Source: Muribaculaceae bacterium (GTDB lineage Bacteria; Bacteroidota; Bacteroidia; Bacteroidales; Muribaculaceae). Taken from it: 64,000 nt of DNA. Location of the stretch: positions 2-64,001 of the forward strand of contig JAQVCR010000013.1 in the NCBI GenBank assembly GCA_028689665.1, read 5' to 3'. Below the pieces are notes generated by a model that saw only the letters and a program-made list of their open reading frames with translations, did not search any database and was not told where the DNA came from. Below, piece by piece: positions 1 through 64,000 of the stretch. Numbering within the stretch: the first letter of the stretch is position 1; every line of letters starts with the position of its first letter. The translations under genes were made by a program, and so were the position numbers.

Positions 1-3000
1 CCGGCTGCATCTACTAGTGTTACGAGTCCTTTAAGCTCTTTAAATTCATTAGGATTGGTGTCGGTCAAAGAGATAGAACCGTCGGCTAATGTTAGATCGC
101 CTAGATTTGAATAAAGTACTGTTCCAACAGCCTTGATTCCACATTTCACTGTTGCATATTCGTTAATTTGTGGAGCTACAAAGAATATTGGTTCTTTTCC
201 GATAAAGTTATCGGCTTGATATACATTCTTTGGATAGTCGGTCGATGCCATACCTTTTGTTAATGGTTCTGCTACTATCAATGTAGGTACGGCTGCTGTG
301 CCATCATATTTTCCTACAAAGCCTAGGTCAATTGCAAAATCAACATAGTTCTCAGGATTTGCTATCTTTATTGCTATCCAGTCGCGTTGGTCAAAGTTTG
401 CCTCTTCGTCATTGTAATATTCTGTATTGCCTGCAGGTTTTGTCGATGTAGAAGAACAAACGCTGGTAGCGGTCGAAGCATACAAAACTCCATTAGCTAC
501 ATCGGCATAAACTCCTTGAAGTGGTATATTAACCTTATAGAAAGCTCCATCAACACCCTTAGTCAACACCGCACTTAGATTTGTCTCGACTGCTGCCGGT
601 GCGCTTGTGGTAACTGTCATTAGTCCCGAAACATCAGAATCTAGATAATTCACATTATCGCCTTTTGCTATTACTGAATATTGATAGGCTGTGCTGTGTT
701 GCAATCCTTTTACGACTTCCGAAGTTTTGGCATTATCAACTGTGGTAGTAGTTGCTTGCAATATCTTGATATCATCAACAAATGTACGTAAGCTACTTTT
801 AATTGTAACAATTGCTGTGGCTGTCCCTGATGTAAAATCTACCGATATTGTTTCAAATGCATCAGCCATCTTTGCAGAATAACTAACAGTCTTAGTCTCT
901 GCTCCACAAAGAATTTCAATATCGCTTTCTACTTCTGTCCAACCTTTTACATTTAGTACAATGGTGAAGGCTCCACCATTTGCCGATAAATCAATTGCAT
1001 CGGTTGATAAAGCTCCCACTTTACCAATTCTAACAGCGCCACCTGCCTTATAAACTCTTGTTGCTTCTAAAAACTTAGGCGTATACTCTTCCCATAGTGT
1101 ATTCGAACCAGTGTTAGTAGTATTGTTTCCACTAGTAATAGAAGAGAAATCTTCAGAGAATACTAATTTTGCAACAGTTATATCATAACCTGTTGCATTA
1201 GCTACTGCATCCCAATTAGCTGTGAAGCCTGATGAAGTTATTTCGGTTGCATCTTTTGCTACCGGAGCAGCAACTTTTGGAAGTGTGGCAGTACCGGTTA
1301 GTGCTATCACTACATCGGTTGCGCCGGCACTTGATAGTGTAAGTGTTGCTGTATGATTTCCAACGGCAGTTGGTAGATAAGTTACTGTAACTTGTGCATC
1401 AGCTATTGTCCCTGCATTAGGAGTTATTTTTATAGGATTTGTAGTAAATAAAGAAGCATCTGTTCCGCTAACTGTCAATGTAACATCTCCTGTTAGATTT
1501 GCTCCATCTACAACTATTGTCTGGTTGACCGAACTATTAATAGATGTTGCTAAACTTTCAAGAGTTGTGGGTGCTACTAAAATTGTAGGGGCGGTAAATT
1601 GATGCTCGGCAAATGAAATAATACTAAGCTGTTTAGTGGTTTTATAAGAAGAAGCAAATCCTATAATATCATATTTAGTAGTGGCATCGGTAGTTATAGC
1701 TAAGCCATAACTATTATAAGCATTAAATGTACCATCGTTATCTGTAATTGTATAGCTGCTTCCATATTCGTTTACTAAATTAGCATTTTTAATTATTACA
1801 TATTCATTTAGATATGGATCAAGCGTTGTTACCGAAGTCGTTGTTACTGCTTTAGGTGCTACTTCACTACCACTTGTCGCAGCTACAAATGTTTCATCAA
1901 TTGGAGTTAATTGATTATTACCGCCATAAATAGCAACTGTGCCTAAACAACCTGCCGGAATTACATCTCCGTTTTTATAAGTATTTGTCAATGCACCTAC
2001 TACTAGCATATTACTTGTACCATCTGACACTCCTAAATATTGACCTTGTTGGAAAATCACGGTTAGTGACATATTAAATTTCACTTTATCACCTTCTGCT
2101 TTTGTCTGCAATTCCGAAACCTGAGCAAGCGCTGTGAATGGCACAATCGTATATGTTGCAGTTGCTATATCACTCTTGTCAGTCCCTACTGTTGCATAAG
2201 CTTCGATGGTTGATGTTTCAGTAATCTCAAACTCTCCGTCATAGACTTTTTCAGGTCCTTTATTTATAGTATAGTGTATCTGCGCACCAATTGTAACACA
2301 CGCCATTCTTACTGATACTTTGTCGTTATATGTTCCAATTGCAGTCATAAAAATGGGAGTACCAATTGTTACTGCTTTTCCAGTTAGAGGAATTATCTGA
2401 TCGGTTGCGTCGGCACTTGATAGTGTAAGTGTTGCTGTATGATTTCCTACTGCGGTTGGCAAATATGTAATTATTACTTCTTTATCGGCTACTGTGCCAC
2501 CAACGGGAGTAATAGTAGTGGGAGTCACACTAAATTGATCTGCATTTGTTCCCGATATTGCACAAGTGATATTCCCGATCAAGTTAAGACCTCCAACTTT
2601 GATATAACTTTCACGACCAACAAATATACTCGACTCAATTGTCTCAACGGTAGCCGGTGATACGGTGATTTTAGGACCACTTAAAATTTCTTTATAAAGA
2701 TAGACATCTTTCTGTCCAGAGCTATAACATGAAAATATAGGAGTATTATACCGAATCCAATTATGCGTATAATTACCTAAAAATTTCATCGTAGGAACGT
2801 TTCCACTAAATGTAATAGATAATTTACAATCATTATCACTCTTTGCTTTGCTCCTTAAATAATTTTTTGAACTTGATGCGGCATATAGATATCCATTTGA
2901 ATCTTGTAAATACCATGCGCCGGTAGCTCCGGTTAAAGTCAATTCGGCAACTGTTGTCGGTGCCTCTATTACTAAACTGGAATTAATGGTAACATCTTCT

Positions 3001-3186
3001 GCTGTTCGATTATTACTTGCTTGATTTGCACTCATTGCCTTCGCAGAACCCGCTGTTGCCGAGCTAACTATCAAGTACTTTTTTCCAGCCTCTAGTTCAG
3101 CATCCGAGGTGATTAGTTTATAATCAGTTGCCCAAGCCGTGCTAAGTGTGAGCAACAATAATAAAAGTGTAAAAATTTTCTTCATA
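1..3186 (-). CDS. large secreted multidomain cell-surface protein (Ig-like/FN3-like modules); C-terminus lies beyond window edge; start region apparently frameshifted
   Basis: Not in the supplied ORF track because there is no stop inside the window. I checked every minus-strand codon in the frame with first bases at 3182, 3179 and so on, and found no stop down to position 2. Translation begins R-KIFTLLLLLLTLSTAWATDYKLITSDAELEAGKKY, which looks like a signal peptide. The only nearby ATG (3186-3184) is one nt out of frame. A duplicated module TYLPTAVGNHTATLTLSSA(D/G)ATD has 35 identical nt at 1326-1360 and 2412-2446. Confidence 0.65.
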
Positions 3187-3636
3187 AGTAATATGTTTTG
3201 TTGATTAATATTAGCAATACGAACAGTTATCCAGACATTGCAAAGCAATGCAATACAATCATTCTTTAGTATTTTACCGATAAAAACGCATATTTGTCTT
3301 ATAATTATGCGTATTATCTTATTTCTTTACAAAGTTATTATTTTATTCACAAATCACAAATTCAAAATTTCATTGTTTAGTATATTTAAAACACAGAACA
3401 CTCTAAAGCCCTATAACACATCACTATTAAACTAACATCATATTGTTTAACCTAGATTAACGTCATCAAGCGAAAATCAAGCCCCAATCCCCTGAAAGTA
3501 GCAACACCGTTACGACAATCCTGACACACAGCCACTCATAGACACACACCGCCGCAGAAACACAGAAACACAGAAAGAAAGACACCCACAGCCATCGACA
3601 CAGGCACCGACAGCGAGAAAGCAGTATCCCATACAT

Positions 3637-3738
3637 AGCCACAGAGTGGCTACACTATCCATAACCTAGGGCTTTTAAGCACTAGGAACACAACCCCCCT
3701 GATAAGCACCCCGAAGCGGGTGCCACCTCGCACGCTGC
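3637..3738. repeat. copy A of a ~100-nt intergenic element present three times in the window
   Basis: Shares with 10891-10970 and 13147-13250 the ordered blocks agccacag(a/c)gtggc, ccata(a/g)cctagg, ttttaagc(a/c)ctagga, gcac(c/a)ccgaag(c/t)ggg(t/c)gccacctcgc. All copies have the same orientation and each follows an A/C-rich, T-poor tract. Confidence 0.8.
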
Positions 3739-3771
3739 ATCAGTATACAAAAACCAGCAATAAGAAATTTG

Positions 3772-3811
3772 CAAATTATCGGCACTTATTTGATTTAGTG
3801 CCGATAATTTG
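3772..3811. promoter_or_regulatory. perfect 14-bp inverted repeat (caaattatcggcac / gtgccgataatttg, 12-nt spacer) 29 nt upstream of the abiEi-like gene; candidate operator
   Basis: Read directly from the sequence. AbiEi antitoxins are known autorepressors that bind inverted repeats in their own promoter. Confidence 0.45.
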
Positions 3812-3839
3812 TTAACTGTGCACACAAAATTGATATAAT

Positions 3840-4562
3840 ATGAGCAACGAAACGATAGCCTCCATACTTGATTATACTGAAAAGCACCGTAATTTCAGTA
3901 TAAAAGACTTGTTTGCCTATCTTCATGAAATGATTGGTATAAATAAATCATCCTTGTCATGGTATCTGTTCAAGCTCGTAAATGATAACGTGTTGGTCAG
4001 GACCGGGCGAGGAATGTATGCCAAAGCGATAAAACAGTCCTTTGCTCCTAAGCCAATAGATGAAGTGAAAGATATATATGATTTATTGCAGGTCAATTTT
4101 CCGTTTGCTAAATTTTGTATCTATCAAGGAGAGATTATTGCTCCTCTGCAACATCATCTTTCATCTAACCGTATCATCTATGTGGAAACAGACAGAGACT
4201 CAGCAGAAACCGTTTTCAATTTTTTGAATGACGGGAAGCGTGATGTCTATCTGCGACCTGATAAGGAAATAATATACCGGTATGTGGATATGGATAGCCG
4301 TACTTTCATTGTGAAAAATCTTGTTTCGGAAGCTCCATTGCAAAAGATATTAGGTGTTACTATGCCCACACTGGAGAAACTAATTGTGGATATATTGAGA
4401 GATACTGACTTTTTCTATTTGCAAGGCAGTGAAAGCAACAATATCATAGAAAATGCCTTTACTTTTTACACTGTCAATCAAAGCCGACTTTTCAGATATG
4501 CCGGCAGGCGTAAAGTGAAAAAGGAATTATCGTCAATTTTAGAAAATATGAATATTCAATGA
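3840..4562 (+). CDS. AbiEi-like antitoxin / wHTH transcriptional regulator (type IV TA)
   Basis: The N-terminal wHTH-like region ends in LVRTGRGMYAK (AbiEi-type rGvY motif). An ATGA overlap joins it to the downstream AbiEii-like ORF. Confidence 0.6.
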   Translation: MSNETIASILDYTEKHRNFSIKDLFAYLHEMIGINKSSLSWYLFKLVNDNVLVRTGRGMYAKAIKQSFAPKPIDEVKDIYDLLQVNFPFAKFCIYQGEIIAPLQHHLSSNRIIYVETDRDSAETVFNFLNDGKRDVYLRPDKEIIYRYVDMDSRTFIVKNLVSEAPLQKILGVTMPTLEKLIVDILRDTDFFYLQGSESNNIIENAFTFYTVNQSRLFRYAGRRKVKKELSSILENMNIQ

Positions 4563-5632
4563 TAAAGAAAGAGTGTTTTACGACAGAATGGATCGAACAT
4601 GTCTCATCTAAACTGCATTACAATGACAAAAACCTCATTGAAAAGGTAATCCGTGCATTGTCGTTGCTTGAAATGCTGGTCAAAGCCGGATGTCCCTTTG
4701 TTTTCAAAGGCGGAACTGCCTTGATGCTTATACTCGGAAAGTCTGCCCATCGTCTGTCCATCGACATTGATGTAATTTGTCCACCCGAAACCAACGTTGA
4801 AGATTATTTGAAATCTTTTGCCGATTTTTGATTTATTTACCTCGAACTTGTGGAACGCAAGCAACGAAACAATGCGGACATACCCAAAAGTCATTCTAAG
4901 TTTTTCTATCAGATAGCTTACCAAACCGATGCGGATGCGCAATCTTATATTCTGCTAGATGTACTGTACGAGGACATTCATTATTTCCATACCCAGAAAA
5001 TAGCCATAGACAGTCCATTAATACAACGAGAAGGAGAGCCGTTGATGGTAACAGTGCCTTCCACAGAAGATATTTTGGGCGACAAACTTACTGCTTTCGC
5101 TCCAAACACGACCGGAATACCTTATTACAAAAACGGCAGATCCTGCTCTATGGAGATTGCAAAACAGCTTTATTACGTGGGCAGGTTGTTTGAAAATGTT
5201 TCAGACCTGCAGATTACCACGCAAGCGTTCCGCAAAATTACGGCTGTAGAACTTTCATACCGCTCTTTGGTAACAGATGCAAGGCAGGTATTCAACGATA
5301 TTCGTCAGACTGCGCTCTGCATATCCACACGAGGAAAAGCCGGAAATGGGAATTATGATTTGATGCAAGATGGTATCATCCGTGCAAAATCATTTATGTA
5401 CAAGCAACGTTATCTGATAGATGATGCCATTATTGACGCTGCAAGGACGGCTTACTTAGCCACGCTGATTGAAAAAGGGATCACTGATATAGAACATTAT
5501 TCAAAAAATCCTGCTGATATAAAAGATTTGATCATTCAACCATCACTGACAAATAAGCTGAATAAACTGAAAAACAATCTGCCGGAAGCCTACTATTATT
5601 GGGCAAAAACGAGTGAGATACTGGAAGCATAA
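4559..5632 (+). pseudogene. nucleotidyltransferase AbiEii/AbiGii-family toxin interrupted by an in-frame TGA at 4829-4831
   Basis: Carries the motif FKGGTALMLILG...RLSIDIDV. ORFs 4559-4831 and 4850-5632 are in the same frame (both positions are 2 mod 3). The joined reading is ...KSFADF*FIYLELVERKQRN.... Confidence 0.7.
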
Positions 5633-5901
5633 GATTATTAAAATTTCGTGTACTATTTAATTCCGTATCTTATTCTCAATACTTTGATGAGTCATTTTAA
5701 TCTTAATTTTGTCGCCAATAAAATATTTTTGGCGACAGATTCAATGCAAATATACTATATTCAGGGAGACCTCAAAAATAAATTGCCAATTTTAAATATT
5801 CCATGTATTTACACATTCTGCTTACTGATATACTCATTTATATTTGGCAATCCAATCAGGCTTACCAATCTCCATTTTTCTTTCTAAATAGGGCTAGAAT
5901 C

Positions 5902-5940
5902 AAGTGTCCGGCTGCTTCGCTGAGAAGTAGCCGGACACTT
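5902..5940. terminator. 12-bp perfect hairpin between convergent genes (aagtgtccggct ... agccggacactt)
   Basis: Inverted repeat read directly from the sequence. There is no clear U-tract on either side. Confidence 0.5.
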
Positions 5941-5960
5941 TGTAAATATGGTAATAGATT

Positions 5961-8342
5961 TTATTTCACTATAATTTTCTTACCGCGGTTATCGTCGATA
6001 GCAACGATATATGCTCCGCTAGGCAAAGCTATAAATGTCTTATTTGCCGATACGGCAGCTCCTGCCACCTTTACAGCATCGAGTGAGTAGACTGCAACGT
6101 TTGCATTGTCGGCACACTCAACCACCACGCCATCGGCAGTAGGATAAACATCCCATTTGTCGCTATTTATCGAAGCGACCGAAGAGTAATCGGAAATTGA
6201 AATATCGTCGATATTAAAACGTTTACCCTCAGTCTTAACTATCTTAAAGCGAACTTGTCCGTTAATGTTTGCAGGCACAGAATGCTGAGTAAGGATAGTT
6301 TCGGTAATGGCAACTTCGCTGAGCAAAGTCCAATTTTGACCACCATCGACAGAATACATTACGTTAACCTTGGCATCAACGTCGGTGCCAAATAATGCTG
6401 CATAGAATGAGAAAGTGCCGGCTCCGTTAAGTTTGTCTTCAGCCATAGCCAATGAGCTGTCGGTTGCTTTACCAAAACGAGCTGCAAGAGCATCGTTGCG
6501 ACGAGGATCGTCCCATACACCTACTTCTTTGAAGTCCCATTTGCAAGCACGTCCGTCCATGATAGAATTATAATATCCACCTTGTTTTACAGTTTCAAAA
6601 TCTTCGAAGAAAGAGCGAGGAGCAGCAACAGTAGCTTTTAAGTCGGCATCTTCTCCGGTTAAAGTAGGAGTAGAAAGCGCAACGCTGCCAAAATATACAC
6701 CCTCTTTATCAATCTTCTTGCTGCGAATATAGAAATGTTCGCCCTCAGCGTTGATAGAAACCGATGACGACCAATTCTGTTTGTCAAGGCTTGCCTCGAA
6801 TTCGCCGGTGATAGTTGCAGTGATCTGCTCGGTAACATATTCGGTGTATACTTCTATATCAATAGGCTCGGCAACCTCACCGGGTAGAGAGTTGAAATTC
6901 AAACCACTTTCGGGATAGATAAGAGTAAGCACCGGAACGGGATCGGCAGTGCGAACTTTCACTACATTAGAAGATATAGTACCATTGGTGAGCGAATAAG
7001 AATAATCTGTGCCGGGTTGTAGTCCGGTTATAGTAGAGCTTTGAAGAGATGCTGCAACTTGTACAGGATAACCCGAAATTTGAGTAACTCCGTCGGCAGT
7101 GAATACATTAAGAGTGTAATTTCCACCGCTTACGTCGAGCCAATTAGCATCGAAGCGATCGGTAGATACATTAGTAGCCTTTAGCGCAGGAATACCATCG
7201 TAGGTAACAGCTTCAAGATTTACTTTTACACTAACCTCGGCACTGCTGATAGTAAGCACTGCCGAATGAGAGCCTGCAGTGGCACTTGTGTAAGTAAGTG
7301 CAAGATTAGCACCGCTAGTACTATTCACAGCATCTTTTGCAAGAGTGGAATTAGCCACAACGAAATGAGAATCTGAAATGCTTACATTAAGGTCTTGAGT
7401 GAGAGCAGTACCCTTAACAAGAATGTTGTGAGCTATGGGCTTGCTGATTGAAGTGATACCCATATCCACTTTTTGGTCGGCAACGGGAGTATAGATCACA
7501 GGATCGACAACGCCACCGGGCACCCAGCCTTCGTTTTTCTTATTACCCCACACATATTCGGCAAGTTCGGGATAGTCGATATATGGGTTTCTGTTTTTCT
7601 GATAGCCGTATACAACCTCGTTACGATTAATTTCTTTTTCGCTTACAGGGTCTTCACGATGCCATTTAAGGAGCAAGTTTAATGCCCACGAAGCATAACA
7701 AGGATAGCTGTCATGCGAAAGCATAGGACTATTCCAGCCACCAATTTTGTCTTGATAAGCCGAAGCCATATAGAAATAAGTACGGGCAAAGTCGCCTTTA
7801 TATTCATCAACCGGTTCAAACACAGTGCCTGAATATCCGGGGAATGTACAAGCTCCTAACTTTCCAAGAGCTTTAATATTTCCGTTAGGCGAAAGAGTAG
7901 TACCATTCTCGCACTCACCATAAGGATAATTACTGCGTTGACCATTCACCTTGCCGTCGGTAGGATAAATGTGATAAGCGTCGCTATACATTGGTGTAGC
8001 ATCGTTAAACCAGCTCTTAGGGAAAGAGTGTTCGCGATTATAGCAATCGCCAACTTGAGTATAATTTCCACATTGTTTCTGCCCCGGAACAAAATTTGCT
8101 GTAGAATACATATCCCACACATATTTGTCGGCGCGTACATCTGAAGTTAAATAAACTGTCCATAGTCCTTTGTAACTCACTGCGGTGTGAGGCCCTACAA
8201 TTGCATTAAGGGCGGTAAGTAATGCTTTTTGGCTTTTTCCTTCTGCCGACTTATAGAAATCGACCGGTGCTTTTGCCGAGACTTGAAACAAGCCGGTCAA
8301 AGCAATAATCAATGGCAAAAAGCCATGAAGAAACTTTTTCAT
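5961..8342 (-). CDS. secreted endonuclease I family nuclease with Ig/FN3-like modules and T9SS C-terminal sorting domain
   Basis: Has a signal peptide and the endonuclease-I motifs NREHSFPKSWF and YHIYPTDGKVNGQRSNYPYGE. The C-terminal tail ...LPSGAYIVAIDDNRGKKIIVK is typical of T9SS cargo. Confidence 0.8.
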   Translation of the reverse strand: MKKFLHGFLPLIIALTGLFQVSAKAPVDFYKSAEGKSQKALLTALNAIVGPHTAVSYKGLWTVYLTSDVRADKYVWDMYSTANFVPGQKQCGNYTQVGDCYNREHSFPKSWFNDATPMYSDAYHIYPTDGKVNGQRSNYPYGECENGTTLSPNGNIKALGKLGACTFPGYSGTVFEPVDEYKGDFARTYFYMASAYQDKIGGWNSPMLSHDSYPCYASWALNLLLKWHREDPVSEKEINRNEVVYGYQKNRNPYIDYPELAEYVWGNKKNEGWVPGGVVDPVIYTPVADQKVDMGITSISKPIAHNILVKGTALTQDLNVSISDSHFVVANSTLAKDAVNSTSGANLALTYTSATAGSHSAVLTISSAEVSVKVNLEAVTYDGIPALKATNVSTDRFDANWLDVSGGNYTLNVFTADGVTQISGYPVQVAASLQSSTITGLQPGTDYSYSLTNGTISSNVVKVRTADPVPVLTLIYPESGLNFNSLPGEVAEPIDIEVYTEYVTEQITATITGEFEASLDKQNWSSSVSINAEGEHFYIRSKKIDKEGVYFGSVALSTPTLTGEDADLKATVAAPRSFFEDFETVKQGGYYNSIMDGRACKWDFKEVGVWDDPRRNDALAARFGKATDSSLAMAEDKLNGAGTFSFYAALFGTDVDAKVNVMYSVDGGQNWTLLSEVAITETILTQHSVPANINGQVRFKIVKTEGKRFNIDDISISDYSSVASINSDKWDVYPTADGVVVECADNANVAVYSLDAVKVAGAAVSANKTFIALPSGAYIVAIDDNRGKKIIVK

Positions 8343-8386
8343 AATGTCTTTTGTATGATAATTTAGTAGTTAAGTTTTAAGTTTGG

Positions 8387-9427
8387 TCAGTGCTTGCTTT
8401 TTCCTGCCAGCATACCACAAGCAGCCATAATATCTTCGCCTCGGCTGCGACGTATCGTACATATCAACCCGCGAGAATTAAGAAACTCACGAAATTGAAT
8501 CATCTTTTCGGGTGTTGAAGGCATCAACTTGACTCCCGGTATTGAATGAAATTTAATCAGATTAACCCTCGCACCGGTGCGACGCAATAATTTAGCCAAA
8601 GCCTCGGCATGCTCAAGGTCGTCGTTAAGATTGTTCCACATTATATATTCTACCGACAGACGGCGTTGATGTGCAAAGTCATAATTTTTTAGTAATTCTA
8701 CCACATCGGCTATGGGATAAGCATTCTCGACAGGCATAAGCGATAATCGCTCGGTGTGATAAGGGCTGTGAACGCTGATTGCTATATGGACACTGCTCTT
8801 CTCGATAAGTCGCTTTAAATTATCGAGCTTGCCTATCGACGACACTGTGATGCGCTTAGGACTCCAACCAAATCCCCACTTTGCGGTGAGTATCTCGATG
8901 GTTTTCATCACTGCATCATAATTATCCATTGGCTCGCCCATCCCCATAAACACTACATTGGTGAGCGACTGCGATTGTGGCACGCTTACTATCTGATTGA
9001 GTATTTCATTAGCCGAAAGATTTCCATGAAAACCTTGCTTTCCTGTCATGCAAAACAAGCAATTCATCTTGCATCCTTTCTGCGAAGATATACACAGAGT
9101 GGCGCGATCGTCTTCGGGAATATAGACACTCTCAACGGCATTGCCATCGCTCGATGAGAATAAATATTTTATCGTGCCATCGGCACTGCTCGATTGTGTG
9201 TCGGCCGACGTACAGCCAACACAATATTTAGATGTTAAGCGATTTCGTGCTTCTTTCGAAAGATTTGTCATCTCTTCAATAGTCGAAACTCGCTTTTCAT
9301 ATATCCACTTAGCTATCTGGGCTCCTTGAAATGCGGGAAGTCCGTTGTCGGTCGCTACCTCTTTTAATTCGTCGAGGTTAAGTCCCATTAAAGGGATTAA
9401 ATATTGACTTTTGTCGTTGTTGACCAT
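8387..9427 (-). CDS. rlmN: 23S rRNA/tRNA (adenine-C2)-methyltransferase RlmN (radical SAM)
   Basis: Radical-SAM cluster motif CKMNCLFCMTG, plus the RlmN-like N-terminal domain and the C-terminal ACGML. Confidence 0.85.
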   Translation of the reverse strand: MVNNDKSQYLIPLMGLNLDELKEVATDNGLPAFQGAQIAKWIYEKRVSTIEEMTNLSKEARNRLTSKYCVGCTSADTQSSSADGTIKYLFSSSDGNAVESVYIPEDDRATLCISSQKGCKMNCLFCMTGKQGFHGNLSANEILNQIVSVPQSQSLTNVVFMGMGEPMDNYDAVMKTIEILTAKWGFGWSPKRITVSSIGKLDNLKRLIEKSSVHIAISVHSPYHTERLSLMPVENAYPIADVVELLKNYDFAHQRRLSVEYIMWNNLNDDLEHAEALAKLLRRTGARVNLIKFHSIPGVKLMPSTPEKMIQFREFLNSRGLICTIRRSRGEDIMAACGMLAGKSKH

Positions 9428-9452
9428 TGTAATTTTTTTAAAGCAAAGAGTG

Positions 9453-9460
9453 CAAATTTA
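9453..9460 (-). promoter_or_regulatory. Bacteroidetes -7 box (TAAATTTG on minus strand) upstream of rlmN
   Basis: Matches TAnnTTTG about 25 nt upstream of the ATG at 9427. Confidence 0.5.
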
Positions 9461-9601
9461 CTGCTTTATTTTGTATATTCCATAATTAGTAGATAAAGAT
9501 TTTTGAATATTTGTTAATATATACATATACCAACCCGGCATAAGCAAGAACACAAAAAGGTTAATGTAGGTTAATTTGCTGTTGTTTAAGCTATTTCGTA
9601 T

Positions 9602-9609
9602 TATCTTTG
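9602..9609 (+). promoter_or_regulatory. -7 box TATCTTTG upstream of LruC-domain gene
   Basis: Matches TAnnTTTG about 40 nt upstream of the ATG at 9651. Confidence 0.55.
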
Positions 9610-9650
9610 TACCGGAAATAGTACTATTTAATACTAAAAGACTATATAAA

Positions 9651-10766
9651 ATGAAAAAATTATTCTTATTATTCGCACTAGTATCATTGCTAGCATCTTG
9701 TGTTGAAAAAATAGAAGATGGAGGAAACACAAAAACAATTGAAGTTTCTTACGACGCAATTCGTCCTTTGACTGAGATGACAGTCGAAGCAAAAGAGGGT
9801 TACATTACTCATGTAATTCAAAGCGCAGACACTCTAGCCTCTCTTACACAGACCACTCGTATATTAGTCCCCAGAAGTCAAAAATCGACTGCCAACAGAG
9901 CAGCCGAAGACATAAAAATATCCTACGAGTCAATGAGCAGCACCAGCACAACTAACGGAGATACAATGAAAAATCTTTATGTGCTTATGTTTGAAGACTC
10001 TAAAGGTAATAACGACAACGACTACAACGACGTAATTATTCACGTTCGCCAAACTCTTAATAAGCTCAAAACCGGAGTAGAGATGAAAATAGAGCTTCAG
10101 CCGGTAGCGATGGGTAATACACGCAAAATGGGATTTGGTTGCGATGTGTATATCCTTGACGCTAACAACAACCTCGTTAAATCGGCAGAATTTATATTTA
10201 CAAACGATATCAAAGTCGATTATTTCAAAGTAAACGACGTGCTTAAGATGATCAACACTTATTCTTATGGTCGTCCTTTGAATGGATATCCTACTTTATC
10301 TACTAAAATAGTTTCGGGTAAAGATTTGATTACCGGTGCTGAATACTCGGCTTTGAACTACCGAGCAAACGGAACGGGATTCTTGCCTCAAACCATTGAA
10401 AGCACCGATATTATTTATATAAATTGGTTTATTCAGAATGATAAAGGCGAGAAATGTTACACCGTGCCAAGCTATAAATCAGACACCCTAGATTGGCTTT
10501 CTGAAGCCGGATATCCAATTGGATTGCTTATTTCCGACATTAGTGAAGCTATATATAAAGATTCTGAAGGTACTGCATGTGGAAAAGACTGGATTAACTA
10601 CCCTTCTGAGGGCGTGAATATTGAAAAAGTATTCCCCGGTTTCACATCATGGTTACAAGGTACAAGTGTAGCTCCCGATTTCACAAAACCGGTAGATGGA
10701 ACATATATCGATGCTATTACAAATTATGGTGGCGTTTCGCTATACGATATGAAATATTTCAAATAA
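9651..10766 (+). CDS. LruC-domain (DUF4842) lipoprotein
   Basis: The start is moved to MKKLFLLFALVSLLASC (lipobox). The motif MFEDSKGNNDNDYNDVIIHV resembles the LruC DYDFNDxV core. Confidence 0.65.
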   Translation: MKKLFLLFALVSLLASCVEKIEDGGNTKTIEVSYDAIRPLTEMTVEAKEGYITHVIQSADTLASLTQTTRILVPRSQKSTANRAAEDIKISYESMSSTSTTNGDTMKNLYVLMFEDSKGNNDNDYNDVIIHVRQTLNKLKTGVEMKIELQPVAMGNTRKMGFGCDVYILDANNNLVKSAEFIFTNDIKVDYFKVNDVLKMINTYSYGRPLNGYPTLSTKIVSGKDLITGAEYSALNYRANGTGFLPQTIESTDIIYINWFIQNDKGEKCYTVPSYKSDTLDWLSEAGYPIGLLISDISEAIYKDSEGTACGKDWINYPSEGVNIEKVFPGFTSWLQGTSVAPDFTKPVDGTYIDAITNYGGVSLYDMKYFK

Positions 10767-10805
10767 AGATATAATATACTGCGAAAACAACACACACAAT
10801 AAATA

Positions 10806-10849
10806 AAGGAGCTACAAATCCAATTAGACTTGTAGCTCCTTATTTTTTT
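10806..10849 (+). terminator. intrinsic terminator (aaggagctacaa / ttgtagctcctt followed by T-run)
   Basis: A 12-bp stem followed by attttttt, 40 nt after the stop codon. Confidence 0.8.
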
Positions 10850-10890
10850 ACCCATCTGCACAAAGCGACAAATCGCACAGCAACCCCATC

Positions 10891-10970
10891 AGCCATAGTG
10901 CCGTTTAAGCCCTAGGACAGCACATAACCGAGATTTTGCACCCCGAAGTGGGCGCCACCTCGCACACAGC
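10891..10970. repeat. copy B (5'-shortened) of the three-copy intergenic element
   Basis: Its 3' 60 nt are close to identical to copy C, differing at a handful of positions by eye. It lies between two terminators of convergent genes. Confidence 0.8.
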
Positions 10971-11004
10971 CTCAAAAAAAAGAAGATGCGTCAAAACTAC
11001 TCTT

Positions 11005-11051
11005 AAAAAAATTACCCTCGCTACGACTATCTGCAGCGAAGGTAATTTTTA
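11005..11051. terminator. bidirectional hairpin (aaaaattaccctcgc ... gcgaaggtaattttt) downstream of GHL10 gene
   Basis: The stem has one mismatch and is flanked by an A-run on one side and a T-run on the other. Confidence 0.6.
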
Positions 11052-11105
11052 ATTTATAAAGGCTTTTATACGCAATTCAATATCATCAAACAGAATATTA
11101 TTCTA

Positions 11106-12599
11106 TCACAATTCACATTCCAGTTTCACACCGTTCATACTCTCGTTGTTAGCACGGTCGATAGCCGTAACTACAAAAGTTTTATCGCCCTTCAGTCCAC
11201 TAGGTATTACAAACAATGGCACATAACTCACACCAATAATGGCACGTGAATCATCAAGACTAATTTTGCTACCCTTATCGAAGCAATAAATTGCAAATGA
11301 ATGTTGCTCTTGCAAAGCATCGACAGTATTCACTTTCGTCCACGATAATATCGACTTATCATCTTGCTTAACAAGCTTGAGATCTTGCACCATGGCAGGC
11401 GCAACCGAATCGATCCACGGATACGACGGAACAAGCGCAATTGTAGATTGCTGATTAGCAGCAAGCGAATCGGCTACATTCTTAAAATTTCTTGTAATTG
11501 AATATGCAGGCCACCAACAATTTCCCTGAATATCAGGCAACTCACGTGTAAGATTAATCTTGTGCGCAAGCTGATTAGCATCGGTCGACGGAGCAAGGTC
11601 GGGTTTATCCATCGTCTTCATCACATCTTGACCAATATACATGTGTCGCCTGTTAGCATTATCATTCCACCACTTAACCAGCGTCAACGACGATGCACGA
11701 GGATGCTCAAGCTCCCAATAAAGCTGAGGAAGCATATAATCTACCCACCCCTTCTCAGTCCAAAGAATCACATTCGCATAAAGATCATCATAATTTGTAA
11801 GAGCATTCGTATCACTGCCCTTCGGGTCTGATTTCTGATTACGCCACACTCCAAACGGACTAATTCCAAGTCTTACCCACGGCTTAATTGCCATTATCGA
11901 CTTATGAAGCCCCTCGATAAGCTGATCGACATTATTACGTCGCCAATCGCCTATCTCCATACCATTACCATACTTTTTATACGATGCCTTGTCGGGAAAA
12001 TCCTCACCTTTAGCCGGATAAGGATAGAAATAATCGTCCATGTGGATAGCATCGACATCGTAACGCAAAATAATATCCTCTACAACTTGCTCGATAAACT
12101 TACGATTCTCCGGAAGTCCCGGATCGAAATACATCTTGCCATCATACATCACAAAACGCTTAGGCTCTTTGTGATACAAATGATTTGCAGGCAACTTCTC
12201 ATTCTTTGAACACGTTACACGATAAGGATTCAGCCACGCATGAAGCTCCATGCCGCGTGCATGCGACTCCTCAATCATAAACTGCAAAGGATCCCACATA
12301 GGACTCGGTGCAACACCCGCTTTCCCGGTAAGATGTCGGCTCCACGGCTCCAACTCCGAAGGATAAAGCGCATCGGCTTGAGGACGCACCTGAAACACAA
12401 CAGCATTAACACCCGCCGCCTTAAGTTTATCCAACTGGTCGCGAAGATAAGCCTTATTCTCAGCCGTCGACTGCTTAGCATATTGCCCCTGAAAGACAGT
12501 ATGCATCCATGCCCCACGAAATTCGTGCTTAGGATTCTCTGCAATTGCGCCAACACTCACAGCGGCAAAAGCCAAAAATGTCAAAATAATTTTTCTCAT
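11106..12599 (-). CDS. glycoside hydrolase-like 10 (GHL10/DUF187) family protein, secreted
   Basis: The start is moved to MRKIILTFLAFAAVSVGAIA (ATG at 12599). The 39 upstream codons are translation of the tandem repeat. Carries the motif EFRGAWMHTV...VVFQVRP. Confidence 0.7.
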   Translation of the reverse strand: MRKIILTFLAFAAVSVGAIAENPKHEFRGAWMHTVFQGQYAKQSTAENKAYLRDQLDKLKAAGVNAVVFQVRPQADALYPSELEPWSRHLTGKAGVAPSPMWDPLQFMIEESHARGMELHAWLNPYRVTCSKNEKLPANHLYHKEPKRFVMYDGKMYFDPGLPENRKFIEQVVEDIILRYDVDAIHMDDYFYPYPAKGEDFPDKASYKKYGNGMEIGDWRRNNVDQLIEGLHKSIMAIKPWVRLGISPFGVWRNQKSDPKGSDTNALTNYDDLYANVILWTEKGWVDYMLPQLYWELEHPRASSLTLVKWWNDNANRRHMYIGQDVMKTMDKPDLAPSTDANQLAHKINLTRELPDIQGNCWWPAYSITRNFKNVADSLAANQQSTIALVPSYPWIDSVAPAMVQDLKLVKQDDKSILSWTKVNTVDALQEQHSFAIYCFDKGSKISLDDSRAIIGVSYVPLFVIPSGLKGDKTFVVTAIDRANNESMNGVKLECEL

Positions 12600-12630
12600 T
12601 AGATTTATAATAATAGTTGTTCGTTCAAAT

Positions 12631-12910
12631 AGCATCTGCATTACATCTGCAATACATCTGCAATACATCTGCAATACATCTGCATAGCATCTGCATAGCA
12701 TCTGCGAAAATAACAATTAATAGCCATTCACAATAAAGCATCTGCATAGCATCTGCATTACATCTGCGAAAATAACAATTAATAGCCATTCACAATAAAG
12801 CATCTGCATTACATCTGCATTACATCTGCATTACATCTGCGAAAATAACAATTAATAGCCATTCACAATAAAGCATCTGCATAGCATCTGCGAAAATAAC
12901 AATTAATAGC
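12631..12910. repeat. higher-order tandem array: runs of 11-nt units catctgca(tta/ata/tag) separated by a constant 33-nt block
   Basis: There are four blocks holding 6, 2, 3 and 1 full 11-mers. Each block ends in catctgc followed by gaaaataacaattaatagccattcacaataaag. Counted directly from the sequence. Confidence 0.95.
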
Positions 12911-12964
12911 ACAACTACCAAATCAAAAATTCACACGAATAGACATCACCACACCATTCCGCTA

Positions 12965-13146
12965 TCTAAATTCTAAATTCCACATCCTACATTCCACATC
13001 CTACATTCTACAATCCACATTCTAAATTCCACATTATAAACTCAACATTCTAAACTCCACATTCTAAATTCTACATTCTAAATTCTAAACTCCACATTCT
13101 AAATTCTACATTCTAAATTCTAAACTCTACATTCTACATTCTACAA
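12965..13146. repeat. 26 perfectly phased heptanucleotide repeats (tctaaat/tctacat/tccacat/tctaaac variants), G-free
   Basis: 182 nt equals 26 x 7 with no indel. There is no G on the plus strand between 12962 and 13147. A 35-nt super-unit is repeated twice (13056-13090 and 13091-13125). Confidence 0.95.
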
Positions 13147-13250
13147 AGCCACAGCGTGGCAACACCCTCCATAGCCTAGGACTTTTAAGCCCTAGGACAG
13201 CACAGAACCGTGATTTTGCACACCGAAGCGGGTGCCACCTCGCCCACAGC
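13147..13250. repeat. copy C of the three-copy intergenic element
   Basis: See copy A. It contains small hairpins gccac-agc-gtggc and cctagg-N10-cctagg. Confidence 0.8.
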
Positions 13251-13332
13251 AACAAGCACGCCAGAAAACATACAAAATTAAATAATCAGCACAAAAAAGG
13301 CATAAACAAATTGCGAATTCCCAAAAATTAGC

Positions 13333-13340
13333 TACCTTTG
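13333..13340 (+). promoter_or_regulatory. -7 box TACCTTTG; candidate promoter of the polysaccharide operon with ~600-nt leader
   Basis: Matches TAnnTTTG, with a partial -33-like aTTG 19 nt upstream. I saw no other match between it and the ATG at 13946. Confidence 0.45.
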
Positions 13341-13489
13341 CAATTAATAAAAAATACATATTTCTGTGATAGAGATAAGTAAAAAAGACGAAGGGCAAGA
13401 CAATAATCGAAAAACCACTAACACACAGCAAGTTACAACTAGCCGTGTCCCCCTCTAGTCCCAACAAAGTCCCAAAAACCTCTACACAA

Positions 13490-13779
13490 AAAGCCCCCAA
13501 AGCCCCAAAAGGACAAGCAAAGCAAGCCCCCAAAAAGGCAAAAAGCCCAAAAGCAACCCCCAAAAAGGACAAGCAAAGCAAGCCCCCAAAAAGCAAAAAG
13601 CCCAAAAGCAACCCCCAAAAAGGACAAGCAAAGCAAGCCCACAAAAAGCAAAAAGCCCAAAAGCAACCCCCAAAAAGGACAAGCAAAGCAAGCCCCCAAA
13701 AGGCAAAAAGCCCAAAAGCAACCCCCAAAAAGGACAAGCAAAGCAAGCCCCCAAAAGGCAAAAAGCCCAAAAGCAACAA
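13490..13779. repeat. five tandem 55-56-nt A/C-rich units inside a 298-nt T-free tract
   Basis: The marker ggacaagcaaagcaagccc recurs at 13511, 13567, 13622, 13677 and 13732. There is no T on the plus strand from 13484 to 13781. Confidence 0.95.
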
Positions 13780-13945
13780 GATAAATCAGGATAAATAAAG
13801 ATAGAAACGTTGCAACAAAAACAGCAACGCACAACCCCGCCACGCCCAAGCTCAACAAAATTGTAGCAAAATCGTAGCACAACTCCTTATGCGCCCAAAA
13901 ACACAGCGCAGGCAACACCAGCAAATAAGAACAATCACAACAATA

Positions 13946-14917
13946 ATGGAAACAGTATTAGTAACCGGCGGAGCAGGCTTCATAGGCTCCAACCTATGCG
14001 AGGAACTCCTCGCCCACAACTACACAGTGAGATGCCTAGACAATTTTTCGACCGGTCATCGCTATAATATCGAGCCTTTTTTAAGCAATCCTAATTTTAC
14101 GCTTATCGAGGGTGATATTCGCGATCTCGACACTTGTCGCAAGGCTGTTGATGGTGTAGATTATATTTTACATGAGGCTGCTCTTGGCTCTGTGCCTCGT
14201 TCGATCAAAGACCCTATTACGACAAATGAAGTTAATATTGGTGGCTTTCTAAACATGATTGTTGCGGCAAGAGATGCTAAGGTGAAACGCTTTGTTTACG
14301 CAGCTTCGTCTTCTACCTATGGCGATTCTAAGTCGCTTCCTAAAGTGGAGGATAAAATTGGTCGTCCTCTGTCGCCTTATGCCATTACAAAATATGTCGA
14401 CGAACTTTATGCCGACGTTTTCGCTCGCACTTATGGAATTGAGTGTATCGGGTTGAGATATTTCAATGTTTTTGGTCGTCGCCAAGATCCAAACGGAGCT
14501 TATGCCGCAGTAATTCCATTGTTTGTAAAGAAATTTATCAGCCATGAATCGCCTACTATTAATGGCGATGGCGAGTATTCTCGCGATTTCACTTATATCG
14601 CCAATGTGGTGCAGATGAATTTGCTCGCAATGACTGCCCCTGCCGGCAGTGAGGCAGTTAATCAAGTGTATAACACTGCTTTTGGCGAGCGTACCACGCT
14701 AAACCAGCTTGTGGGATACTTAAAGGAAAATCTTGCTCAGTTTGATGGCGAGATTGCTAATGTTGAAGTTGTGCATGGACCTAATCGTTTAGGCGATATA
14801 CCTCACAGCTTAGCCTGCATTGATAAAGCAAAAAAACTACTAAGTTATAATCCTAAATATTCTATGCGCGACGGTCTACGTGAGGCTTGTGAGTGGTATT
14901 GGGAAAATCTAAAATAG
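13946..14917 (+). CDS. NAD-dependent nucleotide-sugar 4-epimerase (WbpP/TviC-like)
   Basis: The start is moved to [17 protein letters not shown] (Rossmann GxxGxxG). The protein is SDR-like with a YxxxK motif and is paired with a TviB/WbpO-like dehydrogenase. Confidence 0.75.
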
Positions 14918-14976
14918 AAAAATCATTATATGGCAAGCCATATATAAATAATAAACACCGAAAGAAAGTAAGAATA

Positions 14977-16245
14977 ATGGAAAAAGAAATTAAAATTGCC
15001 GTTATTGGTTTGGGTTATGTAGGACTTCCTCTTGCACGCCTATTTTCAACAAAATATAAAACTGTTGGCTTCGATATGAACCAACGCCGTGTAGATGCTC
15101 TTATGGCAGGACACGATGCCACACTCGAAGTAAGCGACGAACTGCTTCAAGGTGCTATTGCAAATGGTTTCGTTTGCACCACCGATCTAGATGCAATTCG
15201 CGATTGCAACTTTTATGTAGTCGCAGTGCCTACCCCTGTCGATGAAGATCATAAGCCCGACCTTACTCCTCTATATGGCGCAAGCGAAACTGTGGGCAAA
15301 GTGATAGGTGCAGGCGATATTGTAGTGTATGAATCTACAGTTTATCCGGGCGTTACCGAAGACGAATGCCTTCCTGTTGTAGAGAAATTTTCCGGACTCA
15401 AATTTAATAAAGACTTTTTTGCCGGCTATTCACCCGAGCGCATCAATCCCGGCGACAAAGTGCATACAGTAGAGCATATTAAGAAAATCACTTCGGGAAG
15501 TACTCCTGAAATCGGGAAGATTGTAAACGAAGTGTATTCATCAGTAATCACTGCAGGAACTCACCTAGCTCCAACAATGAAAGTAGCCGAAGCCGCAAAA
15601 GTAATTGAAAACAGTCAACGCGACATAAACATAGCATTCGTAAACGAACTTGCAAAGATTTTCAATCTAATGGGAATCGACACCGAAGCCGTACTCGAAG
15701 CAGCAGGCACAAAATGGAACTTCCTTCCATTCCGACCCGGGCTGGTAGGCGGACACTGTATTGGCGTTGACCCTTACTATCTTGCTCAATGCGCCGAGCG
15801 TTATGGCTATAATCCCGAAATCATACTCGCCGGACGACGAATGAACGACGGAATGGGCGCCTATGTAGCACAGCAAGTAATCAAATTGATGATAAAGAAA
15901 GGCATACAAGTACTAGGCTCGGAGCTTTTGGTTATGGGATTCACGTTCAAAGAGAATTGCCCAGACGTACGTAACACAAAAGTCATCGACATTATTCGCA
16001 AGCTCAACGAGTACGATATAAACATCACGATTTGCGATCATTGGGCAAATCCCGCCATTGCTCACCGTGAGTATGGTGTGAATATTGTCAACGAGTTGCC
16101 ACAGGGGAAACGCTTTGACAGCGTGGTGATGGCAGTGGCTCACCGAGAGTTTGAAAACATAGATATTCAGAGACTTCTCAAGCCAACATCGGTGCTTTAT
16201 GATGTGAAATGGGTGCTAAACGGAGATGTTGATGGAAAGTTGTAA
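14977..16245 (+). CDS. UDP-N-acetyl-hexosamine 6-dehydrogenase (TviB/WbpO-like nucleotide-sugar dehydrogenase)
   Basis: The start is moved to [21 protein letters not shown] catalytic-Cys region [11 protein letters not shown] is present. Confidence 0.75.
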
Positions 16246-17407
16246 TGTAAATAATAAATTAAATATAGCATCTTCAAAGACTTGTACAGGTTGTATGTCT
16301 TGTGTCGATGCTTGTAAATTCGGCGCATTATCTTCTAAGTTTGATAAAAATGGATTTTTAATGCCAAAATTTGATAGTTCAATATGCAACAACTGTCATT
16401 TATGTGAAAAGTCGTGTCCTATTACTAATAAAACATTCGAAAAAATAGAAAAATATGAATCAAAAGCGTATACTTGTTGGTCAAATGACTTAAACTCAAG
16501 AAGACTAAGCGCATCAGGAGGTGCTTTTGCTTGTTTTGCAAAAAAAATAATAGAAGATGGTGGTGTAGTATTCGGTGCTAAAATAGAAAATAGTTATGTC
16601 AAGCATACGTGTATTGATAAAGTAATGGATATACCAATAATTCAAGGATCCAAATATCAACAAGGAAATTTAGAAGGAACATATAAAGAGGTTGAACGGT
16701 ATTTAAAAAGAGGTAAAATTGTCTTGTTCTCAGGAGTTCCGTGTCAAATAGGAGGGTTAAAAGGTTATCTTAGAAATAAAACATACGATAATCTTTATAC
16801 CGTAGATTTAATTTGTTCTGGTTTCCCATCTGCTCTACCTATGAAATTATTTTTGAATGATAATAAAGACATTTCACACATCATCTCTTTTAGAGATAAA
16901 TCTAACGGTTGGAAAAGTCGAAATTATGAATACACTCTAAAAGCTAAAATGAAAGATGGTAGCATAAATAATTACGGGTATAAGAACTTACCAATTCTCT
17001 CTTTTGGTAGTAAATCGACTTGCAGATATTCCTGTGGTAATTGCAAATTTACTGGTTGGAATAGGATTTCAGATATAACAATTGGAGATATGTGGGGCGA
17101 TGTAAATTACAAAGAAGAACATTATAATGGGTTATCATTATGTATCACACACACTTTTAAAGGAGAAAATTTACTGAATAATAGTAATATCACCAGTCAT
17201 AATACAACGTATGATGAAGCTATTAGATGTAACAAACCATTAGTAGATGGTAAAAGATATTTTAAATATAATTTGTTTAGAATTTTTATGGGAATTTTAT
17301 ATAGAAATTTATCATCACAAAAAATAAGCAATATATATTTAGGTAAAGGGTTGCTGGGATTTATGTATAAGGTAAATACAAAGTTAATAGAAATAATAAT
17401 GAGATGA
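16226..17407 (+). CDS. FrhB-like (coenzyme F420 hydrogenase/dehydrogenase beta-subunit family) 4Fe-4S protein
   Basis: Two CxxCxxCxxxC(P) clusters occur at the N-terminus. This family is typically paired with a pyruvyl transferase in polysaccharide loci. Confidence 0.6.
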
Positions 17408-18459
17408 AAATAAATTTACTTACAATGCATTACTCTTTAAGCATTGGAGCTACATTACAAACCTATGCAACTTGTCGCATTCTTGAAAAAATGGGGCACG
17501 AAGTTACGATTATTAACTTTAAGGACAAGGTCGAATTAAAAAGAAGAAAAAGTATAAAATATTGGCTTTCAAGTGGAACTACAAAAATTTTGTTCGAATT
17601 ATTCAAACAAAAACATTTTCCAAAAAGGACAAAAGAGATTTTTCATATTGATTATGAAAAATTACCTAAAGCAGATCTATATATATCAGGAAGTGACCAA
17701 ATATGGAATCCTCATATAGTTGATGAAAATCTGCCTGTGTATATGTTCAACTTTATTCCAGATAATATTAAAAGGATCTCCTATGCATCGAGTTTTGGTG
17801 TAAATAAATGGGAACAAGACTCAGAAACGACACAACAAGTTCAAAATTTATTATCCAAATTCTCACATTTGGCCGTAAGAGAAGATACTGGTGTAAAGTT
17901 TTGTACAGATATTTTTAAATTAAATGCAAAACAAGTTTTAGATCCAACATTACTAATAGATGATTATTCAAATTTGATTGGAAATATTAGATTAAAAGAT
18001 GAAATAGTTTGTTTTAAACTATCTTTAAATAATGATTTCTACGATAGTGTTGCATATATAAGAGGGATACTAAAAATAAAAACAGCATTATTACACACTT
18101 TGATACCATCAAGAAAATTTGATAAAAATTACTTCTCTCTATTCGAATCTCCAATAAAATGGATGAGGAGAATTGCTTCTGCAAAATTAGTGATTACTGA
18201 TTCATTCCATGGATTGGCCTTTTCTATTATATTTAAGAAAAATTTTATTGTTCTTGCTGGCGAAAAAAATAAAACAACTCGTTTACTGTCTTTATTGAAT
18301 ACGCTTGGATTGAATGAGAGATATTTTGATTCTTATGAGAGTTTGAGAAAAAACAAAAATATTTTGGTTTCTGACATAGATTATAATAATGTTAATAGTA
18401 TATTAGAAGAAAAGAAAAAGGAATCATTACAATACTTACGTAATTCCATAATAAAATAA
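17404..18459 (+). CDS. polysaccharide pyruvyl transferase
   Basis: Has the SGSDQIWNP motif and an ATGA overlap with the upstream gene. Confidence 0.7.
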   Translation: MKINLLTMHYSLSIGATLQTYATCRILEKMGHEVTIINFKDKVELKRRKSIKYWLSSGTTKILFELFKQKHFPKRTKEIFHIDYEKLPKADLYISGSDQIWNPHIVDENLPVYMFNFIPDNIKRISYASSFGVNKWEQDSETTQQVQNLLSKFSHLAVREDTGVKFCTDIFKLNAKQVLDPTLLIDDYSNLIGNIRLKDEIVCFKLSLNNDFYDSVAYIRGILKIKTALLHTLIPSRKFDKNYFSLFESPIKWMRRIASAKLVITDSFHGLAFSIIFKKNFIVLAGEKNKTTRLLSLLNTLGLNERYFDSYESLRKNKNILVSDIDYNNVNSILEEKKKESLQYLRNSIIK

Positions 18460-18464
18460 ATTTA

Positions 18465-19982
18465 ATGGAATCATCTAACAAGATAGGCAATATTCTAATT
18501 CTTAAGAATACAACTACGTTGTATTTTAGAATGATTTTAGCCTTGTCAATCTCATTATATACATCAAGAATAATATTACAGAATCTCGGCGTTACAGATT
18601 TTGGTATATATAATGTAGTCGGAGGTTTTGTAACAATGTTTGGATTTATAAATGGTGCAATGGTATCATCAACAAGAAGGTATATTACATTCGCCATAGG
18701 AACGAACAATGCTTATGAAATAAAAAAAACTTTTAGTTCTAGTTTTTATATACACTTGGCAATAGGCCTAATTGTATCCGTTTTTGCTTTATTTTGTGGT
18801 GAATGGTTTATTTCAAACAAAATGAATCTACCGCCTGAAAGAATTCATACAGCACATATAGTATTATATTTTTCTATTACAACTATTTTTTCATTATGTG
18901 TAACTGTACCTCACAATGCAATGGTAGTAGCTCATGAAAAGATGGGAACATTTGCTCTAATATCCTTATTCGATGTATTTCTAAAATTAATAATTGCTAT
19001 ATTTTTAAAATATACAGAAAATGACAAATTATTAATATACTCGTTCTTGTTGATGTTAGTGTCAATACTTGTAAGATTAATGTATGTGGTATATTGTCAT
19101 ATAAAGTTTAGTCATATTAATTATAGACTATATAAAGACAAAGTCTTGTATGTGAAAATGATTACGTTTGCAGGGTGGAATTCATTTTCAGCATTATCCG
19201 TATCAGGGTATCAACAGGGAACGAATATGTTACTAAATATATTTTTCTCTCCAGTTATTAATTCTGCCAGGGCAATATCTGTTCAAGTACAAGGGTTATC
19301 ATCTATGTTCATCTCTAATTTTCAACAAGCAGTTGACCCTCAAATAACCAAAAATTACGCTGGTGGAAATATTGAAAGATTTATAAATCTTATATTTATA
19401 AATTCAAGATTGTCTTTCTATCTATTTTTTATTATTGCAATTCCCATTTTTTTTGAAACACATTCGCTATTAAATTTTTGGCTAGGGACATACCCTGAAT
19501 ACACTGTTAGTTTTATTAGATTTTCACTAATAATAAGTATTTTTGATACTATGACCAATGGCTTAACAGTGGCCGTCTTGACTGTCGGGCAAATTAAAAA
19601 ATATCAATTTTTTTCAGGCATAATTCAATTGATGATTCTACCAAGTTCTTATATGATGTTAAAATTTGGTGGTTCTCCTAATTCCGTTTACATAATAAAT
19701 ATTTTTATTGTTATACTTTTATTTTTATATAGAGTTCGTACTGCTTGTAGAATTATCAATATTAATCAATCTATATACTTAAAACAGATTTTTTTGCCAA
19801 TAATTAAGATATTTATTATAAGTGCAATGTTCTTATATTTTTTTAAGCCTTTATTGAATCATACCAACACTATATTCAATATTATATTCTATATAATCTC
19901 TACAATTATAATAATATATATTGTAGGACTTAATAAACAAGAAAGAAAAACTATTGTAACTAAAATAAAACAACTTATATGA
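18465..19982 (+). CDS. wzx: oligosaccharide flippase (Wzx / MOP superfamily)
   Basis: A polytopic membrane protein of about 500 aa in a polysaccharide locus. Confidence 0.65.
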   Translation: MESSNKIGNILILKNTTTLYFRMILALSISLYTSRIILQNLGVTDFGIYNVVGGFVTMFGFINGAMVSSTRRYITFAIGTNNAYEIKKTFSSSFYIHLAIGLIVSVFALFCGEWFISNKMNLPPERIHTAHIVLYFSITTIFSLCVTVPHNAMVVAHEKMGTFALISLFDVFLKLIIAIFLKYTENDKLLIYSFLLMLVSILVRLMYVVYCHIKFSHINYRLYKDKVLYVKMITFAGWNSFSALSVSGYQQGTNMLLNIFFSPVINSARAISVQVQGLSSMFISNFQQAVDPQITKNYAGGNIERFINLIFINSRLSFYLFFIIAIPIFFETHSLLNFWLGTYPEYTVSFIRFSLIISIFDTMTNGLTVAVLTVGQIKKYQFFSGIIQLMILPSSYMMLKFGGSPNSVYIINIFIVILLFLYRVRTACRIININQSIYLKQIFLPIIKIFIISAMFLYFFKPLLNHTNTIFNIIFYIISTIIIIYIVGLNKQERKTIVTKIKQLI

Positions 19983-21004
19983 ATGAAAAAGTATGTGTAA
20001 CTACATATGTTTGGGGAGATAATTATCAGTTATACATTCCTATAGCTGTATTCTCTATGAAAAAAATGTATCCTGAGTATGATATAATAATATTTTTGCA
20101 CAGTAGCCTTAATCCTGAGTTAAAAAAAATATTAATTCAATTAGATCTGTTCGATAAAATCGTAATAAAAGAAAACACATTTGCCAATTGTCCTAATATG
20201 AATAAATATAAAGCAAAAGCTTTTAGATGGGTGATATGGGATGAATTGTTTTTTAATTATGATTATCTTTATACAATTGATATTGATATGTTTTATATAA
20301 AGGAGCCATTACCTCTTCATAAACAACATATTTATCATATGGAAAATGTAACTAAGTTGCCTTTTGATAATATGAGGAGATTTCAAAAGAGAAATGCTTT
20401 AACTTTAAAAGAAAAAATAGTGAGCTCTCTTGCGTGTAGTAAGAATTTTGGCGTTTTTAAAGCTATTAAACATTATAAATATATCTATAATGATATAAAC
20501 AAGCTATCAGGTCTGCATTTTGTAGATATAAAAAAATATTATTATATTGTTAATAAAGAGGTTTTAAAAGCAAATGAAAAGAAGATTTTTGATGGTACTT
20601 TCTTAATTGATTCACCTGTATTAAGTGATGAATGTTTCCTTTATAAAATGCTTAAGAATGTAAATATAAATGTAGATATTTTGGATCAACAGGATTTTGG
20701 ACCAGGGTTTAAGCACATGGACTTTAATAATTATAATAAACCATTGTTTAGACCTGTACATGGAATACATTTAGGAGATTTCAGAAATGACACACACATA
20801 AAAAAAGAAAATGATAATCTTGTTTGTTATGATTATTATAAAAATTACTTTATTGACTTTCTGCTTAACGATAACGATTTTACAAAATTTCTATCTTTAA
20901 TAAACAACCAATCTAAGCTATATTTTAAACGTTACTTTGATTATGCTGTGATTGACTTGGCAAATTATTCTAATATCAAAATAATTTTAGATGAAATCAT
21001 ATAA
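19979..21004 (+). CDS. hypothetical protein, possibly GT-A-fold glycosyltransferase
   Basis: Supported only by locus context and a DxD-like TIDIDMF. I did not recognise a family. Confidence 0.3.
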   Translation: MNEKVCVTTYVWGDNYQLYIPIAVFSMKKMYPEYDIIIFLHSSLNPELKKILIQLDLFDKIVIKENTFANCPNMNKYKAKAFRWVIWDELFFNYDYLYTIDIDMFYIKEPLPLHKQHIYHMENVTKLPFDNMRRFQKRNALTLKEKIVSSLACSKNFGVFKAIKHYKYIYNDINKLSGLHFVDIKKYYYIVNKEVLKANEKKIFDGTFLIDSPVLSDECFLYKMLKNVNINVDILDQQDFGPGFKHMDFNNYNKPLFRPVHGIHLGDFRNDTHIKKENDNLVCYDYYKNYFIDFLLNDNDFTKFLSLINNQSKLYFKRYFDYAVIDLANYSNIKIILDEII

Positions 21005-22151
21005 ATTTCTATCTATACTTACAATGATATTATATATCCTGTATTTTATGCAGGGTATAACATATTCATCGGGTAGTGTAGTATCACAAATTGCGATATT
21101 ATCTATAATCCTGATAGGTTTATTCTTCACGCTAAATACATTTTCGTTACCAAACCAAAATAAGTTTAATACGAAATGGTTGCTATTTTTGTTAATAAAT
21201 GTGTTATATTATGTTGTTGGATTTTTGTCAGGCACTTTACCAGAAGTGAGCTCTAGTGTGTTTAAAGGAGTATTAATTTGCTTTACTTCATTCTTTACAT
21301 TCTATTATATAGCACGAAAAACAGATTTTGACGAAAAATATTTTAAGTTTTTCTTTTATGCAAATTTGCTTTTGTCTATAATTAGATTTTATTATACAAA
21401 TGACACACTAACAAATGACAGTAATTCAGAGAATGTGGTAAATAATATGTCTTATGTATTTAGTTTTTTGATACCATTTATTGTATTTATAAAAACTAAT
21501 AAAACAAATAAAATTTTGTCATTAACGTTAATTGTCTTTTTTGTTTTTTATGGAGCAAAAAGAGGTGCTATCATAATATCTTTAATAGGAAGCGTAATTT
21601 ATATGTTATTTGAATTAAAAGCAATTAAATATAATAAATTGATATCAAGATTAATGTTTATTTTTCTTTTTATTCTTTCTTGTTATTTTATATATGATCA
21701 TTATGCAAATAACGAATTTATTATAGATAGATTTAATGGCATTCAAGAAGGTAATATTAGTGGACGAGATATTATATATTCAACAATTTATAATAAGTAT
21801 ATAAATTCGGGTACGATTAATTTTATATTCGGCTTTGGATTTGCGGGTTCAACTGTACTGACAGGATATCTATTAGCTCACAACGATTGGTTAGAGGTAG
21901 TATCAAATTTTGGCCTTATAGGAGTGATATTATATTTACTATTATTCATATCAATATTTAAACTTATTAATACATCTATTTATTTAAAAAATAATATAAG
22001 ATATAAATACACATTACTTTCCATAGTTTTAATGTGGATGACAATGACCATCTTTTCAACCTGGTACAATGGTATAACAAATTATACTCAGGCGATATTA
22101 TTAGGATATATATTAGGAGATATTGATAAATATACTAATAATAAATATTAA
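20991..22151 (+). CDS. wzy: O-antigen/capsule repeat-unit polymerase (Wzy-like)
   Basis: A polytopic membrane protein with a Wzy_C-like segment AHNDWLEVVSNFGLIG. Confidence 0.6.
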   Translation: MKSYKFLSILTMILYILYFMQGITYSSGSVVSQIAILSIILIGLFFTLNTFSLPNQNKFNTKWLLFLLINVLYYVVGFLSGTLPEVSSSVFKGVLICFTSFFTFYYIARKTDFDEKYFKFFFYANLLLSIIRFYYTNDTLTNDSNSENVVNNMSYVFSFLIPFIVFIKTNKTNKILSLTLIVFFVFYGAKRGAIIISLIGSVIYMLFELKAIKYNKLISRLMFIFLFILSCYFIYDHYANNEFIIDRFNGIQEGNISGRDIIYSTIYNKYINSGTINFIFGFGFAGSTVLTGYLLAHNDWLEVVSNFGLIGVILYLLLFISIFKLINTSIYLKNNIRYKYTLLSIVLMWMTMTIFSTWYNGITNYTQAILLGYILGDIDKYTNNKY

Positions 22152-22439
22152 TAAACTTTTGAGTGGCTCTAAAACTTAATTTTTATTCCAGAAATACAAG
22201 TCTCTAAAGTAAGTTTATCCCTTCTTATATAAAACATTTAATTAACAGTTTTGGGTAGGAATACACGAAATATGACGAATTATGCTATTATTTATAGGTT
22301 TCCCAATCAAACAATAAATCTGTAAGTTGCTAAATGTCATTTAATTTTTTCAAATAAAATTGCAAAACTTTTCAGATGAAATCATAGATTGTTGTGCTAA
22401 GCAGTCCGATTTCACAATACACCAAATATCAATATAATA

Positions 22440-23453
22440 ATGAAAATAGGAATACATAAAAAAGTCGGGTCCTATAGTGACCGTTGGATTGAATACTGCA
22501 AAGAGAACAATATAGATTATAAGATTGTAAACGCCTATGATAGTAATATAGTAGAACAATTAGTGGATTGCGACATTTTTATGTGGCACCACCACCACGC
22601 AAACTACCGTGATGCACTCTTTGCAAAACAACTACTAAATTCATTGGAAACCGCAGGAAAAAAGGTTTTCCCTGATTTTAAAACAGATTGGCATTTCGAT
22701 GATAAATTGGGGCAAAAATATCTTTTTGAGGCGTTGGGAATTCAAGCAGCACCATCCTACGCCTTTTATGATAAAAAGAGTGCTAAAAAGTGGATTGATT
22801 CAACAACTTTTCCCAAAGTATTTAAACTTAGAGGAGGTGCAGGCTCCGCCAATGTTCAGTTAGCAAAGAGCAAAAAAGATGCTGTAAAATTTGTAAATAA
22901 GTGTTTTAGTAGAGGGTTCTCTCAATTCGATGGAATCAGAAATTTTAAAGAGAGAATAAAGCATTACAGAAACTCCAAAGATACCTTATTTGGAGTTTTT
23001 AAAGGTTTTGGTCGTATGTTTATCAAGACCGAATTTGCCAAGATGCATCCTAAAGAAAAGGGATATGCCTATTTTCAAGAGTTCATTCCTAATGACGGAT
23101 ACGACATACGAATTGAGATAGTTGAAGATAAAGCAATCGCTTTGATAAGAAAAGCACGTAAAAATGATTTTAGGGCTTCGGGTGGACATATGGATTACTT
23201 TAATCACGAGTACATTACACCCGATGTTATAAAGTTTGCATTTGATGTGTACGATAAACTTTCTATGCAGTCGTGTGCAATGGATTTGGTAAGAAATAAT
23301 ATTGATGGGAAATTATATGTAGTTGAAGTGTGCTATTGCTATGGTGTAGATGATGATGAGTTCGACCACGGTTATTGGGATAGAGATGGAAATCTTCATA
23401 ATGAAAAATTTAATGGACTTGATTTGATGATTGAGAGTGTAATTAAAAATTAG
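22440..23453 (+). CDS. ATP-grasp domain protein
   Basis: Contains FPKVFKLRGGAGSANVQL, followed by a later E/N-rich catalytic region typical of the ATP-grasp fold. Confidence 0.55.
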   Translation: MKIGIHKKVGSYSDRWIEYCKENNIDYKIVNAYDSNIVEQLVDCDIFMWHHHHANYRDALFAKQLLNSLETAGKKVFPDFKTDWHFDDKLGQKYLFEALGIQAAPSYAFYDKKSAKKWIDSTTFPKVFKLRGGAGSANVQLAKSKKDAVKFVNKCFSRGFSQFDGIRNFKERIKHYRNSKDTLFGVFKGFGRMFIKTEFAKMHPKEKGYAYFQEFIPNDGYDIRIEIVEDKAIALIRKARKNDFRASGGHMDYFNHEYITPDVIKFAFDVYDKLSMQSCAMDLVRNNIDGKLYVVEVCYCYGVDDDEFDHGYWDRDGNLHNEKFNGLDLMIESVIKN

Positions 23454-23456
23454 CAA

Positions 23457-24539
23457 ATGAAAAGAATCCTTTGCATTACAGAGAATCTGGGCTCTGGAGG
23501 AGCTGAACGTCAACTTACCGGGCTTGCGGTGTTACTGAAACAGCAGGGTTATCAGGTCAAATTTATTACGTATATTGAAGCCCAGTTTTATTTGCATAAG
23601 TTGGAGGAAGGTGGAGTTGATTACGAACTAATTAATGGTGAGAAAAAATGGAAACGTTTTTTTGTGATTAGGAGTGCAATAAAAAAATACAATCCCGATG
23701 TAGTTATATCGTTCCTTCAAACCGCTTCTCAATGGACTATTTTAGCGAAACTTTCAGGATTGTCATTTAAGTTGATAGTTTCGGAACGAAGTGCAACACA
23801 AAAAATTGGCATAAAAGAACGATTGAGATTTTATCTCTATCGTTTTGCCGATGCCGTCGTTGCAAATTCATACAACGAAAGAGATTTTATCAGCAAGAAT
23901 TTTCCTTCGCTTGCAAAAAAAACATTGACCATTACAAACTTTACCGACACTCAACACTTCACACCACCGCAAGAAGAACGGGATTTTGGAGTGAATAAAA
24001 TATTGGTCGTAGGTCGTTTGATGCCAACTAAAAATACACTGCAATTTTTGGAGGGAATAAAGATAATCATAGACAAGGGATATAGTTGTAGAGTGCGATG
24101 GGTGGGGAATCAGCACGACAACGATTACAAAGATATGGTGATGGAAATGGTAGAAAAATTAAACCTCTCGAACAGCGTAGAATTTGCCCACCAATCAATT
24201 GATATTGTTAGTGAATATCAGAGAGCTGCAATTTTTTGTTTGCCATCACTTTTTGAAGGCTATCCAAATGTTGTTTGCGAGGCAATGAGTTGCGGCTTGC
24301 CGGTAATTTGTAGCAATGTGTGCGACAATCCGATGATTGTTAATGAAGGAGAAAATGGCTTTTTGTTTAATCCCTTGTCGGCAGATGATATAGCGACGGC
24401 AATAGAGAAGTTTATCACCCTTCCTATACGCGAAAAAATCACGATTTCAGAAAAAAACAGGGTGAGAGCGATTTCTCTATTTGGTGTTAGTAGTTTTGAA
24501 GCGAGATATGTAGAATTAATACAAGATATAAACGAGTAG
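23457..24539 (+). CDS. glycosyltransferase family 4 (GT-B)
   Basis: The EGYPNVVCEAMSCGLPVI motif (EX7E region). Confidence 0.75.
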   Translation: MKRILCITENLGSGGAERQLTGLAVLLKQQGYQVKFITYIEAQFYLHKLEEGGVDYELINGEKKWKRFFVIRSAIKKYNPDVVISFLQTASQWTILAKLSGLSFKLIVSERSATQKIGIKERLRFYLYRFADAVVANSYNERDFISKNFPSLAKKTLTITNFTDTQHFTPPQEERDFGVNKILVVGRLMPTKNTLQFLEGIKIIIDKGYSCRVRWVGNQHDNDYKDMVMEMVEKLNLSNSVEFAHQSIDIVSEYQRAAIFCLPSLFEGYPNVVCEAMSCGLPVICSNVCDNPMIVNEGENGFLFNPLSADDIATAIEKFITLPIREKITISEKNRVRAISLFGVSSFEARYVELIQDINE

Positions 24540-24541
24540 AT

Positions 24542-25063
24542 ATGAGATACTTATGCTTATTTGTGTACTACTTCTTGTTGAAACATTTGCCTGCCGCAAA
24601 TAGTAGATACTTCTATTTTGTGAAGTTTATAAGATCTTCGGTTGGCAAATTTATTTTTGAACATTGCGGAAAAAATGTCAACATTGAGAAGGGAGCAAAT
24701 TTTGGTACTGGCAGAGATATTAGCATCGGAGATAATTCAGGGATAGGGGTAAACTGTCATGTAAGAGGGCCGTTAATAATAGGCAATAATGTGATGATGG
24801 GACCTGAGGTTATCATCTTAACATCCACACACAGATATGAGCGAACTGATATTCCTATGTGTAAACAGGGTGGGGATATACATGAAGTAAAAGTAGGCGA
24901 TGATGTTTGGATCGGCACAAGATCTATTATTCTCCCCAGAGTTACGATAGGAAATGGGGTAATTATTGGTGCAGGTTCCGTTGTTACCAAAAACATTCCT
25001 GATTTTGCTATAGTTGGTGGCGTGCCGGCGAAGATTATCAGATATAGATTAGTGAATCAATAA
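24542..25063 (+). CDS. hexapeptide-repeat O-acetyltransferase (LbH)
   Basis: Repeated [LIV]G-x4 hexapeptides, for example IGNGVIIGAGSVV. Confidence 0.75.
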   Translation: MRYLCLFVYYFLLKHLPAANSRYFYFVKFIRSSVGKFIFEHCGKNVNIEKGANFGTGRDISIGDNSGIGVNCHVRGPLIIGNNVMMGPEVIILTSTHRYERTDIPMCKQGGDIHEVKVGDDVWIGTRSIILPRVTIGNGVIIGAGSVVTKNIPDFAIVGGVPAKIIRYRLVNQ

Positions 25064-25075
25064 CTAGTTAGAAAT

Positions 25076-26122
25076 ATGGGTAAAAAATATACAGTGGGTA
25101 CGTGCGGTTATTATGGCGATGAAAACACAATCCAAAATGGCCAAACTATCAAGACCGTTAATGTTACATTTGCTATCAAAGAGTATTTTGGTCAAGATAA
25201 AGTACGCATTGTTGATTACACACAGGTTAGAAAGAGGCCGTTCTCTGTTTTATGTGGGTTCGTATCGCTATTTATTCAGTGTAAAAATATCGTACTATTC
25301 CCCGACCAAAATGCTTACAAGGCAATCATACCTCTTGCAGTTGTTTTATCTTCAATATCCCGAAATAGAGTGTTTTATTTGGTAGTTGGAGGTTGGCTTC
25401 CTGATGACCTAAAAGCAAACAGATGGCTTCTCCCTTTTGTTAAAAAAAATGATTTTATATTCGCCGAAACAACTCAATTAAAGAATAAACTCAAAGAATT
25501 GAGTATTAATAACGTTGAGATATTAACTAATTTTAGAATTGTTGAAATTGACGAAAAAAGGTACAATAGTAGAAATTTTACCCCACCATACAAAATATGC
25601 TTTATTTCGAGAGTTACTGCAAAAAAAGGCGTAACGGAGTTAGTGAATGTAATAAATGAAATAAACTCCAATAAAATACTATTTGAATTGGATATTTACG
25701 GAGGAATAGACAGTGAATATCTCGAGGAATTCCACTCACTTGGCATTGAAAGAAACGAATACATTAACTATAAAGGTGAGTTGGAGGCAGCAAAAGTGAT
25801 AGATATTATGAGCAACTACTATCTCCATGTTCTGCCAACGAAGTTCAAAACTGAGGGCTTTCCGGGCTCTATCATCGAAGGTTTTTACGGCGGAGTGCCT
25901 ACTCTTGCATCAAGATGGAACTCGGCCGAAGATATTATTTCGGATAATATTGATGGGCTGGTATTTGAGTTTGATAATTTTGAGGATATGAAACAAAAAC
26001 TTATCTATTGCTACAACAATCCCGATGAAATTATCAAAATGAGAGAGCAATGCAGGCAAAAAGCTAAAAAATTCTCATATAAGGAGGTTATAAAAACATT
26101 GACTGACAAAATGCAAAAATAG
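25076..26122 (+). CDS. glycosyltransferase family 4 (GT-B)
   Basis: The EGFPGSIIEGFYGGVPTL motif. Confidence 0.65.
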   Translation: MGKKYTVGTCGYYGDENTIQNGQTIKTVNVTFAIKEYFGQDKVRIVDYTQVRKRPFSVLCGFVSLFIQCKNIVLFPDQNAYKAIIPLAVVLSSISRNRVFYLVVGGWLPDDLKANRWLLPFVKKNDFIFAETTQLKNKLKELSINNVEILTNFRIVEIDEKRYNSRNFTPPYKICFISRVTAKKGVTELVNVINEINSNKILFELDIYGGIDSEYLEEFHSLGIERNEYINYKGELEAAKVIDIMSNYYLHVLPTKFKTEGFPGSIIEGFYGGVPTLASRWNSAEDIISDNIDGLVFEFDNFEDMKQKLIYCYNNPDEIIKMREQCRQKAKKFSYKEVIKTLTDKMQK

Positions 26123-26123
26123 T

Positions 26124-26765
26124 ATGAGCATACAAAAAAGAGTAGTTCTCAAACTAAGAGAGATAATTGGGAATCTGTTTTTCAGAAAAACAGTTGTAAA
26201 ACAGATGAGTAAAAGGTTGGTAAATAGAGATATGACCATAATAACAAGTAATTGCATAGGTTGTATATTTTTACACGATATGCAACTTCCATTCAATACT
26301 CCTACCGTGAATCTATTTATCAAATCAGGGGATTTTGTCAAATTTGCAAAATTATTAGACCACTATCTCTCGTTGGATTTCAGTGGCTTTGAAACCTCAG
26401 CCGAAGGCTATCCTATTGGGATTTTAGGCGATATTAAGATATATTTCGTTCATTATAAACATCCGGAAGAGGCTGCAGCGAAATGGCATCAACGCAAGAT
26501 GAGAATCAACAAAGAGAATATGTTTTTCATGATGACTGATAGAGATGATTGCACTATGGAAATGATTTCCGAGTTGACATCTTTGCCACATTCGACAGTT
26601 GTGTTTTCTCACGTTCCTAGACCTTCAAATGACAGTGTAGTTTATATCCCAACCTTTGAGGCAGAAGGTTGCGTGGGAGAGCTATACAAATTTGCCGACT
26701 ATACGGGGCATCGTTATTATGAAAAATACTTTGATATTGTAAAATGGTTAAACACACGCAAATAA
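26124..26765 (+). CDS. DUF1919-family exopolysaccharide biosynthesis protein
   Basis: TIITSNCIGCIFLHDMQLPFNTPTVNLFI resembles the DUF1919 N-terminal signature. Confidence 0.5.
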   Translation: MSIQKRVVLKLREIIGNLFFRKTVVKQMSKRLVNRDMTIITSNCIGCIFLHDMQLPFNTPTVNLFIKSGDFVKFAKLLDHYLSLDFSGFETSAEGYPIGILGDIKIYFVHYKHPEEAAAKWHQRKMRINKENMFFMMTDRDDCTMEMISELTSLPHSTVVFSHVPRPSNDSVVYIPTFEAEGCVGELYKFADYTGHRYYEKYFDIVKWLNTRK

Positions 26766-26830
26766 TGGAAGAAAAGCACTTTGTATCCAGAATTTGTCCG
26801 ATATATAATGAGGAGAAATACATTTTATAA
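26765..26830 (+). pseudogene. 21-codon remnant of a GT2 glycosyltransferase N-terminus
   Basis: My own translation gives MEEKHFVSRICPIYNEEKYIL*. This matches the canonical GT2 start (vSIIiPvYNeekYl) and overlaps the upstream stop as TAATG. Confidence 0.5.
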
Positions 26831-26918
26831 TTGATTTAAGTAGCCAGATGATTCTTTATAATTAATGCACGCATAAGTACTACATTCTGTTGACTATAAA
26901 TGATTTTAATATAATATT

Positions 26919-27899
26919 ATGACTTTTGAAATTGCTATTATTATACCTACCCTCAACGAAGAACGTTATATCTCAGAGTGTCTTAAATCTGTATTTGAAC
27001 AAAGTTTTGAGCAATCGAAACTTGATATTATTATAGCGGATGGCGGCAGTACAGATCAGACTTGCAATATAATAGAAAATATTGCAAAGAGTCATCAAAA
27101 TGTCAGATTAATACGGAACGAAAAGAAAATACAATCTGTAGCATTTAATCTTGGAGTAGCTATATCTTCTGCGCCTTATATTATTAGACTTGATGCTCAT
27201 GCTCTATATAATAGAAATTATGTAGAATTATGTTATAATAATCTTGTAAAAAATGGAAACATTGGAAATGTTGGGGGCGTATGTTCCATACGCCCCCAAC
27301 ATTTCGGAATAATCCCTGAGGCAAATGCTATACTTAATCAGGTAAAATTTGGTATTGGGGGTGCAGCTTTTAGAATCGGAGCAGAAGCGGGATTTGTTGA
27401 TACAGTCCCTTTCGGAGCCTTTCCTCGTAAAGTAATTGAGAAAATTGGAGGAATGCGTGAAGAATTAGCTAGAGGAGAAGACAATGAATACAATTCACGA
27501 ATAAAGAAAGCAGGATATAAAATATATCTTGATCCAAACATTATTAGTACATATTATTCAAGAGACACAATCAAAGGAAGCATCAAACAAATGTATGCTA
27601 ATGGTCTATCTATTGGGAAACTTTTACAGATTGATCGAAAATCTGTCAGTATCAGGCATTTAATTCCTCTCTGTTTTGTATTGTCAATAATTATCTCATT
27701 TCTTATTGGATTGATGTATCAGCCTTTATTATGGATCGTAGTTTTAATTATTGGTACATATACAATAGCCAATCTTATAGCGACAATATCTGCCTGTATC
27801 AAATTTGGGTGGAAATATATATATATTTTACCGATTTTATTCTTTACAGTCCATTTTTCCTATGGAATAGGTACAATAATAGGCCTTTTCAAGGGTTAA
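26919..27899 (+). CDS. glycosyltransferase family 2 with C-terminal TM segments
   Basis: N-terminal IAIIIPTLNEERYI plus a DGGSTD motif. Confidence 0.75.
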   Translation: MTFEIAIIIPTLNEERYISECLKSVFEQSFEQSKLDIIIADGGSTDQTCNIIENIAKSHQNVRLIRNEKKIQSVAFNLGVAISSAPYIIRLDAHALYNRNYVELCYNNLVKNGNIGNVGGVCSIRPQHFGIIPEANAILNQVKFGIGGAAFRIGAEAGFVDTVPFGAFPRKVIEKIGGMREELARGEDNEYNSRIKKAGYKIYLDPNIISTYYSRDTIKGSIKQMYANGLSIGKLLQIDRKSVSIRHLIPLCFVLSIIISFLIGLMYQPLLWIVVLIIGTYTIANLIATISACIKFGWKYIYILPILFFTVHFSYGIGTIIGLFKG

Positions 27900-27947
27900 A
27901 GAACTCGTTTTTTATAATTTTCAAAATCAATAAAACTTTTTTAGGAA

Positions 27948-29144
27948 ATGAAGATATCTTTCTCGCCGCCTGATATTACTATGGCGGAGGCGGAGGAGGT
28001 GCGTGATGCGCTTCTTTCTGGGTGGATTACAACTGGTCCGAGAACAAAACAGCTTGAACATGAGATTGAAGCGATGACTGGCGCTAGTCGTTGCGTTTGT
28101 CTTAACTCGGCTACGGCAGCTATGGAGTTGGCTCTGCGTGTACTTGGTGTTGGCGAAGGCGATGAAGTGATTACGTCGGCTTATACTTATACTGCCAGCG
28201 CTAGCGTTGTGTGCCATGTAGGGGCAAAGTTAGTATTGGTCGATACTGCTCCCAATTCATTTGAGATGGATTATGATAAGCTTGCCGATGTTATCACGCC
28301 TCGCACAAAAGCGGTGATTCCGGTTGATCTTGGAGGTAAGATGTGCGACTACGATAGAATATTTAAAGCCGTTGAAAGTCGTAAAGATGTTTTTGATCCA
28401 CAAAACAGCATACAAAAATCAATTGGGCGCGTTGCGGTACTAGCCGATTCGGCTCATGGATTTGGTGCCGAGTGGCATGGAAAAATGAGTGGTTCGGTTG
28501 CCGACTTTACAAGTTTTTCTTTCCACGCTGTGAAAAATTTCACTACCGCCGAAGGTGGAGCAATAACGTGGAATGATATTAAAGGAATAGATACAGAGGC
28601 AATTTATAAGCAATTCCAGTTGCTATCGTTGCACGGACAGAACAAGGACGCTCTTGCAAAGACAAAGCTTGGCGCATGGGAATATGATATTATAGCGCCG
28701 TATTATAAATGCAATATGACAGATATTATGGCTGCTATTGGTCTTATTCAAATGAAGCGCTATCCTGCCATGCTAAAGCGTCGGCATGAAATTATAAATA
28801 GGTATAATGAAGCATTGAAGAATTGCAACGTTAGTGTGATTGAACATTATGTCGAGAATTATAAATCTAGCGGACACTTGTATTTAGTCCGTTTATTGGG
28901 TAAGGATTCAGCCTACCGCAACCATGTGATCGAGCAAATGGCAGAACGTGGAATTGCGTGTAATGTGCATTACAAACCATTGCCAATGATGACTGCATAT
29001 AAAAATCTTGGCTTTGATATTAATGATTATCCTAATGCCTATAACCAATTTATAAATGAAATCACACTACCACTTCATACATGTTTAACAGATGAGGAGG
29101 TAGAATATGTTATCAGCAATTTTGTAGATATTATATCTAAATAA
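27948..29144 (+). CDS. DegT/DnrJ/EryC1/StrS-family sugar aminotransferase (WcfR/PglE-like)
   Basis: A PLP-enzyme pattern with the SFHAVKN lysine motif, located directly upstream of the initiating transferase. Confidence 0.8.
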   Translation: MKISFSPPDITMAEAEEVRDALLSGWITTGPRTKQLEHEIEAMTGASRCVCLNSATAAMELALRVLGVGEGDEVITSAYTYTASASVVCHVGAKLVLVDTAPNSFEMDYDKLADVITPRTKAVIPVDLGGKMCDYDRIFKAVESRKDVFDPQNSIQKSIGRVAVLADSAHGFGAEWHGKMSGSVADFTSFSFHAVKNFTTAEGGAITWNDIKGIDTEAIYKQFQLLSLHGQNKDALAKTKLGAWEYDIIAPYYKCNMTDIMAAIGLIQMKRYPAMLKRRHEIINRYNEALKNCNVSVIEHYVENYKSSGHLYLVRLLGKDSAYRNHVIEQMAERGIACNVHYKPLPMMTAYKNLGFDINDYPNAYNQFINEITLPLHTCLTDEEVEYVISNFVDIISK

Positions 29145-29725
29145 TGAAGCGAGCTTTTGATATCCTTGCAAGTGGAATTGGACTTATTCTTTTGAGTCCA
29201 ATTTTATTTTTTATTTCAATCTGGATAAAATTAGATTCCAAAGGACCAGTTTTTTATAAACAAGTACGAGTAGGGAAAGGAAATAAAGATTTTAAAATCT
29301 TTAAATTCCGCTCAATGCGAATTGGTGCTGATAAAGGAAGCCTTATCACCATTGGCGGACACGATTCTAGAATAACTCGATCTGGATATTTTATAAGAAA
29401 ATATAAGATAGATGAGCTGCCACAACTTATAAATGTCTTTATTGGAGATATGAGTTTGGTTGGACCTCGTCCCGAAGTGCGCCGTTACGTCGATTTGTAT
29501 AACGAAGTACAGCAAAAAGTATTGACTGTTCGTCCTGGAATTACAGATGTAGCATCTATAAAATACCGTAATGAGAATGAGATTCTTGGTGGTGTTAGCA
29601 ATCCAGATGATTACTATGTTAAAATCATAATGCCGGATAAATTGAGTATGAATATCAATTATATAGCCAATAGAACTTTTATGAAAGATATTAAATTGAT
29701 ATTCTTTACAGTTCTTGGGAGATAA
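29144..29725 (+). CDS. small PglC/WcfS-type undecaprenyl-phosphate sugar phosphotransferase
   Basis: One N-terminal re-entrant helix, with KFRSM and DELPQL...[10 protein letters not shown] motifs. Confidence 0.85.
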
Positions 29726-29850
29726 TTATTTTTGATGGGGCTTTTTGACTTTCAGCGGGAGATGCTGGAGCGGATCGATGAGGCTTACATCTGCGAAGGA
29801 ATTAAGAGGGCGATTGTGCGTTAGGATTTTTGCTTTTATACATAATATAT

Positions 29851-29884
29851 AGGCTCGGTAGTATTTCTGCCGGGCTTTTTTTTT
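29851..29884 (+). terminator. intrinsic terminator (stem with G-U pairs followed by T9)
   Basis: aggctcgg-N11-ccgggctt followed by nine T residues. Confidence 0.6.
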
Positions 29885-29938
29885 GACGGGGCTTTGTGTG
29901 AAATTTACGGGTACTTTTTCAGCCGGGCTCTTTATTTA

Positions 29939-30058
29939 TTTGGGTTTTTGGTGGCTTGGGGCTTGTGTTCTTGGGGGCTTGGTTCTTGGGTTTTTGGTTC
30001 TTGGGTTTTTGGTGGCTTGGGGCTTGGGGGCTTGGGGGGTTGTGGCTTGGGGGGTTGG
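29939..30058. repeat. A-free G/T-rich low-complexity array (cttgggg/ttggttcttgggttttt units, ~61-nt periodicity)
   Basis: There is no A from 29939 to 30058. The string tgggtttttggtggcttggggcttg recurs at 29941 and 30002. Its reverse complement shares aagcccccaa with the 13.5-kb array. Confidence 0.9.
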
Positions 30059-30170
30059 AATTTTTTGGGGGGTGAAGGTTTTTTCTAAATGGGGTATCGT
30101 TTATTGAAATTAATCTCTTGTCTTTTCTTTATTTTTTCTTAAAGGCTTATGTTGGTTCAATTATTTGAAT

Positions 30171-30178
30171 TAACTTTG
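30171..30178 (+). promoter_or_regulatory. -7 box TAACTTTG 16 nt upstream of second sugar transferase
   Basis: Matches TAnnTTTG and implies a very short leader. Confidence 0.4.
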
Positions 30179-30194
30179 CATCTTTATTAATTTA

Positions 30195-30770
30195 ATGCTA
30201 GTGATTAAAAGCATCTTTGATTGGATTTTCGCAATTTTTGGACTTATCGTCTTGAGCCCGATTTTGCTTGTTATCGCCTTAGCAATAATGGTGCAGATGC
30301 GCTGTATCAATCCTTTTTATACACAGAGCCGTATCGGACAGTATGGAAAGCCATTTAAGATATACAAATTTCGCACAATGTATGATGCCGATGAGCATTG
30401 CAACAAGCGTGAAAGTAGTATTGGCTTGCTACTGCATAAATATAAACTAAACGAGTTGCCCCAACTTGTAAATATCATCTTAGGTGATATGAGCTTCGTT
30501 GGTCCTCGCCCCGATGTGTCGGGCTATGCCGATAAATTGCAAGGTAAAGATCGTCTGATACTCGAATTAAAGCCCGGAATTACAGGTCCGGCATCGATCA
30601 AATACAAGAATGAAGATAAAATTCTTGCATCGGTAGATAATCCAAAGCAGTATAATAACGAAGTGATTTATCCCGATAAAGTAAGGATAAATCTTGAATA
30701 CTATTATAACCACACATTTATATCCGATCTCAAACTTATTTTTCTTACGCTATTTAATAGGAATTTATAA
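30195..30770 (+). CDS. second small PglC-type sugar phosphotransferase (paralog)
   Basis: KFRTM and NELPQL...GDMSFVGPRP motifs. Confidence 0.85.
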   Translation: MLVIKSIFDWIFAIFGLIVLSPILLVIALAIMVQMRCINPFYTQSRIGQYGKPFKIYKFRTMYDADEHCNKRESSIGLLLHKYKLNELPQLVNIILGDMSFVGPRPDVSGYADKLQGKDRLILELKPGITGPASIKYKNEDKILASVDNPKQYNNEVIYPDKVRINLEYYYNHTFISDLKLIFLTLFNRNL

Positions 30771-30819
30771 TAAATATGAAAATTTTTGTATTAAAATAAA
30801 CGTTTACAATTTAATTTAT

Positions 30820-30827
30820 TATATTTG
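30820..30827 (+). promoter_or_regulatory. -7 box TATATTTG upstream of GT2 gene
   Basis: Matches TAnnTTTG about 130 nt upstream of the ATG at 30958. Confidence 0.35.
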
Positions 30828-30957
30828 CAAATATAATTTAATACATAAGGTAAAACTTATACTCATAGTGTTATAAATAAATAAATAACTGTGAGACACT
30901 TATAAATGACCTGTTAATAAGATCAAGTTGGAGAGCCTAGTACTATAAGTATTAATA

Positions 30958-31749
30958 ATGAAAATATCTGTCGTTACAGCTGTGTTAAACAGCGCTAATA
31001 CATTGGGTAATACCCTACAATCGGTCTTAGAACAGACCTACGATGATGTAGAGTGTCTTGTCGTAGATGGCGGTAGCTCTGACGGCACTGTTGATGTTAT
31101 TAGAGAATATGAGCAAAAATTTGGAGGAAGGCTTCGCTGGATATCTGAAAGCGACAGCGGACTTTATGATGCTATGAATAAAGGCATAGAAATGTCGACC
31201 GGCGATGTTGTTGGCTTTATCAATTCGGACGACTATTATCATCGAAAGGATATTCTAAGTATTATAGCACATGAATTAGAGACCCACAAAGAAGTTGGTG
31301 CAGTGTATGGCGACCTGAAATATATATCAAAATACGACAAACGCATAATTGTCCGCCACTACTCGTCAAGCCACTTTAGCAATTGGAAATTCAGATTTGG
31401 GATAATGCCAGCCCACCCCACTTTCTTTACTTATCGACACTTCTACGATGATTGGGGATATTTCAAAGCAAACTATCAGATTTCGGGCGATTTCGAGTTG
31501 CTAATGCGATTTATGTATACCTATAAGATGAAAACACGATATTTGCCAATCGACTTTCTAAGAATGCGCGCAGGCGGACTCACAACTGCATCTTTTCATA
31601 ACACACTAATCGTAAACAAGGAGATACACCGAGCTTGCAAAGAAAATAATATACGCACTTTCTACCCATTGATATACAGTAAATATCTATTTAAAGTGTT
31701 TCAATGGTCGCCACAGGGATTCCTTCACAAATTGTTCAATAAATTATAG
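30958..31749 (+). CDS. glycosyltransferase family 2
   Basis: N-terminal ISVVTAVLNSANTL, a VDGGSSDGT segment, and DDY as the DxD motif. Confidence 0.75.
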   Translation: MKISVVTAVLNSANTLGNTLQSVLEQTYDDVECLVVDGGSSDGTVDVIREYEQKFGGRLRWISESDSGLYDAMNKGIEMSTGDVVGFINSDDYYHRKDILSIIAHELETHKEVGAVYGDLKYISKYDKRIIVRHYSSSHFSNWKFRFGIMPAHPTFFTYRHFYDDWGYFKANYQISGDFELLMRFMYTYKMKTRYLPIDFLRMRAGGLTTASFHNTLIVNKEIHRACKENNIRTFYPLIYSKYLFKVFQWSPQGFLHKLFNKL

Positions 31750-31762
31750 ACGATAATATGGA

Positions 31763-31797
31763 AAAATGGCACTCACTAATTGTGAATGCCATTTTTT
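31763..31797. terminator. hairpin plus T-run between convergent genes
   Basis: aaaatggcactcac / gtgaatgccatttt with one mismatch, followed by tttt. Confidence 0.6.
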
Positions 31798-31820
31798 ATG
31801 TTCTAATAGAGAGTACAAGC

Positions 31821-32168
31821 CTATAATATATTATTTAGCACATCGGGGATTGACAAGTCATCACAATTAATCGAAGCTATGAGTGCGCGCCCGGCATCGG
31901 TAAGCGAAAAGCGCATCTGTCGCTTGTCTTCTTTGCAAAGAAATCGCTCGATCAAATTTTTATTTTCAGCCGAAGCAATAACCTTCGACATATTAGAAGG
32001 CGTAAGCCCAAGTAATTCACCTAGCTCACCCGACGAGAGTCGCTCCGTTTTCGACAAAGAGCAAAGCAACATTCCGACGTTCATACAAATTCCATATCGT
32101 TTCTCAAATTGCAACTCAAAGGATATAACGCCACGTTGTACATCTCTAATTTTACACAACTTATCCAT
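31821..32168 (-). CDS. MarR-family transcriptional regulator
   Basis: A wHTH segment LSSGELGELLGLTPSNMSKVI...LIER. The start is moved to MDKLCKI so that it does not overlap the ferredoxin-like ORF. Confidence 0.6.
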   Translation of the reverse strand: MDKLCKIRDVQRGVISFELQFEKRYGICMNVGMLLCSLSKTERLSSGELGELLGLTPSNMSKVIASAENKNLIERFLCKEDKRQMRFSLTDAGRALIASINCDDLSIPDVLNNIL

Positions 32169-32169
32169 T

Positions 32170-32355
32170 TTAATCAACTTTATATACAGCATGCATAGCG
32201 CAAATACGCTTACACTTGCCACACTCAATACATTTATCGGCATCTATTACAGGCAATCCTAGCCCTTGCTGCGAAATCGCGCCTACGGGGCATTGCGAAA
32301 TCATCGGACATCGATGGCTCTGCGGACATCTATCTTTATCTACTACTAGAGGCAT
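32170..32355 (-). CDS. small 4Fe-4S ferredoxin-like protein
   Basis: A CIECGKCKRIC cluster plus a second Cys-rich half (CPQSHRCPMISQCP). Confidence 0.55.
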   Translation of the reverse strand: MPLVVDKDRCPQSHRCPMISQCPVGAISQQGLGLPVIDADKCIECGKCKRICAMHAVYKVD

Positions 32356-32359
32356 ATAC

Positions 32360-32836
32360 CTACTTATTTAATAATATCTCATCAATAGCCTTTTTAAAAT
32401 CGGCTTTGCCCATTGCTCCTTGCGCCATCTGAGGCTGTCCGTTCATCGGGACAAACAGCAACGACGGTATAGAACGAATACCAAAAGCCTGCGCAAGTTC
32501 CGGCTCTTTCTCTGTATCAATCTTATATATTACTATCGAATCACCATATTCTGCAGCCAACTCTTCCAAGATAGGTGCAACCATCTTGCACGGACCGCAC
32601 CAAGTAGCATAGAAATCGATTAATGCAGGCTTATCCCCAAGATATTTCCATTCTGTAGGAGATGTTTCAAAGTTAGCAACTTTTTGTAAAAAATCAGCCT
32701 TAGTCAATTCAATTGTTTTCATTTTTGTTTCTATTTTATTATTATTATTATTCTTATTATTATCATTTACCGTCTGCGAATTGCCACAAGCCACAAATAA
32801 TAGCACAGTAGCAAAAGTTAAAACTAGATTTCTCAT
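32360..32836 (-). CDS. exported thioredoxin (lipoprotein-type signal)
   Basis: WCGPC active site and the signal/lipobox LLFVAC. Confidence 0.85.
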   Translation of the reverse strand: MRNLVLTFATVLLFVACGNSQTVNDNNKNNNNNKIETKMKTIELTKADFLQKVANFETSPTEWKYLGDKPALIDFYATWCGPCKMVAPILEELAAEYGDSIVIYKIDTEKEPELAQAFGIRSIPSLLFVPMNGQPQMAQGAMGKADFKKAIDEILLNK

Positions 32837-33075
32837 TACTTCTTTAAATTAAATTTTTTAATTTGATTTTTATATACATCTTGTTTAGCATCATTTCCTG
32901 TTCCACATCCTCCGGCGCAACAACACGAAGCATTAAGTAATGCCTGAATTGCTAGTAATGCGCCGAGTATAACGAATACATATTCATTTGCGATTACAGC
33001 CCAAGCGATAATGCCAAGTCCGAGCAACAACCTTACTATACGAATTACATTCCAATTACTTATTAGTCTATTCAT
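32836..33075 (-). CDS. small Cys-rich membrane protein
   Basis: Two TM helices followed by CCCAGGCG. The start was chosen at MNRLISNW. Confidence 0.4.
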   Translation of the reverse strand: MNRLISNWNVIRIVRLLLGLGIIAWAVIANEYVFVILGALLAIQALLNASCCCAGGCGTGNDAKQDVYKNQIKKFNLKK

Positions 33076-33307
33076 TTTTCTTTTTATTTTTAAATGTATC
33101 GAATAATAATCCACCCAATATTGCACCTACTATTGTCGAATTTATTGGACTTGCAGTAATTGGGCATGTGCCACTCGCACAGCCTACTAGCGACCAATAT
33201 AAATATCCGCCTATCGCTCCTACCACCACACCAACAAGCATAAGCCAATATCGTTTGAAAAATTGTTTTGCCATAACTTTTATGAATTTAAGTTTATAAT
33301 CTATCAT
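33068..33307 (-). CDS. small membrane protein with C-x4-C motif (GCASGTC)
   Basis: Two TM helices. An alternative start is at 33274 (MAKQFF). Confidence 0.4.
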   Translation of the reverse strand: MIDYKLKFIKVMAKQFFKRYWLMLVGVVVGAIGGYLYWSLVGCASGTCPITASPINSTIVGAILGGLLFDTFKNKKKNE

Positions 33308-33348
33308 TTCGTTTCCTTAGTTTATTATTTCCATTAGAAATAACATCA

Positions 33349-33356
33349 CAAAGATA
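33349..33356 (-). promoter_or_regulatory. -7 box TATCTTTG (minus strand) for the redox operon, flanked by two ATTTCCA-containing palindromes (33325-33343, 33378-33394)
   Basis: Matches TAnnTTTG. The flanking palindromes are ttatttc-catta-gaaataa and aatttcca-a-tggaaatt. Confidence 0.5.
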
Positions 33357-33536
33357 ATACTATTTTCCTTAATAACAAATTTCCAATGGAAATTATTTAC
33401 ACATAACATTAATTAACGCACATAGCAAAAAAAATTTCTATTTAGCTACTCTAAAATAAAGCATAATGCCGCGCTGCGGCAATGTGCTGAAATCACTCTC
33501 GCGAGCTGCCATCGACAACACATTAATATACTCCTC

Positions 33537-33581
33537 AATAAAACGATATGGGGTCGGAACCATCAGATTCCAACCCCATAT
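33537..33581 (-). terminator. intrinsic terminator after the PUL operon
   Basis: Arms atatggggt / accccatat with further inner pairing. On the minus strand the hairpin is followed by CGTTTTATT. Confidence 0.65.
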
Positions 33582-33600
33582 TAAGCAATATCTATAAGTA

Positions 33601-35325
33601 TTATTTCTTGATAAACTTAATTGTTGTAGTGTTACCATCAACAGTTAACTTAGCAAAATATATACCCGATGCCAAAGCATTAACATCAACCGTTGTTGTA
33701 TTAGCAGCCTTAGCAACCAAAGCACCTTGAAGAGAATATACCTCAACATCGGCAGCGACAGTCAAGTTAAGAATCTCGGTTGCAGGATTTGGATATATTG
33801 AAAGAACTTCATTACCCACTGTCTCAACACCGGCACCCTTTAATTTGTAATCGGCAAATGTAATACCTGTTACAGGCTTAGAATCGAAAGCTAAAGCCAT
33901 TAAATCGCCATTCTTGTTAGAAGCTGCGCCGAAAGTAAATGTAGGAGTATCTATTTTTAAAGTCTCACCGGTAAAGGCACTGAAATTATAAATTAATTGA
34001 GTTTCGAGAGCATGATCGGCCTTCAAAGAAGAATATCCGGTTACAAATATACCATTATTATTAATAGTAGTACCAGTCAATATCTCCTCGTTTTTTGTAG
34101 CATCACCTTCATCGAAAGCACTTGCAGAAATCCAAGCATCACTCAAATCTTTAGCTTCAAAACTAGCTACAAACATATCATCAGAACCTACAGCAACGAT
34201 AGATTTTTTAAAAGCCAATTCTTTCTGGAAAATACCCGAAAGATATATTCTTGAATCTTTTACCAACACATCATTAACCTCAGTAGCAACATATTCATCG
34301 GTTGTAGTAGATGTCGCAAATTTCATTTGAGTTTCACCTGTTGCATTAGTTAATCTAGCAACACCCATAGCAAAAATAAAACCGGCTTCAGCAGTACCTG
34401 CGTCTACCTCCGATTTATTATTAAAGAGATCAAGAGTACATTTACCGGTCGAAGTAAATCCAATTCCGGTGAAATCAGAATCTGCACCCATAGTAAATGT
34501 TACAACCTGCTCACTCGATTGCAAGCCTTCTTTATAACTTCTTGAAAGTAAAGATGCCGGATAAGAATCGACTACTAAATCGGAATTAAATCCTAAAACC
34601 ACACCTGCTTTCATCGAAACATAAAAACCAATTCCCCAAACATCAGCCGAGCCCGAAGTAATTGATAAATCACCACTTGAAAGAGTTCCACTGAACACAG
34701 CCGAAGCATAAACCTTATTCTTAATGATTGAGATATTGTTTATCGTAACGAAAGCATCACCATCTTCAGCAAAATATGCACCTGTTGCAACAAGATCTTT
34801 ATTAAGCTGTGGAAGAATAACATTAGATTTTAAGATATTACCATCTTTATCATAATGTGCAATAAACGAAGCAAGTTGCTTAGTTGAGTAAGCGTCCTCT
34901 TGTTTGAATCCGGCAAGAGTTACAGTATTTCCATTTGTGCTGCCAAATATCACCTCATCGGCTAATATACCGGCAATATAAGCGCCACCATTTTCATCAA
35001 CTGTAATAGCCGTAATTTTGGCAGAACCTTGAAGAGCAATTTTCCAAATAGTATTCAACGAAGCATCTTTCTTCATCAAATAAGAGCTTGCTGCAATAGG
35101 CTCAAGACCTTCAAAAGCCTCAGTAAATACACCCGAAACGAAAAGCTCGTTAGATGCATTATAAGCCATCGCATTAAGACGCGATGCATCATCAGCTTTT
35201 ACAATATCTGAATAATTTTTTAAATGGATTTGCTCCAAATCTGAAACTCCAGATATTTGAGCATTTGCAATACCTACCATTCCTAGCAAGCAAACAATTG
35301 TCAGTAAAGATTTTTTCATAAACAA
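33601..35325 (-). CDS. secreted protein of unknown function with T9SS C-terminal sorting domain
   Basis: Has a signal peptide. The C-terminus reads SIYPNPATEILNLTV...GIYFAKLTVDGNTTTIKFIKK. Confidence 0.7.
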   Translation of the reverse strand: MFMKKSLLTIVCLLGMVGIANAQISGVSDLEQIHLKNYSDIVKADDASRLNAMAYNASNELFVSGVFTEAFEGLEPIAASSYLMKKDASLNTIWKIALQGSAKITAITVDENGGAYIAGILADEVIFGSTNGNTVTLAGFKQEDAYSTKQLASFIAHYDKDGNILKSNVILPQLNKDLVATGAYFAEDGDAFVTINNISIIKNKVYASAVFSGTLSSGDLSITSGSADVWGIGFYVSMKAGVVLGFNSDLVVDSYPASLLSRSYKEGLQSSEQVVTFTMGADSDFTGIGFTSTGKCTLDLFNNKSEVDAGTAEAGFIFAMGVARLTNATGETQMKFATSTTTDEYVATEVNDVLVKDSRIYLSGIFQKELAFKKSIVAVGSDDMFVASFEAKDLSDAWISASAFDEGDATKNEEILTGTTINNNGIFVTGYSSLKADHALETQLIYNFSAFTGETLKIDTPTFTFGAASNKNGDLMALAFDSKPVTGITFADYKLKGAGVETVGNEVLSIYPNPATEILNLTVAADVEVYSLQGALVAKAANTTTVDVNALASGIYFAKLTVDGNTTTIKFIKK

Positions 35326-35354
35326 ATAATTTATTAATTAATACATTAATTCAT

Positions 35355-36692
35355 TCAATTTGCTAATTCCGGATTAGCTGCAACAGCCTCCGACGGAATA
35401 CGCAAAGTGTATCGCTTATCATTTTGTTGCAAGATAAAAGTCTCGCCACTATATATTTTTTGTAATTCTTGACGAGTAGTACGACGCAAGTCGAACCAAC
35501 GATGCCCTTCAAAAGCAAGCTCTCTGGCGCGCTCATTATACAGTTCTGCTCTAAGATCATCTATCGCCATATTATTAATTAAAGCTTCTTTAGCGGTGAA
35601 CGAAGACGCATTATATCTCGTTTTCATAAATGATAACAAGATTGTTTTTGCCTCAGCAATGCCAATTTCATCAGATTCAAGAGCTGCCTCGGCAGCATTC
35701 AAATATATTTCACCGGTACGGAAAGTGCAACGATAATTATCATCGCCACCTTTAAGAGCTTGAATATTCGATGCTGTGAGTAATTTATAATATTTGCTGC
35801 GTCTTAAATCGCCCGATGCATAAAGATTATAAAAAGTTTTATTCACCTTTCCCGCCTTTTGAAATTGTGCAGTTAAGTTACGCTCAAGCGATACGATCGA
35901 TTCTACCGAGCGGAAATCGTTAGGCAAATATTTAGAAAAATCTTCTAGTTCGCTACGTTTCTCAAGCACTTTCTTCGAAGCATTATAAGCCTCTTTCCAA
36001 CGCCCCATATAAAGATATACACGCGAGCGCAAAGCATCTACCGAGACAGTATTAAAACGATAAGTCAATCCCGTCTCCCAACTTTCTACATTTATTAGTT
36101 TTTCTGCCTCATCAATATCTCGAAGAATCTGTTCATACACATCACCCACAGTATTTCTTGAAAGCACTTTATCTACATCGGTATTCATCTTTAGCGGTAT
36201 AGCTTTAGTAGTGGCAGGATCGCAAGCTGTATAAGGCTCACCATATAAATTAACAAGGAGGAAGTGCATATAAGCACGCAACATGTAGCACTCACCTACT
36301 AATTGATTTATCACGGCAGGAGTGCCATTAGTGATTTTATCCTTACTGTCGATTGTATAGTTTGCACTAAACATAATCTGATAGTAGCTACGCCAATCGA
36401 AAGACGAAGTACTCTCAGAAGGGCTGTCATCATTCCATGTCCAAATATCTTTATATGAATTCAAGTCTTCTTTCGATAGAGCCGCATCCATAATAAATTC
36501 ATCGGAACGAAACGTTGACTTTCCTCTATCACTTGGGACAATAGAATAAGCATTGGTAACAAACTCACGAAATTCAGTAGCAGTCTGTGGAATTACCTTG
36601 CCGGTAGGTTGAATATCTAAGAAATCATCACACGAAATAAGTGTGAATGCTAGTGTGGCAGATAATATATATTTAAATAATCTATTCATCAT
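35355..36692 (-). CDS. SusD/RagB-family nutrient-binding outer-membrane lipoprotein
   Basis: Lipobox FTLISCDD, with the C-terminal RWFDLRR and NPELAN motifs. It lies immediately downstream of SusC. Confidence 0.85.
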   Translation of the reverse strand: MMNRLFKYILSATLAFTLISCDDFLDIQPTGKVIPQTATEFREFVTNAYSIVPSDRGKSTFRSDEFIMDAALSKEDLNSYKDIWTWNDDSPSESTSSFDWRSYYQIMFSANYTIDSKDKITNGTPAVINQLVGECYMLRAYMHFLLVNLYGEPYTACDPATTKAIPLKMNTDVDKVLSRNTVGDVYEQILRDIDEAEKLINVESWETGLTYRFNTVSVDALRSRVYLYMGRWKEAYNASKKVLEKRSELEDFSKYLPNDFRSVESIVSLERNLTAQFQKAGKVNKTFYNLYASGDLRRSKYYKLLTASNIQALKGGDDNYRCTFRTGEIYLNAAEAALESDEIGIAEAKTILLSFMKTRYNASSFTAKEALINNMAIDDLRAELYNERARELAFEGHRWFDLRRTTRQELQKIYSGETFILQQNDKRYTLRIPSEAVAANPELAN

Positions 36693-36702
36693 TATTATAA
36701 TT

Positions 36703-39700
36703 TTAGAAATTAACATTTAAGCTAAACGTAAAAGTCTTAGGTATAGGTTGAGCAAATTGATTACCCATAGTTTCAGGATCCAAATAATTATTATAATTAG
36801 CTCCAAAGACAAACAAGTTGCGTGCTTCAAGAGCAACAGTAACCGACTCCATTGATGCTTTTTTCACCCACTCAGATGGCAGACGATAGGCAAAACGTAC
36901 ATTTTGAAGACGCACATGGTCGCCACGCTTAACCCATGTATCTAATTGTTCATAAAGTCCGAACTCGGAATATCGAGCATATTCAGCTTGACGATAGCCC
37001 GACTGCATCAAAACAGGGAACAAAGTATTAGTGTTTGTTGAAGTCCAACGATTTAATATATCGGCATTTGAATTTAATCCCCTGTCAAAATTTGTCGGAG
37101 AATATGAAGGAGTAGTCTTAACATACATCTTAAGATTGAAGATAAAATTAAGTGATAACTCAAAATTGCGATAAGTGAACGTATTCATCAAACCACCGGT
37201 AAAGAGAGGATCAGACGAGCCAATATATGTATATAGATCACGTTGCTCGGCTGCGGTAAGTGTGCTGCCACCATAAGAATTCAGTTTAAGCAATTCTTGT
37301 GCATTAACTTTTTCGCCAGCCTTGTTATAGAATAGAGGATAGCCTTCATCATCAAGTCCGGCACTCTTATATGCAAATATTGCGCCAACAGGATAGCCTT
37401 CACGTCCCGGAGTAGTCTGATTTTCAGGAACACTTTCCTTCAACACTTTATTATTATTATACGCAAAGTTGAAATTTGTAAACCACATAAAATCTTTTGT
37501 ATGAATATTACGAGTGTTTATCGACACCTCAAAACCATCATTTTTCATACTAGCCCAATTCACATACATCGAAGAGAATCCACTCTCAAGTGGAAGCATT
37601 CTAATTGCAATTAAGTCAGACCCATCTCTATTATAATAATCCAGACTTAGAGATATTGCATTATTGAAAATGCTCATATCGGCACCGGCAGTAAATGTCT
37701 TAGTCTTTTCCCACCTTAATTTTGTATTAGGAGCTGTGCCTACAACAATCATATCTTCTGTATAGCCCGGAAGCATAGTGATATTTTGATAATAGCCCGT
37801 TACTTGCGAAGACGTACTCTTGTCTATATTTCCTTGAATACCATACGACAGACGGAATGCAAGATTATTTATTTTCTCTACCTCGTTCATAAATGGCTCG
37901 TCACTTAATCGCCATAGCCCGCTAACCGAATATAGTGGCAAAAAGCGGTATTTCTTATCTACTCCAAAAATATCAGAGCCATCGAAACGCACACTTCCAC
38001 CTAACGTGTAGCGATGCAGCAATGTATACGATGCAGTTGCAAAGAATGAAGCATAAGCATTCTCCGAGTAAGACTTTGTAGAAAGTGGATACTGCTTTGC
38101 CCATGTATCGCTAGGGAAAATAGGAGCAACCGATTGAAGAGTCTTTCTATTATAGCCGTATAATGTTGCAGTAGAAGCTTTATACCACGTCTTTCTGATT
38201 TCTGTTCCCACCATACCCTCAAGCTCGTGAATATCGGCGAATTTATTGCTATATTCTCCTTGTAGTTTCCACGTAATCTGCGAGTTAGTACTTGCAGCAT
38301 TAGTGCATTTACCTCCATCGGGGAGGAAAGAAGTGTTGTTTAAAACAGCCAAAGTGGTACGCTCTTTATCTTTACGCATTGCATAAGTATCATGGTCGGC
38401 AACCATCTCCTTATTTGTATCATCTAATTGTATACCTAGTTGTGTGGTAGCCTTGATCTGATCGTTTATTCTAAATTCAGCATCTAAAATTGCTTGAAGC
38501 GATTTTGTTTCAAGTTCGTAAGATGTTCCATCTCTCTCCTCGAAGATATTGAATTTTAAGTCAGAATCCTCTTTACCTTGTATATCGGTATCATAATTAT
38601 ACGAGCCATCGGCATTAAAAGGAGTCTGATAAGGATTTGCGCGACGTGAATAATATACAGGATTGGTAAATCCATCGGCATCGGTAAGATTAGACTTATT
38701 CACACGACGATTAGCAAAAAGCGAAGCCCCAACTTTAAACCTTCGTGAAAGACGGTAGCTGGTTTTTGCAACGAGATTGAAACGATTAGCCTCTACCCCC
38801 ACTACATTTCCCTTTTCGTCATTGTAGCCTAACGATGTGTAATAAGTCGCTTTGTCATTTCCGCCCGAAAGGCTTAAATTATATTCTTGATTAAATGTGC
38901 TGCGAAACAGAATATCATTCCAATCAGTATTAATCGAACGAAGGTTGTTTATACGTCCTTGTACATCACTAGTCAACGCATTCCAGCCATTTGCTTTGTA
39001 AGAATCGGTCAATCCGGCAGATGCTATGATTCGAGACACATCGCCTTTATTTTCGCGATATGTATATCCCGACTTTAGCAAATCTAACTCTAAATCCACT
39101 TTCTGTGACGAATTTAAAAGATTAAGGCGGTCAATATCTGTCTTAGGAGAGAAGGACAAACGTGTAGAGAATGTTATCTTAGTTTTTCCCACCTTACCAC
39201 TTTTAGTAGTAATAAGAATCACACCATTGGCGGCTCGCGCACCATAAATTGCAGTGGCGGCAGCATCTTTAAGTACGGTTATAGTTTCTATATCGGCAGG
39301 GTTAATACCTGCTACCGACGAAGAATACAGCTCATCTATATCTTTAAGGTCTTCCATACTAGGCAATGAAGTACCTTCCATAGGGATTCCATCGAGTACC
39401 CACAGCGGGTCTTGTGTGCCATTAAGCGAAGCTGTACCACGAATACGAATTTTCGCAGGCGCACCCGGCGCACCCGATGTAGCCACCGATGAAAGTCCGG
39501 CAACCTGCCCGGCTAATGCTTGGTCGACACTCATCACATCGCCCAGCATATTATCATTTACATTTACAGTGCTAATAGCGGCAGTCAATTTACGCTTTTC
39601 AATCTTCTGATACCCGGTAACAACCACCTCATCGAGCTGTGCCGACGATTTCAGTGTTATTACCATATTAGAAATATTATCTTTAAGCGGTACGCTCTGA

Positions 39701-39969
39701 GTGGAATAGCCCACATAACTACACTCAATGCTCTTAGTTTTATCCGGCACTTCGAGAGAGAAGTTGCCATCTAAATCGGTAACTGTGCTTACATTAACCT
39801 TATCGCTACCGATTTTTTTTAATTCGGCAACAGGGACAAAGATAGATGCACCAATTATCGTCTCATTATTATCCGATGCCATTACTTTACCTTGAATAGT
39901 CTTGGCAAAAACGTTATTGCTTGCTAAAGCGATAACCAGTATTGGTAATAAATATTTAATTGTACTCAT
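36703..39969 (-). CDS. SusC/RagA-family TonB-dependent outer-membrane transporter
   Basis: An N-terminal carboxypeptidase-regulatory-like domain (IQGKVMASDNNETIIGASIFV), a TonB box/plug region, and a terminal F. Confidence 0.9.
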   Translation of the reverse strand: MSTIKYLLPILVIALASNNVFAKTIQGKVMASDNNETIIGASIFVPVAELKKIGSDKVNVSTVTDLDGNFSLEVPDKTKSIECSYVGYSTQSVPLKDNISNMVITLKSSAQLDEVVVTGYQKIEKRKLTAAISTVNVNDNMLGDVMSVDQALAGQVAGLSSVATSGAPGAPAKIRIRGTASLNGTQDPLWVLDGIPMEGTSLPSMEDLKDIDELYSSSVAGINPADIETITVLKDAAATAIYGARAANGVILITTKSGKVGKTKITFSTRLSFSPKTDIDRLNLLNSSQKVDLELDLLKSGYTYRENKGDVSRIIASAGLTDSYKANGWNALTSDVQGRINNLRSINTDWNDILFRSTFNQEYNLSLSGGNDKATYYTSLGYNDEKGNVVGVEANRFNLVAKTSYRLSRRFKVGASLFANRRVNKSNLTDADGFTNPVYYSRRANPYQTPFNADGSYNYDTDIQGKEDSDLKFNIFEERDGTSYELETKSLQAILDAEFRINDQIKATTQLGIQLDDTNKEMVADHDTYAMRKDKERTTLAVLNNTSFLPDGGKCTNAASTNSQITWKLQGEYSNKFADIHELEGMVGTEIRKTWYKASTATLYGYNRKTLQSVAPIFPSDTWAKQYPLSTKSYSENAYASFFATASYTLLHRYTLGGSVRFDGSDIFGVDKKYRFLPLYSVSGLWRLSDEPFMNEVEKINNLAFRLSYGIQGNIDKSTSSQVTGYYQNITMLPGYTEDMIVVGTAPNTKLRWEKTKTFTAGADMSIFNNAISLSLDYYNRDGSDLIAIRMLPLESGFSSMYVNWASMKNDGFEVSINTRNIHTKDFMWFTNFNFAYNNNKVLKESVPENQTTPGREGYPVGAIFAYKSAGLDDEGYPLFYNKAGEKVNAQELLKLNSYGGSTLTAAEQRDLYTYIGSSDPLFTGGLMNTFTYRNFELSLNFIFNLKMYVKTTPSYSPTNFDRGLNSNADILNRWTSTNTNTLFPVLMQSGYRQAEYARYSEFGLYEQLDTWVKRGDHVRLQNVRFAYRLPSEWVKKASMESVTVALEARNLFVFGANYNNYLDPETMGNQFAQPIPKTFTFSLNVNF

Positions 39970-39980
39970 AATCCTCAGTA

Positions 39981-42554
39981 TTAATTATTAATGCCTAGTG
40001 CATTGTCTATTCTTATTATTATATCCTTATAATGATATTTTGTCGCGGTATCGGCTACCGACAAACTGCGTTTCATTAAATCTTTAATTCTTAATAATTC
40101 GCCTCGTTTCACCGAAATAGCATCGCTGGTGCGATTGATTTGACTTCCATAGAAACTCAACTCGCGACGTGCGCCCATTCTGTCACAATTGTCATGGTTA
40201 CAGAACGAATGCGAGCTATCGAAGAACCGGTCTTCAACGAGTTTTTTGTTAATTTTAATGCCTTCTGACGATGCTGCCGATGTGATAAGAGCGTCAATAA
40301 ATGCTTTTTGCAAGTTGCGAGTCATCACATCAGGGATTCTACCACTCTCGGTAGTAGCAAAAAATTGTTTATGTAAATCGTTTAATAGCTCAACAGCCGT
40401 ATATGCTTCTTTGCCATTTACCAGTTCATTTTCGAGCATCCTCATCAAGCGATAATTTGTCAATAAATCATACACAACATAAGCGACACAATTTTTATAA
40501 ACGTATGTTGGAGCGACCTCCACCATTCCCAGCGGTGTGTATTTGCGAAGATAAGTGTAGTTGGTAATATTTGTATCAAACAACCATGCCGGGAAAGTAA
40601 ACAATTCGTCGATTAAAAATTTCACTGATTCTTTCTGCTTTGCCTTTTCGACATAAGTATATGTTTTCTCGCCATCTCCTACCTCAGTATTCTCAATATA
40701 GATACCACCTACATTTGCCATTACATGATATAGATAATTGTTCCATTGATTAACAACCGAATAATATAGGCGTGAAGCATCTTTGTAGGTCTGCCCTTTT
40801 TCGCCCGTTGTAGTCCATTCTATTATGTGTGGCATTTCAAATTTCAAATTTGCTATACCATATTTTGATGACTTCACAGGATCGTTGCCTAAATCTTCAT
40901 TTTGAGCTCGCGGATCTACTGCATCGCGAGGATCTTGGGCTTCGCTATATTTATAAAGATTTCCTTTATGCTCCGACAATAGAGCGTGAAGATTCTCTTT
41001 TTCATCTTCCGGCTCAACATTGCCATACCAACGATAGCCATATTCTATTGCAAGATAATCATAAGGTCCAACGTGTGGTGCAACTTTTGTTACTCCATCA
41101 CCCGGTTGAGCTACATAATTATAGCGGGCATAATCCATAATTGATGATGACGTCGAATTAAGACGATCGGTAAATTCTTTAGAGCGCAATTGGTCGGTGG
41201 TAATAGCCCACGAACCCATCATATTATGGCGCAATCCTAGCGAGTGTCCCACCTCGTGGCACACTACAAATCTTATTGCATCGCCAATAATACTATCAGG
41301 CAATTCTGGTTTTCTTACATCGGGATTAATAGCACCGGTCTGCACTGTTATCCATTGTTGCAACATCGAAATTACATTGTGCCACCACATAATGTCGGCT
41401 TCAAGGATTTCACCCGAACGAGGGTCGAGCAATGAAGGTCCCATTGCATTCGACTTTGTCGATGCGGCATACATAATCTGCGAATAATTAACATCATCGG
41501 CATCTACAGCCATGCTATCAGTAAGCTCTTTAGCTATAATAGCATTCTTATATCCGATTTTCTCGAATGCTGCTTGCCACTCTTCGATACCTTCTTTAAG
41601 ATATTTGCGCCATTTTTTAGGTGTCGATCCGTCGAGATAAAATACTATCGGTTTTACCGGCTCTACCAACTCACCTTTAATATATGCTGCCTTATCGCTA
41701 GGCTCTAATCGCCAACGTGTAATAAAATTACGTTCATCTACTCGCTGTTGCGAATCGCTATAATACAGCATATCGGTAGTAAAATATCCTATTCGCGGCG
41801 AATCAAGGCGACCTCGCATTGGCGTCGTCGGCAATAAGACGATAGAAGAGCTTACTTCTAAGGTTATATTCACCGAGCTATTACCTTCGGTAACTTTAGT
41901 CGTTAATTCCGATATAGCTACCACATTGTCATTAAATGCTTTTATCGATTTTATTGTCGATAGATTTTTCTTTGCTGCCGTACCAAGATTGATGCTGTTA
42001 AATACATTATTTATGCTTGTATCTTCGCCATTGAAAACATCATTAACTTTTACGACTATTGTTGTCGAATCGCTATTGAAAGCTTCGATTTTAAACGACG
42101 TTATTAATGGTGAGATATAGTTGTCTTTTATCGAGCGAGTAATCGCATCATCGGCGGGAGATAGAGGCAATGGTCGAATTTGTCGAATATTTAGATTCTT
42201 CTTGTCGGCACTCATCTCAAACCAAATCATCTGATTCTCATAATTTGTACCACGGTTAACGCCTGCTTCATTTAATTCTAATGGAACTCTTGTGAGCTTA
42301 TTTACTACAAGCATATCGCGTTTTAATAACGACGATGGTATTTCAAAGTAAAAATCGCCTTTTTCCTTATAGACATTAAACAATCCCTTTGAAGCATTGA
42401 TACTATCTTTAGTCAATGTCTCATATTTAGTTTCAGTCTTCGTTTCCGACTTCTTTTTCTTCTTGTTCCAAAAAGCCGCCTCACATTCTAAAGTTGAAAA
42501 CGACATTGCTAACACAATTGCTACAGTTCCTAGTTCCTTAATATACTTCTTCAT
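39981..42554 (-). CDS. secreted zinc metalloprotease (met-zincin, DUF5117/DUF4953-type)
   Basis: The HEVGHSLGLRHN zincin motif and a signal peptide. Confidence 0.75.
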   Translation of the reverse strand: MKKYIKELGTVAIVLAMSFSTLECEAAFWNKKKKKSETKTETKYETLTKDSINASKGLFNVYKEKGDFYFEIPSSLLKRDMLVVNKLTRVPLELNEAGVNRGTNYENQMIWFEMSADKKNLNIRQIRPLPLSPADDAITRSIKDNYISPLITSFKIEAFNSDSTTIVVKVNDVFNGEDTSINNVFNSINLGTAAKKNLSTIKSIKAFNDNVVAISELTTKVTEGNSSVNITLEVSSSIVLLPTTPMRGRLDSPRIGYFTTDMLYYSDSQQRVDERNFITRWRLEPSDKAAYIKGELVEPVKPIVFYLDGSTPKKWRKYLKEGIEEWQAAFEKIGYKNAIIAKELTDSMAVDADDVNYSQIMYAASTKSNAMGPSLLDPRSGEILEADIMWWHNVISMLQQWITVQTGAINPDVRKPELPDSIIGDAIRFVVCHEVGHSLGLRHNMMGSWAITTDQLRSKEFTDRLNSTSSSIMDYARYNYVAQPGDGVTKVAPHVGPYDYLAIEYGYRWYGNVEPEDEKENLHALLSEHKGNLYKYSEAQDPRDAVDPRAQNEDLGNDPVKSSKYGIANLKFEMPHIIEWTTTGEKGQTYKDASRLYYSVVNQWNNYLYHVMANVGGIYIENTEVGDGEKTYTYVEKAKQKESVKFLIDELFTFPAWLFDTNITNYTYLRKYTPLGMVEVAPTYVYKNCVAYVVYDLLTNYRLMRMLENELVNGKEAYTAVELLNDLHKQFFATTESGRIPDVMTRNLQKAFIDALITSAASSEGIKINKKLVEDRFFDSSHSFCNHDNCDRMGARRELSFYGSQINRTSDAISVKRGELLRIKDLMKRSLSVADTATKYHYKDIIIRIDNALGINN

Positions 42555-42602
42555 AATTGCTAACTCAGCATTTTTTAGTTATAAAATCGCCATTTGCACC
42601 GA

Positions 42603-42610
42603 CAAATATA
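42603..42610 (-). promoter_or_regulatory. -7 box TATATTTG (minus strand) upstream of the protease-PUL operon
   Basis: Matches TAnnTTTG about 48 nt upstream of the ATG at 42554. A second match is at 42646-42653. Confidence 0.5.
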
Positions 42611-42836
42611 TGGCATATAATATTGAATTTTACATAAATAGGTTACAAATATAAAACAATTATTACGATAAATAGATACGCATACCCACATTTGTCATCT
42701 AAAATGGCAATTTTAATGTTTTTTTGAAGTTTTTCTGTACAAGTTTGGTACAAATTGTGCAATTTTAAACTATTAAGGTTACATTTTTACATTATCATTT
42801 ACATCTATGTCTTTATTATTATTTCTAAAAAAATGG

Positions 42837-42844
42837 TAACTTTG
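42837..42844 (+). promoter_or_regulatory. -7 box TAACTTTG
   Basis: Lies 30 nt upstream of the ATG at 42875. This supports the shorter start for the following ORF. Confidence 0.5.
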
Positions 42845-42874
42845 TGCCGAATAATTTCTAATATATCATTATTT

Positions 42875-43453
42875 ATGAATTCTAATTCTTTCAACTGGAT
42901 TTCGGCACCTTTTGTCGAGAACCTCACAAAAGAACTGATTAAGCTATGTACTCAAAAGGGGTTTCTTAACAACCAATTCTACAATATCGACGAGCTCAAT
43001 GCTTGCTGGCATAAATCGGCACCTCAATATATGGCCGATGCTGTACCCGAAATTCCTCACTACCCTACTGTCGCTATTGCGTGGGCTACTTTTTATGGCT
43101 TGGCAGCCGGCTCGTTGTGGGATTCTTGCTGGGAAACTGTCAAAGAAAAAGACGACTTATATTTATACCTTCGCAATGCTCGAGGATTTGACTGTCTCGA
43201 CGACTATGTGATTGAAGATATTCTTAAATTACTTCCCGAGAACCACACCAGAGCTAAGGAGCTGACTTCGCTTATCCAAGATTGCGCCGAAATTGCGCTT
43301 AATCTTATTAGAAAAGAAGGGATTGAGCCTCAGAGCATCGAGGCATTCCACATGTATGCTAAGACTACAGAGACAATGTTTAAACTAGGTGTTAGCCTCT
43401 CTCTATTCTCTTTAGGTTACAAATACGAGAAATTAAATCTTGATTTAAATTAA
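42875..43453 (+). CDS. hypothetical cytoplasmic protein
   Basis: The ORF is trimmed to MNSNSFNW. I did not recognise a family. Confidence 0.45.
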   Translation: MNSNSFNWISAPFVENLTKELIKLCTQKGFLNNQFYNIDELNACWHKSAPQYMADAVPEIPHYPTVAIAWATFYGLAAGSLWDSCWETVKEKDDLYLYLRNARGFDCLDDYVIEDILKLLPENHTRAKELTSLIQDCAEIALNLIRKEGIEPQSIEAFHMYAKTTETMFKLGVSLSLFSLGYKYEKLNLDLN

Positions 43454-43463
43454 ATCACAATTT

Positions 43464-43479
43464 TATATTTGTATATTTG
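43464..43479 (+). promoter_or_regulatory. two abutting -7 boxes TATATTTG-TATATTTG
   Basis: Both match TAnnTTTG and lie 30-38 nt upstream of the ATG at 43510. Confidence 0.5.
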
Positions 43480-43509
43480 TAAAATATTAACTCTTGCATT
43501 TTTAATATT

Positions 43510-43929
43510 ATGATTTATGTCCCTTTACACCCTATGGTGGTACACTTCCCAATAGCATTAGCTCTTGTAGCTTTTGCATTCGATGCCAGCTCATATTTTT
43601 ATAAAAAAATTTGGATAAAGCCTGCCTCGATAATACTCACTATCATTGCTTCTATTGGCGCAATTCTGGCTGTCGCATCAGGATTTCTTTCTACCGAAGC
43701 CGTCGCAGGCTATGCCTCTACGCTTAAAGATACACATGTTATGCTCGCTATAATCTCGTCAATACTACTAGCCATAACATCTGGCGTTGGAATTATGACT
43801 ATTAATGGATTCACCGATAAATCTAAAATATCTTATATCTTTTCTTTCTTATTATTTTTATCTGCGCTATCTATACTCATAACCGGATTTAAAGGTTCTA
43901 CAATAGTATATAGTGTATGGGCTTTCTAA
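43510..43929 (+). CDS. DUF2231-family integral membrane protein
   Basis: PLHPMVVHFPIAL signature and four TM helices. Confidence 0.6.
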   Translation: MIYVPLHPMVVHFPIALALVAFAFDASSYFYKKIWIKPASIILTIIASIGAILAVASGFLSTEAVAGYASTLKDTHVMLAIISSILLAITSGVGIMTINGFTDKSKISYIFSFLLFLSALSILITGFKGSTIVYSVWAF

Positions 43930-43940
43930 ACTAATTAATT

Positions 43941-44552
43941 ATGCGTTACTACATCATCTCTTTATTAATATTTCTAAGTATTCTATCTGCTTGCAACAAC
44001 AATAAAGAAGTTACCATTAACAACCTTAAAAAAATGGCGACTGCCGAATTTACGGCCTCTAAACAATATGCTGCTTTTGCCGAGCAAGCTTCGCGCGACT
44101 CTTTACTCGATATTGAGACTCTGTTTCGTGCAGCCTCGATGAGCGAAGCCATTCATTCGGCTAACCACATTAAAGCATTGCAGAAAATCGACAATATCAA
44201 ATTTCTTCCTACAATTGCCGATTACAAAATGACTGCAAGCACAATAGAAAATCTTTCTATTGCAATTAATAATGAGACTATTGAGTTCTCGTCAGCCTAC
44301 CCCAAATGTATAAAGGAGGCAGAAGGCATCGAAGATGCTCTAATTACTTTCAATTTTGCTCAAGACGCCGAAATAGCCCATAGCAAGATTTTTGCAGAAG
44401 CTCTTGCTAAATTAAATAATGGAGAAAAATCTTCATCAAAATATTGTATATGCAAAAGGTGTGGGTTGCTGTTCATTTTTAATGATGCTCCCAACAACTG
44501 TCAGCTATGCAATACTAGCAAAGCCGATTTCATTACGATACAAGCTAAATAA
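43941..44552 (+). CDS. rubrerythrin-like ferritin-fold protein with C-terminal rubredoxin-like CxxC...CxxC and a lipoprotein-type signal
   Basis: ExxH motifs (SEAIH, AEIAH), a CKRCG...CQLCN pair, and an N-terminal LSILSAC lipobox. Confidence 0.6.
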   Translation: MRYYIISLLIFLSILSACNNNKEVTINNLKKMATAEFTASKQYAAFAEQASRDSLLDIETLFRAASMSEAIHSANHIKALQKIDNIKFLPTIADYKMTASTIENLSIAINNETIEFSSAYPKCIKEAEGIEDALITFNFAQDAEIAHSKIFAEALAKLNNGEKSSSKYCICKRCGLLFIFNDAPNNCQLCNTSKADFITIQAK

Positions 44553-44564
44553 TTTCCCTTGTTT

Positions 44565-46193
44565 TTAAAATGGCGATGGTGAATTAATTATAATTCTTTC
44601 GCCTGTTATGGGGTGAGTAAATTCGATGCGCGAAGCATGAAGATGCATTCGCTTTTCTCCTTTCGTTCCATATAGTCTGTCGCCAACTATTGGTGCCGCT
44701 AATCCCTGATGATGTGCCGCATGCACGCGCAATTGGTGAGTACGACCTGTGTGTGGTTCAAATTCTATTAATGTATTATCACCTTCATATTTTATGACCT
44801 TAAAATAAGTCAAAGCATATTTTCCTTCTTCATGAGATACAATTTGTCGAGGGCGATTAATATAATCTCTTGCAAGTGGCAGCTCTATAATTCCTTCTTT
44901 CTGTTCAATTCGTGATGACAACAATGCTACATATCTTTTTTTTATCGACCTATCTTTAAAAAGACGTTGCATCATTTTATGCGTAGCCTTGTCTTTGGCT
45001 ATTAGTAAAATACCTGAAGTATCCATATCTAAGCGATGTACGATTGCAGGACCCGTAATGTCGGGATATTTTTTCATTACCTCTGTATATACCGATTTGT
45101 ATGTTAATCTGCCCGGCACACTCAACATTCCTTCATGCTTATTCACAGCCAATAGATAATTATCTTCATATATTATTTCTAACTCCTGTTCCGGTAAGGC
45201 TTGAGGCGTGCTATCCTCAATTTCAAGTCCGCGCATCATAAACGATAATATAGGAAAGCATTTCCCTATACAAGCATTATAGAAAGCCCCCGAATGTCTT
45301 ATTTCCTGTTTTGGAGAATCGCCTATCCAAAATTCAGCCATTGCTAGCGGAGAAAATGATTGGATATAGGCATATTGCAACATTTTAGGTGCCGCACAAT
45401 CGCCTGCTCCTGCGGGTGGAATGCCCTGTGGCGTGTCTTTAAAAATCTCAAGAAGATTTTTCTGTTCTCCTAGCGAATTATTTATTATATATGATTTAAA
45501 AATATCGAGTTGAGCTTGTAGCGATTTTTGCTTTCGCTCGTTCTTTAACTGCTCTATTTTTTCTTCGTAGCCCAACACTTCATTACAAATAATCTGTTGC
45601 CGGTCGTGAGCTCTACGCTTTTCTCGTTTTAATTCTGCTTTCTGATATTGGCTTTGCCTCTCTAATTCTTTTAATTCATCATCGGTCAACGACCTTGACG
45701 CCCTTAATTCTGCTCGTCGATTACGATCCGACTCATATTCCCTTTTTAGATTCTCAATATGTTGCCTCGCAACTATTATTGATTCTTCTAATTGATTCTT
45801 TAGTCCGATATAGGATTGTGAATTTTCCAGCTCTAATATTGCAGCATTAATCCTATTTAGTTTTTTCTCGGCGTGGGCAAAAGCACCATTTCTATCTAAT
45901 AAATTATAAATAGGTGGCACAAAATAGTCATAATCATTTTTATGAGCAATGTTACCCGAGAAGCCGGCTATAAATCCAATTGAATTATCTTCGCACTTTA
46001 CAACTAACACTCCAAGCATTTTACCCTCTTGAATCTTAGAATTTAATTGCTCATCGCTTTTGATATACTGCATAGTTTGCTCCTTTGCCATTACACACAA
46101 CTTGTGAGGTGTGTAATCGAATGGATTAGTAAACTTTTCAGGTAACGGTATACTTGAAATATTGCTATTGAATCTATGTAGTCGATTAGTCAT
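44565..46193 (-). CDS. RluA-family pseudouridine synthase with ~330-aa N-terminal extension
   Basis: HRLDMDTSGILLIAKD catalytic motif in the C-terminal third. The start could instead be at 46229. Confidence 0.75.
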   Translation of the reverse strand: MTNRLHRFNSNISSIPLPEKFTNPFDYTPHKLCVMAKEQTMQYIKSDEQLNSKIQEGKMLGVLVVKCEDNSIGFIAGFSGNIAHKNDYDYFVPPIYNLLDRNGAFAHAEKKLNRINAAILELENSQSYIGLKNQLEESIIVARQHIENLKREYESDRNRRAELRASRSLTDDELKELERQSQYQKAELKREKRRAHDRQQIICNEVLGYEEKIEQLKNERKQKSLQAQLDIFKSYIINNSLGEQKNLLEIFKDTPQGIPPAGAGDCAAPKMLQYAYIQSFSPLAMAEFWIGDSPKQEIRHSGAFYNACIGKCFPILSFMMRGLEIEDSTPQALPEQELEIIYEDNYLLAVNKHEGMLSVPGRLTYKSVYTEVMKKYPDITGPAIVHRLDMDTSGILLIAKDKATHKMMQRLFKDRSIKKRYVALLSSRIEQKEGIIELPLARDYINRPRQIVSHEEGKYALTYFKVIKYEGDNTLIEFEPHTGRTHQLRVHAAHHQGLAAPIVGDRLYGTKGEKRMHLHASRIEFTHPITGERIIINSPSPF

Positions 46194-46263
46194 AATGCTA
46201 TAAATCAAAGCCCTCACGCTATATAGCATGAAGGCTTTATATCAATAATTAATAATTGGTTAA

Positions 46264-47757
46264 TTACGCAAATTTACTCCAATCGGTTTTCGACATATCA
46301 CCCTCCTCTTTAAATGACTGATGGAATGCAAGTGCGGCAGATAGCTTATGAGGAGTCTGACCTGCCTTTGATAGTTTAAGATAATCACTAAGCAATTGTT
46401 TATACATTGGGTGTACACAATTTTCAATAATTGTCTCGGCACGTTGAACAGGATCTTTTCCTCTCAAGTCGGCAACGCCTTGATCTGTAATAAGCACATT
46501 CACCGAGTGCTCGCTATGGTCTAAGTGAGAAACCATTGGCACAATATTACTTATAAGTCCACCCTTTGTGATCGATGGGCAACTAAATATTGAAAGATAA
46601 GCATTGCGAGTAAAGTCGCCGGAGCCACCTATTCCGTTCATCATTTTTGTTCCGAGAACGTGAGTAGAATTAATATTACCAAATATATCGGCTTCGAGTG
46701 CTGTATTCATTGTGATAAGTCCTAATCGTCTTACGATTTCGGGATTATTTGATATTTCGCCCGGACGCATCAAGACTTTATCTTTAAAGAATTCTATGTT
46801 TTTGAAAAATTCGTGAGTTGCTTCATCACTGAATGATAACGAGCAAGTACTTGCAAATTTACATTTGCCACTCTCCATTAGTTTTAACACAGAATCTTGA
46901 ACCACCTCAGTGTACATCTCAAATGCAGGAATATCCTTGTTTTCGCCCAGACCGGCTAACACAGCATTTGCCACATTGCCCACTCCCGATTGCATTGGAA
47001 GGAAGCTCTTTGGAATACGTCCTGCTTTAAGCTCAGCGGTTAAGAAAGCACATACGTTCACTCCAATTTGCATTGTTGTCTCATCGAGTGGCGAGAAAGG
47101 TGCTACCTTACCGGCAAAGTCAACATTCACAATACCCACAATTTTAGCCGGATCAATATTCAATACCGGCGAGCCAATGCGGTCGCTAGGCTTATAAATT
47201 GGTATTTCACGACGATATGGAGGATCTAGTGGTAAATAATTATCGTGTAGTCCTCTTATGTTTGGCGAGATAGTAGAATTTAGCTCTATGATTATCTTAT
47301 CTGCAATTTTTGCTATTGTTGGAGTAATTCCAATTCCTGTGCCTAGTATAGCTTCTCCTTTATCATTGATTTCGGCTACTTCGATCACTGCAACATTCAG
47401 CTTTCCAAAAAAGCCATAGCGCAAATTTTGTGCTAATTCTGAAAGATGGGCATCGGCATAGTGTACTTCGTGCGAATTTAACGCTTTGCGCATATCTCCT
47501 TGCGATTGATATGGTGTACGGAAATTCACTGCGTTTGCTCTCGATAATTCACCATCTACATAATCGTTTGTCGAAGCTCCCGAGAATACATTAATTTTAA
47601 AAGGATTTCCTTTTTCGTGTTCTTTTCGTGCTTTCTCTGCAATTGCTACCGGTACTGTCTTTGGTGTTCCACAAGAAGTGAAACCAGAAAAGCCTACATT
47701 ATCTCCATTTTTTACAAATTCGGCTGCTTCTTGCGCCGAAATAAAAGGTATAGCCAT
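46264..47757 (-). CDS. acetyl-CoA hydrolase/transferase-family CoA transferase (succinate/propionate CoA-transferase-like)
   Basis: The length and the motifs GFSGFTSCGTPK and MNGIGGSGDF are typical of the family. Confidence 0.75.
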   Translation of the reverse strand: MAIPFISAQEAAEFVKNGDNVGFSGFTSCGTPKTVPVAIAEKARKEHEKGNPFKINVFSGASTNDYVDGELSRANAVNFRTPYQSQGDMRKALNSHEVHYADAHLSELAQNLRYGFFGKLNVAVIEVAEINDKGEAILGTGIGITPTIAKIADKIIIELNSTISPNIRGLHDNYLPLDPPYRREIPIYKPSDRIGSPVLNIDPAKIVGIVNVDFAGKVAPFSPLDETTMQIGVNVCAFLTAELKAGRIPKSFLPMQSGVGNVANAVLAGLGENKDIPAFEMYTEVVQDSVLKLMESGKCKFASTCSLSFSDEATHEFFKNIEFFKDKVLMRPGEISNNPEIVRRLGLITMNTALEADIFGNINSTHVLGTKMMNGIGGSGDFTRNAYLSIFSCPSITKGGLISNIVPMVSHLDHSEHSVNVLITDQGVADLRGKDPVQRAETIIENCVHPMYKQLLSDYLKLSKAGQTPHKLSAALAFHQSFKEEGDMSKTDWSKFA

Positions 47758-47784
47758 TTTTTTTAAAATATTATTTTTAGGTTA

Positions 47785-48186
47785 TTAGAATTTAGTTTTT
47801 AATATTTCACTAGCAATAATTGCTTTACGCCACTCATTACGAGCCGGTATATCGCTATGTCGCTCTATAAAATTATCATCTGTGATGTCTTTTGGTAATT
47901 CTTTTTCAAGTGCTGTATCTACCCCATCTTGCCATTTATATTCACCGACACTCGATGTATTATAATTGCTTATCTGCTCGGTGATAGTCAGTGATGGCTT
48001 CTTTGTCTCACATATCGTATCTTCTAGATCTTCAATTGTGTCGCCTGAAGTATCTACTTTGTCGGTAAATATATCTATTGGGCGAACAACAACTCGCTTT
48101 TGTGGCACTTCTTTCTTCTTTGTTAAAGCACTTATCAAAATGCCTATTATCACTAGCACTCCCGCTATTATTTCGTTTGGTTCCAT
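47785..48186 (-). CDS. hypothetical single-pass membrane protein
   Basis: One N-terminal TM helix. I did not recognise a family. Confidence 0.4.
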   Translation of the reverse strand: MEPNEIIAGVLVIIGILISALTKKKEVPQKRVVVRPIDIFTDKVDTSGDTIEDLEDTICETKKPSLTITEQISNYNTSSVGEYKWQDGVDTALEKELPKDITDDNFIERHSDIPARNEWRKAIIASEILKTKF

Positions 48187-48380
48187 ATATCAAACATATT
48201 TATCCCCAAAATTAATTATTTAATTAACAACGAGCAAAAAAAACTACCATAAATAAGAAAAGTAATCGTTTAACTCGAAAATCAACTAAAAAGCACTGTA
48301 TCAGCCAAAATAAATCGAGCTTTTTCAATTATATTATTAAATAAATAGCTGAACATTATAGAAATTAGCAAAATTTTACC

Positions 48381-48388
48381 TATCTTTG
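48381..48388 (+). promoter_or_regulatory. -7 box TATCTTTG upstream of DEAD-box helicase
   Basis: Matches TAnnTTTG 58 nt upstream of the ATG at 48447. Confidence 0.55.
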
Positions 48389-48446
48389 TCCCCTTATTTG
48401 AATGCCATAAATGAATATGGCGTGAAAAATTATTTTTTGATTATAG

Positions 48447-50333
48447 ATGAAAACATTTGAAGAATTAGGAGTCCGTGAGGATCTATTAAAAGCTATAGCC
48501 GAATTAGGCTTTGAAGCGCCAATGCCTGTACAAGAAAAAGTTATCCCTCATTTATTAAATGGTGATACCGACGTGGTGGCATTAGCTCAGACAGGAACCG
48601 GGAAAACCGCCGCTTTCGGCTTGCCGGTAATACAACGAATTGACGTTAAAAAAAGATGCCCTCAAGCATTAATATTATCTCCTACGCGTGAGCTTTGCTT
48701 ACAGATTGGTAGCGACTTAGCCGACTTTTCTAAGTATATCCCAGAATTAAAAGTACTTCCTGTATATGGAGGTTCGAGTATAGAGAGCCAAATAAGGACT
48801 CTTAGACAAGGAGTGCAGATCATTGTTGCAACTCCGGGACGTCTTATCGACTTAATTAATCGCCGAACAGTGTCGCTTGAAAACGTACATACTGTAATAT
48901 TAGACGAAGCCGACGAGATGCTAAATATGGGATTTTTAGATAGTATCGATGATATATTATCTCACGTTCCAGAGAATAGAAAAATGCTGTTCTTCTCGGC
49001 TACTATGCCGGCGGAAATAGCTAAAATATCTAAAAAATATATGCACAACCCCGAAGAATTTGTTATCGGGACAAAGAATGAAGGAGCGGCTAACGTGAAG
49101 CACATATACTTTATGGTGCAGGCTAGAGATAAATATCTTGCCCTTAAACGTATTGCCGACAACAACCCCAGCATATATGGTATAATATTCTGCCGTACTC
49201 GTCGCGAAACTCAAGAAATTGCCGACAAGCTTATCGAAGACGGATACAATGCCGATTCTCTTCATGGCGAGCTTTCGCAAGCACAACGTGATACTGTGAT
49301 GAAGAAATTCCGCGAACGAAATTTACAATTACTTGTTGCTACCGATGTAGCTGCTCGCGGACTTGACGTTAACGACTTGACTCACGTTATTAATTATGGT
49401 TTACCCGACGATATAGCTACATACACTCACCGTAGTGGACGTACCGGTAGAGCAGGCAAAACCGGAGTGTCGGTGGCAATTATCCACTCTCGCGAGAAAA
49501 GCCGTCTTAAAGATATTGAAAGAAAAATAAGCAAACAATTTGAGCATAAAGAAGTTCCTACTCCTCAACACATTATTGAGAAACAACTTTACAGCCTTGC
49601 CGACAGAATAGAAAAGGTAAAAGTAAACGAAGAAGAAATTGCTAAATACCTGCCCGGAGTAATGAAAAAGCTCGAATGGCTTAGCGGTGAAGACTTGCTT
49701 AAACGCGTTCTTTCACTAGAATTTAATCGTCTTATCGACTACTATAAAGATGCTCCTGTGCTTGATATTATATCTAACGATTCTCGCGGCGACAAGAGAA
49801 ACAAGAGCGATCGCAATAGTGATCGTGGCGGAGATCGTGGCGGAGACAGAAGTCTTGAAGATAAAGACCGCCGAACAGCCGACAAGGGATATGAACGCAT
49901 ATTCATCAATCTTGGTAAATCTGACGGATTCTTTGCTCCAAACTTGATTGAGCTTCTTAATAAAAATATTCATGGTGGCAGAGTAGACTTAGGACGTATC
50001 GACTTACTATCAGGATATTCACTTTTCGATGTACGCAAATCAGATGCCTCAAAAGTAATTTCAGCCTTGAAACAGGCCGATTTCTATGGCAAACGTATAT
50101 ATTCTGAAATTGCTGAAGCCGACAAGAACTATGCTGCCGAAAATAAAGGCAAACGCCGTAGCACACGGAACGAAGATATGCGTAAAAAGGCAACTTCAGG
50201 AGCGGGCGACCGTCGCAAGAGCAGCCGTCGCGATGATTTTAAAGAACGCGACAGAAAACCTCGCGGTGAGAAACCAGCTTACGGAAATTACGAATCGTTC
50301 AATAACAAAAAAAACAAAAAAGGTAAAGAATAA
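48447..50333 (+). CDS. deaD: DEAD-box ATP-dependent RNA helicase (DeaD/CsdA-like) with DbpA-type RNA-binding domain and basic R/K/D-rich tail
   Basis: AQTGTGKT, DEAD, SAT and HRSGRTGRAG motifs. Confidence 0.85.
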   Translation: MKTFEELGVREDLLKAIAELGFEAPMPVQEKVIPHLLNGDTDVVALAQTGTGKTAAFGLPVIQRIDVKKRCPQALILSPTRELCLQIGSDLADFSKYIPELKVLPVYGGSSIESQIRTLRQGVQIIVATPGRLIDLINRRTVSLENVHTVILDEADEMLNMGFLDSIDDILSHVPENRKMLFFSATMPAEIAKISKKYMHNPEEFVIGTKNEGAANVKHIYFMVQARDKYLALKRIADNNPSIYGIIFCRTRRETQEIADKLIEDGYNADSLHGELSQAQRDTVMKKFRERNLQLLVATDVAARGLDVNDLTHVINYGLPDDIATYTHRSGRTGRAGKTGVSVAIIHSREKSRLKDIERKISKQFEHKEVPTPQHIIEKQLYSLADRIEKVKVNEEEIAKYLPGVMKKLEWLSGEDLLKRVLSLEFNRLIDYYKDAPVLDIISNDSRGDKRNKSDRNSDRGGDRGGDRSLEDKDRRTADKGYERIFINLGKSDGFFAPNLIELLNKNIHGGRVDLGRIDLLSGYSLFDVRKSDASKVISALKQADFYGKRIYSEIAEADKNYAAENKGKRRSTRNEDMRKKATSGAGDRRKSSRRDDFKERDRKPRGEKPAYGNYESFNNKKNKKGKE

Positions 50334-50335
50334 TT

Positions 50336-50974
50336 ATGAGATCGTTTATTGTTATAGTCCTGTTTACTATCACACTAGGCTCTTTAAATGCTAGAATAAC
50401 AAATACTTTGTTTTCTACCGATAGTGCAAAAGTTTTTTCACTTCTTTCTCCCGATGCTCGCTTTGATATCATTGAATATTACAAAGCCGATAGCATAATA
50501 AATATGGATAATAGACTGGGTGGACAAAGCAAGCTTATTAAAGTTGCCGACGATTTTCTAGCTATAAAGATGACCGACGTTTCTACTATCGAAATGTGGA
50601 TAAGCGACACTACCGAAATGAAATCTGACGTAGTGGTTGTGAATAAGACATTACTCACTCCTGTCCCCGATGGCAGCTTATCATTTTTCAATAACGATTG
50701 GAAAGAGCTTGATAGCAAAAAGTATATTCAACCAATAACGATAGCCGACTTTATTCGTATCCCTAAAGATAGCAAAAAGAAAATCAATGATATTGTCGAT
50801 CTCATTGATTTACCCTTTATTTCTTTCTCAATAAGCCCTGACAATGGTGATATTATTGCCAGCCAAAACCTTGAGAAATATCTCAGCAAAGAGGATTACG
50901 CTAAATTAAAGCCATTTTTAATCGATTCTATTAAATTAAAATGGACGGGGAAGAAATATAAAAAAGAGAAATAA
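50336..50974 (+). CDS. secreted hypothetical protein (possibly DUF3256)
   Basis: Has a signal peptide. The family call is weak. Confidence 0.4.
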   Translation: MRSFIVIVLFTITLGSLNARITNTLFSTDSAKVFSLLSPDARFDIIEYYKADSIINMDNRLGGQSKLIKVADDFLAIKMTDVSTIEMWISDTTEMKSDVVVVNKTLLTPVPDGSLSFFNNDWKELDSKKYIQPITIADFIRIPKDSKKKINDIVDLIDLPFISFSISPDNGDIIASQNLEKYLSKEDYAKLKPFLIDSIKLKWTGKKYKKEK

Positions 50975-51013
50975 TTAGATTAGCTAATGCGCTAATAAAT
51001 TATTACAATATAA

Positions 51014-51057
51014 TCAGTGATATTTAGAAACATAATCTACATATCACTGTTTTTTTT
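51014..51057 (+). terminator. intrinsic terminator (cagtgatat / atatcactg followed by T9)
   Basis: Read directly from the sequence. Confidence 0.75.
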
Positions 51058-51103
51058 TGCATCAAAAATAGAATATACAATTTTTTTTTGCAATTTTGTA
51101 TTT

Positions 51104-52543
51104 ATGAAAAGATTAATAGCCTTTATAATTGCAATAATACCAATTTCTAATATTTTGGCAGTCGACTTTCAATCTAGTGTAAACAAGTTTGTTGTCGACT
51201 CAAATCTCATCTATGCATCGGTTGGAATTAGTATTTTCGATATAGCAAAAAATTATGAAATGGCGGGATTTAATTCCTACACAGCCACCATTCCTGCGTC
51301 GACAATGAAAAGCGTTACTTGTGCCACTGCATTAGCTCTGCTTGGCGAAGATTATACTTACACTACCAAAGTTAATCTAATCGGAATAATATCGAGCAAT
51401 AACACATTTAAAGGAACTATATTAATAACACCTTCTGGCGATCCAACTTTAGGTTCTCGCCATTTCAACGATTCTCTTCAATTCATATCCGAGATTTTGC
51501 AAGAGCTGAAAAATAGAGGGATAAAATCTATTAAAGGAAATATAGAGATAGAACAAAATCAAGGCGATGCTCTTGCCTACTGTCCCGACTGGACTATTGA
51601 AGATGCTGCGTGGGATTATGGAGCCGGAGCTTTCATTTTCAACTACCACGATAATTATTACACTCTTCCATTCAGCATATCCAATGGTGATACTAAGACA
51701 GAAAATGTGAATAAGAATGTAAATGCAACAATCATAAACAGTATTAATTACACTAGTAGAAGCTCACTAGCAAGCTACAGCCCCACAATGATTCGTAAAG
51801 ACCTAAAGTCGGACAATATCACGCTGTGTGGAGTAATGGATAAAAACGTAAGGCGAAAATATGCATATACCTGCGCAATTGCGTCTCCTTCACAATATTT
51901 TATCAAAGAGCTAAAAGACTCGTTGATAACCAACAAAATTGAATATTCAGAGGCAAAGTATCAATACACCGATACTACTGAGCTACTTACTCACCACTCA
52001 CCTAAACTAATCGATATAGCAAAGTCGGCAATGTGGCGTAGTGATAATATGTTTACCGATACTTTTTTACGCACTATCGCAAAAGAAAAATTCGGTATCT
52101 GGGATCCATACATTGCAATTAAAATCATAAAGGATTTCTGGAAAAATGAAGGACTCGACACACGCCAACTATTTATGAAAGACGGCTGCGGACTCGCACG
52201 TAACAATAAAGTTACCGCAAATTTCTTATCGCAAATGCTCGTTACTTTGTATAACCGAAAATATAATATTAATAGCGAATTTTATAATATAATGCCTAAA
52301 GCCGGAAACGATGGCTCGGTAAAATCGCTATTAAAAGGCACTCAATATGCCGGCAGAATATGCCTGAAATCGGGCAGTATGAGCGATGTGCAATGCTACT
52401 CAGGCTATTTCCCTGCCGAGAATCCTAAGTATGCGATTACAATATTAGTTAATAATTTTATTGGCTCGCGATCAACATTGCAAAAGAATATAGAGGAACT
52501 AATTATTAACATTATCGATAAAACCGACAAAGAAAATCAATAA
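51104..52543 (+). CDS. dacB: D-alanyl-D-alanine carboxypeptidase/endopeptidase (PBP4, peptidase S13)
   Basis: The start is moved to MKRLIAF. ASTMKS (SxxK) and KSGS (KTG-like) motifs are present. Confidence 0.75.
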   Translation: MKRLIAFIIAIIPISNILAVDFQSSVNKFVVDSNLIYASVGISIFDIAKNYEMAGFNSYTATIPASTMKSVTCATALALLGEDYTYTTKVNLIGIISSNNTFKGTILITPSGDPTLGSRHFNDSLQFISEILQELKNRGIKSIKGNIEIEQNQGDALAYCPDWTIEDAAWDYGAGAFIFNYHDNYYTLPFSISNGDTKTENVNKNVNATIINSINYTSRSSLASYSPTMIRKDLKSDNITLCGVMDKNVRRKYAYTCAIASPSQYFIKELKDSLITNKIEYSEAKYQYTDTTELLTHHSPKLIDIAKSAMWRSDNMFTDTFLRTIAKEKFGIWDPYIAIKIIKDFWKNEGLDTRQLFMKDGCGLARNNKVTANFLSQMLVTLYNRKYNINSEFYNIMPKAGNDGSVKSLLKGTQYAGRICLKSGSMSDVQCYSGYFPAENPKYAITILVNNFIGSRSTLQKNIEELIINIIDKTDKENQ

Positions 52544-52605
52544 ATTTAATATCATAAATAATGCAAAGATTAGTTCTTTATTAGTGATATATCAAATTAA
52601 ATTAA

Positions 52606-52613
52606 TACGTTTG
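52606..52613 (+). promoter_or_regulatory. -7 box TACGTTTG
   Basis: Lies 36 nt upstream of the ATG at 52650. Confidence 0.5.
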
Positions 52614-52649
52614 TATCGTTGATTTTAATAAATTTACAACATTAACATT

Positions 52650-53465
52650 ATGAATCAGCAAATAAAAGACCTTTTAGCACAGGTTTACGAATTAGAAGGA
52701 TTACTTCTTTTAGTTGAAAATCACGGTGATAACACCGGGAGTCTCGTCTATAAACTGATACAAAAGAAGGGTGCCGAGATTGCCTTGCTCTCTCAGAAAG
52801 TAGACAATGAGCTATTCAACAAACCGGAATCAACAATAAATCAGCAAGAAGTAAGCGAAAATTTAGAAACAGATGAAATTAGAAATAACGACTTTGAAAT
52901 GCTGGGAGCCGACTCTTGTTGCGACTGCGATAACAATGATGAAAATCAAGAAAGTCCGGAGGAAGTATACGACGAAGTAATAATTGAAAACAATGACAAT
53001 CTAACAGCCGAAGAAATAACTAACGACGACACAATTGACATTGAACCAATCGCCGACATTGAACCAGCACTAGATGACTCCGAAATAAATTCCGACGACA
53101 TTAAATCTGAAGACAACTTAAATGATACAATAATAAATGCTGAAGAAGAATCATTAATCGTTGATAACGATGATGATATTATCGAAGAGGACGACGAAGA
53201 AAATGAGCCTATTCGACTTGATGAAATTCTACAACGCGAATTGTCGAAGAATCTCAAGAAAGCATTTACTCTTAACGACCGTTTTCGCTATCGTCGCGAA
53301 TTATTCGAGAACAGCGACGTACAGATGACTAATACGCTAAATTTAGTCGAAACCATGGACTCTTTCTCCGAAGCCGAAGATTATTTCTACAACGACCTTG
53401 AATGGGACAAAGAATCATCGGAAGTGAAAGACTTTATGGAAATAATTAAAAAACATTTCGCATAA
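52650..53465 (+). CDS. highly acidic (D/E/N-rich) hypothetical protein
   Basis: The central ~130 aa are low-complexity acidic, flanked by structured-looking ends. Confidence 0.5.
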   Translation: MNQQIKDLLAQVYELEGLLLLVENHGDNTGSLVYKLIQKKGAEIALLSQKVDNELFNKPESTINQQEVSENLETDEIRNNDFEMLGADSCCDCDNNDENQESPEEVYDEVIIENNDNLTAEEITNDDTIDIEPIADIEPALDDSEINSDDIKSEDNLNDTIINAEEESLIVDNDDDIIEEDDEENEPIRLDEILQRELSKNLKKAFTLNDRFRYRRELFENSDVQMTNTLNLVETMDSFSEAEDYFYNDLEWDKESSEVKDFMEIIKKHFA

Positions 53466-53474
53466 ATTATAAAA

Positions 53475-54215
53475 ATGAGCGGGAAACTTTATATAGTACC
53501 TACTCCAGTAGGAAATCTTGAGGACATGACTCCTCGTGCCATCTCAACGCTGAGAAATGCTGATATGGTACTTGCCGAAGATACTAGAACCAGTGGGATA
53601 TTGATGAAACATTTCGGTATTGATACTCGTATGGCCAGCCACCATAAATTTAATGAACACGACACCCTCGATGGCTTGATTGCGCGCCTTAATGCCGGCG
53701 AAACCATCGCTCTTATTTCTGATGCCGGTACACCGGCTATTTCAGACCCGGGTTTTATGCTAGTGAGAGAATGTCGTCGCAATAAAATCGAAGTAGAAAC
53801 TCTTCCCGGAGCTACTGCATTCGTTCCTGCTCTTGTTAATTCGGGGCTGCCTTGCGAAAAATTCTGTTTCGAGGGGTTCTTACCTCAAAAGAAAGGAAGA
53901 TCTACTCGACTTAATGAACTTGCAACAGAGCCACGTACTATTATTTTCTATGAGTCGCCAATGCGACTGCTAAAAACTCTAGAGCAATTCTGCGAAACTT
54001 TTGGTAACGACCGAGAAGCTTCGGTGAGTAGAGAAATATCTAAATTGCACAACACTACTCACAATGGTACTCTTAAAGAATTAGTCGATTATTTTGCCGT
54101 TAATGCCCCGCGTGGCGAAATAGTCATTGTTGTAGCCGGTGCTAAAGGCGATGAAAAGCCGGCTAAAATTGATAAATATGCTCATTTCAAAAATAGAAAC
54201 ATTCAAACCAATTAA
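53475..54215 (+). CDS. rsmI: 16S rRNA (cytidine1402-2'-O)-methyltransferase RsmI
   Basis: N-terminal LYIVPTPVGNLEDMT, then AEDTR and DAGTPAISDPG motifs. Confidence 0.85.
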   Translation: MSGKLYIVPTPVGNLEDMTPRAISTLRNADMVLAEDTRTSGILMKHFGIDTRMASHHKFNEHDTLDGLIARLNAGETIALISDAGTPAISDPGFMLVRECRRNKIEVETLPGATAFVPALVNSGLPCEKFCFEGFLPQKKGRSTRLNELATEPRTIIFYESPMRLLKTLEQFCETFGNDREASVSREISKLHNTTHNGTLKELVDYFAVNAPRGEIVIVVAGAKGDEKPAKIDKYAHFKNRNIQTN

Positions 54216-54227
54216 ATTATTATTATT

Positions 54228-55094
54228 ATGAAACAAATTGGAATTATCTCCGCATGTATATGCGCTATAACTATCTCATTATTCTCTTGCAATAATGGGA
54301 AATTAAAAGAAGCTCAAACTGAAAATCAAGAACTTACCGACTCACTTACTACTGCTCTCGCTGCACAAGACAGCCTTATGGCTCTCCTTAATGAAATTAG
54401 CGACGGTATGACACAGATTAACGACATGGAACAAATTATATCCACTACTAATCTTAATAAAGAATCGGTTGACCAAAAAGAGGAAATAAAAAACAATATG
54501 GTGCTTATTGCACAGACTCTTAAAAGCAGACGTGATCGTCTTAATGAACTTGAAAAGAAATTGAAAAATTCGGGAGCTTACACCAGCAAAATTCAAAAAA
54601 CTATTGAATCTCTAAAGGCTCAAATCGAAACTCAAGAAGCATCGATCGGTAAACTTCAAGAGGAGTTGAAAAACGCTAACATTAAGATTGAAGGCTTGAC
54701 TAACGAAGTGAGCACTCTTAATACTACGGTAGAAACTGTATCGTCGGAAAAAGCTGCTGCTCAAGAAGAAGCTACACGCGTAGCCAACGAATTAAATACT
54801 TGCTTCTATGTTATTGGCTCAAACAAAGAGCTTAAAGCTAATAAGATAATCGAAAAGAAATTCTTAGGCAAAACTAAAGTCTTAGAAGGCGACTTTGAAC
54901 GTTCTTATTTCACTAAAGCCGACAAACGCTCGCTTAACGAATTAGCTTTACACTCTAAGAAAGCTAAATTACTTTCTAAACACCCTGCCGGTTCTTACGA
55001 AATAATAGATAATAGTGGCGCAAAATCTTTGAAGATTACTAACCCTACAAAATTCTGGGAACTTTCTAATTACCTAATTATTGAAATTGACTAA
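54228..55094 (+). CDS. coiled-coil lipoprotein of unknown function
   Basis: Lipobox LFSCNN and a long heptad-like Q/E/L-rich region. Confidence 0.5.
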   Translation: MKQIGIISACICAITISLFSCNNGKLKEAQTENQELTDSLTTALAAQDSLMALLNEISDGMTQINDMEQIISTTNLNKESVDQKEEIKNNMVLIAQTLKSRRDRLNELEKKLKNSGAYTSKIQKTIESLKAQIETQEASIGKLQEELKNANIKIEGLTNEVSTLNTTVETVSSEKAAAQEEATRVANELNTCFYVIGSNKELKANKIIEKKFLGKTKVLEGDFERSYFTKADKRSLNELALHSKKAKLLSKHPAGSYEIIDNSGAKSLKITNPTKFWELSNYLIIEID

Positions 55095-55114
55095 TCGATA
55101 TAAGTAATACACTT

Positions 55115-55151
55115 AATGCCACTCAAAAACGATATTTGAGTGGCATTTTTT
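55115..55151 (+). terminator. intrinsic terminator (aatgccactcaaa / tttgagtggcatt followed by T-run)
   Basis: A 13-bp perfect stem. Confidence 0.8.
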
Positions 55152-55181
55152 ATTTCTGACAATATATACAAATAAATGTAT

Positions 55182-55200
55182 TATATTTGTATTATATTTG
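55182..55200 (+). promoter_or_regulatory. two -7 boxes TATATTTG in an 11-nt direct repeat (tattatatttg x2)
   Basis: Both match TAnnTTTG and lie 25-36 nt upstream of the ATG at 55226. Confidence 0.5.
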
Positions 55201-55225
55201 TATGTTATTATTTAATCAACTTGCC

Positions 55226-57637
55226 ATGAAGAGAATTACTAAATTTGGCTTATGTATATATGCCATCTTATTTGCAGTTTCTGCATCAGCCGAAATACCT
55301 CAAGGATATTATAATAATGCAGAAGGAACAAAACGCGAAAAACTCAAATCGGCGCTATGTAAAATAATAAAACCTTCCAAAGTATTAAAATATGGAGGTA
55401 AAAGTGAAGGCTACACTTGGGAAGGCTTTACAAAAACCGACGTCGCCGAAAACGGAAGTGTACTCGACAGATATTCTAATGAAATTCGCCGTTTTAATGG
55501 AATTAACGCTGTTTCGGGTATGCACATCGAGCATAGCTTTGCTAATAGTTGGTGGGGCGGCATTAATAACGATGCCTACAAAGACTTACACCACCTTTAT
55601 CCTGCCGACGCATCGGCTAACATGAGCAAAAGCAACCACCCTATCGGTATAGTTACCGAACCCGGAGGATTTGATAATGGCGTTACAAAAACCGGACTGT
55701 CTAATTGTTTCCGTGCCGACACTCTAATCAAAGTGTGGGAACCTGCCGATATATATAAAGGCGATTTCGCTAGAACTTATATGTATATGGCTACTTGCTA
55801 CGAAGATTACACCAAACTTTGGACTTCTAACGACGGACTGCTTATGATTGAAAAAGACACATATCCACTACTTCGTCCGTGGGTGGTCGATCTCCTTATT
55901 CAGTGGAATCGTCAAGACCCAGTGAGCGTACTCGAGCAACAACGAAATGAAAATGTATATGCTATTCAAGGAAACAGAAATCCGTTTATCGACTATCCTC
56001 AACTTGCCGAATATATTTGGGGTGATAAAACCGACTCTTACTTCTATACCGAGGTAAGCTCCGACTCAAAGCTTTACATCCCTTCAGACAATAGCACATT
56101 AGATTTTGGACTTCAAGCATTAAGCCTCGGAGCAAAAAAAGAATTAAACATTCGCGGAATTAATCTTACCGAAAACCTCACAATATCTATATCTAACAAC
56201 AACTTCACAATCGACAAGACTATTCTTACTCCGGATGAAGTGAAATCAGGAAGAATTATTAATATTAGCTCTAAACCGGCTTCTGCCGGCGCTATAAATG
56301 CCATAATAACATTATCATCCGGCGCTATCTCTAATAAAGTTTATATAACTGCCGAATTTATTGACGGTCTTCCTGCATTTGAAGCTACCGAAATATCTTG
56401 CGCAAATTTCTCGAAAAGTTTTGTGGCAAGCTGGTTGCCCATTCCCGGAGAGACTCAATATTCTCTCGATGTGTACACTAAAAAAGGCGAAACAAAGACT
56501 AGCATCGCAGGCTACCCTAAAACAATTAAAGATACCTCAGCAAAAGTTACAGTAACCGAAGCCGAAACTACATATTATTACACAGTAAGCTCCTCTACCC
56601 TTACTTCTAACGAAATAACTGTGTTGATGCCCTCAGTTCCTCCCGTATTTTCTGTAAATCGTAACGATGCCCAATTTTTCTCTCGTCCCGGTTTAGTCTC
56701 ATTTCCTCAAATAATAACGATGGAAACTAGCGGCTTATCTTCCGACGTGTATGAAATTGTGGCAGAATCACCTTTTGAATTAAGCAACGATGAGACAGTG
56801 TGGAGCGACAAACTCACAATAACAGGCAAAAATCAATCCTTCTTTATTCGATTAGGAAAGATAGCCAACGAAGGAACTTGTGAAGGCGAAGCTATCATTT
56901 CTGCACCGGGCGCCGAAGATGTGATTATTAATCTAAAAGCCGACGTAAGCTATCAACGTGCATTCTTTGAAAACTTTGAAATAGGCACGAAATCATCTTA
57001 TGCTCTAAAAAATGTGAAATGCACATCTGCCGAATGGGCAATGAATAACGCATTAATAGGAAGCATCGCCAACGATAAAAGAAATAATGAGAAGAGTGCA
57101 AGAATTAAAGGCGAAGGAAGTATATACACAGTCAATGCTAACGCCGATGGTTTAGGCAAAATTTCTTTCTATGCCGGCTCCTATGGAACCGACTCGGGAA
57201 TGTCGCTGAAACTAGAATACAGCATCGACAACGGCATAACATGGACACCTATCATAAGCGAATTACCTCTAGCAACCAAAAAATGGAAAAAATATGAATA
57301 CGAGCCTCGCATCGATGGCTACGTAATGCTTAAATTCACAGCCATAGGCAGCGCAAGTAAACGCGTAAATGTAGACGATATTCAATATATGGACTACAAG
57401 ACTATATCAAGCGCAGAGGCAACAGTAGCCGACAACAAATCGACTGTTACAGCAACAGGCTCAACAATAGCCATTACAACCTCCGAAGATGCCACTGCTA
57501 CAATTTTCGACTCTAAAGGGACAACCATTATGACCCGAAATATAAAAGCAGGCAAATCCACAATCAACTGCAACACACCTCCGGGCTGTTACATTGTAAA
57601 ATTAGGCAACGACACTCACAAATTAATACTAAAATAA
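55226..57637 (+). CDS. secreted endonuclease I family nuclease, paralog of 5961-8342, with T9SS C-terminal sorting domain
   Basis: The start is moved to MKRITKFGLCIYAILFAVSASA. Carries HIEHSFANSWWGG and HHLYPADASANMSKSNHPIG, and the tail CYIVKLGNDTHKLILK. Confidence 0.8.
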   Translation: MKRITKFGLCIYAILFAVSASAEIPQGYYNNAEGTKREKLKSALCKIIKPSKVLKYGGKSEGYTWEGFTKTDVAENGSVLDRYSNEIRRFNGINAVSGMHIEHSFANSWWGGINNDAYKDLHHLYPADASANMSKSNHPIGIVTEPGGFDNGVTKTGLSNCFRADTLIKVWEPADIYKGDFARTYMYMATCYEDYTKLWTSNDGLLMIEKDTYPLLRPWVVDLLIQWNRQDPVSVLEQQRNENVYAIQGNRNPFIDYPQLAEYIWGDKTDSYFYTEVSSDSKLYIPSDNSTLDFGLQALSLGAKKELNIRGINLTENLTISISNNNFTIDKTILTPDEVKSGRIINISSKPASAGAINAIITLSSGAISNKVYITAEFIDGLPAFEATEISCANFSKSFVASWLPIPGETQYSLDVYTKKGETKTSIAGYPKTIKDTSAKVTVTEAETTYYYTVSSSTLTSNEITVLMPSVPPVFSVNRNDAQFFSRPGLVSFPQIITMETSGLSSDVYEIVAESPFELSNDETVWSDKLTITGKNQSFFIRLGKIANEGTCEGEAIISAPGAEDVIINLKADVSYQRAFFENFEIGTKSSYALKNVKCTSAEWAMNNALIGSIANDKRNNEKSARIKGEGSIYTVNANADGLGKISFYAGSYGTDSGMSLKLEYSIDNGITWTPIISELPLATKKWKKYEYEPRIDGYVMLKFTAIGSASKRVNVDDIQYMDYKTISSAEATVADNKSTVTATGSTIAITTSEDATATIFDSKGTTIMTRNIKAGKSTINCNTPPGCYIVKLGNDTHKLILK

Positions 57638-57638
57638 A

Positions 57639-57684
57639 TAAGTTAAGCATGCGGTTCAATAAAATGAGCCGCATGCTTAACTTA
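57639..57684. terminator. 16-bp perfect hairpin between convergent genes (taagttaagcatgcgg / ccgcatgcttaactta)
   Basis: Read directly from the sequence. Confidence 0.75.
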
Positions 57685-57745
57685 TAATAAGCCTCTAAAT
57701 CAAAAGGCTATAAACTAGTCAAAGACGAATAATCGATGGGGTGAG

Positions 57746-59596
57746 CTACTCCTCTTTTTTTATTACAAAATTATATAAGTTATCAATATTGTCGTAATCA
57801 TATTCTCTAAATTTATCATTAAAACACTCTTCCACTTTAGGTAATCCGTTCCAATCGACAAGACAACTATGAAGTTTCTTTTGTTCATCTTTCCTTACAT
57901 TTCCTAATTCCTTTGATGATTCGATTGAAAGAGTTTGCCACCCTCTTACAAAGTGAAAAGCATTCCATCTGAGATGCTCTGTAACAGCCAAATTTGTGCG
58001 TAATGTGGGATTACCCTTGATAAAGCTTTTATATCCGGCTTCTCCCAAGTCTTTAACTTTCGCTTCATCAAGTCCCATAAGTTTTAGTTTTGTAAAAATA
58101 TGTGTTGCAGTAGCAATGTTTGACAATCGAATATGATAACTCATTCTTTGATATTGTTGCCCCTTGCTCTTATTATAGGAGTTATTAATCATAAATGCTT
58201 GTTGATGAAGTTTCTTGTCAGCCAGATTTTCATAAGAGAATATAGAATATTCCTGCCCAATAAGAATAATGTCGTTTAAATTATTTACCGAAATATTTGA
58301 AATGGCATCTTCATCTTTTATGGCGGCAAATATCTGAATTTTGCTATCTCCTCGTTGCTTCAATAGCGAATTTATATTCATTGCAGTCTTTATGGTGTCT
58401 TCATCAGATTGAAGTGCAATGAATATCTGTTTCACGGAGCCTCCTATAGTTTCTATTAAACGGTAAAATTTTGAAGACCCGATGGCATAACTATATTGCC
58501 CCGATATATCATAGCTATCGGATATGGCAGGATTCAATGCAGTAAAACTCCCAATCAAATTATCAATATTTTCATCAATAATATGTGCCTTAAAGTGTGA
58601 GCCTACAAATTGACCATATTCTATCACATTCCTAAGTATGGCATTCCCGTAATTACCAAATCCAATTATTGCCACTTCATAGTCGGTCTCGGCACACCCA
58701 TTATGATCAAATTTCATTCCGGGCGATGAAACGGGAGGATATTTCATTATCAAATCTTTAGCAACAATGCTTGCATCATCGAAGATATACAGCTTAATAT
58801 TATCATCAAGGGTCGTATACCTCTCTATAACAACAGGATAGAGCATATCACTGTGTAATCTGATATATATATTTAAGTCTAAAGCATTTAAGCCGATGTC
58901 GGTAATCCGTTTGATAGTCAAATCTACTCTTTTTATATTATCATATTCTACATTCGACAGAAAATAGAGCGTCGTTTTATTCTTTACCAACACACGCCTT
59001 ATCAACTTCTCTCGATATGCTTTATATGGCGACTCTCTCGCTATAATTATGGCATCCGACAGTAGTGTGCCTTTTAAGCGTTGTAATAAGTCGAGATAGC
59101 AATTATTAATCATAAATACTATCACTGATTTCTTATCTTTTTCTTTTATGTCATTCGCTAGTGTTATACTTGCAGTGTTATCGTCAAAAAATAAGTAATA
59201 ATTCTTATCAGCTCTGCCAAATAGTATTCGCATAAGATTTACCAATCGTGTCCCAAATAATGATAGTGTTATTGATATCACTAATAAAAGTGCGGCAATA
59301 TGAGTAATCGCAAATGCAACAAGCATATACGTATTGTCATAATAATCTTTTATCATTTCGTAATCAGGAAGCAGAATTAGCGACCGAGCTGTAGACATGG
59401 CAGCGTGTAACGAAGAATAAAAGAATGGTTCAGACCTATCAACATAGGCAATGAAATATACCATGAAACCGCCTCCGATTGCTACTATCGACAGTATATT
59501 TCGCAGCTCTCTATAATGGCTTTTGTTTTTAATTATTATTGCACAGAATAATAATATCACAAATAAAAAACTTATAAGATTGATTAATGTTATCAT
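57746..59596 (-). CDS. membrane protein: 3 N-terminal TM helices, two Rossmann-like modules, C-terminal RyR-like domain
   Basis: GFGNYG (GxGxxG) motif. The C-terminus LAVTEHLRWNAFHFVRGW...KKLHSCLVDWNGLP resembles the RyR-domain (PF02026) pattern E-H-x-W...GW...K-x-H-P-x-L-V-P-[YW]. Confidence 0.55.
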   Translation of the reverse strand: MITLINLISFLFVILLFCAIIIKNKSHYRELRNILSIVAIGGGFMVYFIAYVDRSEPFFYSSLHAAMSTARSLILLPDYEMIKDYYDNTYMLVAFAITHIAALLLVISITLSLFGTRLVNLMRILFGRADKNYYLFFDDNTASITLANDIKEKDKKSVIVFMINNCYLDLLQRLKGTLLSDAIIIARESPYKAYREKLIRRVLVKNKTTLYFLSNVEYDNIKRVDLTIKRITDIGLNALDLNIYIRLHSDMLYPVVIERYTTLDDNIKLYIFDDASIVAKDLIMKYPPVSSPGMKFDHNGCAETDYEVAIIGFGNYGNAILRNVIEYGQFVGSHFKAHIIDENIDNLIGSFTALNPAISDSYDISGQYSYAIGSSKFYRLIETIGGSVKQIFIALQSDEDTIKTAMNINSLLKQRGDSKIQIFAAIKDEDAISNISVNNLNDIILIGQEYSIFSYENLADKKLHQQAFMINNSYNKSKGQQYQRMSYHIRLSNIATATHIFTKLKLMGLDEAKVKDLGEAGYKSFIKGNPTLRTNLAVTEHLRWNAFHFVRGWQTLSIESSKELGNVRKDEQKKLHSCLVDWNGLPKVEECFNDKFREYDYDNIDNLYNFVIKKEE

Positions 59597-59632
59597 TATA
59601 TTTTAATATATTAGAATTCGACCATAATGTGA

Positions 59633-60973
59633 TTAATTAATTGTATCGCGATGCATACATTCTGTTTCATCTATTCTTGAATCATCATTTATATGCTTAA
59701 TGACTTCTTCTTTACCGATTATTTTGAGAAAATCTGAAACCTCCGGAGGAATATAGTTGTCCTTAACTACAAAGTAAAGATATAATGCTTTACTTATTGG
59801 CTCTCCATCTTTTCGCAACTCATAAACACACCCATTGTCGTTCTTGTAAGCAGAACCGTCAGGAATATAATATTCACTTCCTAGCAGTATACAGCCTTTA
59901 TTCTTGTGCAATTTCAATTCTATTCTATTGAAATCGTTATAGAATTCCACCGAATTATTAGCATCTAGCTTATTTGTCAACAGGCTGTTGTAATGCTTAA
60001 GCGTACTGCTTGCCAGTGTAGTCCTAAATATATTTATCGTTTTGTCTTCAAAATATTTGTGAAGTAACAAATCTAGATTTTGAACTGTTATCGTCTTATT
60101 TTTCTCATTTACAAATTCCTTGAATTTATCTTTTGGTATCAGAAGAACTGAAAGATTATCCATATCGTTGCCTAAAGCAACCTCTACCAATTTCAGTTTT
60201 TGCTTTTGTAACCTTAATATCTGTAATGAATCAAAAATCTGATTAATATCGGCTCTTCCAGCCGACATGGCAATAACATGATAATTCTTTGCACCTTCGG
60301 TCCCTACTTCTCGCAGTAGTCTTAAAGCGTTATATGTAGCAGCATTAAAAATAAATATATCCGAGTTATTATGTATGCCCTCAAATGTATTTAGATACTT
60401 ACACACAGTGCCACTTCCCATCAAGAATAAATGCTTATAGGAATGTGATTGTCTGAGATTGCCAAATAGAAAGCCTAAAGCCATTAACAATAACGACGCA
60501 AAAACAAATATTGCTATCTTCTTTTTATTCCAATACTTAGAAGGTGGGATAATAGTTGTATTGTGATTTATGAATTGCGAAATAGATTGCGCTACTTCAT
60601 TCATATTAGAATTAGTAACTATATGCTTGTCTTGTAGATGCAGCTTTAGCTGTCCTCTCAATTCAGAGCTGTCTAGGCTTATTGGGATAATATCAATATT
60701 ATTATCAAACGCAATTCCTACTTCATTCTTTACATAGTTTGAGTTACCGGCATCTTTTGAAAGTAATACAACAACTGCTTTTACTCCAATTATTATATCC
60801 GGTATTATATCACCAAATCGGCTTCCTCCTTTCAGCTGCTCTTTAGCAAGCCATGGAACAGCGCCGCTATTCCGTAATTCTTCGCATAGCTTACTTGCGA
60901 CGGCTTCATCTTCATGAGAATAACTGATAAAGACATCAAACTTGATATTTTTTTTAGTGCTATCTATTTCCAT
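59633..60973 (-). CDS. TIR-domain protein with one TM helix and ~270-aa predicted extracytoplasmic C-terminal domain
   Basis: FDVFISYSHEDEAVA...VVVLLSKDAGNSNYVKNEVGIAF is a TIR core with a candidate catalytic Glu. KYWNKKK precedes the TM helix IAIFVFASLLLMALGFLFG, so the positive-inside rule places the TIR in the cytoplasm. Confidence 0.7.
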   Translation of the reverse strand: MEIDSTKKNIKFDVFISYSHEDEAVASKLCEELRNSGAVPWLAKEQLKGGSRFGDIIPDIIIGVKAVVVLLSKDAGNSNYVKNEVGIAFDNNIDIIPISLDSSELRGQLKLHLQDKHIVTNSNMNEVAQSISQFINHNTTIIPPSKYWNKKKIAIFVFASLLLMALGFLFGNLRQSHSYKHLFLMGSGTVCKYLNTFEGIHNNSDIFIFNAATYNALRLLREVGTEGAKNYHVIAMSAGRADINQIFDSLQILRLQKQKLKLVEVALGNDMDNLSVLLIPKDKFKEFVNEKNKTITVQNLDLLLHKYFEDKTINIFRTTLASSTLKHYNSLLTNKLDANNSVEFYNDFNRIELKLHKNKGCILLGSEYYIPDGSAYKNDNGCVYELRKDGEPISKALYLYFVVKDNYIPPEVSDFLKIIGKEEVIKHINDDSRIDETECMHRDTIN

Positions 60974-61004
60974 CGTTGTAATAAATAAGGTCTAATTTAT
61001 TGTC

Positions 61005-61499
61005 TTATAATTTCGCACCGCAATTGTTGCAAAACTTTGCTTTGCTTTCTTGTTGAGCCCCGCAAGTTGTACAAAATTTCATAGTAGAATTATCTGATTC
61101 AACAGGGTGGCTGTCGACATACGCTTGTGCTATATTGATTGCTTGTTCATCTAATTGTGATTGCTGTATCATTCCCCAAATCTGTGGAATCAAGACAGGC
61201 CAAAATACCAGCATCGAGATAGCTGTAGGCAATGCCTGCTGCCCGAAAATACCTACTCCGGCTTCTATGAATATAGAATCATTAAGTGGCTGAATATTGA
61301 TTTTTAGAGCTGTACGCATTCCTAACACAGCCTTAAACACTCCTCCTTTTGTAATAGATATATCGTATGTGCCACCTATTAGCTCTTGTGCAACAACCTC
61401 ATACCCATCATTCTTATAGAATCGTTCAATTTCTCGGGCAATTCCGGGAATATACGATGGCGATGAAGAAATAGTCTTTTTTGATTTAAAAGTTCCCAT
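61005..61499 (-). CDS. hypothetical protein with C-terminal zinc ribbon
   Basis: FCTTCGAQQESKAKFCNNCGAKL at the C-terminus, plus one hydrophobic segment. Confidence 0.5.
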   Translation of the reverse strand: MGTFKSKKTISSSPSYIPGIAREIERFYKNDGYEVVAQELIGGTYDISITKGGVFKAVLGMRTALKINIQPLNDSIFIEAGVGIFGQQALPTAISMLVFWPVLIPQIWGMIQQSQLDEQAINIAQAYVDSHPVESDNSTMKFCTTCGAQQESKAKFCNNCGAKL

Positions 61500-61504
61500 A
61501 CATT

Positions 61505-62386
61505 TTATTTTAATTTAGTTCCACAATGTCTACAAAACTGCCACTCCGAGTCAATATCATTGCCACAATTCGGGCATCTATCTTTGCTACTCTCACCTTT
61601 TGTATTCAAATTATTGATGATACGACGATATTGCTCACTTCGGCTCCATAATAATATTTCGCGCACACGAACAGCGGCAAAAGGATGCGAATTATTCATC
61701 GTTGCCAATACCTGCAACGTCTTGTTCCATAAGCCGCCATCGCGAATATCCTCGTAGCGCTCGGCTTGTGTTGCCCACTCTTCAATGTTAATGTCGTCGG
61801 TTACACATTTAGGACCGCCTGCCAATCGTACTTGAGTACGAAGCACCGCATCAACATTAGTTATAAGTGCAGCCGCTCGGTCGCACGAAAGCTCACTCTT
61901 GCGTTGCCAATATAGCAATGCATACTTTATAGGAGCTAAAATATCACCAAGAAGTCCCATCGAGCCATTCAGCAACATAGTTGCCATAGTGTGATACAAT
62001 ACATGGTGGCAGGCTATATGACCACACTCGTGTGCAATCACAGAGTCAACCTCTTCATCATCAAGATATTCCAATAGCCCGGAAGTTACGACAATAAATA
62101 TCTGGCTATCGCCATAAGTATAAGCATTTGGCGACGGATCCATCTGAAGATAAAATTCAGGCTCCTTAATTCCCAATTGATTACAAATGCGTGGCAACCT
62201 ATTATATATCTTAGGCAGCTGCGTAGGCGATAGACGTATCGTTGATGCCATGTTTATACCATGGTACATCTTTTCAAATCCCATCTTCAGGAATGCCTTT
62301 ACAGCGACCGAAAAACCCGGGATAGCCTCCATGTTGCGAAGTGCCGCCTCATCTTCGGGGTGTATAAAATCTTGTGCGTGTATCAT
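61505..62386 (-). CDS. M48-family zinc metallopeptidase (no signal peptide) with C-terminal zinc ribbon
   Basis: HECGHIACHH (HExxH) motif and RCPNCGNDIDSEWQFCRHCGTKL at the C-terminus. Confidence 0.7.
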   Translation of the reverse strand: MIHAQDFIHPEDEAALRNMEAIPGFSVAVKAFLKMGFEKMYHGINMASTIRLSPTQLPKIYNRLPRICNQLGIKEPEFYLQMDPSPNAYTYGDSQIFIVVTSGLLEYLDDEEVDSVIAHECGHIACHHVLYHTMATMLLNGSMGLLGDILAPIKYALLYWQRKSELSCDRAAALITNVDAVLRTQVRLAGGPKCVTDDINIEEWATQAERYEDIRDGGLWNKTLQVLATMNNSHPFAAVRVREILLWSRSEQYRRIINNLNTKGESSKDRCPNCGNDIDSEWQFCRHCGTKLK

Positions 62387-62387
62387 A

Positions 62388-64000
62388 TTATTTATTTATT
62401 TTCTGAGACTTCCATTGTTCATACTTCTGTAATATTATTTGTACCATTTTCGAGTCTGCTGGAGGAGTATAAGACGAAAACTGAATACCGATTTTACCCG
62501 GTTCAAACGACTCTTCAATAATATTTAGATTTTCATCCATGAACACTATATGTCTCGTATTATTTGCATTCTGCATAATTACCCCACTCATTGGATAAAT
62601 TGGGTCATATATATTCCAAGAACAAAATTCAAGAATAAAATAGACACCCTTAAGCCCTTTATTATACGCAACGCCTCCTTCTACAGGAGTGCCAGTGACC
62701 AAATCTTTCCATATAAGTTGCCCCTTATCATCATATTTATATGCCGCAGAAAAAAACTTCATTGCTAAGTCATAGCGCTTGGTATCATAATATAACGCCC
62801 CCAAATTATTTTGAACACCTGTTATATTTTCAGAAAAGACTTCTGGATTCTTTTCTGCTAATTGCTTATAAATTTCCAAAGCCGAATTAAACATTTTTTC
62901 CGCCAATTCATAGCGCTGTGCTTCTCTATATAAATGTCCTAGATTTAGTTTGACACGAGCTACATCGGGAGTATATACATCCGGATTCTTTTCTGCCAAT
63001 TGATTATACGTATTCAAAGCTAAATTGAACAAATTTTCGGCTAAGTCATAGCGTTGTGTACTATAGTAGAAATATCCTAAATTGTTTTGCGCACTTGCAA
63101 CAAATCTTGAATATACTTCTTGATTATTCTTGCATAGTTTAGTATAATTTTCTATCGTAGCTTTATACATATTTTCTGCTAAATCATAACGCTGTGTATC
63201 GCCATATATAGTAGCTAAGTTATTTTGCGCCATAGCTACATCTTGGAGGTAAGTTTCAGGGCTTATAATAGCTAATTCATTGTAAAGTGATAGCGCTGAC
63301 TTTAAATATTTTTCTGCTAAATCATATTGTTGTTTAGCACTATAAAAGGTCCCCAAATTATTTTGTATGTTAGCCTCATTTTTTGAATACACATCAGGAT
63401 TCTTTTCTGACAATCGTTGAAAAATTTCTAACGATGATTTATACAGACTTTCGGCTGAGTCATATTGTTGAGTCTCTTCATATAAACCCGCCAAACTATT
63501 TTGTTCATTTGCTACATAAGAGCTATACACTTCTGAATTCTTTTCTGCCAATTGCTTATAAATTTCCAGCGAAGATTTATACATATTTTCGGCTAAATCA
63601 TAACGCTGTGTTTCTCGATATAAAATACCTAAATTATTCTGTATGTTTGCAACTTTTTTAGAATACACATCTCGATTCTTTTCTGCTAATTGTTGATAAA
63701 TATCCAATGAAGATTTATACGAACCTTCAGATAAGTCATAACGCTGCGTTTCTTGATATAAACAGCCTAAACTATTCTGTATGTTTGCAACATTTTTAGA
63801 ATACACATCTCGATTCTTTTCTGCTAATTGTTGATAAATATTCAACGAAGATATAAGTATACTTTCTGCTAAGTCGTAGCGTTGTGTATCTTTATAAATA
63901 AGTCCTAAATTATTTTGTTGCAATGCCATAACTGGGGAATATACCATCGGATTTGTTTCTACCAATTGTTTATAAATTTCCAGCGAAGATTTAAGCATAT
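62388..64000 (-). CDS. TPR-repeat protein (about nine ~46-aa repeats) plus ~115-aa C-terminal domain; N-terminus beyond window
   Basis: The repeat YSKxVANIQNxLGxLYxETQRYDLAExxYKSSLxIYxQLAEKNxxV recurs. The reading frame is still open at the window edge. Confidence 0.75.
   Translation of the reverse strand, partial: MLKSSLEIYKQLVETNPMVYSPVMALQQNNLGLIYKDTQRYDLAESILISSLNIYQQLAEKNRDVYSKNVANIQNSLGCLYQETQRYDLSEGSYKSSLDIYQQLAEKNRDVYSKKVANIQNNLGILYRETQRYDLAENMYKSSLEIYKQLAEKNSEVYSSYVANEQNSLAGLYEETQQYDSAESLYKSSLEIFQRLSEKNPDVYSKNEANIQNNLGTFYSAKQQYDLAEKYLKSALSLYNELAIISPETYLQDVAMAQNNLATIYGDTQRYDLAENMYKATIENYTKLCKNNQEVYSRFVASAQNNLGYFYYSTQRYDLAENLFNLALNTYNQLAEKNPDVYTPDVARVKLNLGHLYREAQRYELAEKMFNSALEIYKQLAEKNPEVFSENITGVQNNLGALYYDTKRYDLAMKFFSAAYKYDDKGQLIWKDLVTGTPVEGGVAYNKGLKGVYFILEFCSWNIYDPIYPMSGVIMQNANNTRHIVFMDENLNIIEESFEPGKIGIQFSSYTPPADSKMVQIILQKYEQWKSQKINK

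Follow-up and report, generated by a model that had tools for sequence, protein, structure and literature searches.

Three tandem-repeat arrays in the divergent intergenic region at the head of a Muribaculaceae polysaccharide operon

Introduction

How does an intergenic region of a gut bacterium come to consist in large part of tandem arrays, and do such arrays control the genes beside them? The question is raised by a 1346-nt (1.35-kb) region between two divergent genes of an uncultured gut Muribaculaceae bacterium, located at positions 12600-13945 of the 64,000-nt stretch of contig JAQVCR010000013.1 that was analysed here (the window). On its left, a GHL10 gene (PF02638) is read on the minus strand from an ATG at 12599; on its right, an NAD-epimerase gene, the first gene of a Wzx/Wzy polysaccharide operon, is read on the plus strand from an ATG at 13946. 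Muribaculaceae are a dominant and poorly studied family of gut bacteria. Variable-number tandem repeats (VNTRs) are defined by copy-number polymorphism, and the MIRU-type units of mycobacteria measure 40-100 bp.

On balance, and with some reserve, we favour the view that this is a lineage-specific non-coding divergent control region, which has been inflated by three independent expansions of VNTR or minisatellite type and whose functional core is ordinary. Most likely, the arrays are by-products of slippage that lengthen an otherwise ordinary bidirectional promoter region and the leader of the operon, and not a new kind of regulator.

Results

Composition of the region

Three tandem arrays, composed of 11-mers, heptamers and 55-mers with no unit in common, cover 767 of the 1346 nt (57%), or 65% if a three-copy element described below is counted. 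Repeats therefore make up over half of the region, but the preliminary description, in which it was built "almost entirely" of arrays, was too strong. Every item listed there was nevertheless found in its place or a few bases off, including the A/C-rich plus strand from about 12911 to 13945, where A+C amounts to 73%. This skew keeps to one strand irrespective of which way the two putative divergent transcripts run. Among 200 shuffles of the window, no G-free run exceeded 72 nt and no T-free run exceeded 41 nt, and shuffles with the intergenic region's own composition gave at most 90 and 76 nt, respectively. Searches of the region for known elements gave no Rfam 15 match at gathering score (only chance-level matches at E up to 10), no tRNA or tmRNA with ARAGORN, and no signal above shuffles in a sigma-70 promoter and terminator scan. 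A reading as oriC was rejected for absence of DnaA boxes (TTATCCACA, at most one mismatch) from 12600-13945.

The 11-mer array beside GHL10

A higher-order array at 12628-12911 was delimited by TRF (periods 11, 33, 62 and 73), repeat families and an explicit parse. Sixteen 11-mers of the form GCAGATGnnnn (minus-strand sense) are arranged in blocks of 7, 3, 4 and 2, and the blocks are separated by a constant 29-nt spacer (ATTGTGAATGGCTATTAATTGTTATTTTC), of which three full copies and one partial copy are present. TRF reports a period of 11 for the 11-mers, and blocks together with spacer give dominant higher-order periods of 62 and 73. The 11-mer/33-mer array proposed earlier is thus present, with period 33 in the proximal block, but 33 is not its dominant higher order. 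The idea that the spacer duplicates the proximal promoter of GHL10 was rejected (alignment score no better than shuffles), as was a CRISPR array, in view of mutually identical 29-nt "spacers" and directly tandem 11-mers; Pfam scans contained no cas domains.

The 29 nt between the last 11-mer and the GHL10 ATG (12600-12628, minus strand) are the likely site of this gene's own short 5' UTR. On the same strand, GCTATTTG at 12628-12635 resembles a -7 box with one base missing and might act as one, and the only exact minus-strand -7 box lies 670 nt from the GHL10 ATG.

The 11-mers, and perhaps the heptamers, could be sites for a DNA-binding protein, either a transcription factor or a nucleoid protein, which controls GHL10 or insulates it from the promoter core, with 11-bp phasing placing the sites on one helix face. 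In accordance with such a role, all sixteen GCAGATG cores are invariant, their 11-bp period is close to one helical turn, the 29-nt spacer is repeated along with the blocks, and the array comes within 29 nt of the GHL10 ATG, beside the -7-like sequence. However, slippage also yields perfect tandem phasing. Moreover, no regulator gene is adjacent (a MarR-family gene is 18 kb off), and the relatives of GHL10 do without such an array: the upstream regions of L001-L003 are short and show no synteny. The only other occurrence found was in viral contig L128, where scans showed three GCAGATGCTAT units in front of a small-terminase gene; these were dismissed as true relatives, being compatible with chance for a tandem low-complexity motif. 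We thus regard protein-binding sites as unlikely.

The heptamer array

A unique, A/C-rich linker (12912-12961), in which repeat searches reported no repeat, joins the 11-mers to an array of 26 heptamers of TCYAMAT type (12962-13147), delimited by TRF (periods 14 and 35), base counts and a unit census. These 26 units comprise eight variants, including TCTAAAT (seven units) and TCCACAT (six units), and show a higher order of 14/21/35 nt. The array is imperfect, with 83% matches and longest pure stretches of 2-3 units. Over all of its 186 nt (12962-13147), the plus strand is free of G and the minus strand free of C, and about seven distinct substitutions, none of them to G, explain the variants. 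Plus-strand RNA of the array has a predicted MFE of 0. The heptamers occupy the space between the 3' hairpin of the three-copy element and the GHL10 upstream region, and they start directly at the UUUGUAGA tail behind this terminal hairpin. Similar but shorter heptamer-type arrays were found in intergenic regions of other Bacteroidales (L028 and L066). In viral-contig scans, contigs L129-L131 contained 3-4 heptamers, and these were likewise set aside as compatible with chance for tandem low-complexity motifs.

The three-copy element and two back-to-back -7 boxes

The third copy of a repeated element of ~105 nt lies on the minus strand at 13144-13252, as located by alignment and nhmmer; the other copies are at 3634-3740 and 10869-10972. 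Its core CCGAAGYGGGYGCCACCTCGC occurs three times in contrast to an expectation of 0. Searches with nhmmer returned the window copies only (E 6e-32 to 8e-26) and nothing beyond these three over about 1 Mb of fetched loci, and in a metagenome scan with the core all 31 matches were chance matches inside one GC-rich coding gene. The consensus folds more stably on the minus strand (-28.6 kcal/mol) than on the plus strand (-16.0), its terminal hairpin is preserved through compensatory changes, and in two of the three copies an exact -7 box is located 28-29 nt upstream of the core. According to these predictions, the element may be a small structured RNA read from the minus strand, possibly from a small RNA gene.

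One Bacteroidetes-type -7 box, TAATTTTG (13273-13280, minus strand), is an exact TAnnTTTG and points left at the element. This box was missing from the preliminary description; its spacing to the element core is that of TAGTTTTG at 10992-10999. A second exact box of the same type, TACCTTTG (13333-13340, plus strand), points at the polysaccharide operon, with an ATTG 19 nt upstream as a possible -33 element. These two are the only exact TAnnTTTG sequences in the 1346 nt, and they stand back to back. Inverted repeats of at least 10 nt bracketing 13273-13340 were not found, nor were any of at least 40 nt anywhere in the window. An invertible promoter was rejected for lack of flanking inverted repeats and of a recombinase gene nearby.

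Comparison with related loci

Comparisons covered about 0.96 Mb of related DNA overall, with 80 related Bacteroidales loci (about 0.9 Mb) as background set. In the background set the longest run free of one base was 89 nt, and no real 200-nt window reached at least 75% A+C; A/C-skewed regions in L056 and L063 were discarded as artefacts of N-masked stretches. Arrays with TRF scores above 100 appear in the relatives about once per 50-60 kb and are shorter than those described here. The density and compositional extremity of arrays, which had been called unusual, therefore stand, since nothing comparable exists in about 0.96 Mb of related Bacteroidales DNA. None of the examined relatives of either flanking gene carries the arrays, and no homologue of the region was obtained from metagenome, phage or plasmid collections, including a plasmid and phage blastn search with the whole region. 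In a collection of 15 billion proteins, each of the two flanking proteins stands alone as a singleton. The next GHL10 relative is 73% identical, and look-ups of exact proteins retrieved nothing for GHL10 (497-aa and 536-aa forms) or for the 323-aa epimerase.

The closest epimerase-UGDH loci have 85-87% identity and are of two kinds. Four of them (L112 and L120-122) carry upxY (NusG, PF02357) and upxZ (PF06603) directly upstream of epimerase-UGDH, and three others (L113, L114 and L123) have a plain intergenic region of 380-420 nt with a TAnnTTTG box (TACCTTTG in L113, TAACTTTG in L114 and L123) and no arrays. This agrees with the earlier proposal that the region sits at a site of polysaccharide-locus control. 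In the window, no protein with PF02357 or PF06603 was found, and neither tblastn with UpxY and UpxZ of L112 and L120 (best E 0.5) nor blastn detected a remnant. A by-eye match of ACCCCGCC..ACGCCCA to upxZ of L112 did not survive checking.

The T-free tract and the operon leader

A T-free tract of 298 nt (13484-13781, plus strand) consists of one diverged unit followed by ~4.5 near-identical 55-nt units (TRF period 55, 5.0 copies, 97% matches, score 513). The units vary at three sites only, and this near identity implies that the 55-mer array is recent. The tract is made of CnAmG words: 86% of run-to-run transitions follow C>A>G>C, in contrast to at most 61% in shuffles. A metagenome scan with the 55-mer core gave 0 matches. 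The array lies in the predicted 5' leader of the operon (~600 nt, 13347-13945, plus strand), whose start would follow from the rightward -7 box. The leader contains 49% A, 29% C, 15% G and 8% T, and its non-repeat parts are also A/C-rich, with 15% T and 14% G in contrast to 31% and 18% in the window. Subtracting the array would leave a leader of ~300 nt, as compared with roughly 230-260 nt in L113 and L114, whose leaders resemble it weakly in motifs.

This composition could have been selected. The A/C-rich, U-free leader could be a Rho-loading (rut-like) or processivity-control platform, in which the number of 55-mers sets expression. Without UpxY and UpxZ in cis, ~600 nt of untranslated, unstructured C>G RNA would leave transcription dependent on Rho activity or on a NusG paralogue in trans. 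Several observations are consistent with this proposal. A C>G bubble runs continuously for 613 nt (13372-13984) with a mean C minus G of ~12.6 per 78 nt, whereas 78 nt would suffice for a rut region, and the leader MFE of -0.127 kcal/mol/nt is weaker than that of all 60 random 600-nt control windows (-0.215 +/- 0.031). Among the descriptors of Rho-dependent terminators, C>G skew and low structure rank first (PMC6144790). No terminator-like site or intrinsic terminator was found on the plus strand of the leader. In addition, relatives hold the antiterminator gene upxY and its inhibitor gene upxZ at exactly this position, and UpxY is recruited at the leaders of Bacteroides capsule operons (PMC11213015). 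However, regularly spaced YC dimers, (YC)N9-13, are not enriched, with 1.7 starts per kb in the leader and 1.5 (plus strand) or 1.2 (minus strand) in the window. The plus-strand A/C skew also runs left past the divergent promoter, where the RNA would be C-free and thus anti-rut, and a related array at 29939-30066 has the opposite orientation relative to plus-strand transcription. Moreover, upxY is absent from the window, the arrays are absent in relatives, and the rut rules were worked out in E. coli and Salmonella rather than in Bacteroidota. We therefore consider selection for Rho loading doubtful, although it deserves some weight.

Another explanation of the T-free tract is that it encodes a lysine-, proline- and glutamine-rich basic protein like histone H1, or that a minus-strand ORF is a real gene. 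ORFs do exist, including one of 117 aa on the plus strand over the tract (13445-13798), the translation is highly basic, and the accessions of the flanking proteins (MDD2961532.1 and MDD2961534.1) differ by 2, a numbering which suggests one annotated CDS between them. However, a T-free strand cannot hold a stop codon or an ATG, so that all six frames across the tract are open by composition alone, and the sole start codon is GTG. A period of 55 nt shifts the frame in each unit, yet the units are 97% identical in DNA. Pfam gave no match to the region's ORFs even at E<=1. None of the array periods 7, 11 and 55 is a multiple of 3. Coding is thus highly improbable; as judged from these frames, open through composition only, and from the missing Pfam matches, the array region is non-coding.

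A related array at the distal end of the biosynthesis cluster

A G/T-rich array at 29939-30066 (TRF periods 15 and 23), with an A-free run of 120 nt on the plus strand, is found where the main biosynthesis cluster ends distally and is the reverse complement of the CnAmG word class of the 55-mer tract. Its local alignment to the 55-mer region scores 59 in contrast to 26 +/- 5 for shuffles, and the longest exact match between the two is 11 nt.

The pair might be a DNA-structure element or a recombination hot spot, that is, i-motif or G-quadruplex arrays in inverted orientation that serve exchange or inversion of the 16-kb cluster. CnAmG-class arrays are indeed inverted at both cluster ends, the distal array reaches a G4Hunter score of 2.36 and contains a G3+N1-12 motif (29937-30094), and GC content is 26-29% in the cluster interior but about 40% on either side of it, a contrast that points to a transferred cassette. 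In 12600-13945, however, a G4Hunter score of 1.5 is reached only at 13438-13518, most of the 55-mer array stays below 1.2, and the G3+N1-12 motif, the canonical G4 motif searched for, is absent. An inverted match of 11 nt is too short for homologous inversion. The promoter lacks flanking inverted repeats, and no recombinase gene was found nearby. These data make a recombination element very unlikely.

Support for the assembly

The interior of the region could be a wrong path through repeats, with false copy numbers, a false order or a false join of GHL10 to the polysaccharide operon. The data are short reads, and the species is a singleton with no second genome. In an independent Logan assembly (run SRR22315505), contigs correspond to window positions 4053-12651 and 13748-29829; contig L127 stops within the 11-mer array (at 12651), and contig L126 begins within the 55-mer array (at 13748), exactly where 30-mers become unique and where k=31 predicts a break. 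Because these contigs end inside the outermost arrays, 12652-13747 was not recovered independently, and this interior as well as all copy numbers come from the MAG assembly only. However, both outer array junctions are reproduced base for base by Logan, and unique sequence flanks each array on both sides (12912-12961, 13148-13483 and 13782 onwards). A false join would need other loci with the same arrays, since these share no unit. SNPs distinguishing the 55-mer units are 55-60 nt apart and can be resolved by 150-nt reads, and the interior is biologically coherent, with an element copy and a -7 box at the spacing seen at another locus. The intergenic gap is real, its interior order and copy numbers are taken from the MAG assembly, and we give an artefact little credence. 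Population heterogeneity was not read from the break at 12651; this sign is too weak, as the contig ends at 4053 and 29829 are also unexplained by window repeats.

Discussion

The arrays exist, are compositionally extreme and recent, are absent from relatives and break short-read assembly. According to our preferred reading as slippage by-products, three tandem-repeat expansions would have grown the region from roughly 580 bp to 1346 bp, probably through slipped-strand mispairing and unequal recombination of short seeds. The arrays lack G or T because the amplified seeds, a 7-mer without G and CnAmG words without T, lacked that base. The heptamers probably grew from the U-rich stretch that follows the terminal hairpin of the element. 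The 11-mer/29-nt array lies right next to the GHL10 start, and the 55-mers are placed within the operon's predicted leader and roughly double its length. The functional core would be the two back-to-back Bacteroidetes -7 boxes with their putative transcription starts. Most likely, the leftward box drives a structured RNA of roughly 120 nt, corresponding to the three-copy element, and the rightward box would drive the Wzx/Wzy polysaccharide operon, here without the upxY/upxZ of its closest relatives.

The preliminary description implied a regulatory role for the arrays. Their absence from relatives, the origin of base exclusion in the seeds and a skew that ignores transcript direction argue against it. 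If the arrays have a role at all, they are most likely length-variable spacers, and they might act on expression by way of leader length or Rho access. With a longer leader, U-free, C-rich and almost without structure, more untranslated RNA would lie open to Rho, and GHL10 would be set farther apart from the divergent promoter core.

Some observations run against slippage alone. A neutral background rate would predict fewer than the four low-complexity arrays of this 64-kb contig, given that nothing comparable exists in about 0.96 Mb of relatives. The A/C-rich non-repeat leader and the low structure of leader RNA hint at selection on composition. In addition, two inverted arrays of the same word class bracket the biosynthesis cluster. 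A bolder synthesis would make the arrays a selected, length-variable device that replaces UpxY/UpxZ, in which the U-free leader array is a tunable platform for Rho or an RNA-binding protein, the inverted distal array marks the bounds of an exchangeable polysaccharide cassette, and the divergently transcribed three-copy RNA ties the switch to other loci. We think this distinctly unlikely; if it were true, the number of 55-mer units would set capsule-operon output from cell to cell.

If the arrays vary within populations, the locus would be the first worked Muribaculaceae example of repeat-driven tuning of a capsule operon, and would offer a route to capsule heterogeneity without the invertible-promoter and UpxY/UpxZ logic of Bacteroides. 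If they are nothing more than mutational debris, the locus is still of practical use: it illustrates how short-read assemblies break up at low-complexity arrays exactly where polysaccharide loci begin, and how base-depleted tracts can lead automatic annotation to spurious ORFs.

Several known systems resemble parts of this region. The control head of Bacteroides capsular-polysaccharide loci comprises an invertible promoter, an opsX leader and upxY/upxZ, and opsX sequences are locus specific (PMC11213015). Our region has the same position immediately upstream of the first biosynthesis genes and a similarly long leader from promoter to gene. In contrast to that head, it has no upxY, upxZ or detectable remnant and no inverted repeats around the promoter, a tandem array dominates the leader, and no recognisable ops-type pause element was established. 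In the K-antigen locus of Porphyromonas gingivalis, 77-bp inverted repeats and an antisense RNA, asSuGR, characterise the 5' non-coding region, where a co-transcribed leader and bidirectional transcription, including non-coding RNA, occur (PMC8757827). Both are non-coding stretches of ~1.4 kb that head a Bacteroidales capsule operon, and both combine a leader with a divergent non-coding RNA, which are only predicted here. However, the P. gingivalis region has long inverted repeats that form a hairpin, whereas ours has tandem direct repeats without inverted repeats and shows no sequence similarity to it.

Horizontally acquired polysaccharide operons have rut regions in their long leaders (PMC6144790, PMC12360218). 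Like them, our leader combines uninterrupted C>G skew and very low predicted structure in untranslated RNA upstream of a long operon; unlike them, it has no enrichment of regular YC spacing, a rule derived in enterobacteria.

As in bacterial intergenic VNTRs and minisatellites, head-to-tail units of 11-55 bp lie in non-coding DNA between genes (55-mer x5 and 11-mer x16, within the 10-100 bp of VNTR units), near-identical units imply recent expansion, higher-order structure is present and short-read assemblies are broken. The units differ from VNTRs in that they are not dispersed in the window, where only a related word class recurs, once; moreover, three unrelated arrays share one intergenic region, and base exclusion is extreme.

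The promoters of hmw1A and hmw2A in Haemophilus influenzae carry 9-28 units of a 7-bp repeat, and more repeats lead to less transcript (PMC2424069, PMC8262952). The heptanucleotide array here has a similar copy number (26) and lies upstream of a gene whose product is secreted or at the surface. Unlike the hmw repeats, it is impure (eight variants, 83% matches), and this impurity implies a lower slippage rate; its bearer is one of the gut Bacteroidales, whereas hmw belongs to a host-adapted pathogen in which phase variation of this type is known. By analogy, hmw may offer a plausible model for how a non-coding array could serve as a volume control.

RESULTS

The region under study (12600–13945, 1346 nt) belongs to an uncultured Muribaculaceae MAG, and the window covers approximately one whole contig of 64,059 nt. 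The region is bordered on the left by a lipoprotein-type GHL10 gene (PF02638, minus strand, ATG at 12599) and on the right by a NAD-epimerase gene (plus strand, ATG at 13946), and the NCBI proteins of these two genes are MDD2961532.1 and MDD2961534.1. Judged by gene content, the epimerase gene opens a Wzx/Wzy polysaccharide cluster that extends to 29725 and encodes a UDP-sugar dehydrogenase, pyruvyl transferase, flippase, Wzy-like polymerase, glycosyltransferases, aminotransferase and initiating sugar transferase. GC content in the cluster interior (16000–24000) is 26–29% compared with about 37–42% in the flanks, a pattern typical for a horizontally exchanged serotype-specific cassette. Elsewhere in the window, a DUF6577 gene and, behind it, a gene for an AbiEii-family nucleotidyltransferase toxin (3840–5632) look like a type IV toxin–antitoxin or abortive-infection pair. 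At least seven tandem repeats of 138 nt (46 codons, identity 60–75%) at 62760–64000 lie within a 536-aa ORF (62388–63998, minus strand), whose product is a repeat-domain protein without relation to the non-coding arrays.

All items listed in the preliminary description (11-mers, heptamers, a copy of a three-copy element, a -7 box and 55-mers) were found in the region. The arrays make up 57% of it, so their presence is confirmed but the earlier wording 'almost entirely' overstated their coverage. The 11-mer array (12629–12911) contains sixteen units of GCAGATGnnnn in the GHL10 sense, arranged in blocks of 7, 3, 4 and 2 units with a constant 29-nt spacer between blocks. Its true higher-order periods are 62 and 73 nt, and the 33-nt order proposed earlier holds for the proximal block only. 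The GCAGATG core is invariant, the period equals one helical turn and the array stops 29 nt short of the GHL10 ATG, all of which would suit a row of protein-binding sites; this reading is possible but unsupported, and we consider it very unlikely. Three tandem GCAGATGCTAT units, identical to the 11-mer of the window, also occur in a viral contig (L128, 3461–3489), just 5′ of a small-terminase-like gene and beside a long inverted repeat, which is probably a coincidence.

The heptamer array (12962–13147) has 26 units in a 186-nt G-free run, and the 55-mer array (13484–13781) has five 55-nt units with 97% matches in a 298-nt T-free run. In shuffles of the window, G-free and T-free runs never exceeded 72 and 41 nt, and the maxima rose to 90 and 76 nt when the composition of the region itself was used. 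Among 80 related Bacteroidales loci (~0.9 Mb), the longest run lacking any one base was 89 nt, in line with the earlier claim that the density and variety of arrays are unusual. No genuine 200-nt window in these loci reached 75% A+C, two apparent hits having been dropped as N-masked stretches, whereas two regions of our window did (13363–13948 and, inverted, 29802–30203). Runs of N bordered by direct repeats of ~40–70 nt (L056, 9280–9570; L063, 3560–3790) look like masked repeat arrays and a source of false composition signals. Tandem arrays with TRF scores >100 occur about once per 50–60 kb in the 80 loci. Heptamer-type intergenic arrays shorter than ours were seen in two Bacteroidales MAGs, AGAAATT/AGATTTT/AGAGGGT with a C-free run of 84 nt (L028, 110–305) and AACCTTA ×12 (L066, 9690–9850). 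Thus, this kind of feature is not unique, but its density and extremity here are, and such arrays may be a recurrent, little-examined trait of the order.

As to an assembly artefact, which had been considered at the outset, two Logan contigs of run SRR22315505 are informative. The first matches 13748–29829 at 100% identity and starts at the last 55-mer unit, exactly where 30-mers first turn unique; the second matches 4053–12651 with one mismatch and stops in the second 11-mer. Hence, both outer array junctions are reproducible, which speaks against an artefact, and in the read graph the arrays behave as genuine repeats. For the interior (12652–13747) and all copy numbers, the MAG assembler is the only source. 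There, a wrong join is unlikely because the arrays share no common unit, unique sequence lies on both sides of each, and the interior is biologically sensible. From the same Logan run, there is also a record of the epimerase ORF read as 342 aa.

The accessions of the flanking proteins differ by 2, so the depositor's annotation should contain one CDS between them. This CDS is probably spurious, because none of the array periods (7, 11 and 55) is divisible by three, the frames are open by composition, and no ORF in the region has a Pfam match. In the T-free tract, every frame is open only because a strand lacking T can form neither a stop codon nor an ATG. ORFs at 13445–13798 and others within 13192–13924 are open only for want of T, or of A on the other strand. 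A coding role of the tract is therefore unlikely.

The 1346 nt contain just two exact matches to the Bacteroidetes -7 box (TAnnTTTG), arranged back to back: TAATTTTG at 13273–13280 on the minus strand and TACCTTTG at 13333–13340 on the plus strand. From known Bacteroidetes promoter geometry, we infer that transcription starts here. The leftward box precedes by 29 nt the core that is conserved in the three-copy element, a repeat of ~105 nt with three hairpins (3634–3740, 10869–10972 and 13144–13252; predicted RNA sense, minus strand). In the copy near 10900, an exact box TAGTTTTG precedes this core by 28 nt, with a different sequence in between, and hence two of the three copies carry an exact minus-strand box at 28–29 nt. 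The consensus folds better on the minus strand (-28.6 versus -16.0 kcal/mol), compensatory changes preserve its G-U pairs and terminal hairpin, and UUUGU follows this hairpin. For these reasons the element, although present in only three copies, offers a lead as a candidate lineage-specific minus-strand gene for a small RNA of ~120 nt, with a putative promoter of its own. It has no Rfam match, and further copies were found neither in ~1 Mb of related loci nor in a metagenome scan. A second divergent intergenic region (3185–3839) has the same layout, with a minus-strand gene, a T-poor A/C-rich tract (~3400–3640) containing CAGAAACA repeats, an element copy and a plus-strand gene. Tract and element seem to move together.

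The heptamer array starts at the UUUGUAGA tail behind the terminal hairpin of this element, and a similar flank is found at the 3640 copy, suggesting in-situ slippage from the tail. About 7 distinct substitutions, with no change to G, suffice to turn TCTAAAT into the heptamer variants, and a G-less seven-letter seed is unremarkable. The 55-mer units vary at three sites only, and thus their expansion is recent. Each unit parses as CnAmG words (CCCCCAAAAAG CAAAAAG CCCAAAAG CAA CCCCCAAAAAGG ACAAG CAAAG CAAG), and 86% of run-to-run transitions in the T-free tract follow the cycle C>A>G>C, compared with at most 61% in shuffles. Therefore, T-freeness is inherited from a short T-less seed amplified stepwise. 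A G/T-rich array, A-free over 120 nt, lies between two sugar-transferase genes (29939–30066, within 29802–30203) and, as a reverse complement, falls into the same word class. Aligned locally to the 55-mer region, it scores 59 versus 26 ± 5 for shuffles, but with a longest exact match of only 11 nt. This sister array is strongly G-quadruplex-prone (G4Hunter 2.36), and the array region is preceded by a terminator-like hairpin and followed by a -7 box at 30171–30178.

The species is a singleton. Its closest GHL10 genes (67–73% identity) have short upstream regions and other neighbours, and the closest epimerase–UGDH pairs are 85–87% identical. Directly before these pairs, four loci (L112, L120–122) carry upxY (NusG, PF02357) and upxZ (PF06603), the antiterminator and inhibitor genes of Bacteroides capsule loci, and three (L113, L114, L123) have a plain 380–420-nt intergenic region with a TAnnTTTG box ~230–260 nt before the ATG. 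The region thus sits where relatives place capsule control, as had been supposed from its location. None of these loci has arrays upstream of the pair, and the 55-mer and the whole region have no matches in metagenome, plasmid and phage collections; on the sequences compared, the arrays are a private trait of this lineage. Four independent Logan contigs (L115, L117–119; position 1–2) from another Muribaculaceae lineage share one epimerase, P0127, and each starts 1 nt before its start codon. In that lineage, therefore, assemblies seem to break, or recombination to occur, repeatedly and exactly at the head of the conserved gene pair.

With a start at the rightward box, the operon leader would measure ~600 nt, about half of it from the 55-mer array; lacking this array, the leader would be ~300 nt, near the length in relatives. 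The predicted leader RNA is U-free over 298 nt, has C>G over 613 nt, and folds more weakly than each of 60 control windows (-0.127 versus -0.215 ± 0.031 kcal/mol/nt). Since C>G skew and low structure favour Rho loading in enterobacteria (PMC6144790), the most tangible function that the leader might have is that of a selected rut platform. The UpxY/UpxZ pair of Bacteroides capsule operons (PMC11213015), used by relatives, was lost from this operon or was never part of it, no gene or remnant of the pair being detectable within the window. However, the leader shows no enrichment of regularly spaced YC dimers, the A/C skew extends leftward past the promoter core without changing strand, so that a transcript there would be C-free, and the sister array has the opposite orientation. 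We consider a selected Rho platform unlikely.

DISCUSSION

The observation is real and compositionally extreme, but known mutational processes, at work in a region of a familiar type, account for it best. The reading we favour, with some reserve, is an ordinary divergent promoter region swollen by VNTR-type expansions, in which the arrays have no sequence-specific conserved function and, if they act at all, would act as length-variable spacers. A DNA-structure or recombination role of the arrays is unlikely. A length-tunable, UpxY-independent capsule rheostat, with the sister array marking a cassette boundary, would be a more exciting reading but is very unlikely.

Compared with known systems, the defining tests for a CRISPR, an oriC and a canonical G-quadruplex element were all negative in the region. 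Those for a Bacteroides CPS control head were negative too, with neither upxY/upxZ nor an invertible promoter in the region. The head of the Porphyromonas gingivalis K-antigen operon is alike in position and size, being a ~1.4-kb non-coding region transcribed both ways, from which a regulatory RNA arises (PMC8757827), but its repeats are inverted and ours are in tandem. Graded contingency repeats offer another possible likeness: in the Haemophilus influenzae hmw promoters, more 7-bp repeats give less transcript (PMC2424069), whereas the heptamers here are impure. The region works most like the VNTRs of bacteria.

Follow-up and report, generated by a model that had tools for sequence, protein, structure and literature searches.

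A five-gene TIR-RyR cluster in a Muribaculaceae bacterium: a possible, undescribed relative of Thoeris immune signalling

A compact operon of a gut bacterium of the Muribaculaceae, in which a TIR gene lies beside the gene for a membrane protein ending in a RyR-like domain, raises the question of whether these genes form a TIR-based signalling system, and of what kind. The window (the whole stretch of DNA that was analysed, 64,000 nt) contains at its distal end five minus-strand ORFs (62388-63998, 61505-62386, 61005-61499, 59633-60973 and 57746-59596) that encode, in this order, a TPR protein, a soluble M48 zinc metallopeptidase, a 164-aa Zn-ribbon partner protein, a receptor-like TIR protein and a 616-aa candidate effector with a membrane module, two Rossmann-like domains and the RyR domain (herein referred to as gene 5). 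Recomputed from the ORFs, the gaps between the five genes are 1, 5, 31 and 36 nt, exactly as the initial annotation had stated, and genes are likewise closely packed in related loci. That annotation also had the operon end at a strong hairpin shared with a convergent nuclease gene, which is confirmed by folding and position: the hairpin (57641-57684, not assigned to a strand; stem of 15-17 bp) lies between the stop codons of the convergent Endonuclease_1 gene (57637) and gene 5 (57746), has a folding energy of -41.2 kcal/mol (z = -7.8, with 0 of 200 shuffles equally stable) and is followed 3' on the operon strand by a U-rich tract. It is likely a bidirectional terminator that ends both the operon and the Endonuclease_1 gene. 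At the other end the operon is indeed cut by the window edge, up to which the TPR ORF is open, and since the source contig ends after 64,059 nt the 5' end of the TPR gene is truly missing; in a second, independent assembly (Logan SRR22315505) the break falls within the same TPR gene. A 138-nt tandem DNA repeat reaches the window edge there.

The domains that the initial annotation had read from the sequence (a TIR domain with a candidate catalytic Glu, a soluble M48 protease, a small Zn-ribbon protein and a long TPR array) are all borne out, each with a Pfam match above threshold. The TIR protein (59633..60973) consists of an N-terminal, cytoplasmic TIR domain (60554-60943; TIR_2 63.4 bits against a cut-off of 28), one TM helix predicted by hydropathy (residues 153-171; 60461-60517) and a C-terminal domain of 275 aa (59636-60460) that is predicted to be extracytoplasmic and has no detectable relative. 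In an alignment of the window TIR with 144 TIR domains from related loci, E84 (in the motif YVKNEVG) falls in the catalytic-Glu column, which is occupied by Glu in 132 of the 145 domains (91%). The best PADLOC matches of the window TIR are to SAVED-TIR (1.3e-12) and pAgo-associated TIR (1e-6), with ThsB behind them at 2.5e-5; it is hence nearer to NADase-type TIR models than to ThsB, which counts against a Thoeris-like reading.

Gene 5 (57746..59596, minus strand) begins with a membrane module (59219-59596) of three strong TM segments by hydropathy, whose charges are distributed in a way that points to a TM, a conserved loop helix and another TM just ahead of the first Rossmann-like domain (58742-59203). 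The second Rossmann-like domain (58259-58681) resembles TrkA_N/RCK: the Pfam TrkA_N match of the window protein is weak (E ~0.03), 11 of 58 family members match (best E 1e-9), the dinucleotide-binding motif GxGxxG...D is intact, with GFGNYG at residues 312-317, and all of the 12 closest members have D341. Pfam ion-channel families are matched by none of the 58 family members, and gene 5 has no K+ selectivity filter motif. Predicted structure models were too poor for use (pLDDT 46 and 36), so it is topology and secondary structure that suggest a channel-like protein. The full-length family, with 1177 representatives, has no viral relatives in IMG/VR.

The C-terminus of gene 5 (57761-58006) is supported as an RyR (R12-type) domain at profile level. 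Pfam RyR (PF02026) gives the window protein alone E = 0.04 and 14.6 bits, below the cut-off of 27.4, and matches 7 of 58 family members at E <= 0.01 (best E 1.1e-5). The family profile, however, finds RyR repeats (6UHI, 2.2e-8) and 3NRT (5.8e-4) in the PDB and aligns by hhalign with canonical standalone RyR proteins at 97.2% probability (E = 3.7e-11), and those standalone proteins match PF02026 at 1.7e-38. The earlier proposal of an RyR-like C-terminus therefore stands on both kinds of profile comparison and on ligand-contact residues, although the window protein misses the Pfam cut-off. H541, W544, H576 and D600 show no or almost no variation across the 58 family members and align to the H..W / H(PCLV) / YD positions of canonical RyR, whose spacing (W to H +22, H to D +17) is that of W78, H100 and D117 in RyDEP, residues that contact 3'cADPR (PMC13232231). 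Gene 5 has the complete set of four residues through which phage RyR proteins contact 2'/3'cADPR. Work from 2026 showed that phage RyR domains bind or cleave cADPR isomers made by TIR proteins (PMC13232231; bioRxiv 2026.06.04.730250), an independent report among it finding that a phage RyR protein binds 3'cADPR, 2'cADPR and cADPR in the nanomolar range (bioRxiv 2026.06.04.730250), and because of this work the pairing of TIR with RyR is far more meaningful than the initial annotation argued.

The M48 protein has its peptidase domain at 61652-62200 (Peptidase_M48 73.7 bits against a cut-off of 20.3), HECGH at residue 119, a C-terminal CxxC...CxxC Zn ribbon (61511-61585; Zn_ribbon_3 1.9e-8) and no TM segments by hydropathy, in which it differs from HtpX and Ste24; its homologues in related loci (n = 88) have a median identity of 58% and a maximum of 76%. 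The partner protein (Zn_Ribbon_1 6.6e-7, above threshold) combines an N-terminal domain that has no assigned family with one hydrophobic helix (61167-61235, by hydropathy) and a C-terminal CxxC...CxxC Zn ribbon (61008-61079); its gene occupies position +1 or +2 relative to M48 in 61 related loci, with a median identity of 50%. Of the TPR protein (62388..64000) at least 536 aa are visible, and comprise a TPR_10/TPR_12 array (62727-64000; TPR_12 1.1e-53, TPR_10 1e-40) followed by a non-TPR domain of ~110 aa (62391-62726). STAND/Avs sensors join such an array to a P-loop NTPase (NB-ARC or similar); the visible part here holds no NTPase domain, the N-terminus lying beyond the contig end, and full-length TPR proteins of related loci L011, L014, L019 and L022 contain TPR families alone. 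The C-terminal domain resembles the C-terminus of a TIR-TPR protein in related locus L008 (2e-10), encoded there after M48 and a Zn-ribbon gene; this sole protein with the same C-terminal domain begins with a TIR domain.

Whether these genes belong together was examined in two surveys with independent seeds. In 79 GTDB species genomes that carry a homologue of gene 5, TIR genes account for 13.5% of ORFs at ±1 from the RyR-family gene, 11.7% at ±2 and 8.0% at ±3, with none past ±7 (0 of 180 ORFs at ±8 or beyond; Fisher p = 3e-8), and every near TIR ORF (44 of 44) is on the same strand as the RyR-family gene. The 59 TIR ORFs of these loci fall into 27 similarity clusters, the hosts span four phyla (Bacteroidota, Bacillota, Treponemataceae and Fibrobacteres), and Pfam TIR_2 confirms 51 of the 60 scanned TIR proteins (the window's own and the 59 called by HMM). 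Counting against a Thoeris-like reading, 48 of the 79 loci are without TIR within three genes; many Firmicutes copies of the RyR-family gene stand amid housekeeping genes (SecDF, NusG).

The survey that started from M48 drew on 49 loci, each no shorter than 8 kb, and places a Zn-ribbon gene within three genes of M48 in 43 loci and, within six genes, TIR in 31, an RyR-domain gene in 33 and either in 42. Here RyR occurs in three further architectures, namely fused to a C39-like peptidase, fused to an RCK domain and standalone. An ECF sigma-70 factor is encoded in 30 related loci (TIGR02937 matches 15 of 15 scanned members), and several TIR genes are often found in one locus. The fixed core in Bacteroidales is the pair of M48 and Zn-ribbon gene, surrounded by TIR genes, genes for three kinds of RyR-domain protein and often an ECF sigma factor, and the TIR, RyR and TPR genes differ between loci in number, order and architecture. 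The five genes of the initial annotation are accordingly conserved as modules, but their exact combination is not fixed.

We consider it somewhat probable, on balance, that the cluster is a member of a widespread, unnamed TIR-RyR class that works like Thoeris. We hypothesize that a stimulus, sensed by the outer domain of the TIR protein or via the TPR protein, would lead the membrane-anchored TIR protein to make from NAD+ an ADP-ribose nucleotide, cyclic or modified in another way, which would then occupy the C-terminal RyR pocket of gene 5. The gene 5 protein would in turn alter membrane permeability, resulting in growth arrest or abortive infection. The M48 protease and its Zn-ribbon partner may form a conserved accessory module of Bacteroidales, probably for regulated proteolysis, and in relatives the module has a link to an ECF sigma factor. 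The sequences show the identities of the domains, the conservation of catalytic and pocket residues and the linkage of the genes, from which the chemistry of the signal, its direction, the action of the effector and the part played by the M48 module are inferred.

The same chemistry could instead serve a non-immune, trans-envelope second-messenger pathway, in which receptor-like TIR proteins, with their variable periplasmic or outer domains, would report envelope or gut-environment cues, the nucleotide would gate the RyR/RCK protein, and M48, Zn-ribbon protein and ECF sigma factor would carry the signal to transcription via regulated proteolysis. The TIR-TM topology is indeed found in 73 of the 144 TIR proteins of related loci, and the domains fused to TIR there include CarboxypepD_reg, FGE-sulfatase, PD40/WD40 and Sel1, which are typical envelope modules; the frequent ECF sigma factor, the conservation of M48 and the Zn-ribbon protein at the level of core genes, and the visible flank of the window (housekeeping genes, with no mobile-element or defence genes; the other flank is beyond the contig end) point the same way. 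However, the window contains no visible sigma-factor gene, and the TIR and RyR genes are variable and fast-diverging (median identity 24% for the RyR family vs 58% for M48), as is usual for conflict systems. Bacterial TIR signalling of known function is immune, and the documented role of RyR so far is Thoeris counter-defence only (PMC13232231; bioRxiv 2026.06.04.730250). A non-immune role is, in our judgement, unlikely.

More improbable is a scheme in which the TIR proteins are themselves NAD+-depleting effectors, and stray products of the cADPR type are buffered or hydrolysed by the RyR proteins, which might instead detect NAD(H) through TrkA_N, so as to prevent self-intoxication or reset the system. 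The NADase-type effectors among the top PADLOC matches of the window TIR and the intact dinucleotide-binding motif of gene 5 are consistent with it, as are standalone RyR proteins of ~96 aa, the size of sponge proteins, in 29 related loci. RyDEP is a glycosidase by virtue of a His/Asp dyad, and because this dyad is retained in the pocket of gene 5, its RyR domain could serve to destroy signals instead of sensing them; the phage RyR proteins tested, however, mostly bind and do not cleave, despite conserved residues (PMC13232231), and the output-like fusions of RyR to a multi-TM module, RCK and a C39-like peptidase are left unexplained. Least probable of all is that M48 and the Zn-ribbon gene are a housekeeping pair with TIR, RyR and TPR genes as unrelated cargo and the operon a matter of packing only, for although the pair is far better conserved than its neighbours, gene order around it varies, 7 of the 49 long M48 loci have no TIR or RyR gene by the models used, and Firmicutes carry TIR and RyR genes together without M48, against it count the gaps of only 1-36 nt between genes that share a strand and one strong terminator behind the last of them, the M48 neighbours that are repeatedly TIR and RyR, unlike the mixed content of general hotspots, and the TIR-RyR linkage in four phyla independent of M48.

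A bolder reading, which we regard as a real but minor possibility, would make TIR, a cyclic ADP-ribose-type nucleotide and RyR a complete bacterial signalling axis, in which a TIR protein with the topology of Toll-like receptors (outer sensor domain, one TM helix, cytoplasmic TIR) makes the nucleotide, the nucleotide directly gates a channel-like membrane protein by way of its RyR domain and also acts on RyR-fused peptidases, and a branch of M48, Zn-ribbon protein and ECF sigma factor controls transcription. If true, the long-debated link of cADPR to the ryanodine receptor in animals would have a prokaryotic forerunner in this axis, which would also be the host-side target from which phage RyR sponges and glycosidases were copied.

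How does the cluster compare with systems that have names? Among the five proteins, PADLOC-DB 2.0 matches the TIR domain alone above noise, with no match for gene 5 or other RyR-domain proteins, and no NCBIfam model, Thoeris effectors included, reaches its cut-off for any of them. These searches support the initial annotation, which did not recognise the set as canonical Thoeris, CBASS or Pycsar; for the last two, no CD-NTase or pyrimidine cyclase domain is found among the five proteins (Pfam, PADLOC). Gene 5 was also compared with the named Thoeris effector types (ThsA, ThsC-ThsL) and matches none, the type X 'ion channel' sequence being outside this comparison. 'RyR' and 'TrkA' are absent as effector categories from the portions of text and tables considered of a 2025 systematic Thoeris survey, and no TIR-RyR system of this kind is described in the searchable Thoeris and RyR literature.

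In Thoeris, a ThsB TIR protein is paired with an effector that senses the signal through, for example, a SLOG or a Macro domain, and such sensor domains are joined to varied effectors. The candidate cluster shares with Thoeris (types I-XI) a TIR with a catalytic Glu beside a same-strand gene that joins a small nucleotide-pocket domain to a membrane or enzymatic output module (gene 5 lies 36 nt downstream of the TIR gene), one sensor domain fused to several outputs, and multiple TIR genes per locus. It differs in its presumed sensor, an RyR (R12) domain that neither the PADLOC 2.0 models nor the Thoeris models of NCBIfam contain, in the many TIR proteins that are anchored in the membrane and carry large outer domains, whereas ThsB is small and soluble, and in a conserved M48/Zn-ribbon module, joined by an ECF sigma factor in relatives. 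In the CalpL-CalpT-CalpS system, a type III CRISPR signal acts through a protease, an anti-sigma factor and an ECF sigma factor; related loci likewise combine a protease (M48 or RyR-fused C39-like), small partners and an ECF sigma factor in a nucleotide-signalling locus, but the protease families and sensor domain are others, and the window itself shows no sigma factor.

Gene 5 resembles the RCK/KTN (TrkA_N) channels MthK, Kch and Trk/Ktr in having a membrane module followed by cytoplasmic Rossmann-type nucleotide-binding domains, from which it departs in its C-terminal RyR domain, known in none of them, and in the lack of their K+ filter motif. With animal ryanodine receptors and the cADPR/SARM1/CD38 axis it shares an R12-type RyR domain on a membrane protein, which here forms one genetic unit with a putative NAD+ cyclase of the TIR family; only the ~90-aa repeat is common to both, however, the bacterial protein being without the channel core and other RyR domains, and to our knowledge direct binding of cADPR to animal R12 is not established. 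Closest in the pocket itself are phage RyDEP and RyR Tad (PF02026), which have the same fold family and the same His, Trp, His and Asp. These are small, soluble phage proteins that sequester or cleave the host signal and so counter Thoeris, whereas the RyR domain described here is host-encoded, forms the C-terminus of a 616-aa membrane protein and is linked to TIR genes.

Five genes are encoded on the minus strand at the edge of the window, in the order TPR protein (62388-63998 in the ORF list, 62388-64000 when left open to the edge; 5' end missing), M48 peptidase (61505-62386), a 164-aa Zn-ribbon protein (61005-61499), a 446-aa TIR protein (59633-60973) and a 616-aa membrane protein (57746-59596), referred to here as gene 5, whose relatives we term the RyR-family. 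The intergenic gaps in the ORF listing are 1, 5, 31 and 36 nt, a simple scan of the operon strand found no convincing internal terminator, and a hairpin at 57641-57684 (-41 kcal/mol, z = -7.8, no shuffle equally stable) stands downstream, between the operon and a convergent Endonuclease_1 gene. The initial annotation, made from the sequence alone, had described a tightly packed same-strand cluster that is cut at the window edge and ends at a strong hairpin shared with the nuclease gene; the cluster is confirmed by ORF, Pfam, folding and profile evidence, its packing by these gaps, its truncation by a TPR ORF open to the edge and the shared hairpin by its folding energy. The window is nearly the whole of its source contig (64,059 nt, 59 nt more), which belongs to a Muribaculaceae MAG. 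A tandem DNA repeat in the TPR gene (138 nt, 46 aa; 4.8 copies, ~75% matches) reaches the window edge, and the one further assembly in which an exact-sequence look-up recovered this M48 gene also breaks within the TPR gene; we therefore attribute the loss of its 5' end to a repeat-driven assembly break.

The convergent gene (55187-57637, plus strand), for which the hairpin is a likely terminator as it is for the operon, encodes an 816-aa Endonuclease_1 protein (1e-41) whose C-terminus weakly matches a Por secretion (T9SS) sorting domain, and it is probably a secreted nuclease without relation to the five-gene cluster. The stretch 33601-42554 (minus strand), which encodes a SusC-like TonB-dependent receptor, a SusD-like protein, a DUF4953 Met-zincin (857 aa) and a T9SS-sorting-domain protein, is an ordinary Bacteroidales nutrient-uptake locus, and ~17 closely packed ORFs occupy 13889-31749, all on the plus strand.

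Four of the five proteins were assigned by Pfam matches above threshold, in agreement with the domains first proposed for them. The TPR protein carries a TPR_10/TPR_12 array, the M48 protein combines Peptidase_M48 (73.7 bits; HECGH at residue 119 by direct reading) with a C-terminal Zn ribbon, the 164-aa protein ends in a Zn ribbon (CxxC motif pairs are legible in both ribbon proteins) and the 446-aa protein begins with TIR_2 (63.4 bits). The candidate catalytic glutamate of the TIR domain, E84, aligns with a position occupied by Glu in 132 of the 145 TIR domains compared from loci of this type. A single TM helix (153-171) follows the TIR domain, and no relative or family was detected for the 275-aa domain C-terminal to that helix. 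In 73/144 TIR ORFs of related loci the TIR domain is N-terminal and a TM helix is predicted after it, with more than 150 aa beyond the helix in 61 of the 73, and the domains fused to TIR partners include TPR, WD40/PD40, Sel1 and WG repeats, FGE-sulfatase and CarboxypepD_reg; by its predicted architecture, the window's TIR protein fits this receptor-like class. The likeness of the window's TPR array to the giant TPR proteins of related loci was rejected as orthology, being repeat-level and found at many offsets; the C-terminal domain alone is specific. It matches (2e-10) a 1058-aa protein of a related locus (L008) that starts with a TIR domain and lies directly after the M48 and Zn-ribbon genes, and because this domain is common to both, the window's TPR protein may likewise have a TIR domain in its missing N-terminal part.

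Gene 5 has three strong N-terminal TM helices, a GFGNYG dinucleotide-binding motif read directly at 312-317, two Rossmann-like domains and a C-terminal region that had been called RyR-like, a call that holds at the profile level (6UHI, hhalign) and stays below threshold for the window protein alone. Indeed, gene 5 by itself reaches only E = 0.04 and 14.6 bits against Pfam RyR (cut-off 27.4), and its top eight PDB matches by phmmer, all RyR repeats, have E ~0.5; single-sequence evidence was thus considered insufficient by itself and profile methods were used in its place. Word-indexed searches with gene 5, the TIR protein or the family profile retrieved almost no homologues. An exhaustive search with gene 5 returned 1177 cluster representatives at E <= 1e-3 (508 at E <= 1e-10), mostly ~620 aa and aligning to it end to end, so gene 5 is no orphan. 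A 58-member family profile matches the RyR-repeat structure 6UHI at 2.2e-8 and the Bacteroides thetaiotaomicron "putative ryanodine receptor" 3NRT at 5.8e-4; individually, 7/58 members match Pfam RyR and 11/58 TrkA_N, and profile-profile comparison of the family C-terminus with standalone RyR proteins gives 97.2% probability (E = 3.7e-11).

In the putative ligand pocket, residues H541, W544, H576 and D600 of gene 5, invariant or nearly so across the RyR-family, align to the canonical H-x-x-W, H(PCLV) and (Y)D positions, and the canonical spacing (W to H +22, H to D +17) equals that of W78, H100 and D117 in the phage protein RyDEP, a correspondence drawn from motif order and spacing without the RyDEP sequence. 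In RyDEP, H75 and D117 are the glycosidase dyad and two further residues contact 3'cADPR, W78 by stacking on its adenine and H100 by binding its phosphates (PMC13232231), and the phage protein RyR Tad binds 3'cADPR, 2'cADPR and cADPR via equivalent residues (bioRxiv 2026.06.04.730250). By this alignment, the predicted RyR pocket of gene 5 has all four ligand-contact residues. AlphaFold2 models were unusable both for gene 5 (pLDDT 45.9, 5-sequence alignment) and for the TIR protein (pLDDT 36.2, sequence alone). The charge distribution suggests that the N-terminus of gene 5 lies outside, that TM1 and TM2 are joined by a basic loop in the cytoplasm and TM2 and TM3 by an acidic loop outside, which holds a conserved helix with the family motif LRxxxSTxRMF, and that the cytoplasmic domains follow TM3.

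Linkage of TIR and RyR-family genes extends well beyond this genome, as the initial annotation had asked of the neighbourhood. A pattern built from 12 sequences and scanned against one genome per GTDB species yielded 80 loci, in which ORFs were called and searched with the window proteins and an iterated TIR model; Pfam confirmed TIR_2 in 51/60 scanned TIR proteins (the window's and 59 called). The share of TIR ORFs declines from 20/148 (13.5%) at ±1 from the RyR-family gene to 15/128 (11.7%) at ±2, 9/113 (8.0%) at ±3 and 7/105 (6.7%) at ±4, with 0/180 (0%) at ±8 or more (±1-3 versus ±8 or more, Fisher p = 3e-8). All 44 of the 44 TIR ORFs within three genes share the strand of the RyR-family gene, and such a TIR is present in 31/79 loci. 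The hosts span Bacteroidota, Bacillota, Treponemataceae and Fibrobacteres, and the 59 TIR ORFs fall into 27 similarity clusters. Among the closest 20 (Bacteroidota-type) loci, 17 have at least one window partner family adjoining the RyR-family gene, and one (L011) nearly repeats the window set, in the order TIR-CarboxypepD_reg (381 aa), TPR (1640 aa), M48, TIR (317 aa), Zn-ribbon protein, RyR-family protein and standalone RyR. The giant TPR genes are also preceded by a gene for a conserved 361-381-aa protein with C-terminal CarboxypepD_reg, at L011:1434-2576, L014:3145-4233, L019:412-1542 and L022:364-1446, the L011 copy carrying an N-terminal TIR domain (TIR_2 at 1.3e-11). Firmicutes such as Mogibacterium share a recurring four-gene cassette, in which a tandem pair of RyR-family genes with a 4-nt overlap is followed by genes for a 281-aa TIR protein and then a 686-aa TIR-TPR protein, spaced by 2-30 nt gaps or 4-nt overlaps (L047:9911-16268; also L048, L060, L061, L071, L072 and L079), in which TIR-RyR linkage occurs without M48.

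Independently of gene 5, metagenomes were scanned with M48 as the seed, which gave 80 gut and rumen loci (56-63% identity). Among the 49 loci that are 8 kb or longer, a Zn-ribbon gene lies within three genes of M48 in 43, a TIR gene within six in 31 and a RyR-domain gene within six in 33; either of the latter two is nearby in 42/49, bearing out the co-occurrence, and both are in 22/49. Protein clustering and Pfam searches of representatives identified further recurring partners. An 85-aa protein without family match (cluster 3; L131:8348-8602 and 49 other loci) is directly 3' of M48 in 44 loci and separates M48 from the Zn-ribbon gene in most Bacteroidales loci; in the window these two genes are 5 nt apart, with no 85-aa gene between them. 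A ~334-aa protein joining a C39-like/Guanylate_cyc_2-like papain-fold domain to a canonical RyR domain (PF02026 at 1.6e-29) occurs in 34 loci (cluster 4; L127:12249-13247 and 33 others), usually adjoining the M48 and Zn-ribbon genes, and is a second candidate RyR-sensor effector. Standalone RyR proteins (~96 aa, PF02026 at 1.7e-38; cluster 6; L112:10725-11012 and 28 others, 29 loci in all) resemble 3NRT, often lie directly 3' of the TM-TrkA_N-RyR gene and may be a host-encoded buffer or hydrolase of the signal. Also recurrent are a ~665-aa RCK-RyR protein, an MscS-like mechanosensitive-channel homologue (MS_channel_2nd at 6e-8; cluster 14; L096:12339-13619 and 8 other loci), which in the TIR/RyR loci lies downstream of M48 at a distance of 4-6 genes, and, in 30 TIR/RyR/M48 loci, an ECF sigma-70 factor (cluster 5; L008:2078-2641 and 29 others; 15/15 scanned members match TIGR02937). 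Searches of the window's 64 kb found no sigma-factor gene and no 85-aa gene; both could lie upstream of the assembly break. Conservation across the window proteins is very uneven: identity to homologues has a median of 58% and maximum of 76% for M48, 50% and 58% for the Zn-ribbon partner and 24% and 33% for the RyR-family protein, and reaches at most 42% for the TIR protein, within its TIR domain only. The M48/Zn-ribbon pair is the fixed core in Bacteroidales.

We hypothesize that the TIR protein converts NAD into a derived nucleotide, that gene 5 detects this nucleotide through its RyR domain and that its membrane module carries out the response. On the sequence evidence, the TIR active-site residue is intact and gene 5 has a predicted GxGxxG...D Rossmann domain. 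The layout suggested for gene 5 is also that of RCK-gated channels, in which a TM-loop helix-TM unit precedes RCK-type domains; gene 5, however, lacks a selectivity-filter motif and matches no channel family. The M48/Zn-ribbon module, joined in relatives by the 85-aa protein and the ECF sigma factor, would most plausibly work by regulated proteolysis. Together with the receptor-like TIR topology, the M48/Zn-ribbon/sigma module points to signalling input from outside the cytoplasm, which to our knowledge is unusual among bacterial TIR systems.

Such input would also suit a non-immune role in envelope signalling, and the visible flank of the cluster is housekeeping (DEAD-box helicase, pseudouridine synthase, S13 peptidase, SusC/D pair) and so lends no defence-island support at this locus; we consider this role unlikely, if still a serious contender. 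It is improbable that the TIR acts simply as an NADase with the RyR proteins as buffers or hydrolases. That the five genes are unrelated neighbours is very doubtful, TIR and RyR genes being tightly linked on the same strand across phyla.

Nucleotide signalling from TIR to RyR, our preferred reading, would have consequences beyond this locus. Two 2026 preprints (PMC13232231; bioRxiv 2026.06.04.730250), which concern phage proteins only, showed that RyR proteins bind or destroy TIR-made cADPR isomers. We know of no cellular RyR-domain receptor for these isomers in bacteria. The loci described here offer candidate receptors in several output forms (channel-like membrane protein, peptidase fusion, standalone domain), all genetically tied to TIR genes predicted to be catalytically intact, in four phyla. 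If the reading is true, a new sensor domain would join the Thoeris family and a likely origin would be at hand for the phage RyR sponges, the cluster being their cellular counterpart. Whether an R12-type RyR domain couples cADPR-type nucleotides to a membrane channel is a long-standing question, which would become testable in a simple, tractable system; such loci are carried by Bacteroidales that are abundant in gut and rumen.

Comparison with known systems places the cluster near Thoeris and outside its named types. Against PADLOC-DB 2.0 only the TIR domain of the TIR protein is matched (SAVED-TIR at 1.3e-12, ThsB at 2.5e-5), the sole other match being a chance-level one to the TPR array; M48, the Zn-ribbon protein, gene 5 and the other RyR-domain proteins have none, and NCBIfam matches to the cluster proteins all fall far below threshold. 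Canonical Thoeris I-IV, CBASS, Pycsar, retron-TIR and pAgo-TIR were rejected, as only the TIR domain matches them, and the initial exclusion of canonical Thoeris, CBASS, Pycsar and retrons stands on the same searches. A phage origin was likewise rejected: IMG/VR holds no relatives of the full-length RyR-family, and PHROG matches are weak and uninformative. A 2025 preprint describing 29 putative Thoeris types mentions ryanodine receptors solely when discussing animal cADPR, and neither its text nor the table parts examined contain a RyR or TrkA effector category; literature searches pairing TIR with RyR or M48 turned up nothing further. A plasmid search with a type X TIR sequence (Table S1) gave 12 matches, and the two neighbourhoods inspected among them were both type II with a macro-domain partner. 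On present evidence the cluster would work much as Thoeris does, but it matches no named type in these comparisons, and it may yet overlap with the type X "ion channel" effector. The original proposal of a TIR-based system is thus supported by TIR-RyR linkage in four phyla and no match to a named type, and the locus is best classed as TIR-based nucleotide signalling, set apart by linked RyR domains as a putative sensor module, by receptor-like topology in many of its TIR proteins and by a conserved M48/Zn-ribbon module with an ECF sigma factor in relatives.
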